Shown one piece after another: positions 1 to 64,000 of a DNA stretch of 64,000 nt; the stretch's first letter is position 1; each line of letters begins with the position of its first letter. The notes under the pieces are model-generated. The model worked only from the letters and a program-made list of their open reading frames with translations, did not search any database and had not been told where the DNA came from. A program made the translations under genes and the position numbers. Origin of the DNA: Rhizophagus irregularis (Eukaryota); NCBI RefSeq assembly GCF_026210795.1, contig NC_089433.1, forward strand, positions 1,674,001-1,738,000, in the 5' to 3' direction.

Positions 1-84
1 GTTTAGTAATTTGAAATTATTTAGTGAATAAAGTCTCCGATATGTACAGTATGTCGAATCTATGCATGTGACCATGTGATACTA

Positions 85-255
85 TCGAATAATCAAAAAT
101 GATACATTTTTTTTCAATAATCAAAAACGATAGAATTTTTTTTTCAATAATCAAAAATGATACATTTATTTTTTCAATAATCAAAAACGATACAACAGTT
201 TGTACAACTAACTTCTATAATCAAAAAGCATCACCTCCTTAATCAAAAACGATAT
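85..255. repeat. Short tandem repeat of ~30 bp, about 5-6 copies of (C)AATAATCAAAAAYGATA
   Basis: AATAATCAAAAATGATAC/AATCAAAAACGATA recurs at roughly 88, 116, 146, 176, 218 (partial) and 241. Confidence 0.7.
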
Positions 256-1002
256 ATTTGCATTATATTAAGATATATTTATTTGTTTACTACTGTACCG
301 GTATATCTATTATTATTTTTATATTATCGCCGTTTTCGATCATTGATTAAATTTCGTAATAATAATAAATAATAACTCCCCGATTACAAAAATAAAATCA
401 CGTTTTACTATAATACTATGCCACCATCGTACAAACTTTATTAATTTTTTATTTTTGTTATTTACATATTATAAAAATTTTGAATTTATTATATTTTATA
501 TCCAAATATATGGATTAATTTCTGTATATTAAAATTAATTTGAACTTTAATATCACTTATAATTTTAAATAATAAGCTTTACAAGAAAAAAATAGGATCG
601 GGTGCTTGTTTTCGTAATTTCGTAAGTATACGATATCAAATATTCCGAGTTGACGTAATAAGTATGATAATTAATTTAGTTATGCAGCACAGAATTACAA
701 ATAAAAACACAAAAAGCAAAGACCTTATCATTTACTAAATAAATTTGTCATGGCACTCCGGCTCAGCTCACAGTATTTAAGTACTGTAGGAAATTTGATA
801 CTGTATTGGATCTAAATATTTATTCGTATGATCATGAGGTAATCCTCTTTGCTTAAAAGATTATTTGATTATTTCGCAATTTATTAATTTCTTACATTAA
901 ATGAGTAAGTACGTACAGTAAGTTTTAAATTTCAAATATCAACAATAATAATTAAATATTATACAAGTATACATTTTTATATTACTGTTCTAACTTTATA
1001 TA

Positions 1003-4000
1003 TCATTCATCATCTTCTTCGGAATTTTCTTCTTCAGCTTCTTCAAGCCATTTGACAAAAGGTGCAATCTAAAAATAGAAGTTGTTAATAAAAATAAAAA
1101 GTCTTATAATGCTAATATTAATAGTGTTGAATCGAAATATACCACATCATGTATTTTCGAATAAATTTCTGGTTTTCCCACTCCTCCCTTAGAACGTTCA
1201 TCATAATACCATTCTAAAATTGCGTCTTCTTCTATTACATCTATTTCGTACAATGTTCGAAGTGACGGTGCAAATATTTTGCTATTTATATCCGTCTTTG
1301 CACAATATTTCTATAAAAGATATTAAATAGATATGAATCAGTTAAGGCTTATATGATAAATGAATAAGGAAAAAAGACTATTTACTTGTAATGTAAATAA
1401 AGCATCAGTTTGATCATCCTTAGAATGGACTAATTTTCCAATGAGCGGTCCCCAGCGAGTCAATACCTGATTGTTATAATATTAATATATTATAATAATA
1501 ATAAAATGACATTAGCTAGAATAATTCTACCTACGTCTTTAGTGCTAGCCAATAATTTATCAGTATTAATTTGATTCAATATTGATGGTATTACTACAAT
1601 TCGAGTATCACGAAATGAAGTATTTGAAGCCATACGCAAAGTATTCAGTTCTAAAGATGCTATTTCTATAGTATGACCTTCCGAAAATGCACGTTCGACC
1701 GTTTGTGCAACTTCCTTCGAGAAAATTTCTAAATTAGATGGTTCGTCAGAATCACTTTCCTCATCGGAAGATCCTTCACTTATTACAGATGCTGTCGACT
1801 CGTCGTCAGTAAATGATAAGTTGGACAAATCATATGCTAAAATATTTGACATAATGTTAATTTGAATTTACTAATATCGTAAGGGGATGAACTAATTGAT
1901 ACTTTACCGAGAGTTGTAACTTTTATATTTTTTGCTTCATCATCATCTTCTACATCGGACGTTTCATCGTTCCATATATGACCTTTTCCATTTTCTCCAA
2001 TTAATTTAATATCATAAGCTGAAATTCAACAATATATTAATAATTATTTATAACAAATCCAATTTAAACTTTACTTACAATCATCTTTCTGATTATCCTT
2101 CACTAATTTTATATTTTGAGCGTGTAAAAGTTGGTTTATCTCTTTATCTTCTTTATCTTTCGTATCATAATCATCATAATCTAAATTTTGTTTATGCCTG
2201 GTCAATTTGGTGTACGAAGGCAGAGTAATCTTAGGTCCAATAATTACATTGTAAGAGAGTAAACATCCCTTGTTGACAATTACATTTTCTTCTAATACAA
2301 CGTTATTCGCTAAAATCGACCGCGATATTGAGCAATTTGCGTTTATGGTTACATTATCCCAGATGTATGCTCCATCTATTTTAACATTCGGACCTAATAA
2401 GGAAAAATATCAAATGATTACTTAAATTCTCGCAAAAAAAAGATAGAATAAAGTATTAAATTACCTATATTAACTCTTCGTCCAATTACAGAGTTAGTTA
2501 TCTTTACATTTTCTGCAATTTCAGTACCGGAACCAATTATAACCTTTTCGCCTAAAACGCAAGATCTAAAGCAAATAGTTATCAATTCGAATAGGGGATG
2601 TGTGATTCATTTAATATTGATATTAACCTTGAAAGCGATACATTTTGTTCTTTATAAATTTGTCCACGCATATATTCATAGCTATCTCCCTCTTGTAAAT
2701 TACTATCAGGAACAATAGGATAGGTCCAGCGGGATAAAACATCTTTACTAGATTTTTTTTTTTAAGGAAAATTTTTTTTTTTTTAATAAAAAATTCAAGT
2801 TCTCACAAATCATATGATTATATTTGTTTATTACCTAATAGCATCGTATGTTTGTAAATCACGAACTCTTGCAGCATATGCGTCCTTTACGATATGACAA
2901 TATATTGTCTTACCCAAAAGATCTGATGTCAAAATACCGTAAACGAAATCCTTCCGGATATCTTGATAATCAAAATTTTCGGTAAATAATGCTAGGACCT
3001 ATAATGAATAAATAAACACTCGATAATTATCCTTATCTCCTTGGAAAGTTTAAAGCAAATTACAATGACTAACTGTTCTTACCTCGATGGAACAAATATC
3101 AATTTGACAATCGACAAAATCATTACGTATTTGAACGTTAGAATGTTTTTCGAATACCTCCATATCCATAATCATATTCCTTTTGTGTGGGTATAATTCC
3201 GCAGATTCATAATGAACACATTCTTGGGTTTTCCCATCAAGAACAAAAATTGACGATTCTCCTAAGGATCTTTATAAAATAATATATCAAATTAAAATAA
3301 AATATTTGACTCACAATAAAGTAGACTCACCTAGTTCTATGAAAAGGACTGGCTTCTTTCACAACCTAATTCAAAGTCAGTCATAGGAAATACGACAATT
3401 AGTTTAATTCAGTCTAAAATATCTCTTACTATATTTCGGAAACATTAATTACCATTGTCATGATTAGATTTTTGTCAATATTTTTTCGAGTTCTTCATAA
3501 TAAAACATGTTTAACATTTAATTCAATGTAAGTAAAAAATATTACCAAGGCCAAATATATCTAACATTGCAGAAAATCTATTTATCCCACCTATGTGCAT
3601 CTAAAATTTTGTCTAAATGAATGTTTGATACAACATCACCGCTAATAAGAATAAAATCTGAACTAATCAACTGTTTTGCGTCTAATTCTCTTAAAACATC
3701 TCCAATTGAACGTGCTTCGGGCGTAACAATGGGAATTATTTTAAATGGTGAATGTGATCGATTCCATTTTGATGTGCTAAGATAAAAAGAATGATTAAAT
3801 CAACGTAAAATTCGGCCACATCTTATAAACGTTATCTATAATAATATGTATATTCACCTTATATAATTCTTAATTTTTTCTGAATGTGCTCTACAAAGAA
3901 TATAAACCTCTTGTACACCGGCAACAGCAAGACATTCTAATGTATATTCAATTAAAGGTGTGTTGCAAAGAGGTAATAAACACTACAGATATAATAATTC

Positions 4001-4179
4001 GTTAACCAAATAACTAACCGCAAATAAAAATTCTAAAAAAATAATAATAAACACCATACTCGCGGCATATCAAGAGTTATCGGACGAAAGCGCTCGTTAA
4101 AGCTGTCGGCTAGAACTACAGCTTGTAAAGCTGTTTCAGCTTCAATATTTTTCCCCGTACTTTTGGTAGTTGGCGCCAT
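1003..4179 (-). CDS. GCD6: Translation initiation factor eIF2B epsilon subunit (multi-exon)
   Basis: Spliced translation starts MAPTTKSTGKNIEAETALQAVVLADSFNERFRPITLDMPR..CLLPLCNTPLIEYTLE (nucleotidyltransferase-like). A hexapeptide/LbH region lies at ~2200-2650. The C-terminal W2 domain reads LELNTLRMASN..LYEIDVIEEDAILEWY..FVKWLEEAEEE. Stop TGA at 1003-1005. Confidence 0.93.
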
Positions 4180-4527
4180 TCTAAATATAAAATCTCACTG
4201 ACTCTATATTATTAATCAAAGTGAAGAATTAATTCCATTTATCTTTCTTATTTCAGTGCCAAAATAACATCAAAAATAGTTATGATAAAAAAAAAAAAAT
4301 TGATAATGCGCCACGGACGTACTATGAAGATCGGAAGATCAGATCTATTTTTGTACAGTTACAATATACGAATTCGTATGTTCAAAAAAAATTTTTAATT
4401 TACTCGGGCAATTTTGGAGATATAAAATTGAGGATACAAATGAAAGATTTATGAACAATACACAAGAATGAATTATATCTATCAATAATTTTATCTATTA
4501 GTCTTTATGCTTAAACAAGAAGAAAAT

Positions 4528-6431
4528 TTAGTAACTTTTTGTGTGCACCACGCTTGGCCCGTGATCATTGTAATCAACTTTGTTAATAAACCCTTTAGGA
4601 TCAGGAAATGAAAGCTTAAATGCAAATAAAATATTATGTAAATTAGAGCAATTTAATAAGTCGAATGATAGAATAAAGAGTTAACAAGATACCTTGGCTG
4701 TTATAGAGGCGCCCAAAAACCCAGCCAAATCATTTCTATCTTTAAGATTTGTAAAATATTCTGGAATTTTTAAGAATTTTGCTTCTTTTACCTGATATTC
4801 TCCACTATTATCAGAAAATGTAAGATATGGTGCTAAGTCGGTTTTAATACGTTCTTTTAAACCTTTTATTTAAAAGATAATAATGATTTTAATACAGTGA
4901 AAAAGATTTAAAAATAACCCTTTGCTAACCTTTCATGATGGATGATCCCCCGGTAAGCACAACATTCTCCCATAGTAAGTTACGCTTGTCTGGTTCACAG
5001 CTAGATATGGTCAAGTAAATCGCTTCTGTTAATGACAAAACTCCTTCCTTGTTAACCAACATTGGGTCAAAGATAGGCTCTGTAACACGAAAACGTTCCG
5101 GACCAACTGTGAACTAATAACCATTAAAAAAGGTTAATTTCTCATGATTCACTCGCAAAAGATTTCTTGCGCCCAGAAATGTTGAAATGTTTAACGAACT
5201 TTTCTCCCTTGATATTCAACTTCCATCCTCGCAGGTTTATCTTCCAAGTTGTTAGCATCTAACAAAACTTCGCAAATATCTGCTGATTCTTTAAGTGCTC
5301 TTGCAATATCTATATCAGGTGTATCTCCATATTCTTCAATAAATTGAGAGTCTGATAAAAGTAACGAATGAAAATATTCATCAAAATCTTGGCCGCCAAT
5401 CGGAATAGTTTGTATTGCATGATGTTGAATTGAACATTCTAATATTGGAGTTATTTCTAAATTGAAAATCAAATGTTAATAAAAGCAATTAACAAAAGAT
5501 CACAATGAATTATCGTACCTGTTTTCCCATAACCGATGTCAACAACCAAACCATTAAGGCTGCCACATCCGTACAGTGCCATTAATGCTTGATTAGCTAT
5601 GTAAAGTCCAGGAGAATTAAATGTTTCAAAAAATATTCGTGCAATTTGTTCATATTGCACTTTAGTCCAAGTACTTGGAACTGTAACAATTACCGGGCAT
5701 TCATTACGCGATCTCTTGATATTAAATTCCTTTAAAAGAATATGTCGCCTGTTCATAAATGAGTCATGTAAGCATTATGACAAAACCGCTAAAAAAAATC
5801 GTTATAATAATCTAAACGTACCATAATGCTTCTAATTCATCCAAATTTTCCATATTTCCACGTTTTATCGGAAAAGAAGTCACGATATTGCCTTTATATT
5901 GTTCCTTGAATTCTTTTAATTGCAAACCACAAATATATCTTGGTTCTTTAGAATTCTTGGTTGATGTCGCTTTTTCTGGCGAATTTGATGTTGATTGCTC
6001 AGGATTCTCCGTACCTCCCTGTAACATCTCGGAATCATGCTTTTCAACTTCCGTTTCGGGTATTTTTCCGACTTCAGTTTGAAGAAGCTACAAACGATTC
6101 AGTTTATGCTAAGTTGTTGGCCATAACCGAAGTTCATTCGATTCTTTACAAATTTGCTAATAAATTTACAGCAAATAGCTGACTATACTAGCACACTATA
6201 AACAGGAAGCGAATCTTAAGAAAGTATGACTCGATCAAATAAAATCCGCGTTATAAAACGCGTGTAAAACACCAATAGACTTGCCGAGTAGCCAAAAAAT
6301 AAAAAATCTCAAAAAAAAGCACTTACCACGGAAGGAAGCTGGTTCGTATCAGCTACGCCTATTCCTGCCTTTATTTTCCAAGAGCCATTTTCAATAACTA
6401 CGTAAGATTCTTCCTTCAAAGAGAAATGCAT
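4528..6431 (-). CDS. Actin-related protein, Arp9-like (SWI/SNF-RSC type), multi-exon
   Basis: MHFSLKEESYVVIENGSWKIKAG (actin phosphate-1 motif), IFFETFNSPGLYIANQALMALYGCG, LVVDIGYGKT, VGPERFRVTEPIFDP, LLWENVVLTGGSS, AGFLGASITAK. C-terminus GPSVVHTKSY*. Confidence 0.8.
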
Positions 6432-6558
6432 TTTGATAAGATATATAAGATATAACACTTTGATCTGTGTACTTGTATTATAGGATGAAAAATGATTGGT
6501 TCAGATATCTGACAAAAATAAACTTGTAGATAATCATAAAGTTGCTTTATAATTAACA

Positions 6559-7354
6559 ATGAGCAATAACAATCAAAGAATTCAAAATCGAGAGGTGAAT
6601 GACTTATGTTTCTTTTTCTTTTTATTTATCAATCATAAATTAATTCATGGTATTATTTTGTTTTAAATTTAAGTTTTTGAAAGCGGCGACATGGCAAATT
6701 GTAAACGATATTTGTAACGAAGAAGGTATGATATATTCTACTTCACTTCTCGGATAATATTTATATATATCGTAATTAATTGGGTTCTTAGCCGACGAGT
6801 TGAACGTAATTCCTACTCAACAATTTATCGCGTCATTGACCGAATTGGTTTACAAGCAAGCTGGTAATATCTATCCCTCTCATTTATATTTCAATAATTT
6901 TTACTGAAATTCTTTATTCTCGCTTATTTAGAAAAACTCGCCACGAACTTGGAAAATTTTGCAAAGTACTATAATTTATTATGAATATGATCTTTTATTT
7001 ATTAAATTATTTATTATTTATATCGTTAAATAGTCATGCGAATCGATCCACGATATCAATAAACGATGTAAAGGTAACTAAAAAATTTTATTGGCCTTTT
7101 TTTCTTCACATTTAATTCATATTCTATTTAAAACGATAAAGCTTTGCAGTCGACGTAATGATGAATTGGTGAGCGTTTTTCTATCCTTTATTTATAATAA
7201 ATTTTAAAATATGATTAACATGTTGTCACTAATATAGAATACGCATATTAATGAATTTGCCAATTCCATTATTGAACAACGTGTTACAAGATCTTCAGTA
7301 AGAAAACCACTTAATCAACAAGATTCACTAAATGATAATGAGAACAACGATTAA
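6559..7354 (+). CDS. MHF1: Centromere protein S / FANCM-associated histone-fold protein MHF1 (7 short exons; absent from the ORF track)
   Basis: Manual splice: MSNNNQRIQNRE|FLKAATWQIVNDICNEE|ADELNVIPTQQFIASLTELVYKQA|EKLATNLENFAN|HANRSTISINDVK|LCSRRNDEL|NTHINEFAN.., matching the CENP-S pattern LE.FA.HA.R.TI...DV.L..RRN. Confidence 0.85.
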
Positions 7355-7542
7355 ATGTTACAATATCTCTTATACAAGTAATAATATTTCTTTAAAGAAG
7401 TAATTGATAAATGTCTCTAAAAATTCTAGGATTGCACGAAATAGAAAGTAACTCATTTATACAATGTAATCGATTGTATTTACATATTAAATACCTTAAT
7501 ATGCATATATTAGTTATTATCATCTAAGACATAAGTAGATGA

Positions 7543-10189
7543 CTATTTTTTCGTTTCCGTATTTTCTTGACTAGTTACTGCTGTTCCCTCTTTTAGATGA
7601 GATATTAAAGTATCTCGTCTTCTCTTTAAAATTTGATCTTCATTAAGAATATTTTGTTGCTCCCACAAAACACATTCACGTTCGTTTACAGGAGACAATA
7701 CAACTTCAGATGTGGAAGTGTGCATTGGAGATGATAGTTTATGTGAATTTTCAGTAATATCTGAGAGCGAATGTGAAACATGGATACTTGACTTTGGTGA
7801 TGTAGAAGGATGATGAGAAATTTCAAGAGGAGAAATATTTCTCCTTCCATTCCGTTGAGTTTTGGTTATGTCATTTATTGTAGAAGGTCGAGACGAAAAC
7901 ATCAACCCTTCTTCATCGTCATGTGCAATCCTTTCATTTTCAACTTTCGAATCTGGTGCTTTTTCTAAACTTTGAGATAACCATCTTGCAATAACTCTTA
8001 CAGCGCCTGAACTCTCTGGCAATAATGCCAACATTTGTAAAAACGCGTGACTAATGCCTTGAAGGATTTTTACTTCTACCCAATCATCAGTATCATCAGA
8101 CTTGTCTACGCTACTCATTCTTAAATTTTCTCCAAACTTAGCACTGTTCTGTTTTTTCCTCATCTTGGCTTCTCTTATACGTCCCGCAAATACAACAGTA
8201 TCATCTACCAAAGGATCTTTTTCTCCACACATAAGATAAACTTTTGGAAATTGTGCCAACAATTCATCAGGTCCAACAATAGGAGATAGCAAATAATCCG
8301 AGGTGAAATCAGGACAATTATTAGGACCAAGATAAAGAATGGCCATTGCCCGCATCTAACAACGAAAAAAAAAGTTAAATATACAATAACAAATTAACTT
8401 TACAACCCAAACGAACAGCTTTACCAGGTCAGGATTAAGAATCCTGTCATTAAAATAACTCATACGACTCGTCATTGCCAATCGTGTTCCTATTATAGGA
8501 CGAGAATTTCTTTCATTGAGATGTCGAGTCATATCACGACCATCAATATATTTAACTCTTTCTTCAATTGTCTTTTCGTCTTCTCTCGATCCAGAAAAAC
8601 CTCTACTCCATCTTCTCTTTTTTTTAATATCTGGTACTACAGCCAAAGGACTTTTATGTCGTAAATGATCTTTAGATTCTAATAATCCATGAATGGAAGG
8701 AGTAGATTCTGCTCTTATAACAGAAAGTTGAGACGGTGACATCCAACATGTAATGTCAAAATTCAAACAAGGATAAATAAGAATTAAAGCATTAGGATGC
8801 GGAAGGGGCGTTGGAGATTCAAGTATTTTGAACATTACCGATGTTACAATATTTCCGCCACTTTATTTTGTTTGTAATAAGAATAATTAATAAATTAAAA
8901 AATAACTACTTATAAACGGGATATCATAATACTTACGCAGAATCTCCGACCATTACAATTTTAATTTGTTTCCTTTTGCTGCCATCTTTATTTGTCCATC
9001 CAGACATACCTATAGCTTCACCGTTACTTTCCATAATACTTTGATAAACATCAAAACATTCCTCCAAAGCATAAGGGTATGGAAACTCTGGTGCTTTCGC
9101 ATAGTCTATACTCAAAATAGGGACATGAGTCTTTTTTGCCCAATGACATAAATAATCCTCATGGCAAGGAGGGGGCATCGTAATAAAACCACCTCCTGGA
9201 AAATCGAGTATAAGTTTATCACTATTTTCGAATGACTCTTGTGTACCATCATAGTAAATATAACCTACAACTGGTTGTGAACCATGAGGATTATTTTTTG
9301 GACGAGGAATAAGAATTTTTTTTTGGCATATAGTCAAACGTGGACTCAATAACTTGATCGCAGCACGTAATATCGGATTAAGTGTCTTTTCCCAAGAAAC
9401 TCGTAGACACTCGACAGTTATTGTAGCGCGTATTCTTCGAGCCTGAAATAGAATGTTTAAATAAAGTATCCAAAAAAATGAAGATAGCCATTAACGACTT
9501 CTTACCTTTTCGTCTGCCTGATCAGCAAAAATCAAATAGTATATAGAAAAAACTATGGACATTATATCCCTGAGAAATTTAGGACGAATCGACATTGCAG
9601 TCCAAAATCCGGCATCAAGTGCGGTTAAAATCCATGTTGCACGATAAAAATTACGACTGTACTATTATATTATAAAAGTTTTTTAGCATTTAAAGACAAA
9701 AAATATAGAATTAATTTACAGTACATACAAGTCGGGAAAGTGGTTCAGGTGCTTTTGTAAACGTTAAAAAAATTGTTAGCAATATATTAAAAAAAATAAA
9801 TACGAATGGAAGACATTAATAACTTACCACCAAGTCCTATCATGCGGTCAGCATTCTTTAGCATATATAAGACTGTCAAAGTACCAGCAATTAATTGAAA
9901 AGGAGTAAACCGACCTAAATATATGAAGCTTGTTAATACTAAGGATATCGACATAACAAGAGCAATTAAAAAAAGACTTACAGAGTTTCTCATTCAAATT
10001 TCGACAAAATTTAGGACCTCTGCTATCTGCTTTGTGTAGGTACAAAAACCTGAAAAAGAGAAATTACAAGTAAGATAAATGTCAAGTTAAGAGAATATCA
10101 AGTTTGAACCATTACCAGACAAAGGATACTAAAAATACTTGAAAACGTTTCCAAGAGGGAGAAGGCCTTCCTAAAAGGTGATCAATCAT
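7543..10189 (-). CDS. Hormone-sensitive-lipase family alpha/beta hydrolase (Abhydrolase_3), multi-exon
   Basis: MIDHLLGRPSPSWKRFQV start, RATWILTALDAGFWTAM, oxyanion DFPGGGF, IDYAKAPEFPYP, nucleophile GDSA|GG split by an intron, GEKDPLVDD, HAFL. Confidence 0.88.
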
Positions 10190-10523
10190 ATTCTTTAAAT
10201 TCTCTTCTCAATAGCGTTCAAGAGTAAGTTCGGTGATAGCCATATGATTTCGATCATCTAAATCATGTTAAATAATGAAGTAATTACCTAATTTTTTGAG
10301 TGGATCATACAAATGATGTGATGTTTGTTTCCAGAAATATCCACCATAAAGATAAATAAAGAACTTCGTACAACATATAAGTTTGTTGACAAATATACTA
10401 GTTTTTTAAATTGAATCTTGCAATCCGCGCAACGAATTTTAATTTTTTTAATGGATTTCTTACTAAGAGATTATATATAACGATAATTTAATATTTCACT
10501 TAAAAGATTTTCATATTTTCAAA

Positions 10524-13147
10524 ATGCCCCGAACTTTACACGCCGAGACAGTTCTAGGACAGTCTCTCTTCCAAAAAATAAGTAACTGTCGCGTACTAAT
10601 GGTTGGAGCCGGTGGCATCGGCTGCGAGTTATTAAAAAATTTGGCAATGTCTGGTTTTCGTCAGATCGAACTGGTTTGTCTTTATTGCTTACCGTTTAAT
10701 TTGTACACGTGTAATATTAATCTGAAAAAAACATAATATATGGCAGGTTGATCTGGATACAATAGACCTTTCAAATTTAAATCGGCAATTTTTATTTCAA
10801 AAGCAGCATATTATGAAGTCTAAGGCAGAAGTATGTCATTAAAATTTTATTTTATTTTCTAGAATTTTCGCGTTTTAACAATTCTTTTGTTAAAAATTAG
10901 GTCGCGCGTGAATCCGCGTTAAAATTTAACCCTAATATAAATATTATTGCGCACCATGCTAATATCAAAAGCCCTCGTTTTAACGTTGAATGGTTTAAAA
11001 GTTTCGATATTGTAATGAACGCGTTAGACAATCTTGGTACTAATGTTATTTATTAATACTTATAATATTTTTCAATATATTAAATTAAATTTAAATTTAT
11101 TCAGATGCTAGACGTCATGTAAATATGATGTGTTTAGTTGCCAATGTACCATTAATTGAATCTGGTACGGAAGGATATTTGGGTCAAGTTACTGCCATTA
11201 AAAAGGTTTGTAATTATCAAAATTTTACTTATTATTATTATTAATTGACGCGTTAATTTCAGTTTATTATTAATTTTAGGATGAAACCGAATGTTATGAT
11301 TGTCAACCTAAACCAGTAAGAAGAACATACCCAGTATGTACAATTCGAAGCACTCCCAGCCAACCTATTCATTGTATCGTGTGGGCTAAAAGCTATCTTT
11401 TTAGGTTTGTCCGCTCTATGAAAATATTCTATTTATATTACGTCATTTTAACAAATTTTTTAGTCAGTTATTTGGATTACCTGAAGATGATGATGATGAA
11501 CGGTTAGAAGCAGAAATGACTCAAGAAAACGGTAAATTTTATTCTTTACAACGAGTTTCATTTATATATTTCTAATCATTATAATCTTTTGTATTCTCTT
11601 CAGTAAAAGAAATAGAAAATCTTAAGAAAGAAACGCAAGCGTTAAAGCAAATTAGAGAAGCAATGGGAACGGCTGATTATCCTCAGAAGGTTTTTAAAAA
11701 GGTTTTTACAGATGATATAAATCGTTTGCTCAGTATGGAAGATATGTGGCAAAACAGAAAATCTCCTGTGGCATTAAAATATGAAGAAATAGAAAAACTA
11801 GTTACAGAAGGTAACTCACAGTTAAATAACACGGAAGAATCTAATACATTAAAAGACCAACGTGTATGGAGTTTAGCGGAAAACTTCGTTGTATTCTTAG
11901 ACAGGTTTGTTAAATATGCTATATATATTTTTGACTTATTATTATTTATTTTTATATTTGTTTATATTTAGTGTTCGACGACTGAGCGAAAAATTGATGA
12001 AAGAACAAGCAAATAACCCAAATGCTTCTCTTTCATTTGATAAGGATGACCCTGATTCTTTGGATTTTGTAACAGCAACATCCAATCTACGGTCAATTAT
12101 CTTTGATATTGAACCAAAATCACAATTTAAAGTTAAAGGTAAGAAATAGATCTTATTTTACACAGATTCATGCCGAAATGTTACATGTTAAATACTCTTT
12201 TTTTTTCCCTAAACTTTAGAAATGGCTGGTAATATCATTCCAGCTATTGCAACAACCAATGCAATAATTGCAGGAATGATTGTGATGCAATCATTTAAAA
12301 TACTTAATGAAAAACTGAATGAGTGTAAAACTGTACATATTAAAGTATTTTGATTATAATATTTTTTATTGAGTATTTTAAAAATAAAGTTTTATCGTAT
12401 TTTAGATATTTTTTGACGGTTCAAGACGACCACAAATCTTTCTTTCTGAATCATTAAATCCACCAAATCCAGAATGTCGCGTTTGCAACAATACACATAT
12501 TATTTTGAAAGTAAACACCAAAAAGGCAACTTTACGTGATTTTCTCGATAAAGTTATTCACGGACGAAATGATGATATGGATATTGGTGAAGTTATAGTA
12601 GAAGAGGGAGGAAGGTCTGAGATTACTTTCAATGTGATGGTTATAATTTTGTACTATTGTTTTGTTAAATCTAATTTTTTTATTAACAGGATTATATATG
12701 ATGTTGAGTATGATGACAATCTTGATGCTACTTTTGAGCAACTTCAAATTACTGATGGTAAATTAGTTTCGGTAAAGCCGGATGATGATATTGACGAACA
12801 AAATTCGTCCATTTTTGCTATTTCTCATAGGTATTACATTTTTTTTCCCTGAATTTCCTTGTAATTTAATTTGATATATCTAATACTTATTCTAAATTAA
12901 TAGAGATTTTGAAACGCCTAATACATGGTTTCAAGTTGATGGTGAACCTTTTGCTACTAGAAACAAGATTTCTGTCACAAAATCTAATTCATTTTCTAAA
13001 CAAAAAAGGAAGCTGGAAGAATCCGAAGTTGATACTTTTGAAGGATTATCCCGTAAACGTCCTGCAATGAACGAGGAGATTTTAGTGGAAGACGATGATA
13101 TTATAGTTACAGATAGTGGAACTCAAAAACTTATTGTCATTGATTAG
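10524..13147 (+). CDS. UBA2: SUMO-activating enzyme E1 subunit 2 (UBA2/SAE2), multi-exon
   Basis: [51 protein letters not shown] (catalytic Cys), [38 protein letters not shown]. Stop TAG at 13145-13147. Confidence 0.93.
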
Positions 13148-13622
13148 TTTGTCATCTTTCATCTAATAAAGCAATGTTAAGAAAAGTGTCTATAATTTAA
13201 ATTATTACAAAACCTTAAATGTTTATTAAATTATATATATAAAACGTATTTACAACATCAAATTTAATCTATAAAAGTAAAAATATATTCAAGAAATATT
13301 TGTAAATAAATATTGATATAATACAAAAAGAAAGAAAATTCTAATTCTAAATGACAAAAAAATGTTGAATCTTAATTTTATCAAATTTCCTTATTTAATA
13401 TTTTCATCATAATGTTTCATTCATAATTGCTACGAAAATCATATACATTTTATACATTTTACACTTAAGCAATTCAAAGGTAACGTTTAATGTGCACCAC
13501 ATCTATAGTAAAAACTTTATAAAGCCATAAAAGGGAGATATTATATCATAGTATAATGACGTGAAAATTTCATCGTCACAAATAAAATCTATATATATCT
13601 TAAACGAATTTCACTTAATTTA

Positions 13623-15283
13623 TTATTGTGCGGACTGTGGAATTACAGCGGCACCATCATAATCTTTTTGATGTTTGGAAGGATTTGAAAGCTCACTAAT
13701 ATATGATGCCTTTCGTTTTTTGTCAGGTTGCTTTTCCAGATCTATAGAGTCATACCCCCCTCCAGGGCCCGTAGGACCTAAATCACTAGGCCCTCGATTG
13801 CTTCTTTCAAGCAAGAGAGATTTAAGGAGATTTTTCTATTTAAATCATAATTAATATACTGCTGCTTATTGAAAAATAGTGACAACATAGATTTAACACT
13901 AACCTCAATCTCTAGCTTTCTAACTTGCTCTTCAAGTAATTCACGTCGATGACGTAATTTACGCTCATTAATAACCTCATTTTCAAGCTGACGCACACGA
14001 TCTTCAAGGTAATCATTACGTTCTTTTAATTGTATTTCTAAAGTTCTTCTATTTACCATATCAATATCAGATTCTATTTTAATTTGATCTTCAATTCTCT
14101 GCTGAGAATCTTGAGAATATTGAATATAACGTGCAGATGAAGTCTTAACAGATTCAACAGGAAAAACTATTTGCCCATGTGAAATTCGATTCGAATTATT
14201 AACGGGATTATGTATAGATTGTTGTTGATTTGAAGAAGTTTTTTGCATCTGAATTTTTTGCTGCCATTGTTTAATTTGTTCTTGTGATTGCCTCTGAGAT
14301 TCTGAGTGTATTATTGGTGATTTATTCACTTGTCTTTGATTTGAATCCACACCATTTTTATCAATTTGTTGCTTTTGCTGTGGCGGTGGAAGTGGCTGTT
14401 GTTGTTGAGGCTGAGATTGTAATTGTTGCGGCTGCTCTTCAGTTTGTTGTTGTCCATTTGCTGACGGTTGGTATAGTTTTTTCTGTGGTCCACCACAGAA
14501 ACTTTCTGCGCGTAAATGTCTGTTCAGGGCATCTAATCTCGCAAAACTTCTCTTACAATGTGGACATTGATAGGGCTTTTCACCCGTATGTAATTTTGCG
14601 TGTCTTTTCAAATCGTGGTGTCGACGGAAAAAGTGCTGACATACTTCGCATTGAAAAGGTTTTTCTTGGGAATGAGTTAATGCATGTGATTTTAGATTAT
14701 GTTGCCGACTAAATGTTTGATTACATTCTGTACAAACGTATGGCTTTGACTTTGCTGGACTAGGACTTTGAGGCTGCCCAGAAGTAGTCAATTTTCCCTG
14801 AGGATTTACAGAAAACGAATTGAATAAACCCGTAGGTGAGCTACCCTTTTGTGTTGGTAAAGGAGTAGGAGGAGAAGTTAAATTACTAGAATCGGAGCTA
14901 TAATTAGCTGGTGATAAAATCGGGGAACCGGATATTGCTCTCTGAGAATTAGGCGTTAACATATTTATATCTTGTGAAGAAAAATTGTTATTTTGAGGAG
15001 TCGATTCGCCAGGAGACGAAGTGTGTATCTCTGGAACCTGAGAGGAGTTTGCACCGATACTAGATAAGTTAGAAACTTTGTTTGGAGAAGAATCTTGTTT
15101 AGAAATAAGAGAAATAAGATGCTCTGTATTTTGAGTTTGCGGTTCGGCAGGTTGAATACGAAATGAATTTATAGAGGAGTTCGAGGGGGAAGTTGTCGAA
15201 GAATCTGTGTATAAAGGCAAGTCTTCTTTCGTTGAATCATTTTTAGGTTCAGAGTTATGATTTGTTTCAATTCCAACATCCAT
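13623..15283 (-). CDS. C2H2 zinc-finger transcription factor (three fingers, Crz1-related fungal family) with Q-rich region and coiled coil; one intron at 13836-13903
   Basis: CTECNQTFSRQHNLKSHALTH, CEVCQHFFRRHHDLKRHAKLHTGEKP, CPHCKRSFARLDALNRH. Splicing GAG|gttagt..atag|AAA joins the two ORFs in frame (EIE|KNLLKSLLLERS). Confidence 0.85.
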
Positions 15284-17003
15284 TTTTTTTGCGTTGAAGA
15301 AATTGCTGTGGCTTGAAATGTGGGTTGAGTGGGAGGCGTGAGAGGCAAAAGGAAAATGCCAGGGGTATTTATTAGACGATTATGAATTTGTGATCTTCAA
15401 TCAATGATTGATGAAAAAGGAATAGCGCTTGTGGATGGTGTACTGGTGAAACTGGTGAACAAAACCAATAAGGCAAGACGTTTCCCGGTGGCGTTCGTCT
15501 TGTGTACAAAACTTATAAACTATAAATATATTATAAAATAAAGGCCTAAAATACCTAATATAGAATGGAAAGAAAAAAAAACGCCCGTAATATCCCATCT
15601 ATTTATGGTATATTTTCTATACTTGAACATTGTAATGAAAATGTAATGTTCTATAAAATACTTCGAATATTTTGCTACAAAGAATACTATTTTCAAGACT
15701 TTTTTTTTCGGAAGAATTTCTAAATAATTATGTTGGTAAAATTTTTTATTTTTAAAAAATTCAGGTTAATAAACAAGGATATTACGCTTGAGGGCTTATT
15801 TCTTTGAACGGTGCCACGGCGCTGTGCAGTCTAGCCATCCATGTATTAACTAACACACAGCCACCAATTGCTTTTACGGGTGTTAAAAACAGCATCATCT
15901 GGACCGTAAGATCGAGTGATCGGAAAAAAAACACGGTGTGGCAGTGTAGTATTATTATCGGGAACAGTTCTTTGTTTTTTTTTTGTTTAAAGGTGCAAAG
16001 ATGCGAGATTTAAATTATATTCAAGCGGCTGGCTGTGAGAATCAAAGCCGAGCCCATTTCGATTGTTATTCTGAAAATAATTATTATTTCAATGGAAGAA
16101 ATTCAAACAGCAAAAATTACTTTTCCGGGAAATATCCATAAAAAGCTTTGCTAATGAGCCGCACTAAAGAATACTCTGTATGCATTCATTGGTTGTAGTA
16201 AATGTAACACTACCGTATTTTGAGGCTTGCTTCTCGGGTATATAATCATTTGGTAACTTACATAATAACTCGCCCACAATGCCTGGCTCGATAGGGCTGG
16301 AGCAAATCTATACTTGCGAAAAAACTGTTATTTTTCAACCCGAGGGGTTTTATTAAAAAAATTTGCCTTCCTATAAAGGCAATTTCAAGATCTCGATTAA
16401 TTTTTTAATCGCTTATATAAATCAAATAATTAGGGTGGCTAAGGGCATAATCGTCAGTTAATTTACATCATTAAATTCGGAAACGGAAAGTATATATCGG
16501 GTAAGATCAATCTAATGCCGAAATTTTAATTCGTCGTTCTCTAAGTTTGATAGAGTTATAAAATATTCTTTATGGTTCTTCTGAGTGTCTTACCGATCAA
16601 GATTCCGAGCAGAAAGAGTCTCTTGAATTTTGATAACAAAAAATTTATAAACTTAATTTATGAATTTCTTCCGTGGAAAGAAAAAAATGAATGTAAATTA
16701 GTAGAACATTTAAATCACATGCAAAAAAATTGTTAACCTCTAACCTACTTTACCTAATTTTACTAAAAAATATAAGCAAGTGGCGTAATAAGATGACACA
16801 AATTTTATGTCATAATGATGTATTTTTACCTGTTATATTCCTGACTGCATTAGCACTTTTACCGTTAAAAATTATGCGCAAGTTCCTTAATTACTAAATC
16901 TGGAACTTAGGAACTGCCAAATCCAAAATTTTTCCGTTTTTTGATCTGCTTTGACTCTGATTAGATTTCTTCACGTGAAACTAAATTACGCGCGTCGCAA
17001 AAC

Positions 17004-19173
17004 ATGCAAGAACTTACAACAAATCCACAAGGAGGGCTCGCGAATATCAAGACGGGTGAACCTATAGTTTATAACAAGGAGACGATAGCTGACTTGTATC
17101 TTTTTATAAAAGTGACGCGTCAAATTTAAATCTATAAACTCGATAGCATAGACACCTTAACTCTCTTTATTGCGTTAAAGTATGGAAGAGAAAGGGATTC
17201 AAATGGAAAAACAACATAAGAGAAATGATGTAGCGAAAAAATTCTTTGAACGAGGAAATAAAGGGAAAGTAGAATATGTCCTTAATTCAAATATATCAAC
17301 ATATGATAGTTCTCAAAATATCAAACAATGTAAAATAGTTTTAATAGCGGATAAACAGGTTGAGAGCTATCGATATATGTACCAAACGCGAATACTTGAA
17401 GGTATAATATTGAATAATTATCTATAAAATCAATTTTTATTCATTGACTTCTTATTTAATTCTGTAGAATTAGATGTTAGATTTTCTAGTTTATCAACAA
17501 TTATAAAAAATCATGAAGTTTTTGATGCATTCCACATCAATCAAGTAAGAAACGTGACTAAAACCTTCGGCTGAAAGTTTTGAACAGCTATTGATTTTGG
17601 ATGAACTATTTCTAAAATATTTTTTAGAATATAATTGGCAGAATCTGTTGTGATTCAGAGGGAAAGCTTAATGATGAATCTGTCTTGCTAGAAATCCCAG
17701 AAAAACGAAATCGGTTGAAATTATCGCTCAATAAAATTGAATCATATGCCTTATTTTCTGGACAGGTATTTCTCTTATTTCTCTGCAAATCGCATTTTAT
17801 ATGAATTAACTTTTTTTCTTCTTTTAAAAAAATTATAATTAGATAGTGGGTGTTAAAGGTACTATGAAAAACGAAGAAAATTATTTAGAAATAAATAATA
17901 TATTTGAGGTAATATATATCATTTTTTAAATTTTATTCGAATTTTATAAACTTTAGATAACTTTATTATTATCTTTATTATCTTACAAATATAGGTACCC
18001 TTATTGCCTATGTATAAAAGTCCATTCGGCGAATTAGTTGAATTAAATGTAAAACCATTAAATATAGTGGTTGCAGCCGGACCATTTACTTTTGATGTTG
18101 GATTTGGATATGAACCTTTCAATGAGTTACTTATTAAGATGGAACAAGAAAAACCTGATCTCCTAATCTTGGTAATTTTTTTTAAAAAAAATAAAGTGAT
18201 TTGTAATAACTTTTATGCTTTTTATTAATTATTTACTTAGTTAGGACCGTTTGTGAGCGAAGATCATCCTCTTTTAATAGAAAAGAATACACCTAAAACC
18301 CCCGGTGAACTTTTTAAAGAACATGTTACTGATAAATTGAGTAAATTTATAAAGGCTTCGCCTGGTGTATCAATTGTCATGGTTCCAAGCACCAAGGATC
18401 TATTTCACTGTTCATTTGTTTTTCCACAGCCTCCATTTCCCAAATCAGGATTACCAAAGGTATTATTTATCAATTATTTACTAAGTAGAAATACATTATT
18501 AATTAAATGATAAATTCTTTAGGATGTCATCTGTACATCTAACCCTGCTCAATTCCGAGTAAATGAGATAACGTTTGTTATTGATAATGTTGATATCTTA
18601 TTTCATCTTGCCTCAAATGAAATTGAAAGGTATATTAAAATTGTATTTAAAACTTGAAAATACGCATAAATTAATTTGTTAAATTTATAGAAATGCGGCA
18701 CCTGCTTTAGATCGAATGGGAAGGTTATCACGTCACATATTGATACAAAGACAGTATGTATCTTCAATTTAGTAAATATGTAAAACAATTTCTTTAAAGA
18801 GATTCTATTTTTTTAGTCTTTATCCATTATTTCCTACATCACCTGAAGTAAATCTCGAATACAAGAAATCTAGTTTTCTTGAATTACAAAATTTGCCCGA
18901 TATACTGATTCTTCCCTCAAAACTTAAATATTTTGCGAAGGTAATTACTTTTAAATATTGCGCACTTTCGGATTGAATACTTACAATAATTTTTTTTTTT
19001 AATAGATTGTTGAAAATGTTATTTGTATTAATCCCGGTTATCTATCAAAAGGCGAATCTGGCGGAACGTATGCAAAAATAACTATACATCCTTTACAACA
19101 GACACTTATGGAAGGTGCATTTATAGAAAATTTAGTTTCTAAAAGGGCCAGAGTTGAGATAGTTAGAGTTTAG
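17004..19173 (+). CDS. POL12: DNA polymerase alpha/primase B subunit (POL12/POLA2), multi-exon; start codon uncertain
   Basis: YRYMYQ, GRICCDSEGKLNDESVLLE, YALFSGQIVGVKG, IVVAAGPFT, PDLLILLGPFV, VFPQPPF, SNPAQFRVNE, LYPLFP, PDILILPSKLKYFAK, CINPGYLSKGESGGTYA. Confidence 0.88.
17096..17180 (+). other. U12-type (minor spliceosome) GT-AG intron in POL12
   Basis: 5' splice site GTATCTTT at 17096, branch point CACCTTAAC at 17153-17161, AG at 17179-17180. Removal gives the in-frame join GAC TT|T ATG GAA. Confidence 0.75.
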
Positions 19174-19536
19174 TAATGTACTTATCTATTCCAAATAATA
19201 ATAAGTTTAATAGATTTTAAACATTAAATTGTTATATTGTGTATATCATGAGATACAGAGTATTGAGTATACAGTATAGAAAGTAAATAGCATAATTAAG
19301 TTATCCTCCTCCATACATAAACCCACAAATCTAGTGAACTAAACCAATTATTCATGATATACAGATAAAGGAACAAAAACGATCTATTTTCTTGCTATCT
19401 CATATCAAAATATACATGTATATAACTCTTACAATAATAATAATTACCTTAAATATTAAAAAACATAATTTTTTTTTTTCGTTACATTATTCTATTCAAA
19501 GTTAATTTCTATAAGTTTACTTATCATCCATATTTT

Positions 19537-20808
19537 TCATGATAACTGATAATGCCAAATCATGTCTGTAATATAATCATCTCTTGTCAAAGGATTATCA
19601 TCTCCCCCAAAAGCCTGTATTTCCCACAATGTATAAGGATGTCTTTTGCGATTTGGACGACCTTCTATTTCATTGTAATTCTGACGAGCATATTTTTCTC
19701 CTACTTCACTTTTTGGGAATTTTGGTGCGGGAGGTAAACTCTTGAAAATTTCACTTATAGTCGGACGATTAAAAAACATTATCTTAGCTCGTTCTTTAGC
19801 TTTTTTAATAGCATCTGCACAGGATAATATTGGGGTAGTGTCCAAATTGTACTTAACTTTCTTTCTTTTTTGTGACAATGGTAAAATAGATCTCGACAAT
19901 GCCACGCCAACTTGGAAATCATCGTCATCATCATCGATTTCCTTTTTACGTTTATCAGATTTTTCAACGGTCGATCTAGCCTTAAAGACTATTGAACTCT
20001 GGAAATCATCATCATCATGATCAAGTATGGAAACGTTATACGAACGTGAAACGACAAAAGATAATTTCGGATTCTCCTTAGATATTGAGTCCGTTTTTGA
20101 TAGTTTATCATTAGAAATTGGATTAAAATAATTCGTTAACTTCTTTTCTTTATGACCTATATGTGGTGAAGTTTTTCCTGGTCTTGGAATTATGCTTGAA
20201 GACAGGTAACTAGGAGGATCTCTTCCATATTTTCTTTTTAATTCTTGTAGAAATTCTAACATTTTATTTGGTGTATATTTATGTTTTCTACCACACGTCT
20301 TGAAATGATTAAGTTTTCCTTTCTCGGTCTTGGCTTTGAAAGTTATATTACAACATGGACATACCATAGCAATGGCAAATAAAGAATGTTGTTCTTTGTT
20401 TTCACTCTGTTTCGCGTCGAATTTCTTAACGGAAATAGAGTTTGTTTCAATCTCAATTTTATTGTCGAGGCATGCATTAATATGTAATTCACGAGTGTTA
20501 AGTGAACAATAACTAAGATTCTTTCCACACACTATACAAAACTCTGTAGTAGTTTTGTCTTGCTTATTTATATTGTTAGTGGTCGCAGTACTCCTTTGAA
20601 CAATCATTTTTTCATTAGTTGAGTTGGTAATGATGGTAGTATCAGCTGTCGGTATCATCGCGTTAGTCTTTTTATTGGTCATATTTTCTTTTCCTTTAGG
20701 ATGTACCGCTGAACATTCTTTTTCAGGAAGTTTACGCTTTAAAAGTTCTTTGATTCTCTGTTTTCTTTCCATATTTAGATAAATTTTAGATAAATGGTTT
20801 ATTGGCAT
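19537..20808 (-). CDS. SLX4 N-terminal-like protein: two UBZ4 zinc fingers plus MLR-like region, intronless
   Basis: FCIVCGKNLSYCSLNTRELHINACLD and CPCCNITF..KLNHFKTCG resemble the two UBZ fingers of vertebrate SLX4. DDFQVGVALSRS..TPIL..ERAKIMF..PKFPKS..TLWE..DDYIT resembles the MLR. Recognised from memory, not by search. Confidence 0.65.
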   Translation of the reverse strand: MPINHLSKIYLNMERKQRIKELLKRKLPEKECSAVHPKGKENMTNKKTNAMIPTADTTIITNSTNEKMIVQRSTATTNNINKQDKTTTEFCIVCGKNLSYCSLNTRELHINACLDNKIEIETNSISVKKFDAKQSENKEQHSLFAIAMVCPCCNITFKAKTEKGKLNHFKTCGRKHKYTPNKMLEFLQELKRKYGRDPPSYLSSSIIPRPGKTSPHIGHKEKKLTNYFNPISNDKLSKTDSISKENPKLSFVVSRSYNVSILDHDDDDFQSSIVFKARSTVEKSDKRKKEIDDDDDDFQVGVALSRSILPLSQKRKKVKYNLDTTPILSCADAIKKAKERAKIMFFNRPTISEIFKSLPPAPKFPKSEVGEKYARQNYNEIEGRPNRKRHPYTLWEIQAFGGDDNPLTRDDYITDMIWHYQLS

Positions 20809-21056
20809 GCAAAAGTGAATTAAATAATTAATAAAAGAAAAAGAAAACGCGCTATCTGATCTGATATTCTTTCATATCACCCTTATACAATCACATCAAC
20901 ATGTGACGGTAATTTCAGCCAATTTTGTAATGAATGTTATGTAATTCCTAATTCATAATAAACTTAATTTTCTAATATTTTATATAATAGAAGAAAGTTG
21001 AATATTAAATGCAGTATCATCACATACTTTTTAAAGAAGAATCTCTATTTTTTTAT

Positions 21057-23461
21057 TTATTTTAAAGGTATTTTGAGTATAAGTTCTATAGATTTATTTA
21101 CATTTTTTATTAGAGACTCTATTTTTTTATTTGTTTTTTCGGTTATTCTCATATTTTGAGTCCCTTTGAGGTTATTTAAATAATCTTCAACGGTAAATGC
21201 CGCATTTCTTTTTGGTGTAATAAAAATAGAGGATACCGGATTGTATGGAGAATATCGTATTGTAGGTGATATTGTTTTTAAATTTTCTTTCTAAATAATA
21301 GAGAAATTGGTATGTAAATCAATTCTTTACAGAGAATAAAAAGAATAATTTTTTTTTTTACCTTATTCTCTTTTGTTTCGATATTTTCCGCTAGTTCGTT
21401 TAATTGTTCATCGAACTTCTCTTCGTTATTTAGTTTTCCTTTAGTTTTTTCATTTGTTATAATATCACCCATTTTATAAATTTCCTCAATTGATTTGACA
21501 TTATTTACTTGACCATCAATTATGTCTCCCTCATCTGTAATAGTTTCGTCTATAATATTAAGTTCTTCCATATGTGTAATAATATTTTGTTCGTATATAT
21601 TAAATTCTTCCATATCTGTAATGACATTTCGTTCACTTTTGTCAATTATGCAAAGTTCCTCCATATCTGTAATCATATTTCGTTCATTCTCATCCATGAT
21701 CGTACTATTTGATTCTTTATTTACAATAATATCAAGTTTCTCTTCATTTTCTATAATGTTATTACGTTCCCCCTCATTTGTAATAATGTTATTTAGTTCC
21801 TCCTCATTTGTTATAATGTCATTCCGTCCCTTCTCATTTGTTATAATGTCATTTCGTCCCTCCTCATCAATAACATTACTTTGTTCTTCCCTATTTATAA
21901 AGACATTTTCTCGTTCATCTTCTTCCACGCGCGTTAAAACATAATTTAGTAGATCTTGGCTCATAAGATGTTCCTCATTTTCGCTAATATTACTTAATTT
22001 TTCATTGATTCCTTCCTCAACTGAAAAATTCATCGATTTTTCCTTAATTTCTTCTCGTGTTCTTCTAAGTTTATCAACAGACTCGTCCCCTTTCGTTTGA
22101 TCATTATTTATTAGTCCGATAATCTCTTCCTCGTTGGTTTGAGCATTATTTACTTGTTCAACAATTCTTGTTCCTTCTTCGTCTGTGCTGTTATTGTCAA
22201 CCTTTTTTATTTGCTCATCAATCTCCTCACTTTTTTCGATAAATTCTGCACGTTCCTCAATTCCATTTATACTAATAATGTTTGGTAATTCGTCAATTCT
22301 TTTTTCGTTTATATCAGTAATATTGTGTGGTTCGTCTATATTCTCCTCAGTTATATTAATATTTTTTGATGGTTCGTCATTTACATTCTCATCTATACTA
22401 GTAAGTGATTCGTTCACATCCATATTAATTATCCTTAGTAGCTCGTCCATATTCGTACCAGCTATCATTGGAATTACTTCTTCATTTATATTAATAATAT
22501 TTAATGATTCGTCAATTTCATTCTCATCCATACTAATAATATTTAATGGCTCGTCCATATTCGTATTAATTAACATTGGTTCGTCAAAAATTATTTCTTC
22601 ATTTATATTCTCATCTACACTAGTAATAATTAGTGGGTCATCCACATTCATACTAATTATCATTAGTGATTCGTCAATTACTTCTTCATTTATACTAATA
22701 ATATTTGATGATTCGTTGATTCTCTCATTACTGATACTAATATTATTTGGTGATTCGTTGATTTTCTCCTCATTTACACTAATTATCATTGGTGGTTTGT
22801 CGATTATTTCTTCATTTATACTAATAATATTTGATGATTCGTTGATTCTCTCGTTACTGATACTAATATTATTTAGTGATTCGTTAATTTTCTCCTCGTC
22901 AATTACTTCTTCATTTATACTAATAATATTTGATGATTCGTTGATTCTCTCATTACTTACACCAATATTATTTGGTGATTCGTTAATTTTCTCCTCATTT
23001 ACACTAATTATATTTGATGGTTCGTTTAGTGATTCGTTAATTTTCTCATCTATTTCAAACCTCACATTTAATTTTTTATTTTTTTTAGTACGAGAAGTAA
23101 GATCAACGACCTCTACATCATTTTTATTATCGACATCTGCATCCTTTTTATTTCCACGAGATTTTTTCGATTTTGAAGGGGTTTTAGCAAAAAATATACA
23201 GGTATCGCCTCCTCTTTTACGATGTTCCTCCCTTTTAATTTATTAATTAAGTGAATAAAAAGTAATAAAAAAGACGCTATAAATAAATGAAAAAGATTCT
23301 TACACAGGATCATCGTCAGGTTCCCAACAATCTAGTTCGATCCCACAATACATACAAAATACATTATCTTCTGAAGTATAAGTTGGGGCAAAATAAAATC
23401 CAGCTTTCGCCATCTAACATTTTAAGAAACGCGTTAGAAATAATAAAAATAATAATAATAA

Positions 23462-23500
<39 letters not shown>

Positions 23501-24040
23501 ACTAAAATAAATTTAGATACCTTTTTGCTCGTTATAGCCCAGCCTTTCTTACCGTCATGCGGCCACCAGTTTTTAAATGTTTTAAACCTGATATCACACA
23601 TATTTTTGGAATTTGGCCATTGAGCCTCATTATCCCAATTAAAAGGTATGTTATTATCGAGTTCTTTTTTAATATGTTGACAAATAGCCCAAACACAATC
23701 AGGAGAATTAGTGAAGTGTTCTTCACATGGAACATCATCTGGACGCCAACAATCCATTGATTTGTGACATAAGTAACATGTCACATTATCTGGGGATTTT
23801 TTTGACGGATTAAAATAAAATCCCGCAAGCGATAACTTTTTTTTTTTAAAAAAAAAAAAAAAAAATGTTAACTTCAATTATTTTTGTATCAAAACGAATG
23901 CAAAATAAATTAATAATAGTAATAATGATAATACATACAGTTTCAGGAGTTGGCTTATATCCATCGGACGATTTGTATGGCCATTTCATTTTTTTACTCG
24001 TAAAAGATTTCAAACGGTTATCATACAAATACATACTCAT
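21057..24040 (-). CDS. BIR1: Bir1/survivin-like chromosomal passenger protein: two BIR domains, long acidic repetitive linker, C-terminal helix
   Basis: BIR1: RLKSF..WP..|LSLAGFYFNP..DNVTCYLCHKSMDCWRPDDVPCEEHFTNSPDC. BIR2: RFKTFKNWWPHD..|MAKAGFYFAP..DNVVCMYCGIELDCWEPDDDP|.EEHRKR..C. Last exon contains FTVEDYL; stop at 21057-21059. Confidence 0.82.
21600..23050 (-). repeat. Coding tandem repeats (~13 aa units such as INESSNIISINEE, and ~10 aa units such as GRNDIITNEE) in the Bir1 linker
   Basis: Repeated gattcgttgattctctc / atactaataatatttgat blocks at 22660-23050 and tcatttgttataatgtc blocks at 21750-21870. Confidence 0.85.
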
Positions 24041-24495
24041 ATTTGGAAACTTTAAGAAAAGCGTGTAAAAATATTTGAAGATAAAAGAGAATATTATTGA
24101 AATATTACTAGAATATTTAAAAGTCAAGAAACTTTTGTTTATTCAGAAAGAGTTCAGAAAGAGAATGTTTTCGACGCGAAAAAGGTCAACTGATCCTTAT
24201 AAATAAAATTATTTCACGTGATTAAATTTATTACGTCACGAGTATGTTCTGAAATTTCAACTTTTTATTATTATTTACTCATATCTTACAAAGAAAAAAA
24301 AAAAGAAAATTTTTTTTTACCGTAATAATATATAAAAAAAACTAACTATATAAATTATATAAAGAAACTAAAAATTTTGAAAGAAAAGAAATATATTTAC
24401 ATAATTTCTTTCATTTTTTACTTTACAAAAAAAAAAAAAATATATATATATTTTTATATATTTTCTACTTTAGTGTTTTTTTTTCTTTTTTTTTT

Positions 24496-25537
24496 TTAAA
24501 TACTTGACTTTAATATAACCGAAAAAACGGAATGAGCCGAATTAATAATTATTTTTGAATTTTTCGTATCAATAATTTTTGTTTCATAAATAATTTCTTT
24601 TTGATCTTCTTTATGATCAATTTCTTGATCATCATGAGATTTCATACTTGTAATATTATTATCATCATTATTATTATAATTATCATTATTAATGTTTTTG
24701 TTATCATCACCATCATCAATTTGTGATTGTGTATTTGTAACATGAAAGTTTACCATAAAATCAACCCTAACTTCATAATTATTTGGATTTGCTATAGCTA
24801 AACATTGAATTTCATTGGTAATAAGTTTATGTTGTTTAGTATTCTTTGAACAAAATTTCACAGGTTCAAGACAATGCATTAAAGGTTCAACAAAAACTTG
24901 TTCAATTTGAGGATTATTTTCAAGATCTTCCATTTGTGCTTTTGAAAGAACGTAGGATAAAATTCCTCCTAAAGGTGGTTTGGTTATGGTCGGTATTGGC
25001 ATTTTTGAAGCGTTACCTAATATTGTACGTGTAAATACTTTTTTTGATTTTTCAATTACCGAAACATCATACGCTAAAAAATGATTATGATGATGATGAT
25101 GATGTTAATTACGTGTAATAATACGTGTGCGTATATGCTATTAATAGCAGAGAATTTACTTACACATATTATTCGTTTTTTCTTTAGCACACATGTATAT
25201 GGTCCATCCGGCAGGCATAGAAGATGAACCAACGTATAAATGAGACTATAATAAAAAGATTTCGTTAAAGAATATATTAACCACCAGTAAGTAAGTATAT
25301 TCCACCAGTATATTCTACCAGTATATTTATTTACCTTTGACATTTCTTCCGTATTTTCATAAAATGAAATATGTGGAGCTCCATACCAAAACTAAATTAA
25401 CGGGTTGAAATCATTAATTATTAATTACTTATTGAGACAAAATTAAGAGTAACAACAATATTTACCTGAAATGTAATCAATAATACCACACACAAAGCGA
25501 AATAATAATCACAAGTTCTATCACTGAGCAAAATCAT
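24496..25537 (-). CDS. Hypothetical membrane protein (3 coding exons; probable 5'-UTR intron at ~25588-25662)
   Basis: MILLSDRTCDYYFALCVVLLITFQ|FWYGAPHISFYENTEEMSKVNKYTGRIYWWNILTYWWLIYSL..GPYT|SYDVSVIEKSKKVFTRTILGNASKMPIPT.. joins in frame through GT-AG introns. Confidence 0.55.
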
Positions 25538-28500
25538 TATTGTTTTTATTTATTCAAATAATTTTTATGGGTCTCCTTGGAGCGGTCCTAAAAAAAATAA
25601 AAATTTAAATTATTTGATACTTTTGATGATTTGATTTTATATATATATATATATATCCTTACCTTTTATTGTCGTTAAAAAAAAAATTAATAATAATAAT
25701 TTATAATGGTCGTAAAAAAATTGTCATAAAAATTATTTAAAAAAAAAACACTTGAATTAAAGGGTCTTTATCTTTATTATATATGTCAAATTGGTAACAT
25801 AGATGTAGTGAATCTTTACACGAAATACAAAGATTATCACTTATTGTAACCAAAAATAAACAGTAATTTCCTTAATATTTTTCCCTACTATTTTAATTTA
25901 TCCTTTTAGAATTTTGCATTATCTTTTAATCTATTTTTGGCATATTGTCCCCGAAAAAGAAATTGATAAGGAGAATACTTTGAATGTATTTACATATCGA
26001 TGCAATATAGATATTTTTAAAAATTTTTATTCATTTATCAAATAAAATTTTAGATCACACCAAAATCGCCCAATTTACTATTTCTTATCATATCATTATA
26101 ATACTTTATTAAGATAAACAAACTTTACTAATTTTGGTATATGACAATGTGTTACCGCCTATTCCGTTTATTATCAAAAAGAAAAAAGAGATTGTTGAAT
26201 ACAATCTTCTTTGCAGAGTCTTCATGCAGCTTTTTTGTCACTTGTGAAAACCTCATTCAAATAATAATAAAAGTGGTCCTAACCGAAACTTTGTTCATAT
26301 GCATGACGGTTAAAATTATCTTCCACGAATTCCGTAATAGGATTAATGCAATTTTTATCGTAATTAATCGTTACCCGTATTCCGTCCGTGTCAAATGCTG
26401 CACAAAATTACTAATCAGCATTCAAATATATATATATCTATTATAAAATAGCTGTTTAAGTAGTTTATAAAGTTATAATGTAATTCAGCACATAAATAAG
26501 TATGTATAGACTTTACGCTAAGAATCGTTAGTAAAAGAGATATGAATTCGACGATGCGTTGTTCACTTCCGAGTTACGAGGCATATGAAGGAGGATCTTC
26601 GAGAGAATTGTTACCCATATATGATATATTATTCTTGATTATAAACCGGAATTATATTCCGAATTGGGCTGAGATTGTTTTTATTATCCGATCATTTAAG
26701 GTTAACTAAATGTTTACCACTTAATTCATTTCTGGTACTCACATACTCAAAACAGTTTGACAGAAATATACATTAATTAATAATCTTATTATTATACTTA
26801 CGTAGCATTTTTTTTTGATATTATATCTATAAATAGTAACCCTCAAATATTATTTATAGAATATCATTATTATTATTTATTTATTATTTTTGAAACATTT
26901 CTTTTACTTCTTACAAATATTGTATATAAATGATATATTTTCGACAAAAAATCATAATTATTCCTTATAAAATTGATTAATAAAGTAGTTACTAATATTA
27001 TTGTTTCAAATTTTTATGTGCAAATGTAATTTGTAATGTTACAAGTATAAAGAAATTACCAATTTGTTTATGCTATTAATTTGCAAATTTACCTAAAAGT
27101 ATTACTAACTCTAACCTTAATCGTATTTCTTTTTGTACATTTTTCTTTTTATTATAACCCCTACTTTCTCCATTTCGCATTTAACCTACTAAAATTTAGA
27201 ACCTCGTCATTTGGTATTTTCGTTATAAAGAAATTTCCTTTGGTGATTTCCAATATTTCCGATTGCCGTTATAAATTTCTCACGTTACACGACATCGGTA
27301 AAACTTTCACTTTGGGTGTCATAGTATATATGATGTGAATATGTCAAAAAAAATCAGTAATTCAAAACTCGGTAAAATCATCGCCGGCAAAATGATCCTG
27401 TTGGTAAAATAATTGATGAAATGATTATCGGTGAGACCCTTAGTATACATTATCGTACATTCGTACTGCTTCTCTGTAAAAAATTTTATCCGTAATTCTC
27501 CGTGAATATGATACATTTATGGAAATAACATGAAATAAAAAAAAAACGGAATAAATTTTTTATGGGACGAACTAATGATTTTGGTTCTTTTTCTTCATTG
27601 GCTCATTCAGCCATTCCCATTTTCACACCCAAACCCGCTAAAAATTAAAAAAACTTGCCTATTTGGGATGAACCCCCGGTTGGGAAAAAAAAATTTTTTA
27701 TGGGACGAACTAATGATTTTGGTTCATTTTCCTCATTGGCTTATTCAGTCATTCCCATTTTCACACCCAACCCGCTAAAAATTAAAAAAACTTTGCCCGA
27801 TTGGGATGAACCCGGTTGGGAAAGAAAAACTGATTATTAAAAAAATTTAATAACCGTTTTTTTTTTTAATATTTGTTATCTATTTTTTATAAGAATGAAA
27901 ATGAACTGCATTAGAAATTTAAAAGTTTAAAAAATTTAGAAGTTGTAATTTGTAATTAAAAAATGGTAATTATTTCTCAACAAACTAGTGTCCAATTTAT
28001 AAAGAAATTTTGGAATTTTGAAATTATGGGTTGTCAAAACAAATGAATAATTATTATTTTATCAAAAGTTTAGAGATTAGTTCAGACGAAACATGTTATT
28101 GTGGTTATTGTGATTATCCTGCTTATTTTTTCCAACTTAGGAATACATTGACTTGCGTCACGAAAAATCTCACCCTATGATATCGCTATGCTATCGATTT
28201 GAGAACAAATTATCCATACATGAAGTTAAATGCTGATGTAATGGTACAATGATCTCTTTACATTATTATTTTTCGACAAAAGTTCCTTCGTCACGTGACT
28301 GCGTGAAGATTCACAGTGAAATTCGATTAACGATAAATTAAAAGTTTGGAACTGGAATTTTTCCGGATCAAATCATATATTAAGATAGATAGTTTCGATA
28401 TATTAATAAAATCTCGATAATAGAACAAACGGTTTGATATATCAGAATAAATAAACGAACCTAATTATAAAGTTTTGATTTTATTGCTATACATTATTAT

Positions 28501-31500
28501 ATGAACAGAATTTTACATGATTTAAAAAATTTTTTGCCTTATTGATTATAATAATCAAATTTTAGGATAATCAAAAGTTAAATTTTTATAGGTATAATAT
28601 TTTAAATTCAATATGTAATAATTTGTAAAGAAAACATGAAAAAAGGTTTGATTTTATTACCATTGATATTCGTAGAGCGGACAAATTTGACGCTGCCATG
28701 AATAAATAACGATTTTTACGTTTAGAGTCTTAAAAGATTCTTATTATAATGTTATCATACGTAATAATCAGGTGCGAATTGGCACTTTAAAACTTTGTCA
28801 ATTATGATCGCATCTTTATAAATTTATAGCACAGAATTTTATTAAATAATAAAATAATTTTTTATTAAATTAATTATAAATTACATACAATCGTTCAGAT
28901 GTTAAACATAAATCGATAATTTATTATTTATATTATTATATTAAATAATTAAATTAGCTCTTCCATTTTGAAATTTCTCATATTCACACCCAACCCGCTA
29001 AAAATTAAAAAAACTTGCCCGTTTGGGATGAACCCGGTTGGGAAAGAAAAACTGATCATTAAAAAAGAATTTAACAACCGTTTTTTTTTTAATATTTGAA
29101 ATTATCTATTTTTTAAAAAAATGAAAATGAATTGCATCGCAAAGCGTTAGGAATTAAAATTTAGAATTTTCGAAGTTGTAATTTGTAATTAAAAATGATA
29201 ATTATTTCTCAACAAACTAGTGTCCAATTTATAAAGAAATTTTGGAATTTTGAAATTATGGGATGTCAAAACAAATCAAAAATTTAGAAATTAGTTCAGA
29301 CGAAACGTGTTATTGTGGTTATTGTGATTATCCTGGTTATTTTTTCCAACTTAGGAATACATTGACTTGTGCCACGAAAAATCTCACTCTATGTTATCGT
29401 TATGCTATCGATTTGAGAACAAATTATCACACATGAAGTTAAATGCTGATGTAATGGTACAATGATCACTTTACATCATAATTTTTTTTATTTTTCGACA
29501 AAGTTCCTTCGTCACGTGACTGCGTGAAGATTATGATTAACGGAATCTCGGTTATGGAACTGAATTTTTATCAGAATTTTCTGGATTATATTAAGATAGT
29601 TTCGATAATGGAATATATTAATATATTAGTAAAATCTCGATAATCGAACAAAAGGTTTGATATATCAGAATAAATAAACGAATAAATAAACGAACCTAAG
29701 TAATTATAAAGTTTTGATTTTATGCTATACATTATATGAACAGAATTCACATGATTTAAAATTTTAGGATCATAACCAAAAGTTAATTTTTATAGGTATA
29801 ATATTTAAGTTCAATATGTAATAATTTGTAAAGAAAACATGAAAAAAGGTTTAATTTTATTACCATTGATATTTGTAGAGCGGATAAATTTGATGCTGCC
29901 ATGTATAAATAACGATTTTTACGTTTAGAGTCTTAAAAGATTCTTATTATAATGTTATCATACGTTATAATCAGGTGCGAATTGGCACCTTAAACTTTAT
30001 CAATTATGATCGTATCTTTATAAATTTATAGCACAGAATTTTATTCAATAATAAAATAATTTTTTATTAAATTAATTATAAATTATATCAAAAAAAAGCT
30101 TAACCGGTTAATAACCGTACAATCGTTCAGATGTTAAACAGAAGTCGATAATTTACTATTTATATTCATATATTAAATAATTAAATTAGAACAAAATAGC
30201 TCTTCCATTTGGAAATTTCTCTTATTCACACCCAACCCGCTAAAAATTAAAAAAACTTGCCCGATTGGGATGAACCCGGTTGGGAAAGAAAAACTGATCA
30301 TTAAAAAAATTTAATAACCGTTTTTTTTTTAATATTTGTTATTTATTTTTTATTAGAATGAAAATGAACTGCATTAGAAATTTAAAAGTTTAAATAATTT
30401 AGAAGTTGTAATTTGTAATTAAAAAATGGTAATTATTTCTCAACAAACTAGTGTCCAATTTATAAAGAAATTTTGGAATTTTGAAATTATGGGTTGTCAA
30501 AACAAATGAATAATTATTATTTTGTCAAAAGTTTAGAGATTAGTTCAGACGAAACACGTTATTGTGGTTATTGTGATTATCCGCTTATTTTTTCCAACTT
30601 AGGAATACATTGACTTGCGTCACGAAAATCTCACTCTATGCTATCGCTATGCTATCGATTTGAGAACAAATTATCATACATGAAGTTAAATGCTGATGTA
30701 ATGGTACAATGATCTCTTTACATTATAATTTTTTTTTATTTTCGACAAAAGTTCCTTCGTCACGTGACTGCGTGAAGATTCACAGTGAAATTCGATTAAC
30801 GATAAATTGAAAGTTTGGATTTTTATCGGAATTTTTCCGGGTCAAATCATATATTAAGATAGATAGTTTCGATATATTATAAAATCTCGATAATAGAACA
30901 AACGGTTTGATATATCAGAATAAATAAACGAACCTAATTATAAAGTTTTGATTTTATGCTATACATTATATGAACAGAATTTACATGATTTAAAAAATTT
31001 TTTGCCTTATTGATTATAATAATCAAATTTTAGGATAATCAAAAGTTAATTTTTATAGGTATAATATTTTAAGTTCAATATGTAATAATTTGTAAAGAAA
31101 ACATGAAAAAAGGTTTGATTTTATTACCATTGATATTCGTAGAGCGGACAAATTTGACGCTGCCATGAATAAATAACGATTTTTACGTTTAGAGTCTTAA
31201 AAGAATCTTATTATAATGTTACCATACGTTATAATCAGGTGCGAATTGGCACTTTAAAAATTTCGTCAATTATTGCATCTTTATAAATTTATAGCACAGA
31301 ATTTTATTTATTCAATAATAAAATAAATAATTGTTTTATTAAATAAATTATAAATTACTATGTACAATCGTACAGATGTTAAACAGAAATCGATAATTTA
31401 TTATTTATATTATCTGTTATTATATTAAATAATTAAATTAGAACAAAATAGCTCTTCCATTTGGAATTTCTCATATTCACACCCAACCCGCTAAAAATTA

Positions 31501-33510
31501 AAAAAACTTGCCCGTTTGGGATGAACCCGGTTGGGAAAGAAAAACTGATCATTAAAAAAATTTAATAACCGTTTTTTTTTTTAATATTTGTTATCTATTT
31601 TTTATAAGAATGAAAATGAACTGCATTAGAAATTTAAAAGTTTAAAAAATTTAAAAGTTGTAATTTGTAATTAAAAAATGATAATTATTTCTCAACAAAC
31701 TAGTGTCCAATTTATAAAGAAATTTTGGAATTTTGAAATTATGGGTTGTCAAAACAAATGAATAATTATTATTTTGTCAAAAGTTTAGAGATTAGTTTCA
31801 GAAGAAACACCTTATTGTGGTTATTGTGATTATCCTAGTTATTTTTTCCAACTTAGGAATACATTGACTTGCACCACGAAAAATCTCACTCTATGCTATA
31901 GCTATGCTATCGATTTGAGAACAAATTATCATACATGAAGTTAAATGCTGATGTAATGGTACAATGATCTCTTTACATCATAATTTTTTTTTATTTTTCG
32001 ACAAAAGTTCCTTCGTCACGTGACTGCGTGAAGATTCACAGTGAAATTCGATTAACGATAAATTAAAAAGTTTGGAACTGGAATTTTTCCGGATCAAATT
32101 ATATATTAAGATAGATAGTTTCGATATATCAATAAAATCTCGATAATCGAACAAACGGTTTGATATATCAGAATAAATAAACGAACCTAATTATAAAGTT
32201 TTGATTTTATGCTATACATTATATGAACAGAATTTTACATGATTTAAAAAATTTTTTGCCTTATTGTTTATAATAATCAAATTTTAGGATAATCAAAAGT
32301 TAATTTTTATAGGTATAATATTTTAAGTTCAATATGTAATAATTTGTAAAGAAAACATGAAAAAAGGTTTGATTTTATTACGATTGATATTCGTAGAGCG
32401 GACAAATTTGATGCTGCATGAATAAATAACGATTTTTACGTTTAGCGACTTAAAAGATTCTTATTATAATGTTATCATACGTAATAATCAGGTGCGAATT
32501 GGCACTTTAAAACTTTGTCAATTATGATCGCATCTTTATAAATTTATAGCACAGAATTTTATTCAATAATAAAATAATTTTTTATTAAATAAATTATAAA
32601 TTATGTACAATCGTACAGATGTTAAACAGAAATCGATAATTTATTATTTATATTATTATATTAAATAATTAAATTAGAACAAAATAACTCTTCCATTTGG
32701 AATTTCTCATATTCACACCCAACCCGCTAAAAATTAAAAAAACTTGCCCGTTTGGGATGAACCCGGTTGGGAAAGAAAAACTGATTATTAAAAAAAATTT
32801 AATAACCGTTTTTTGTATTTCAATAGTAATTTATTAATTAGAATTTCGAAGTTGTAAGTTGTAATTAAAATTTAGTGATTATTTCTCAACAAACTAGTGT
32901 CCAATTTATAAAGAAATCTGAAAATTTTGAAATTATGGGATGTCAAAACAAATGAATAATTACTTTGTCAAAAGTTTAGAAATTAGTTCAGACAAAACAC
33001 GTTATTGTGGTTATTGTGATTATCCTGGTTATTTTTTCCAACTTAGTAGGAATATACTGTATACATTGACTTGCGTCACGAAAAATCTCACTCTATGCTA
33101 TCGCTATGCTATCGATTTGAGAACAAATTATCATTCACGAGCTAAATGCTGATGAATTGGTACAAATGATCTCTTTACATAACAATTTTTTTATTTTTCG
33201 ACTTAAAATTACAAAAATTCCTTCATCACGTGACTGAGCGAAGATATTCGAAATAACGGAATTTTAATAAATTGGAACTGAACTTTTTTATCAGAACTTT
33301 TTCTGGAACAAAATCATATATATTAAAGTAGTTTCGTTATAATGGAATATATATAGTGGTGATAAAATCTCGATAATCGCTATAACGAAACATACAGCAA
33401 AAATCGGATATCAGAATACATGATGATCTACGTAGATGAACCAATAAAATTAATCTCGCATGACAAAAAATAAGACGATAAATAATAGATACACTAAATT
33501 ATAGCTATAT

Positions 33511-33690
33511 CGCAGGTCGAAGAGATATGGTTTACAACTTTACATGAAGTTTATTCTAATAGAAACTTTTCCAATTTCCATGTTGTATGCCAGATTTCAA
33601 CGAAGTTTCCAGCTTTCGTGGAAATGTTATGCAAATTCAATCACGTACACCAAGGTTTCCATAGTGGAAACCATACCACTTTGACCAGTG
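33511..33690. mobile_element. CACTA/EnSpm-type MITE inserted in array unit 6
   Basis: Left end CGCAGGTCGAAGAGATATGGTTTAC vs reverse complement of right end CACTGGTCAAAGTGGTATGGTTTCC. 3-bp TSD TAT. The homologous site at ~35540-35575 is empty. Confidence 0.7.
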
Positions 33691-34106
33691 TATTAGGTAT
33701 ACAATGTATATAAGTACATTCTTTTTTGATTTAGTTAATTTTAAAATGCAAAGTTATAATGAATTTATTTAAAAATAAAATAAACGAATTACAAAATTCG
33801 GTAGATGTTATAATGTTGCCGAAAAAAATGTGAAAATCACATTTTATTTTTAAACCTCTCCATTTGGCCTCCCACTTACACACCCAACCCGCTAAGAATT
33901 AAAAAAACTTGCCCATTTGGGAAATATAACCCGGATGGGAAGAAAAAACTAATTATTAAAAATTTAATAACTGTTTTTTTTTTGATAAAGATTTTTTTTT
34001 TTTTGAAAAGAAAGGTATAAGTTAAAAAATTGATTATTACTGAACAAATTAATGATCTATTTATAATGAAATCTAGAAAATTTGAAATTATGGGATGTTA
34101 AACATT

Positions 34107-34214
34107 ATGGGGTGTCAAAAACTCAAAAGTTTAGTTCATAACGTTATTGTGGTTATTGTGTCTATCATGATTATCATGGTTATTGTTACTAAACTTAGGG
34201 ACGGAATACATTGA
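34107..34214 (+). CDS. Putative 35-aa single-TM micropeptide in unit 7 (MGCQKLKSLVHNVIVVIVSIMIIMVIVTKLRDGIH)
   Basis: Hand translation; lies just downstream of the conserved TATA-like box; paralogous open frames exist in other units. Confidence 0.3.
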   Translation: MGCQKLKSLVHNVIVVIVSIMIIMVIVTKLRDGIH

Positions 34215-37200
34215 CTTGCGTCACGAAAAATCCTACTCTATACTATCAATTTGAGAACAAATGAAGTTAAATGCTGATGTAATGGTATAAATGATCTCTT
34301 TACATGATAATTTTTTTATTTTTCGATTTGAATTCCTTCATCACGTGACTGCGTGAAGAGATTGACGGAATCAATAAAATTGAAAGTTTGGAACTGGATT
34401 TTTATCGGAATTTTTCTGGATCAAATCATACATTAAAATAGTTTCGATATAATGGAATATATTAGTAAAATCCTGATAATCGAACAAACGGTTTGGTATA
34501 CCAGAACAAATATTGTTACACATTATATGAGAACAGAATTTTACATGATTTAAAAAATTTTCGACTTATCGATTATAATAATCAAGTTTTAGGATAATCA
34601 AAAGTTGGTAAATATTAGTTCAATACTATGTAATAATTTGCAAAGAAAACATGAATTTTATTACTATTGATATTTATAGAGCGGGACAAATTTGATGCTG
34701 TCATGAATAAATAGTAACGATTTTTACGTTTAGCGTCTTAAAAAATTCTTATTATAATGTTACCATACGTAATAGTAATCAGGTGCGAATTGGCACTTTA
34801 AAACTTTGTTAATTATGATCGCATCTTTATAAATTTACAGCACAGAATTTTATTCAATAATAAAATAATTTTTTATTAAATAAATTATAAATTATGTACA
34901 ATCGTTCAGATGTTAAACGGAAATCGATAATTTACTATTTCATATATTAAATAATTAAATTAGAACAAAATAGCTCTTCCATTTGGAAATTTCTCATATT
35001 CACACCCAACCCGCTAAAAATTAAAAAAACTTGCCCGTTTGGGAAGAACCCTGTTGGGAAAGAAAAACTGATTATTAAAAAAAATTTAATAACCGTTTTT
35101 TTTAATAAGAATGAATTTTAAAAATTTAGAATTTCGAAATTTGTAAGTTGTAAATTAATGATAGTGATTATTTCTCGACAAACTAATGTCCCATTTATAA
35201 AGAAATATGGAAATCTTGAAATTATGGGATGTCAAAACGAATGGTTATTGTCAAAAGTTTGACAATTATGGTTATTGTGTCTATCATGGTTATTGTTTAA
35301 CCTAGGAATACATTGACTTGCGTCACAAAAAATTCCACTCTATGCCATCGATCGATTTGAAAACAAATTATCAATCATGGGCTAAATGCTGATGAAATGG
35401 TGCAAATGATCACTTTACATCTTTTTCATTTTCAACACCAAATCCTTCTGAATGAATTGACAAAGATAAGACGCTAAATAGTAATTTAGATACACCTGGT
35501 GCCTTACATAAAATAATAATAAATTAATAAATAATTTAGATACACTAAATTTTAGCGTATATTAGATATACAATGCACGTCTAGCTAGTTAATTTTAGTT
35601 ATTTTTAAAATGCAAAGTTTTATAATTTTATTGTTACACATATAAGAACGGAATTTCACATGGTTTAATATGAGTTCCGGTATATCAATAATTTTCAAAA
35701 TCTTTATATAAAATGTTCTTTATTCAGTTCAATATGCAATAGTTTGTAAAGAAAACATGAAAAAAAAGATTTTATCACTACCAATTGTTTGAAGAGTATT
35801 TTAATCTGTCTAAGAACGTGGACGCTGCCTCAAAGTAAAGTTCTGAACAAATAACGGCTTTTATGTTTAGCGTCTTCTTAATATAATGCTAATGCTATCA
35901 TAAGTGATAATCAATCGCGAATTTGCACTTTGAAAGTTTTGTCAATTATCGCATCTTTATAAGTTTATAGCACAAAATTTTACTAAATAATAAAAAATTA
36001 TTTATTTAATAAGTTATAAATTATAATACATTCGTTCTGATGTTAAATAGAAATCGATTGACTACTTGAATAATTTATTTATATGCGTATATTTATTTAT
36101 TAAATAATTAAATTAGAACGAATATAAAATTTTTGAAAAATAATGATTCTTTTTTTTATAGTTCTTCTATTTAGAAATTTCTCATTTTCACACCCAACCC
36201 GCTAAAATTAAAAAAAACTTGCCCATTTGGGAAGAACCCGGTTGGGAAGAAAAACTGATTATTAAATTTAGTAACCGTTTTTTTTTTAAAAGAATGAATT
36301 TTAAAAATTGATTATTAAATAATTGATTATTTCTCAACAAACTAATGTCCCATTTATAACGTAATCTGGAAAATTTGAAATTATGGGATTGAATGATTAC
36401 TTTGTCAAAAGGTTAGAATTTGCAATACGTTATTTGTGGTTATTGTGTCTATCATGATTATCATGGTTATTGTTTAACCTAGGAATACATTGACTTGCGT
36501 CACAAAAAATTCCACTTTATGCCATCGTTTTGAGACATAAGCTAAATGCTGATGAAATGGTACAAATTATCTCTTTACATGATAATTTTTTTTATTTTTC
36601 GACTTAAAATTACAAAAATTCCTTAACCACGTGACTGAGTGAAGATGCAAAGTGAAAGTCGACATAACGGAATTTCAATAAATTGAAACTGGCTTTTTTA
36701 TCAGAATTTTTTCTGAAACCAAATCATATATATTAAAATAGTTTCGATATACTGTATATTGGATAATCAAACAAACAAGTCGTAATAAAATAGATCAGAA
36801 CACGTGATGACTGATCTACATGACATTTAATAAAATTATTTAATAAAAGACGTGTAGATATTAGATGTTACCGATGTAACTAGAAACAATGTGAAATTTT
36901 ACAAAAAATTTCGTTTATTTTTAAAACTTTTCATTTGACCATTACACACCCAACCCGCTAAGAATTAAAAAAACTTGCCCATTTGGGAAATATAACCCGC
37001 ATGGGAAGAAAAAACTAATTATTAAAAATTTAATAACTGTTTTTTTTTTGATAAAATTATTTTTTTTTTTGAAAAGTTATAAGTTAAAAAATTGATAATC
37101 ACTGAACAAATTAATGATCTATTTATAATGAAATCTAGAGAATTTGTAATTATGGGATGTCAAAACATTATGGGGTGTCAAAGACTGTCAAATTTTTATC

Positions 37201-37221
37201 GTTATTGTTGTTATTGTCTAT

Positions 37222-37503
37222 CACTATAGTAGGACAAATTGATATTGCAAAAAAACCCATGAATTTTTAATAACAAGTGATAAAATTTATTAATGATCTG
37301 TATAACTCTTTAAAAATTCGCTATAGTCTATAGCGAGGGTATTTGTTCTGACATTTAAATTCGAATTGCAAAGTACAAAGGTTTTAATATAAAAATTCAC
37401 TATCATATCAAAATTATTTATTATAAAAAATCTGTACTGGACCTTTTCTTCATTATAGCAAGTTATTCACTATACAAAAATTCGTTATAGTGAGGGTGAA
37501 CTG
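37222..37503. mobile_element. Truncated Tc1/pogo-type element remnant interrupting unit 10
   Basis: Right end ..TTCGTTATAGTGAGGGTGAACTG|TA (CAGT-type TIR plus TA), with internal repeats of TTCRCTATA/TATAGYGAGGGT. Unit homology stops at ~37220. Confidence 0.45.
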
Positions 37504-38448
37504 TATTGTACGTTTGATATATGATTAAGTTATTTTATTAATAGACAATATGTAAGATATGAAAGCAACAATACATTTTTTAAGTCATCTAAGTGGAGTC
37601 GTAGAGTCATGTGATGCGGGTTCCTAAAGCTGGCGACAATAACCATCATGATAATCGTGATAGACACAGTAACGCTACGAACTAAATGTTTGACAAAGTA
37701 ATCTTTCATTTGTTTTGACACTCCATCCATAATATTTTGACATCCCATAATTTCAAAATTTCTAGATTTCAGTATAAATATATCATTGGTTTGAACAGTG
37801 AACATTAAAAATAATAAATTCCTTTTTTAAAACAAAAGTTTTTCATCAAAAAAAAAAAACGGTTATTAAATATTTAATAATCGGTTTTTTCTTCCCAGCC
37901 GGTTCTGGGCAAGTTTTTTCAATTTTTAGCGGGTTGGGTGTGTAAATGAGAAATGGCCAAGTGGAGAGTTATAAAAATAAACGAGAGTTTTGTAAAATTC
38001 CACATTTTGCATAATATCTACAGAACGTCTGTAATTTATTTTATTTAAATTTTTATGTTACATAAATTTAGATACAATAGTAATTAACAAACTTTTAAGT
38101 GACTAAATTCTTAAGCGAATTAAAATATATTTACATCGATATTGATAAAATTCTTTACATTACATTTTTTCCAACCTTTTTTTTATGTTCTTTACAACCT
38201 TATCAGATCGAACTTGATATAGAAAATATTGTCTATAAAATCTTAAATTTGATGATTATTATTATAGTCGTAATAACTATTCGATCATAAATATTGAATT
38301 ACAAATATATGCAGACGCTTAGGTTTTAGGTTTTTTTGTATTTATGCGCAAAATTTACATATACTAGGTTATCAGCCATATTTGTTAACAAAAATGCCAG
38401 TTCTAAAAGCGAATTATACGTAGAAATACTCCGCTTATAATTGGTTAC

Positions 38449-39410
38449 CATCAGGAGTTTAAAAGGGTGTAGATTTGCAAAATTACACGTATGTAAAAAA
38501 TCACGCAAATTCACGACACCTACGTGGGTATACGGGCGTGTAAAATCACAAATATTCTTAATAATGAGAATTCCTATATTAATTTAATAAAAAAATTTTT
38601 GTATTTTTAAATATAAGGGGAATACACGATAAAATTCTTCTCTTCCTTTCTTTTTCTTCTTGTTCCCTTTATTTCTCTCTCACCTCTCTCCTTTCCTTCA
38701 TTTGTTATTTCTTTCCTTAATATTTTTATTTACTCGGCATAATTTTTTTATATTTATTTATTTATTTTTTTTTGCTTACCTTAGGATCGAACTGATTACC
38801 TTGAGTTATTTTATTATATATCATATCTCGCAACTTAACCACTATGCTATTTAACTTTTTTTATAATTTACAGTATTATATTTTATATTTATCTTAAAAA
38901 TCATACTTTGAGTAAGTTACGCAAAATTGCATATTTACATGTTTTTTTATATCATAAAATGGTGTAACTATCTATTTATATAAATCCACACTACTTTTTT
39001 AAACCAAATTTATCAAAATATTTCGAATTGTTGTATTTATGTATGGATTGCTTAAAATCATATGTTTGTACAATTTTTTAGCATGTGAATATCCGAAACT
39101 ACTTGTTTATGTAAATTTACACAATTTTTTTTTAGATGGAAATTTGTTGAAATATTTTAGACTGTGATTTTATATATAGAATACTCAAAATTATGTATTT
39201 ATACAATTTTTCAGAATATAGATTTTTGAAACTATCTGTTTATAAAAAATCTATGCAATTATTTTAGACACGAATTATCAAATAGTACTATATTTTAAGT
39301 GTAAATTAAACAATATCGCGTATTTACGAGTTTTTTCAAGGTGTAAATTTTCGGGATTACCCATATTTGATAAATCTACATTAATATACACATAATTTAA
39401 TCTCCTGATG
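38449..39410. mobile_element. Non-autonomous DNA transposon (~960 bp, CMC/EnSpm-like ends) in the palindrome spacer
   Basis: TIRs CATCAGGAGTTTAAA / TTTAATCTCCTGATG, AC on both flanks (possible 2-bp TSD), subterminal TGTAGATTT/TGTAAATT repeats, no ORF. Confidence 0.6.
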
Positions 39411-39728
39411 ACTGTTGTGCTTGAATCCATTAAACAAATACTCATTTGAATAAAAAATCAAATAATGTACGATTCTTTACCAATATAAACACACATCACT
39501 TAGCCACGCATCAATTTATCAATTATTAATATTTATTTTATTTATTTTTGAATTAATATATTATAATACATAATACCTTCTTCCTATAAAAAATTTTCTA
39601 GGAAAAATTCCGATAAATGATCATTTTTCTAGTTTTCATTCCAAAAAAAACTTCAATTTTTATAGGGCTTATTACTGTAATAGTCGATTATTATTTAACT
39701 TACGTGATGAATGATTTTGTTGGAACTA

Positions 39729-39827
39729 CAGTCAAACCTCTATGTACCGATGTGGTTGTTTTAGGGAAAAAGTATCGGTACATTGAATTATCGGTACACC
39801 GGGGATCGGTACATAGAGGTTTGACTG
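39729..39827. mobile_element. 99-bp Tc1/mariner (pogo/Tigger-type) MITE
   Basis: Perfect 23-bp TIR CAGTCAAACCTCTATGTACCGAT / ATCGGTACATAGAGGTTTGACTG flanked by a TA TSD. Confidence 0.85.
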
Positions 39828-40286
39828 TATCCTTAAATAAAATATTCTCCGTCTCCATGAAAAAATCACTATCACGTGACTTTTGGTGGTACATAAAATT
39901 GGCGAAGTATGTGACAAATAATCGGTGACAATACTTTAGCTAGGATTTCACACATTGAAAAAGATTCGAGAACGGAGGGGTGTGACTTGGAATGACGATT
40001 ATTTTCCATGTGGTCACGTGAAAGTGAAATTTTTATGGTGACGCTTGGAAATTTTTACTAGCAAAAGTCGAAATTAAAACCAATTATTATCATGTAAAGA
40101 GAAATCATTTACCAGAATTTAGTTCATGAATGATAATTTAAAATGTTGACATAGCGTTTGATTTAGCTTACAAAAATCTAAAGATTGATTATTATTGATT
40201 ATTTCTTCTAAATACACCTAGGTTACAAACCAACTTACCAACTTTGACTTGCACTTTAATTTATTTACTTTTTGCAAATTGAATTT

Positions 40287-40436
40287 TTATTTCAAGTCTT
40301 TCAACTCTTTTTGTTGTTGTCTTTCGGAATCAAGATTATTTTTTTTGTGATACAAGTCGAAGTTAGTAACAATAACCATGATAATCGTGATAGACATAAT
40401 AACCACCAACACCCCATAATGTTTTGTACATCCCAT
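40287..40436 (-). CDS. Putative 49-aa single-TM micropeptide in unit 12 (MGCTKHYGVLVVIMSITIIMVIVTNFDLYHKK..)
   Basis: C-terminal part of ORF 40287..40505, starting at the conserved ATGGGATG. Confidence 0.3.
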   Translation of the reverse strand: MGCTKHYGVLVVIMSITIIMVIVTNFDLYHKKNNLDSERQQQKELKDLK

Positions 40437-42256
40437 AATTACAAATTCTCTAGATTTCATTATAAATAGATCATTAATTTGTTCAGTGATTATCAATTTT
40501 TTCACTTATAACTTTTCAAAAAAAAAAAAAATAATTTTATCAAAAAAAAACAGTTATTAAATTTTTAATAATTAGTTTTTTCTTCCCATGCGGGTTATAT
40601 TTCCCAAATGGGCAAGTTTTTTTAATTTTTAGCGGGTTGGGTGTGTAATGGTCAAATGAAAAGTTTTAAAAACGAAATTTTTGTAAAATTTCACATTGTT
40701 TCTAGTTACATCTAATATCTACACGTCTTTTATTAAATAATTTTATTAAATGTCATGTAGATCAGTCATCACGTGTTCTGATCTATTTTATTACGACTTG
40801 TTTGTTTGATTATCCAATATACAGTATATCGAAACTATTTTAATATATATGATTTGGTTTCAGAAAAAATTCTGATAAAAAAGCCAGTTTCAATTTATTG
40901 AAATTCCGTTATGTCGACTTTCACTTTGCATCTTCACTCAGTCACGTGGTTAAGGAATTTTTGTAATTTTAAGTCGAAAAATAAAAAAAATTATCATGTA
41001 AAGAGATAATTTGTACCATTTCATCAGCATTTAGCTTATGTCTCAAAACGATGGCATAAAGTGGAATTTTTTGTGACGCAAGTCAATGTATTCCTAGGTT
41101 AAACAATAACCATGATAATCATGATAGACACAATAACCACAAATAACGTATTGCAAATTCTAACCTTTTGACAAAGTAATCATTCAATCCCATAATTTCA
41201 AATTTTCCAGATTACGTTATAAATGGGACATTAGTTTGTTGAGAAATAATCAATTATTTAATAATCAATTTTTAAAATTCATTCTTTTAAAAAAAAAAAC
41301 GGTTACTAAATTTAATAATCAGTTTTTCTTCCCAACCGGGTTCTTCCCAAATGGGCAAGTTTTTTTTAATTTTAGCGGGTTGGGTGTGAAAATGAGAAAT
41401 TTCTAAATAGAAGAACTATAAAAAAAGAATCATTATTTTTCAAAAATTTTATATTCGTTCTAATTTAATTATTTAATAAATAAATATACGCATATAAATA
41501 AATTATTCAAGTAGTCAATCGATTTCTATTTAACATCAAAACGAATGTATTATAATTTATAACTTATTAAATAAATAATTTTTATTATTTAGTAAAATTT
41601 TGTGCTATAAACTTATAAAGATGCGATAATTGACAAAACTTTCAAAGTGCAAATTCGCGATTGATTATCACTTATGATAGCATTAGCATTATATTAAGAA
41701 GACGCTAAACATAAAAGCCGTTATTTGTTCAGAACTTTACTTTGAGGCAGCGTCCACGTTCTTAGACAGATTAAAATACTCTTCAAACAATTGGTAGTGA
41801 TAAAATCTTTTTTTTTCATGTTTTCTTTACAAACTATTGCATATTGAACTGAATAAAGAACATTTTATATAAAGATTTTGAAAATTATTGATATACCGGA
41901 ACTCATATTAAATCATGTGAAATTCCGTTCTTATATGTGTAACAATAAAATTATAAAACTTTGCATTTTAAAATAACTAAAATTAACTAGCTAGATGTGC
42001 ATTGTATATCTAATATACGCTAAAATTTAGTGTATCTAAATTATTTATTAATTTATTATTATTTTATGTAAGGCACCAGGTGTATCTAAATTACTATTTA
42101 GCGTCTTATCTTTGTCAATTCATTCAGAAGGATTTGGTGTTGAAAAATGAAAAAGATGTACTAAAGTGATCATTTGCACCCATTCCATCAGCATTTAGCC
42201 CATGATTGATAATTTGTTTTCAAATCGATCGATGACATAGTGGAATTTTTTGCAAG

Positions 42257-42373
42257 TCAATGTATTCCTAAGTTAGAAACAATAACCATGATGATCATGA
42301 TAGACATAATAACCATAATAACGTGTTTCGTCTGATAAACTTTTGACAATAACCATTCGTTTTGACATCCCAT
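42257..42373 (-). CDS. Putative 38-aa single-TM micropeptide in unit 14 (MGCQNEWLLSKVYQTKHVIMVIMSIMIIMVIVSNLGIH)
   Basis: Hand translation from the conserved ATGGGATGT to the conserved GGAATACATTGA. Confidence 0.3.
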   Translation of the reverse strand: MGCQNEWLLSKVYQTKHVIMVIMSIMIIMVIVSNLGIH

Positions 42374-43377
42374 AATTTCAAGATTTCCATATTTCTTTAT
42401 AAATGGGACATTAGTTTGTCGAGAAATAATCACTATTATTAATTACAACTTATAAATTTCGAAATTCTAAATTTTTAAAATTCATTCTTATTAAAAAAAA
42501 AACGGTTATTAAAATTTTTTAATAATCAGTTTTTCTTCCCAATCGGGTTCTTCCCAAACGGGCAAGTTTTTTTAATTTTTAGCGGGTTGGGTGTGAATAC
42601 AAATGGAAGAGCTATTTTGTTCTAATTTAATTATTTAATATATGAAATAGTAAATTATCTATTTCCGTTTAACATCTGAACGATTGTACATAATTTATAA
42701 TTTATTTAATAAAAAATTATTTTATTATTGAATAAAATTCTGTGCTGTAAATTTATAAAGATGCGATCATAATTAACAAAGTTTTAAAGTGCCAATTCGC
42801 ATCTGATTATTACGTATGGTAACATTATAATAAGAATTTTTTAAGACGCTAAACGTAAAAATCGTTATTTATTCATGGCAGCATCAAATTTGTCCGCTCT
42901 ACAAATATCAATAGTAATAAAATCATTTTTTTTCAGACTTTTTTTTCATGTTTACTTTACAAATTATTACATATTGAACTTAAATATTTTACCTATAAAA
43001 ATTAACATTTGATTATCCTATTATAATCGATAAGTCGAAAATTTTTTAAATCATGTAAAATTCTGTTCTTCATATAATGTAACAATAAAATCAAAACTTT
43101 ATAATTAGGTTCGTTCATTTATTCTGGTATACCAAACCGTTTGTTCTATTATCAGGATTTTGCTAATATATTCCATTATATCGAAACTATTTTAATATGA
43201 TTTGATCCAGAAAAATTCTGATAAAAATCCAGTTCCAAACTTTCAATTTATAATCGAATTTAAATCTTCACGCAGTCACGTGATGAAGGAATTCAATTCG
43301 AAAAAAAAAAATTATCATGTAAAGAGATCATTTGTACCATTACATCAGTATTTAACTTCATGTATGATAATTTGTTC

Positions 43378-43545
43378 TCAAATCGATAGTATAGAGTAGG
43401 ATTTTTCGTGACGCAAAGTCAATGTATTCCTAAGTCTAGTAACAATAACCATGATAATCGTGATAGACACAATAACCACAATAACGCTATGAACTAAACT
43501 TTTGAGTCTTTTATTTGTTTTAACACCCCATAATGTTTTTGACAT
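43378..43545 (-). CDS. Putative 55-aa single-TM micropeptide in unit 15 (MSKTLWGVKTNKRLKSLVHSVIVVIVSITIIMVIVTRLRNTLT..)
   Basis: Hand translation from the second ATG of ATGGGATGTCA. Confidence 0.25.
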   Translation of the reverse strand: MSKTLWGVKTNKRLKSLVHSVIVVIVSITIIMVIVTRLRNTLTLRHEKSYSILSI

Positions 43546-45869
43546 CCCATAATTTCAAATTTTCTAGATTTCATTATAAATAGATCATTAATTTGTTCAG
43601 TAAATATGCAATTTTTTCACTTATAAATTTCTTTTCAAAAAAAAAAAAAAAAAATTTATTAAAAAAAAACAATTATTAAAATTTTAATAATTGGTTTTTT
43701 CTTCCCATCCGGGTTATATTTCCCAAATGGGCAAGTTTTTTTTAATTCTTAGCGGGTTGGGTGTGTAATGGTCAAATGGAGAGTTTTACTAATTTTTTGT
43801 AAAATTTCTAGTAATATTGGTAATTTATTTTATTATTAAATAAATTTTCGTAATTTAGATACAATAATTAATAAAACTTTTAAGTGCCAATTTGCCGCAT
43901 ATTAACGGCATATAATAAGATCTTTTAAGACGCTAAAGAAAAAATCGACATTTATTTAAAACTCCACTTCGAGGCAGCGTCAGATTTGTCACGTTCTTAG
44001 ACGGATTAAATTATATTTTTTCTTTCCCATAATTTTAAATTTCAGTAAAAAATAGATCATTAGTTTGTTTAGTGATCATTCAATTTTTCTTGTTTTCTGT
44101 TTTTTTTAAAAAAAAAATTTTATTAAAAAAGAAAAAAAAAGGGTATTAAATTTAATCCTAAATGGGCAAGTTTTTTTTTAATTCTTTAGCGGGTTGGGTG
44201 TATAAAATGGGAAGTATTCAAATAGAAGAACTATTAAAATAAAACATTAAAAATTTGAATATGATTCTGTTTAAGTAACATCATTTGATTAAATCAGTAT
44301 GCATGCTATCTATAGAACGTCTGTATTTAATTTAATTGGTACGAAAAATTGAAAGGGGGGGGGAGGGTTATGTTAAAAAAAGTATTGAATTTGAACAGCC
44401 TAACTATGGCATATATCAGCTCATTACAAACATCTCATAATATACAATATGTTATTATAATAATAATAATAATAATAATAGGAGAGAAGACTTGCTATGA
44501 TTGTTAGGATGACTTATGTTTGTCGGCATTGTGTTAGTGTGCTACCAAATTTGATCACGCAGCGCAGTAATTCGATCGGATCATCGGAAATCTGATCAGT
44601 CTTTTTTGAACATGTTCGGAATCACCTAAAATGTTTAGCGAAAAAAAACCTTCACCACATTATTCCATGAAAAATTGAGAATAAGTCGGATCCGGATGAT
44701 CGACATTCCTGGATTTTTTGATTTGCCGGATTATTGTGAAATTAGTAAAATCAAATTTAAAATGTTTATGTTCCCGAGTCTAATATTTAAACTAATCGAT
44801 TATTTCATACAAGAATTTAGTAATTATATCATTTAATATAGGTACAAAATAGAAATTTCAAAATTACTATTTTTTTATATTTAAATTAAGAAAGGTGAAA
44901 GCCTCCAAGTGAAACGGTGAAAAAAAAAATGAAATGGCGGAGGTGAAATGATTAAAAAGAAAATAATATAAGTCATTAAAATTGATGCTTAAGTACCTTT
45001 GCATACCTTTAAATCATAAATTTGCGACATTAGGGTGGTCAATCAACTAAGTAAACCAAATCTACCGTATAACACTGACTAAAAGACTTAAAAAATTTTA
45101 ATTTTGGTAGAATTACGCTAATACTGCCCAATTTTTTCATGTTCCACTATACGTTATATTGTGGGATCATATAAAAATTTGCTATCGAAATTTTTTTTTG
45201 TGTAACGAAAATTTCTTTTGAAATGGAATTTTCTCTTAATTCTATCAATCCATCTAAATAAACTTTCTGATGACTTTTATATTTCTTATTTGCTTTTTTT
45301 TAATTGGAACTAGCGTTTATATGTCTGAAGCGCATATTTACTGTACTGAATTAATAAAATTTGTGTTAACTGCCCAGATTTTACCCTGTCATAATCATCA
45401 CTGTTTTTCTTTTTATGATTATGTAGTACTTTTTTAAATGACTCCTGAAAATACACCAAGATCGCAATAGTGCGCCGGTTTCCGTTTCCTAATATATACA
45501 CATTATTAAATTAGAAGCTAATTTAAAACCATTGATATAATCTTATAAATAAATGCTTCGTAATTTTGTAGCATAGTACATAAAAAAAGTAATTATTGCC
45601 AAAGTAAGTGAGAGAGAAATTTTGTTTCTAAAATATGAACTATCTTATGTATGAAAAAAAATCTAACTAAGCTAAAAGTTAGATAACCTGATATAGTTTT
45701 GACTTACTTAATTGACTGATCACATCGAAATTCAAATAGTATTTGAATGCTTATTGTTATTATCGATATATATTCCTCGGATTTAGTTCACGAAATTGTT
45801 TTTCTTATTAAAATGTTGATTTGCTTAGTGTTCATTGACCTACATGACTGTATCTATAATAATGTTTGC

Positions 45870-46090
45870 CTAAAATTAGATACAATAACCATGATAAACC
45901 ATGACATAACAAAGTGATCTTTCCATAATTTTAAAATGATTTTTTTCAGCAATAATTCAAAATGTCATTAACTAATTATTCATTCATTCATTAATAATTA
46001 ATTAATTGAAAAAAATGATCAGTTTTTCTTCCCAGCTGGGTTCTGCGAGTATTTTAATTTATAACAGTGAAGTTGGTGTGGAAATGCTTC
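45870..46090 (-). repeat. Degenerate outlying copy of the array unit
   Basis: ACAATAACCATGATAA, TTCCATAATTT and ATGATCAGTTTTTCTTCCCAGCTGGGTTC..GTTGGTGTGGAAATG occur in the same order as in intact units. Confidence 0.6.
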
Positions 46091-46910
46091 TTCGTGAATT
46101 ACCTATTATATAAATATTTATAACATATAAACATTTTGACCCATAATAGGATGTGAGAGAACTCTCATCATTCTGAAGCTTTACAATTAAGAATATTATT
46201 CACTAATTGAATGGATAATTATTTTTGTTAGAACTTGTCATGTGAACAGCTCTTTTCCCTGACGAACACTTTAGTATGCTTCTCAACGCTTTTTTTTTGT
46301 ATTCTTGAACCCTAGGAAATGTAATTTTTTCAGTTTAGCTTAAGTTCAGCTCAGCCTGTTTTGAGAATGTGCTAAATCAATTGGTCTTGATACATAAGTT
46401 AAAAGTTATTTATTTAAATGTATAAAACTATATTAAATTCATTATTATCCATATTTATCATTATAAAGACAAATACTAAATGGCACAATCTAAGATGGGC
46501 ATTTGCTATTGTACTTATTAAGGCTTATTAAAAAAGCGCTAAACCAGATCGAGTGAATCACGTTTGAAGTTCCCTAAAAAAATGTCAAAATTAAAAACCA
46601 TGATGATCGTTTCTATCAAAAGTTATCAATTAAAGAATTAAAACCAAAACAAAAAATTGGCGTCGAAGACAACATATGTACCATATGTGATTATTCATTA
46701 TATTGTAAGGGTTTTAAATGGTAGAAATGAAACACCGTTGACGATCATAATCAAGTTTCACCAGAACAATATTTACTCGATTAAGGGGGAGACGTTTTAC
46801 GTTTTAAACATTACTTCGGATAACTTATACGTATATAAGTTTGCAAGTTTTAAATCCTACTTTTTACTCAAGCTGGACTTCACGAGTTAAAATTAAGGAA
46901 TCTATTAAAA

Positions 46911-49900
46911 ATGAATTTATCATCATATTTTATAACTATAGCAATTTTCTTTCTGCTTATAAAACCCTTATATTCTTCTTGGAATAACATTATATATAAC
47001 GAAACCGAAAGGCTTGTAATTGCTCAAACATTTGACTTAAGAGATAAAACAATTTTACACATGACTAGACCAATCAATGAGACCTGCGTTGAAGCAAAAA
47101 TTGATCTTAGAATATTACATCAAAATGGTATTATTGAAGTTGCAAGTATTGATTATCAAATACCAGAACATAATTTTTGTAATGGAATATTTCAAATTAA
47201 ACGTTACCAACTGAATTATTTATTGGTGCTTTACGTGAATTCCACTGACATTGAATCAGCAAGTTATTATGTGTTACTTGTTGATTACGAGGGAAAATTT
47301 ATTAGGTTTGTCAGTTTTTACGAATTTAATACATTTAATAGTTAATAATTTGTTAACCATTTAATTTTAGTAATACATATCTTGCACCTGTCTCCGTAAT
47401 AAATGGAAGTTTATACACCTGTGGTACTACGATCACATCATATACAACCGAAGAATACGGGATTCTTTTTACGACGTACGAAAGCGAAACTGTTGTATCA
47501 TGGAGTTATTTAGACGGACTGTAAGGATTTACCTTTTTTTTTTTTAACTTTAAAAAATATATTAAGTTATTCATATTTACTAGTGATGATAAGAGAAACA
47601 TTATTAAAATCAATAATGGAAAACAAAGTTTGAAAACTCCATTTGGTCCATACTTTGTTTCTCCGAGAATAGAAGGGAACTTTATTTTTATTACATATGA
47701 CTCAATGAATGCTGAAAATAAATGCGTTGAATCTAATGATCCAACTGACATTAGGTTTATAGTTTATGTCTCTTATCTTAAGCCTATCATGAATGGAGTA
47801 GATGGTCCTTTCATAATTTATCAATCAACAATTCCACATTTAAGTGTGGATAAATTTGTTTGCGGTAACACTCGTATGAGCATGAGTTCTTTTTGCATTT
47901 TAGTAATGAATAGCGTAAAAGCTAATAAAAAATCAAAAAAACATTTATTAAAAATATCTTTTCAAGATTCAGGGTTGGTTTAAATCTTCTATTTATTCTT
48001 TTTTTTTCATTTTTATGAATTCTAAAAAATTTTTTTCTTTTCAGTTCTGTATTTAATATTGAAAAATATTCAAATTTAAAATTTGATGATAATGTAATAA
48101 AACTAGAATTACACAATTTATATTACGGAGGTTTTTTGTTATCTTTATTAAAACGTACCCCCGATAAAATTATAAATAATCTTCAAGGAACAATACTTAA
48201 TAATGACGGAAATTATTATAGCAATTGGGGCCTTCCAACAGACTTAAAGGTAACTCAAGAATTTTATGTAATAGGAGATTTCAACAATGGGACCATGTAT
48301 TTAATTGCTCAAGAAGATGAATTTTCTTGGAAAATTTCATCTTCAAATTTGCCAAGAATATCCAACGGTAAGCAAGGAAAAAACTTTTTTTTAGTTATAT
48401 TATTTAATCAAAAAATACATTCATCTTTTCTTTTTTATTAGATTATAATAATCCATGTGTCAATAAGACCTTTCCACTTATTGGCTCTAATGTCTGGATA
48501 TCGACGTCCCAAATTAATATTACATATAATATGCCTGTAACGTTATCAATTAATAATTTCACCATATATCAAGATGATAATGGAGTCCCTATATTGCGTC
48601 AATCTATCCCAGGCAATCCTTCAAAAGTATTTTCACTTAGTAATGATAACAGAACGATACATATAAATGTCTTAGAAAGCACTTTCAACAAACCGAATGC
48701 AAATTATTACATCGTTATTGATGATAATGCTGTTAAAGATCTGATATCAAACCAGCCTCTAGCCGGTGTTGGGAAAAATTATTGGAACTTCGAAACTAGT
48801 AGATATTTAATTTTAAAAGTTAACATTTATTGCAACAAATATTTTATACTCTTTTTATTTATTTATTTATTTTTTTAAAAAAATAGGTGGCATAAATGAT
48901 GATAAATTTGCAGGTAAATTTAATTTTTGATGCTCCGCATGCTCCAAACAGTATATAAATTAAATTTCAATTATACTATAGTATAACTAATTATATTTAT
49001 ATTTTTACAGATGATTCTTCTGGAACATTTTCTTTAACGGCTGATGGAACAAAATATTATTATAATCTTCCACAAGATCGTAAATCAGAATTTTTTTTAC
49101 AGTTAAAAGCTGATCTGGCCAAAGCAATTCCAATTGATATTAATAGATTGGATATTAAATGTTGTGAATTTGATAATGGTCAAATAATTTTAATATTATT
49201 TATCAAATGTAAAATGAATAAAAATGAAAGAAATGTAATTGATGTTATAAAAGATTTAGATATGTTAATTAGAGAGAAAGAAACCTCCCCTATTTCATGG
49301 TTTAACACAACCAATTTTATAGATGCTACTTTTGGATTTAAACAAACTCGTAAGTTTTAAAAATTAATTTTACTAATATTATTAATGGATCTAATACTTT
49401 TAATTACATTACTTAGATGATTTTTTTGATTGCTATAAATTTCATATTATTGGTATACTTATTGGAATAATTACCATAGGATTAATTTATTATTGTATTA
49501 AGAAAAAGTATCCTAAGGTAATGTACACAAGTTATTATATATAATATTTGATTATTAATTAAGTTTATTAAATAAAATTTCATTATTTTTAGGGTAAAAA
49601 TATTTTTATATTTAAATTTTCTTTAATATTATTGGACTTTGCCTTGGATATTACATTCATTCTAACTAAAGGAAATAAGGTTAATGGAATACTCATTCCA
49701 AGGTATATAAATACAACTATTTTTTAAATTAATTTACATATGTTTTATATATATTTTTGGTTAATTTGCATTTTTTTTTATTTCATTATTAGTATAATTT
49801 TCTGTGTAGTACCAACAACAATCAATATTATTTTAGGTATTTCTATAGTACTTCAAGAAATTACAAAAAATAAGAATTTTTATAAATGGTTTAAAAACAA

Positions 49901-50329
49901 TACAAGTATAGTAGCTTTATTTACAATATTGGCAGGTACTGATATTGAAATATTAAATATACTTACTTCTCAAGTTGCTGGTATAATGATATTTAATGCT
50001 CCTATTTCTGTAAAAGCTGAATCTTATATTTTTTGGGGTAGTTTTCTTGGGCTTTTTATTGAAGATATTCCTCAATTAATTATTCAGGTTAGTAAGTTAA
50101 AAATATTAATATTAAAATTATAATTCTTACATACATTATTAAATTTTTTTTTAAATTTTAGGTTATTTATATAAATTTAACAGTTACATATGATACTATT
50201 CCGTTTCTTACTTTATTGACAAGTGCTATTATTTTGGCAAATAAGATAGTTTCTAGAATATATTATTCAATTATACAACTAAATATAAAAAAAAGGATGT
50301 CTAATATGTCTAGTATAGTTGGCAGTTAG
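46911..50329 (+). CDS. Secreted/membrane protein: signal peptide, large ectodomain with Ig-like (Big_5/SbsA-like) module, C-terminal multi-TM region; multi-exon
   Basis: N-terminal MNLSSYFITIAIFFLLIKPLYS; INITYNMPVTLS..STFNKPNANYYIVIDDNAVKD..WNFET; TM block SIVALFTILAGTDIEIL..LFIEDIPQLIIQ. I recognise this as a family expanded in Glomeromycotina. Confidence 0.7.
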
Positions 50330-51895
50330 AAGATTAATAGAATGTACTTTTATAGCAATAATTAAAATATCTAACCATCATGTGAATTTTTTGATAAATC
50401 CACCCAAAATGTCGTCAAAATACGCCAGATGTTAAAACCTTTCATATACATATATATATCTATTCATTTATGACCAAATATATATAACGTCTTTGAAAGT
50501 CATGCTAATTTTGAAAATAAAAAGTACCAATGTACATGCAAGCAAACGATCTGTTAAACGCCAAATTGTTTCATATATTTCTTATACGTTATTTTGCTTC
50601 ATTCCGCAGCAAATTAATGTAGCCGCAAGTTTGTTCACTTCAACAGAGAAAGAAAATAAGCCGGATTTTTGGAGTTTGAAAATTTTATGTAATTAAAGGA
50701 GTCCGATCATCAGTTGGTTTAACAATTCTGTAAAAAATAATTGTATAATAACATATGGAGAAATTCTTTATTAACAAAATTTTCGGATATCGTAAAATCT
50801 AAATAGGCTTAGAAAAATACTAATTTTATTGGCTAAAAAGATTTATTCAAAATTATTAAATTGGATCCCATTTGGAAATTTCATTTAATAATCATATTAT
50901 TAAATTAAAGTTTTTTTAGTTCTAATGAGCGTCAATGTGAAAATACTTTTTTTAGGTATATACCGAATATTAAATATTTCGAGCATTATTAAATGTGCTC
51001 AGCTGTAAATTGATACTTATTCGTTTAATTGACAAAGTTTTTTTTTTATAAGAAATTTGTATCATTCTTTTTTTATACTTATTTGTTATGTATTCATTTT
51101 TTTAATTTATAAATTAATAATTAAATTAATGAGGAAAACAATAGTCATAATGAAATCACTGTACCATCTTTAAGATTTTACATAGCATATAATATTTACA
51201 TATTTTAGTCCCTGCTTTTTTTCTATTTCATGTTTAAGATTTTTCTACGGAAAAAATCATGAGATTTTTGATAAATTTGTAATTTTCAGAAAAAAAAAAC
51301 CTTCTTAAGGACTTGTTATGTGTTACAAAAGTTTATTAGTAATACGTAATGTTTTTTTTATTTAAAAATTCCTTTTTGAGTAATAGTTTATTAGAGATGG
51401 GCGAATGCAATTGACAAATCCAGTTGTGGCTTTGTAGAAAAGGCAAAGCTAGAGAATTGAGAGAATTAAGGAAGATTCATCGGAAATTAAGTATTCTTTT
51501 GATATAAATAATAAATGATTGATATTTCTACCTTACAATTCCAAAAAAGAAAATTCCCGAAAAAAATAACTCTTCCCTAATATAGCTGTCAAACAATTCT
51601 TTTTTTTTTTTTGACTTTGATAATCCAATGAAAATCGGTAAATCAATTGCGGATTTACTATAAGACATAAAAAAATAATTTGGTAATGGTCGATCAACCA
51701 GGTACACATGAATAATATATATATATACCTAAACTTTTTAACTTCCAAAATAAATAAATAGTTACTCAAATTTTCAAATTTTTTTAAACAAAAATTATTG
51801 TTTTCTCTCTTTCTCATTTTCTCATTTTCTTTATTAAAAATATATATATATATATTACTTATTATCTAATCATATCCCATTATTATTTTAACTAA

Positions 51896-54800
51896 ATGGA
51901 TGCAGTTTATCTTAGACCTTTTACAAATCCTAAGCGGGTAAAATTAGTATCAACTTGTGATGTTTGTAAAAATCGCAAGGTTAAATGTGATAGAGAACGA
52001 CCAGAATGTGGTACATGTAGAAAGACAAATAGAAAATGCAGTTATACATATGCTGCTCTCACAGAGACAATGCGAGATAAGCAGACTGGAATGAGGGCAC
52101 AAGCTGACACTAATTTTTTTCAAACACAATTAAATTACTTGCAAAAAATGCAGTTTGGACAATTATATGATGAATCAGGTTATTTATCGATGGCTTCGAG
52201 AGGATTTGGGATCGATGTCGATAATAGTCAACATGTTCCTGGAATGTTGGCAAGACCGATGACAATGTCAAACGTTTATGATGGTCCTGTGAGTAATTTT
52301 TTTTGATCTATTTTGTTTTTTTTTTGATGAGTTTATTTTTTTATTGATTTGTGTGATCTCTTTATTCAACGTAGGATGATACCTCAATACTTACCTCTGA
52401 GGTCCTTCAGTACTCTTCTAATATCGTTTCATCCATTCCAAAAGATACTGAACAACAGCAGGTTCATATATATATATATATATTTATTAAAAATAAAACA
52501 CAATATCAAATTTCGACAAAAATTTACCTCTTATTTGCTAATATAACAATTTTTATACTTCAACAGTACGATCCATATTACCTAAACAACGATAATTTTT
52601 CCATGCTCATACAACAGGCACCACAGCTATCTGAAAACTATCTACCTCAAACATCAATACCGCCTCAACAATTCCAAGAGCCTCAGCAATCGCCACACCA
52701 ACAAATGCCACAACAGCCACCTCATCATCAGCCACCCTTACAATTACTTCAACAACAATTACCTCAACAGATACCTCAACGACAACCTCAACAATTTATT
52801 CAACAACGTCGTCATGCGTCAACTGAAGATACCGTAATGGAAGATTTAATTACAAATATCAAGAATATGAACCTTTATGAATCAACACGATATATTGGTG
52901 AAGGTAGTTTGCTAATGCTTGATGAGGATAATATTGGTGAAATGATTATTCCTCAAATGACTAAAGATATATCAGAAGTTGATAAATCGTTAAAGATTTT
53001 ACCGAATGAAGAGACTGCCAGTGAATTAATACGTTTATATTTTAAGGTTTATATTTTATTTAATCGCTTCCAATCAATTAAAGTTTTTAATTCATACAAA
53101 AATTTTTTTTTATTAGCATGTTCATCGATATTTTCCTGCTATTAGAGAAGAAATCGTTTGGAATGTTCATGAAGTTGTTAGGAATGCTCCTGGAAATTTG
53201 TCTAAGCCCCAACATTTGCTCTTGTTGAATTGTATATTCTTTATTGCCTCCCCGTTCCATGATGATCCAGATAAGAAGGATGGGAAAATATATTTTGACA
53301 GAGCCGAAGGTAATATAAATGAGTAAACTTTTATTTGGTTTCATCATTACAATTTTATATTAACATAATGATTAATGTTGAAATAGCTTTACTATATGAA
53401 TATTGTACACAGCCACATGCTCTTACCGTAATGGCCATTATTCTTTTAGGGCAGCATAATAAACAGGTAATTGTAATGTCACAATTTTTTCTTATTTTAA
53501 ATAATATATTTAATAAAGTTTTATTCATCATTCAGATGGGTTCTCGTTGGATATACAATGGAATTGCAACTAAGATGTTATTTGAGCTTGGGTTGCATAG
53601 GAAGTTTATAAAAGTCAAAATGGATAAAGAAGTAGAAAAGATGAGAAATGAAGCATTTTGGATGACTTTTATTTCTGAAAAGTAAGTTACTTTAATTTAC
53701 TTTTTTATTAAAATATTATTAGTTTACTAACACGGTTGATTTTAATTTTTAAGTCTCGTCTCTGCTACTTATGGTCGTCCTAACATGATTGATGAAACGG
53801 ATTGTGACATAGATGTTCCTTCAATGCCATCTAATCAAAATCCAACAAACGAAAAGACTAAACTTGAAATAGCCTATATTTATCTAATAAATCTTAGTAG
53901 GATTTGTGCTAGGGTAAGGAAATATATACATGCTGCATCAAGATTAAGATTTTTGGTGCAAGAGGATGAAAATAAATTTAGAGTTTTGGATGCTGCACTT
54001 GCAAGTTGGTTTAATTCTCTGCCGGATTGGTTGAGATTTGAAAAAATGGTAAAAGATCCTGATGGAATTTTATTAAATGGTATTGGAGGTAAATAATTTT
54101 ATTTAAATTTATTTAGGTAATATTTTTTGTTTATTCGTGTTCTCAAAAACATATTTTTTTTTGTTTGTTATGCAATAGGTGATATACATATCTTCTTCTA
54201 TACTATACTAATTTTACTTCACAGTAGATACATGAAACCTGAAGCACAGTATAGTATTAATACTACAAATTCATCCATAATTTGTATTCAGTCAGCTACC
54301 ATTATCGTTCATTGGCTTGAAATCTTATTAGATAAGCATACGGATTTTTTTAAATTTTCGGTTTCTGGCTCTTTAGCAATTAATCCAGCAATGTGCGTCT
54401 TTTCCTGGCATATTAATAACGAAAGCGAAAATAACAAAAAATCTCGAGACATGCTACAACGTCTAGAAATTATGAAGCTGCAAGTCGATGAATTATCTAA
54501 TGCAGGAAAGACTGAATGTGGTGAACGAAGATTGTTAGGCATAGAAACGAGTAGAGTGGGTAAACATGAAATTAATGCGAGAGATTGGGAAGTATTTATT
54601 CCTGATGATGCTGATGATGAAAAATCAATTAGAAGACAATATAGTTGGATAGCAAGGAAACAAAGTGGAGGAGGACATTTTATGCCTCGCAAACAAAAAT
54701 CAAAGTCACTAAGTTATTCATCATCCATGAATTACACGAAAGGAACTAAAATGCATAATTTTGGTTCAAGATATGATTTCATGGGACAGAAAAATACGCA

Positions 54801-55578
54801 AGAGTTCAATTTTACGTTTAAGACAGATAAAACTTTTAACTTTTCGGCATTTTCTTCTGGACAGAATCTTGATTTGCCACAATTAACAGTAGACGGTATC
54901 ATTGTTGATGAACCTGAGGAATTTGAACATCAAAATAATCAACAATTTGGTTCGCAATATCATACTCCTTTACAACGAACACCTTCACAGCAATCTCCAC
55001 AATTTGAGCCACAACAATTTCATACACCATTGAGTCAATCCCCACAACTACAAGATTATCATCCTTCACAATTACATCATTCATCTCAAGAATATAATTC
55101 TCCATTAGGACAATCACCACATATTTCACCGCATATTTCACCACATATTTCACCACATATATCACATGAAGTAATGGATGCAAAACCTCAACATATTGAT
55201 ACAAGTTTATCACCACAACAATATATTGATCAGCTTGATGATAAGAGCAATGTAAATAATAATGTACCTTGGACACCTCCATTATCTGCACGGCCTCAAC
55301 GATGGAATCATGATGAATTATCTTCTAATACATTAAATGTTACTTCATTACCTGCGGAAAATACAATGTTAACCCCTCCGATGCAGCCACAAGATTTTCT
55401 CTCGGATTCTTTAAATGAATTTGCGGGAGACGAACTTTGGAATATATTACAGAATGAAAATAATTTTGGAACTGCCTCAAAGTACGATAATAATAGTGGA
55501 CATAATAATGATGGTGATGAATATGATTCTGTAGGTTTAGGAATTTCCGTTATGGGAAATAATGATAATATTCAATAA
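51896..55578 (+). CDS. Zn(II)2Cys6 transcription factor with fungal-specific TF (middle homology) domain, multi-exon
   Basis: CDVCKNRKVKCDRERPECGTCRKTNRKCSY; YF.HVHRYFP; LFELGLHRK..MRNEAFWMTFISE..SATYGRP. Confidence 0.9.
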
Positions 55579-56928
55579 CGAAATTAAATTTATCAATTTT
55601 TATTTATCAATTTTTATTTAGACATTTTTATAACTTAAAACGGTTTAATTTTTTTATTTTTATAATGGGTTTATGATCAATATCATCGGGCTGTATTCGT
55701 GATTTCGTGTACAACCTGTGATATGATTACTACCGTGACATGTAAATTAATTATTTTTATTTTATTATTTTTTTTATTTATCGATAATAGATTTTGTATA
55801 TATAATATAAAAAAAATTTATTTCTTTTGACTAAAATATTTTATGTTCGTAATATTATTGTTAATTTATTAATAAACTGTTAAATTGTTAATCAGAATTA
55901 AAAATATTAGTAACTGATTTAACGATTTTCATAATATCAAATAAGTGAAAAATTTAATCACGTATTTTATTATTCCGTCACGTTCCTGAAATACAGTATA
56001 TTACGCTTAATATTCTGGAAAGTCAATAATTCCTTTATTGTCTCACTTGAGAGATAAATTCAACTTTTGAAAGATATGCGATTAGAAAAGAAATATGAAA
56101 CCTGATGCTAGATTTTACCATATTGCAATCAATTTTTTTATTTATTATATGTAATATTGAATTTTCATTGTCTATTTCATAATTTCTCGTACAGTATTTT
56201 CAAAAAATAATATGATTTGCTAGTCTTTTCGTCATTAGCCCTCAGGTTAAAAGAAATTTATTTCGTTGATTCATTGATAAAATAATATATATATATAATT
56301 TCAGAATGGAAAGTTTTAGCTTTTAACATCAAGTTACACAAAACGCATTGACATCATTTAGATATGTAATAATATAAATGCTGGTTCTGAGTAATTGAGA
56401 TCTTTTGATCTTTTTTTTTTTGCCAACATTGTTTTAATTAATTAATACAACACAATTGGTAAATTCTCACCTGTAAGTAATATAAATCATTAGAACATAT
56501 TATCCTGTAACACTAAAGTTAAAGTTTCCCGCATTCACATGGTATTTCTGAACTTCTGAACTAATGGAGGTTTAAATTATTTATAATTTTGTACTCGTGT
56601 TGAGAGACAGAAATACAAATATGAATTAACAAATGATCCTTGTTTATAAAAGAAATTATATTTAATTATTGAAGATAATAGATTCATGAATCAGACATTA
56701 GTCTAATGAAAGTATCGCTGTCAAACTTTTTAAGAGTACTGTAGAACGATGACAAGAATTCTGATTTCTGAGTGATTTCTAACATGTAACCAAAATCTCG
56801 CAAGATCTAATATCGGAAGCGATAAAAATTTTAAATACCCATTACAAACTTACAACTCGTTTTTTGATAATTATTTAGAATTTGTTATTCATCGATCGAA
56901 TTGAACGTGTCGGTATTCGGCTGTTTTG

Positions 56929-57800
56929 TTAGACGGTTTGATTTGAACTATACATGTAGTCGAAACTTGCCGAAAACATGGCCGAATCCTTTGGAGTAAA
57001 TTTATATCCTTTTTCCTGCTCTAATCTATGTTTATAATATAATAATAATTCCTTTAAAATTGTATGATTGTAACTACTACTAGCTTTTTGTGCGCCTCCA
57101 GCTGCTGAAAAAAGCAAGTATCCAATAGGTATTCCCTTATTCTGTTCGTCCAATACTAGTAGAACAAATAATAATATTTTTATTTGAAATACCAAAAGTT
57201 CCGTCCAGATGCAGAATTTTATTATGGCCAAATTCCCATGCTAATTCTCGCTGTTCTTTAGTAGCTAAAACCAATATAAACCGATCATTTAATTCTTTTC
57301 ATGGTTTATAATAAATTGTTGCTTCCATCATTTCATTATCTTTACTATTTGGTCCAAATAATTGGTTTATATTAATTTCTTCAGCTTTTCGCTTATCAAT
57401 TCCCCAAAAATCTTTTATCATTGAATTATGAATATTTATAATATCTTGATTTGGTAATAAATACTTTCATTATCAATTAAAACTTTTCCCCCTAAATGTC
57501 TGTTTACATAGTCCATGTTATCATCAAAGATATGAGAAGGGTTTTTCGTGTTTTTGCTTCTCCTAAGTTAGACTTTTCGTGTTTAAACTCATATCACTTA
57601 CACAGCAGCATTGTAAAACATAAATTCCTTTAGCTTTATCACTATAACGTGTTTTCCATTTATGTTCAGGTAGAATATTTTCTAATATAAGGTTATATTG
57701 TTGTAAAAAAAACTATGGCATTTTCTTGCGTTTTATTACTCCATTGTAAGTTAATAAAGTTTGAAACTGGTAAACTATTAAGATGTTCTTATTGCTTTTG
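56929..57800 (-). pseudogene. Degenerate Mutator (MULE)-like DDE transposase fragment
   Basis: ILHLDGTFGISNK (frameshift) LLFVLLVLDEQNKGIPIGYLLFSA..YNHTILKELL matches the region around the first catalytic Asp of MULE transposases; frames are broken. Confidence 0.6.
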
Positions 57801-58202
57801 AGTTAATATTAAATGTGAACACGTTTAGTGTTTAACGCGTTTAAAAAAAAACTAAAAAAAATGACTATCAACTGTATCAACTGTCCGAACTGAATAAGGA
57901 GTGAGTTGGTGATCGGCTGTGTAACATGTGTACAACCGAATAATTAATAAATACCTTGTGAATGCAAACTGAAATCGTATGAATCACTTTTAATTTTATA
58001 AACTTTTTTTTTTACAATGCTTATATCATTTATATCATTATATCATATTTCGTGTCACAAATTAAGAGTTTATAAAGATCATTCACGATGTATTCAGAAA
58101 AGTATATAAAGTATATATATCTTAGACTTCTCTCAAACTTTTCTTAAACTTTCACAAATTAAATTTTCTTAAAACTTTTCTGAAAAAATTACGGGAAAAA
58201 AA

Positions 58203-60646
58203 ATGATGTTGTCGCTTAATTGTTTGATTCTAGGACATATGAAGATGAAGGAAAATCGTTGGCTCTTCTTGTTGGGTAAGAATAGGAATTATTGAAGCTA
58301 AGACAAAATACGGGCAAAGGCGAATGAATGACTTATCTTTTTTTCTGGTTCTAGATCTGGAAAAACCCGTTCTCTATATGAGCTACTTTGTAAAACATTT
58401 GGAATTTACATTTCATTGAGTGCCGGAAATGGTTCCAAAAACTTGGGATCTCAAGACATGGACATTTCTATTCGTGAATTAGGCCGATACTTAACTGCAA
58501 ATGACCCTGAAATGAACACTATCTATGCACTTAAATTCACTTGTGCCATTTTTCTTGGCCGATTATTCATTTTAAACAAACTTTAATCAAGATTACAATC
58601 GCAATTTTACACCAAAGCAATGGCTTCTGATGCAACTCTTGCCAATACAAATTAGTGGGGAAGACTTCTGGATTGGCATTTCACGTATTTTTCGCGAATT
58701 AAGACTAGAAGATCAGGATGGACTCATTAATACATTTGTTAAGAAATTCCAAACCTTGATCCCTAAGCAAGAGAAGTTACCAATCGTGATTGATGAATCA
58801 CAAGTGGCCATCAATAAGCACGAGAAACATTTTTCCACAACAATTGCAAACGGTCCATTACGACCATTCTTTGCTATCCTGCTTCAGGCAGTACTCAGAC
58901 TCAGCACGGAGAAGTTATGTCTTGTACTATCAGGAACAGGAATGAGTTTTTATGATAATCTCACGAATCATAATAATGTCCCTGCTATCGCTAAATCTGA
59001 TGGTGCCACATATAAGAATTTTTTCAGTATACATGATGGATTTTATAAATGTGATGAAATGAGTAAGTTTATTCAATGTTTCTTACCACTATGACGAACT
59101 GATAAGATCCACATATAATATTTTTCGGAGGCGCCGACGATTTATAATACAGTTTATGGAATCTGCTCTATTAGACTCATCTTTAATGTCCCAGAAATAT
59201 GAATCAAATTGTGAATAATTGGCAAGTTAGAGCAAAAAATTCCATAATTGAATATTTTATGGAATCATGTTTTCCTCGTTTACATGAGAAAAAAGAAGCA
59301 TGGAACAAAGTGCTGGATATCGTGATTCTTAGCATGTTTTCTCGTGATACAAAGATAATTAGAGGAGGCAGAGTTTTAGAAATGGTTCAGTATGGATTTG
59401 CCCAGCTTTGTAGTTTTAAACGTCTGGCAGATCTAAATACACTTCAAAAGGATGCCATTACAGTACAAATAGCAGAGCCGGTTCCCATCCTGGCATTTAG
59501 AGAATATATAAGAAAGCATCCTGAAGTATTTGAGACTAAGGTTGGTTGCCGTAAGTAACGATTATTATATATCAATATACAACCTTTAGTGATTGTAATA
59601 TTATAAACGTAAGCTGTAAATTGGCTGTAAATACTACACCATTGTGGTTAGCTAAAAGATGGTAATTCTGATTTACAACCGTTATATTTACTTGACTTTT
59701 GGTTACGGAGACCAACACTATTTGAGACCTGGTTATATCAAAATCTATCTTCAGTTCATTATAATGCATCATGTGCAGGTTTTCTTTTTAAGCCCTGCTT
59801 GACCATTCCGCTTGCAGAATTATTTAATGCGAAAAGTTGTAAGGAACATGATCTTTTACCAATATAGAGAATATTGATAAGCTGAATTTACTCTCTTATG
59901 AAGCAACTATTCGTAACTTTGATGACCGTAACTCGGCCATATTTAGTTCAAATGGTACTATGAAGGATGGATTCAATCTGCCTGCGTTTCTCAATAATCC
60001 TACTACTGCTTTCTTTATGCCGGAAAAAGAAGCTGGCCCAGATTTGGTGTGCATTGTTGAGTTCCATACTCCAAATGGCATTGTCGAGGTTCCCCTTTTT
60101 CTTCAGGCAAAACTAGTGAAAGACCCACCCGGTGACACAGGAGGTACAACAGATCCGTACCATTTCTATTCTCATGGAAATAAACGAACTGAGTTGAAAG
60201 AGAAGCTAAGAGGTGAAATGCTTGATTGCTTAGAATCAAAGTATTGTAAGGCACATGAGCTCTCGTGGATCCGTTTTCTTGTAGTTTTTCCTGCTGAAAC
60301 TAAACAAAGAACGGTAGCTTCTTATTATAATTATTCAAAAGGTATTGAATCTCTATTGGTCAAGTTTCTTATTATTTGTTGATCTTAATCAATTCTTTGG
60401 TTTATTAATTTTTTTTTTAGCAAATGAACTATTTATTGTAATCGATCCTTCTAATGCCGAACTTTTCTTTTCAAGTTTTGGTCATAATGTGTTGAAAGAA
60501 TTGAAACGTATAGCAGACAATGATAAGCTGGAGTCGGAGGTAAGGTATCATAAAAGTTTATTGATTAATTGTGGTCTTTCCTTTTGTTAAGTGGTACTTG
60601 TTTCCTCTTTTAGCGAGCAACTAAAAAGATTAAAACTAGCGATTAA
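58203..60646 (+). pseudogene. Crinkler (CRN)-like effector pseudogene: truncated header, P-loop NTPase, PD-(D/E)xK REase-like domain
   Basis: Starts MMLSLNCLILG (CRN-header-like). Degenerate Walker A SGSRSGKT, Walker B IVIDESQ, LSGTG, and FFMPEKEAGPDLV..LFLQAKL. Stop/frameshifts at ~58585, ~59092 and later. Confidence 0.65.
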
Positions 60647-60851
60647 GTTACAAATCATTTTTTAACAAACTGTTAAAGTTAATACAAGTGGTAAATCAAT
60701 GTTAAGAGATAGTCTAAACTTAAAAAAAATTACGCATGTGCATGGACTTAATGATGATATAGAATAAAATTTTAATATATCATTCAGATCGCTATACAAT
60801 GGTTTACCTGTATATACTGCGGATATTACAATGATACCAATAACTAGTTTA

Positions 60852-61017
60852 GGTTATAAAGAAACCGTGACATTTTGTCACGATGTACGTAAAAATTGTA
60901 AATGTTGTAACGTGCAAAAAATAAATATATAAGTTCGGATCACTGCGTGATACATGTGAAAAGTTTTCTCGGATAGTAGTTTGATTGTGACATTTTGTTA
61001 CGGTCTTTCATTTAACC
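60852..61017. mobile_element. PIF/Harbinger (Tourist-like) MITE
   Basis: Imperfect ~30-bp TIRs GGTTATAAAGAAACCGTGACATTTTGTCAC / GTGACATTTTGTTACGGTCTTTCATTTAACC, flanked by TTA and TAA. Confidence 0.5.
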
Positions 61018-61522
61018 TAAATTTTCATAAAAAATCACGTGCACGTGAACAATTGTTTACGATTTTGAACAAATTTCGCGTCACGTAAAGTTTGTTGAAT
61101 TCGTTAATTATTTTGTCCTTTTCTCGCTAATTTAATAAGTTCATGTAATTAAGATTTAAAACCATTCGGATTTATTCAAATTGTACGATAGAAGAAATCG
61201 ATTATACTTAGAAAAGAAGATGACGTCATTATGATCTACGTGATGCACAGATGTAAAATTTTAATCAAAAAAAATTTTTTCCCATACGCTCTATAAATAC
61301 TTCATTACTTTATTTCAAAAAACACCGTTAATTAACTTAACGGAAAAAATTAAATTATTTTTTTTAAAAAAAAAAACAAAAACAAAATCTCTCTTTCGAA
61401 ATATTTGGTTGGGTAAGTAAACTAAATAAAGGAAGAGATTTTAGTACAACTTAATGTAAATTCGTGATAATTGATACACTGGAATGTGAATCCTCTTTCT
61501 AATTATATTTGTTTGATTAGTT

Positions 61523-63853
61523 ATGGCTGATTCAATAGAGAGCGAAGGATACTCTATTAAACCTCAAAAACATACACCAGCTTTAGATACATCAGAATGG
61601 CCTTTGCTCTTAAAAGTATGCGATTAAGCGAGCTCAAGTTTATTTTCTCTTCTCTGTAACATTAGGGAATAATTATTTACTAATTCGCGAAAAATCTTGT
61701 AGAATTATGATAAGCTTCATGTTCGTACAGGTCATTATACACCCGTCACTCATGGATGTTCACCACTTAAGCGTGCAATAATTGATTATATTAAGTTTGT
61801 TATCATTCGTGAAATTTTTCATTCTTTTTTGTTTATACAAATCGTTCAGACTAGATTGATAATTAACAATCATTAGATATGGAATAATCAATCTTGATAA
61901 ACCCGCAAATCCTTCATCTCATGAAGTCGTGGCATGGGTACGGCGTATCCTTGAAGTTGAAAAGACAGGTCATAGCGGTACCTTAGATCCTAAAGTAACA
62001 GGCTGCTTGATAGTTTGTGTAGATCGGGCGACTCGTTTAGTTAAATCACAGCAAAGTGCAGGTAATTGTTAGTGAACTAATTTTCGAAATAGACATAAGG
62101 TAAACGTATTTGAACCTTATATAAAATAGGAAAGGAGTATGTGTGCGTAATTCGATTTCACGATGCTCTTGAATCTGCCAAGAAGTTTACACAAGGCTTA
62201 GAAACACTCACAGGGGCTCTCTTCCAACGACCTCCTTTAATTTCTGCTGTAAAACGTCAATTGCGTATCCGTACCGTTCATGAAACAAAGATGATTGAAT
62301 TCGATGAAAATCGACACTTGGGATTGTTTTGGGTAAGCTGCGAAGCAGGAACTTATATCCGAACATTATGTGTGCATCTGGGGTTGATTCTTGGAGTTGG
62401 AGCTCATATGGCAGAACTTCGACGCGTTCGTTCTGGTGCATTGTCTGAGAATGTGAGTGTCACATCAAATTTAGTTCTTGTATTTCTTGTTAATAAGATA
62501 ATTGATTTACATATTTCCTTTAAATTATAGGATGATATTGTAACAATGCATGATGTTTTGGATGCCAAATGGGTATACAAAAATACAAGAGACGGTAATA
62601 AATTTATGACTTCCAACTGTATCCAATTATCCATTTTAATAATTTAATTTAATATTATGTTTCCATTTCTTTATTAGAAACATATCTTCGAAGAGTTATT
62701 CGTCCTCTTGAATCTCTTCTCACGACATATAAGAGAATTGTTGTCAAAGATAGTGCCGTCAACGCCATTTGTTATGGTGCTAAACTAATGATACCAGGTC
62801 TGCTTCGATATGAGGATGGTATTGAGTTAAATGAAGAGATTGTTCTTATGACTACAAAAGGTGAAGCTATTGCTCTAGGTATAGCATTAATGACCACTGC
62901 AGTTATGAGTTCTGTAGATCACGGTATGTATGTTTGTTTATTCGCATATAATTAACATAAAATCAAAATTGAAATCAATATTACTAATTATTATTTTATA
63001 GGAGTTGTCGCAAAAATAAAAAGAGTGATTATGGAGCGTGATACATATCCAAGGGCATGGGGATTAGGGCCCAAGGTTATTGATAGGAACTATATAATTC
63101 ATTCTTGATAAACTTTTGTGGACTTTTAAAATTAATTCAATAACTTGATTAATAGGCTATGGAAAAGAAGAAACTAATTTCCGAAGGAAAATTAGACAAA
63201 TATGGTCGCGTAAATGATAACACCCCTAATTCTTGGAAAACTTCATTTGTAGATCTCAGTGCAGTTGGTACTAAGGGCGATCCCGGTACATCATCATCGG
63301 CCACAGTTCCACCTGCCAATTTAGTTACTGCTGTACCGACTGCACCACCAGTTACATCAGCTCAATCAACGGAAGATCAGGAAGAAGGAACAAGTTTGGC
63401 TAAAAAGGTACTTTTCTTTCTAAAGAAAAAGAAAATATCTCAACAATTATCGTTAACGTTTTTATACAAATGTAGAGGAAAATCGAAGAAGATTCCGATA
63501 TTCCTACAGGAGAGTCAAAATCATCAAAGAAAGAAAAGAAGGCAAAGAAGGTCAAGATTAAAGAGATGTCTACACAAAAGGTAATTTAAAAATTTTTTCA
63601 TATGTTAAGCTTATTTATTTGAAATATTTGCTTATTTGCTTGTACTTCATTACAACAGAAAATGTCAGACGATGAAAAAGTTATTGATGCTGAAGAATCA
63701 TCAAAGGAAAAGCATCTGAAAAAGAAACTTAAGAAAGAAAAAAAGTCTGACGTATCCGAACATGAAACTACAATAACTGTTGAAGGAGAAAAGAAGGAAA
63801 AGAAAAAAAAATCAAAGAAAGATAAAAAAGAAAAGAAATCAAAATCTTCGTAA
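61523..63853 (+). CDS. CBF5: H/ACA ribonucleoprotein pseudouridine synthase Cbf5/dyskerin, multi-exon; 5'-UTR intron at ~61413-61520
   Basis: [74 protein letters not shown] region [17 protein letters not shown]-rich tail. Confidence 0.96.
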
Positions 63854-64000
63854 TTAATAATTATTTTGGGAAATCTTCTAACAGCCGGAATTATATCAGT
63901 CGGCTAAGTCATTATAGGACAAGTCTAGAATATTTAAAAATGATATTTATGCCTTTTTAGATTTACTTTTATTGAAGAAATATTTTTCATTTTAAATTAA

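Follow-up and report, generated by a model that had tools for sequence, protein, structure and literature searches.

A repeat array in Rhizophagus irregularis that probably encodes a family of structured non-coding RNAs behind an snRNA-type promoter

Genes with snRNA-type (type 3, SNAPc/USE) promoters, known from plants, algae, ciliates and amoebae, are multi-copy small RNA genes with a near-identical box at about −60 and a fixed distance between this box and the TATA element (PMC8287931). An array of repeated units in the stretch of Rhizophagus irregularis DNA analyzed here (64 kb, hereafter the window) shares these features, but its RNA belongs to no Rfam family, is apparently polyadenylated and has a variable leader and tail; its spacing is Pol III-like, whereas its product looks Pol II-like, and SNAPc in R. 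irregularis is hypothetical. The Class I RNAs of Dictyostelium are, like the array RNAs, lineage-restricted multi-copy non-coding RNAs (ncRNAs); both groups have an upstream element of the snRNA type at a distance of about 60 nt, and both contain a conserved stem as well as a short motif that does not vary (PMC7919456). According to the same source, Class I RNAs measure 42–65 nt, their stem joins the two ends and their motif has 11 nt, whereas the array RNAs run to several hundred nucleotides around an internal core of ~100 nt and show no sequence likeness to them in Rfam. ENEs, which are triple-helix stability elements (KSHV PAN, MALAT1 and transposon ENEs), and the array core have in common two U-runs that flank a G-C-rich stem 5′ of the poly(A) site (PMC7583470). 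The array differs in its weak lower closing stem (85.7% paired, mostly A-U or G.U) and in the place of its A-run, which precedes the element on the 5′ side within one RNA, a mirror image of MALAT1. R. irregularis itself has a miRNA-like cluster (loci 338–345), in which non-coding loci follow one another in tandem at intervals of about 1 kb, but these have no sequence match in the window, and the array has no long hairpin.

Our main reading, to which we give a probability of roughly 0.65, is that the array is a lineage-specific family of structured ncRNA genes with an snRNA-type promoter, probably transcribed by Pol II and, in the copies with RNA data, with a fixed start 34 nt past the TATA element and no shared reading frame. 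Its products are likely to form a class of folded ncRNA that has so far gone undescribed. An Rfam search of the array, proposed along with the sequence-only reading of this DNA, returned no match at the gathering score (four chance-level matches, E up to 5), and models of the U1, U2, U4, U5, U11, U12 and U4atac snRNAs did not match the units. The Sm site, with its consensus RA(U)4–6GR, is missing, the nearest motif being AAUUUUUAG, AAUUCUUAG in units 7, 10 and 15. A strict core pattern had no match in metagenomes, and all 84 matches of a looser pattern (50 metagenome, 32 genome and 2 viral contigs) were judged to be chance in view of their flanks, of BLAST results and of their scores with the RNA model (23.5 bits at best); because the scanned collections hold little fungal DNA, these nulls are uninformative on range. 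No description of the locus was found in the literature searched, a scope that took in few subscription papers.

A covariance-model search of the window placed 17 copies of the ~100-nt core, 14 intact and three degenerate, all within 27.6–46.1 kb, which confirms the repeat array first claimed from the sequence. Intact cores score 108–136 bits, as expected by construction because they built the model, and the degenerate ones score 70.6 (unit 1), 31.5 (unit 16) and 25.6 bits (unit 17); elsewhere in the 64 kb searched the model has no match at E < 0.06. Conserved motifs follow the order that had been proposed for them and are confined to the same interval of the window. The proposed unit of ~1.2 kb holds for nine of 15 same-strand intervals (1.12–1.25 kb) but not for the other six (137, 437, 743, 756, 1878 and 2703 bp), and the picture of a single head-to-tail tandem array has to be given up: 10 copies point one way and seven the other, and a 3.3-kb inverted duplication within the array repeats 33851–37178 in inverted form at 43788–40409, with 92% identity overall and 99–100% over the middle ~1.5 kb. 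Units 7–10 and 15–12 are therefore duplicates and not independent. Conservation is patchy, as had been suggested; identity variance in 30-column windows over three divergent units was 0.0185 against 0.0065 when shuffled (p = 0.0002). None of the outcomes named in advance as speaking against the sequence-only reading was encountered in the window and the RNA data compared with it. Neither of the two ORFs of at least 90 codons in the array has a Pfam match, in line with the view that the array holds no conventional gene.

Units 1–10 lie on the minus strand. Unit 1 (27618–27709) is a degenerate core fragment that lacks a promoter of its own and belongs to a local 137-bp duplication. In unit 2 (27756–28031), the box is at 28031, the TATA element at 28001, the predicted start at 27967 and the core at 27756–27872. 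In the same order, the positions are 29263, 29233, 29199 and 28979–29096 for unit 3 (28845–29263), where a contig ends at the start; 30494, 30464, 30430 and 30221–30336 for unit 4 (30221–30494); and 31746, 31716, 31682 and 31472–31587 for unit 5 (31472–31746). Starts are predicted for units 6 (32708–32940; 32940, 32910, 32876, 32708–32824), 7 (33194–34095; 34095, 34065, 34031, 33873–33989), 8 (34995–35229; 35229, 35199, 35165, 34995–35111), 9 (36183–36388; 36388, 36358, 36324, 36183–36293) and 10 (36939–37157; 37157, 37127, 37093, 36939–37055), the last with a distal promoter truncated near 37220. Units 11–17 lie on the plus strand, beginning with unit 11 (37743–37948; 37743, 37773, predicted start 37807, core 37844–37948), which is divergent from unit 10. 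The inverted duplicates of units 10, 9, 8 and 7 are, respectively, unit 12 (40431–40651; 40431, 40461, predicted start 40495, core 40535–40651), unit 13 (41188–41394; 41188, 41218, predicted start 41252, core 41284–41394), unit 14 (42368–42601; 42368, 42398, predicted start 42432, core 42487–42601) and unit 15 (43545–43771; 43545, 43575, predicted start about 43610, core 43654–43771). Degenerate unit 16 (44025–44208) has a box at 44025 and no canonical TATA element, and the 5′ half of its core is missing; unit 17 (45870–46086), the most diverged copy, has no box–TATA pair.

RNA data were compared with 27400–33950, that is, with units 1–7. Part of the stretch is contained in 20 of 24 listed runs, four of which were compared, and the RNA evidence consists of contigs from two runs (X5 and X7) that we presume to be RNA. 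Contigs of X5 that stop at 30430 and 31682 carry CCCC and adapter letters there, which we take to be a template-switch oligo and hence a marker of RNA 5′ ends; further contig ends lie at 29199 (X5) and 30430 (X7). All three mapped ends fall at TATA+34, on the strand opposite to the earlier reading, and 13 of the 15 units have pyrimidine|A at this position. The start sites of units 3, 5 and 4 (or 2) are fixed there; given the 98% identity of units 2 and 4, the ends at 30430, adapter-marked in X5 and plain in X7, may come from either. We assigned the RNA strand from two CT..AC joints, which read as GT-AG introns in that direction, and from a T-run that precedes 28920. The introns (29863–29725 and 29695–29581 on the minus strand, within 29581–29863, with a 29-nt exon between them) belong to a unit 4 read-through RNA represented by one X7 contig at depth 5.1. 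Contig ends and introns together overturn the strand and unit boundaries of the sequence-only reading, and, with transcription on the opposite strand, most of the islands that it listed become promoter.

The product is very probably a capped and polyadenylated RNA of ~350 nt (unit 3) to ~850 nt (unit 7), in which a variable leader (42–114 nt between units) and tail surround the core. To judge from a contig end, the poly(A) site of unit 3 is likely to be near 28845, 16 nt 3′ of an AAUAAA. The 3′ part of unit 7 is unrelated to that of other units, and contigs of both runs cover it down to 33194–33257. Longer transcripts carry a 3′ extension (28504–28800, minus strand, X5 contig) that holds the last two of the islands noted earlier, GTGCCAATTCGCAC and GGCAGCGTC on the RNA strand, and folds no better on that strand than on the opposite one. 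X5 depth, a poor gauge of expression in that it pools all copies, is 790–1680 in bins over the cores of units 3–6 and 0 in nine of 30 bins. From two poly(A) raw-read runs labelled as this species, 77 and 73 reads matched in a comparison that had no control gene; the majority of them were partial, and there was neither strand bias nor a start cluster among them. We also considered the core as an intron (GU...UAG, ~86 nt) and rejected this, as no such joint is among those listed and contigs cross both ends unspliced.

Upstream of the start, every one of the 14 intact units has WCCCATAA at −64 and TATAAA at −34, free of indels and separated by an invariant gap of 22 nt; the combination box-N22-TATAAA occurs 14 times in the array and nowhere else in the window. 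The whole 64 nt from box to start are free of indels, while leaders vary. The box agrees with published snRNA upstream elements (ACCCATAA, AACCCRTAA, RTCCCWTA and CCCRTAA; PMC8287931 Table 1). In plants the corresponding gap is 23–24 nt for Pol III and 32–34 nt for Pol II (same source), and the 22 nt found here are nearer to the Pol III spacing; the RNA nonetheless looks Pol II-made, and several units, too, have U-runs directly after the start. Of 16 units, 13 have a motif like AAATGGARAG at 5–16 nt 3′ of the core, and two more are doubtful cases at 1–2 nt, against a background of 174 in 1976 windows; the motif may correspond to the snRNA 3′ box. Nothing on SNAPc or an snRNA-gene box in R. irregularis was found in the literature searched. 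We think it reasonably probable that a SNAPc-type factor occupies the −64 box, at a distance of three helical turns from bound TBP, and that motifs farther upstream set the condition of expression. The putatively regulatory distal promoter of unit 4 (30495–30770, minus strand) may serve as an example, with ACAATAAC repeats at −135/−144, TGACGCAA at −192, TCAGCATTT at −266 and CACGTG at −336. The complex promoter that had been postulated is real as a rigid box–TATA–start arrangement, but the roles are swapped, the GC-rich core being transcribed and not promoter. Conversely, ATGGG(A/T)TGTC, taken for a gene start, is the reverse complement of the −64 box, and the TTATTGTGG repeats, together with the three islands that follow them, are promoter sequence upstream of the start.

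Within the RNA, the GC-rich core contains one well-supported hairpin, which is 99.1% paired, changes from G-C to A-U in four units (one clade, one event) and, read on the RNA strand, has 17 G.U cells against two A.C cells. The stem CUU(U)CCC/GGGCAAG is 100% paired and persists despite a 12-nt deletion in the inner arm of unit 11, where columns 47/98 change from A-U to G-C. Covariation amounts to one or two events among close paralogues. Outside the hairpin the fold is ambiguous: in 10 of the 14 units, pairing of the G-rich tail with a CCC run is energetically preferred over an ENE-like stem, which has a probability of 0.00–0.01 there and of 0.15–0.59 in the other four. The ENE-like fold has its upper stem 100% paired and its lower stem 85.7% paired with one compensatory change, but for most units another fold is lower in energy. 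By folding z-score, the RNA strand does no better than the opposite strand. A G-quadruplex, also considered, is absent from the lowest-energy fold in all 14 units. Our leading but weak guess is that the core is an ENE-like triple-helix module that stabilizes the RNA and displays the tail UUAGCGGGUUGGGUGUG. In such a model, the A-run would pair with the first U-run beneath the hairpin, the stem CUU(U)CCC/GGGCAAG would stack upon this helix, and the second U-run would fold back as a third strand to form about five U.A-U triples; the module might also clasp the poly(A) tail. The triple helix would then stabilize the RNA and expose the invariant tail to a protein or RNA partner. The complement of this tail does not occur outside the array in the window at up to two mismatches.

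Several other explanations deserve weighing. We regard it as highly improbable that the units encode micropeptides on either strand: although a frame of 36–42 codons spans the core in units 3–5 and two core indels are multiples of three, the frame has an AUG in only three of 15 units, 1-nt indels disrupt it in units 2, 9, 13, 14 and 15, and no protein homologue of its 42 residues was found. The opposite strand offers short hydrophobic or Cys-rich frames in some units, one of 98 codons, but the ATG proposed there lies in the promoter region, which in units 2 and 4 has an X5 depth of 0, and the long and spliced RNA forms hold no frame above 42 codons. No reading frame is common to the copies, and of the earlier suggestion of tiny genes for a micropeptide or an ncRNA, only the second half survives. 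Another view is that the core acts as DNA, with transcription-factor sites (for example, CC-N6-GG and CACCC) in a repeated enhancer or boundary and RNAs as by-products. Its G-rich tail and CCC/GGG runs are invariant without covariation and presumably resemble MADS-box and zinc-finger sites, and the two poly(A) runs give no signal; the strand bias of G.U pairs (17 versus 2), the compensatory change that preserves the hairpin and the single precise starts behind a rigid, dedicated promoter make this very unlikely.

A non-autonomous mobile element (Helitron, solo-LTR/TRIM or SINE-like), tandemly amplified with its own promoter and leaving its transcript as the RNA, is an unlikely source of the array. 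Helitrons have a 5′ TC and a 3′ hairpin-CTRR, and for 12 of the 14 intact units the alignment, in the earlier orientation, shows CCC-N4-GGG and then, ~9 nt farther on, CTRR|T, which resembles a Helitron 3′ end; yet no copy starts or stops at this junction, homology continues through it in every intact unit, and CTRR is disrupted in units 11 and 15. Partial reads join core pieces and box–TATA pieces to other flanks (loose ends 28990/29028 and 32904/32943), which points to relatives elsewhere in the genome and favors an element, and ENE-type elements are known in fungal transposon RNAs (PMC7583470). Against this, truncated units 10, 11, 12, 16 and 17 have lost their outer parts and retained box to core, CpG is undepleted (observed/expected 1.35 in the array, 1.06 outside), and the array has no transposase or RT frame, in line with the sequence-only reading (no transposase by Pfam among ORFs of at least 90 codons). 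Precursors of miRNA-like or siRNA molecules, perhaps aided by the inverted duplication, might be considered in a species with a cluster of seven miRNA-like loci in 8.3 kb (PMC6399891) and an array with a 3.3-kb inverted repeat. However, none of the seven published mature sequences occurs in the window at up to four mismatches, core motifs are absent from the searchable small-RNA supplements, which give selected small RNAs only, and the arms of the inversion yield same-sense RNA directed away from each other. At only 16 bp, the hairpin is also short for Dicer, and we consider such precursors very improbable.

No plant symbiosis is more widespread than the one for which R. irregularis is the model, and small RNAs apart, the searchable literature says very little about the ncRNAs of this fungus. 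If our reading as a structured RNA family is true, fungi would have a new, multi-copy class of RNA that is driven by a rigid promoter of its own, and host-induced silencing could be aimed at it directly. More speculatively, and with the odds against it, AM fungi may retain a SNAPc-type promoter that drives their own stage-specific, triple-helix-stabilized ncRNAs, acting as RNPs inside the root, a fungal counterpart of the Dictyostelium Class I RNAs with an inverted (5′-facing) ENE. In plants, a search based on snRNA-type promoters led to the telomerase RNAs (PMC8287931). If the −64 box also precedes U snRNA genes, snRNA-type promoters would persist in this fungal lineage, and the box would then be a handle for finding other unknown RNAs.

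We read the 17-unit array at 27.6–46.1 kb of the window as a real family of transcribed genes that appear to be non-coding and to use an snRNA-type promoter, at a probability of roughly two in three. The sequence-only reading had proposed a family of tiny genes with a promoter, and the genes stand as transcribed and apparently non-coding, whereas its choice of sense strand is reversed by the minus-strand starts and introns seen in RNA contigs over units 1–7. The motifs that it listed do recur in order and are confined to the array, and a covariance model trained on 14 of the cores finds 17 copies there, three of them degenerate, with no match elsewhere in the window below an E value of 0.06. 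Full-period units are 75–98% alike, and the patchy conservation is significant (P = 0.0002). The reported period of ~1.2 kb describes only nine of 15 same-strand intervals (1.12–1.25 kb), the remaining six being different. Ten copies point one way and seven the other, and 33851–37178 recurs inverted at 43788–40409; because these arms are 99–100% identical in the middle and 91–96% towards their ends, the profile suggests recent sequence exchange between them.

The array sits among ordinary fungal genes; its flanks are a BIR-domain gene and, on the other side, a gene of several exons that carries a Big_5 domain (22 exons scanned). An exon on the left side of the array matches a Rhizophagus irregularis protein at 100% identity, followed by matches in R. 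diaphanus, R. clarus, Glomus and Funneliformis at 89–56%. The Big_5 gene (46854–50123, plus strand) begins with a signal-peptide-like stretch and has hydrophobic exons on its 3′ side; beyond its single Big_5 domain, no Pfam domain or clear atlas match was found. At 21278–23239 on the minus strand a 653-codon frame, rich in Asn, Glu and Ile, has internal repeats and no Pfam match.

Evidence on RNA comes from four public runs compared with 27400–33950, which holds units 1–6 and the 3′ part of unit 7; two of these runs, X5 and X7, are contigs whose RNA status is only guessed. Two X5 contigs stop at 30430 and 31682 and continue into CCCC plus adapter letters, presumably the template-switching oligo that marks RNA 5′ ends, with a fourth C that we take to fit a cap. 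These ends mark RNA 5′ ends on the minus strand. One more X5 contig stops at 29199, and one from X7 at 30430; each of the three positions is precisely 34 nt away from the opening T of TATAAAT, at a pyrimidine/A junction that is present in 13 of 15 units. One X7 contig has two CT..AC joints, which are GT–AG introns on the same minus strand as the starts. A T-run stands just before 28920, and the contig end found at 28845 is 16 nt past AAUAAA, described as the main poly(A) signal in R. irregularis (PMC10234402). X5 depth, which pools all copies, is 790–1680 in bins covering the cores of units 3–6 and falls to zero in 9 of 30 bins, among them those directly upstream of the unit 2 and 4 starts.

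The other two runs, poly(A) raw reads, gave only 77 and 73 reads, mainly partial, with neither strand bias nor a start cluster over 27400–33950; expression may be condition-specific. X7 is labelled as another organism, while 18 of 31 contigs are at least 99% alike; it may plausibly be a host-root sample. One X7 contig (depth 7.65) joins 27739, 23 nt past the unit 2 core, to the 30430 start through one extra base; this circular or chimeric cDNA may mark a non-polyadenylated 3′ end. The stretch 27400–27582 is probably a multi-copy element transcribed there or elsewhere, because all four runs cover it with mixed letters and loose ends.

The listed motif ATGGG(A/T)TGTC reads GACA(T/A)CCCATAA on the RNA strand and is an upstream box. 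WCCCATAA begins at −64 in all 14 units with a canonical TATA, with zero indels in the 64 nt between box and start, and leaders past the start range from 42 to 114 nt; the window has 14 matches to the arrangement box-N22-TATAAA, all of them in the array. More distally upstream and with looser spacing, the units carry ACAATAAC repeats (in 14 of 15), TGACGCAA-like motifs (11), TCAGCATTT (11) and CACGTG (9), which we take to resemble HMG, bZIP and bHLH sites. Published SNAPc-bound snRNA upstream elements include ACCCATAA, AACCCRTAA, RTCCCWTA and CCCRTAA (PMC8287931, Table 1), and in Dictyostelium the genes for snRNAs and Class I RNAs have their element ~60 nt upstream (PMC7919456). The 22-nt box–TATA gap is close to plant Pol III spacing, in tension with the features that suggest Pol II, namely U-runs directly behind the start and the likely cap and poly(A). 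Downstream of the terminal units, at 46139 (+), 27567 (−) and 27705 (−), WCCCATAA occurs three more times with no TATA at the usual distance. Unrelated sequence at 37220–37510 truncates the unit 10 distal promoter and lies between this unit and unit 11, whose promoters diverge; by eye it looks like an insertion, and the inverted-repeat search reported no inverted ends for it.

The suggested micropeptide is unlikely, as no frame is common to the copies. A 36–42-codon frame crosses the core in units 3–5 only, has no homologue that we could find and is broken by 1-nt indels in other units, and the long and spliced RNA forms add no shared frame. Because the 3′ parts differ between units (that of unit 7, though contig-covered, is unrelated to that of unit 3), the common part is the ~100-nt core. 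Its first hairpin, in which an A-run pairs with the first U-run as an extension, is 99.1% paired across 16 pairs. One clade has replaced G–C by A–U, three other changes are one-sided and one pair is broken, and the hairpin has 17 G·U versus 2 A·C cells on the RNA strand; folding z-scores of the whole core do not favour the RNA strand. AAATGGARAG, 5–16 nt past the core in 13 of 16 units, may be a 3′-end signal.

Beyond the first hairpin the fold is ambiguous. In Model A, an invariant stem, CUU(U)CCC/GGGCAAG, would enclose a variable inner arm with U-runs on both sides, a likeness to the triple-helix stability element ENE as described in PMC7583470. This stem is 100% paired and persists in unit 11, where 12 nt are deleted; the paired change seen at columns 47/98 agrees with its register. 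Reads of another locus carry GGGAAAG at 29017 (6/6 and 9/9 reads), which would perfect the stem provided that its 5′ side, beyond the reads' reach, is unchanged. In Model B, the invariant G-rich tail would instead pair with a CCC run; this pairing, that of the consensus fold, reaches 92.9% and is preferred by energy in 10 of 14 units, with triples left out of the calculation. A triple-helix mechanism for the non-coding family is a tentative proposal that we hold with rather less than even confidence.

The units could instead derive from a transposon, since 12 of 14 units, when read in the opposite orientation, have a Helitron-like CTRR behind the GC-rich repeat; yet CTRR is internal to the homology, no copy ends there and truncated copies retain the box-to-core segment. 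A 103-bp element at 39727–39829 has perfect 25-nt inverted ends beginning and ending in TA, presumably like a Tc1/mariner-type MITE. Another inverted repeat, at 39850–40043, has arms of 31 nt that are 84% complementary and each contain CACGTGAC. The R. irregularis miRNA-like cluster described in PMC6399891 is a different locus, and none of the core motifs occurs in the searchable supplements of that paper, PMC11982788 and PMC13106029, which list selected small RNAs only. No Rfam family matches the array RNA, and the literature searched holds no description of the locus.

Returning to the non-coding gene family, its relatives are not limited to the array. Reads matching only 28990–29028 or 32904–32943 run into different sequence on both sides and represent diverged members at other places in the genome, of which one has a longer inner arm. 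Partial reads show that the core and the promoter module each have relatives at other loci; a transposon origin is therefore possible, and the family extends past this window into the wider genome.
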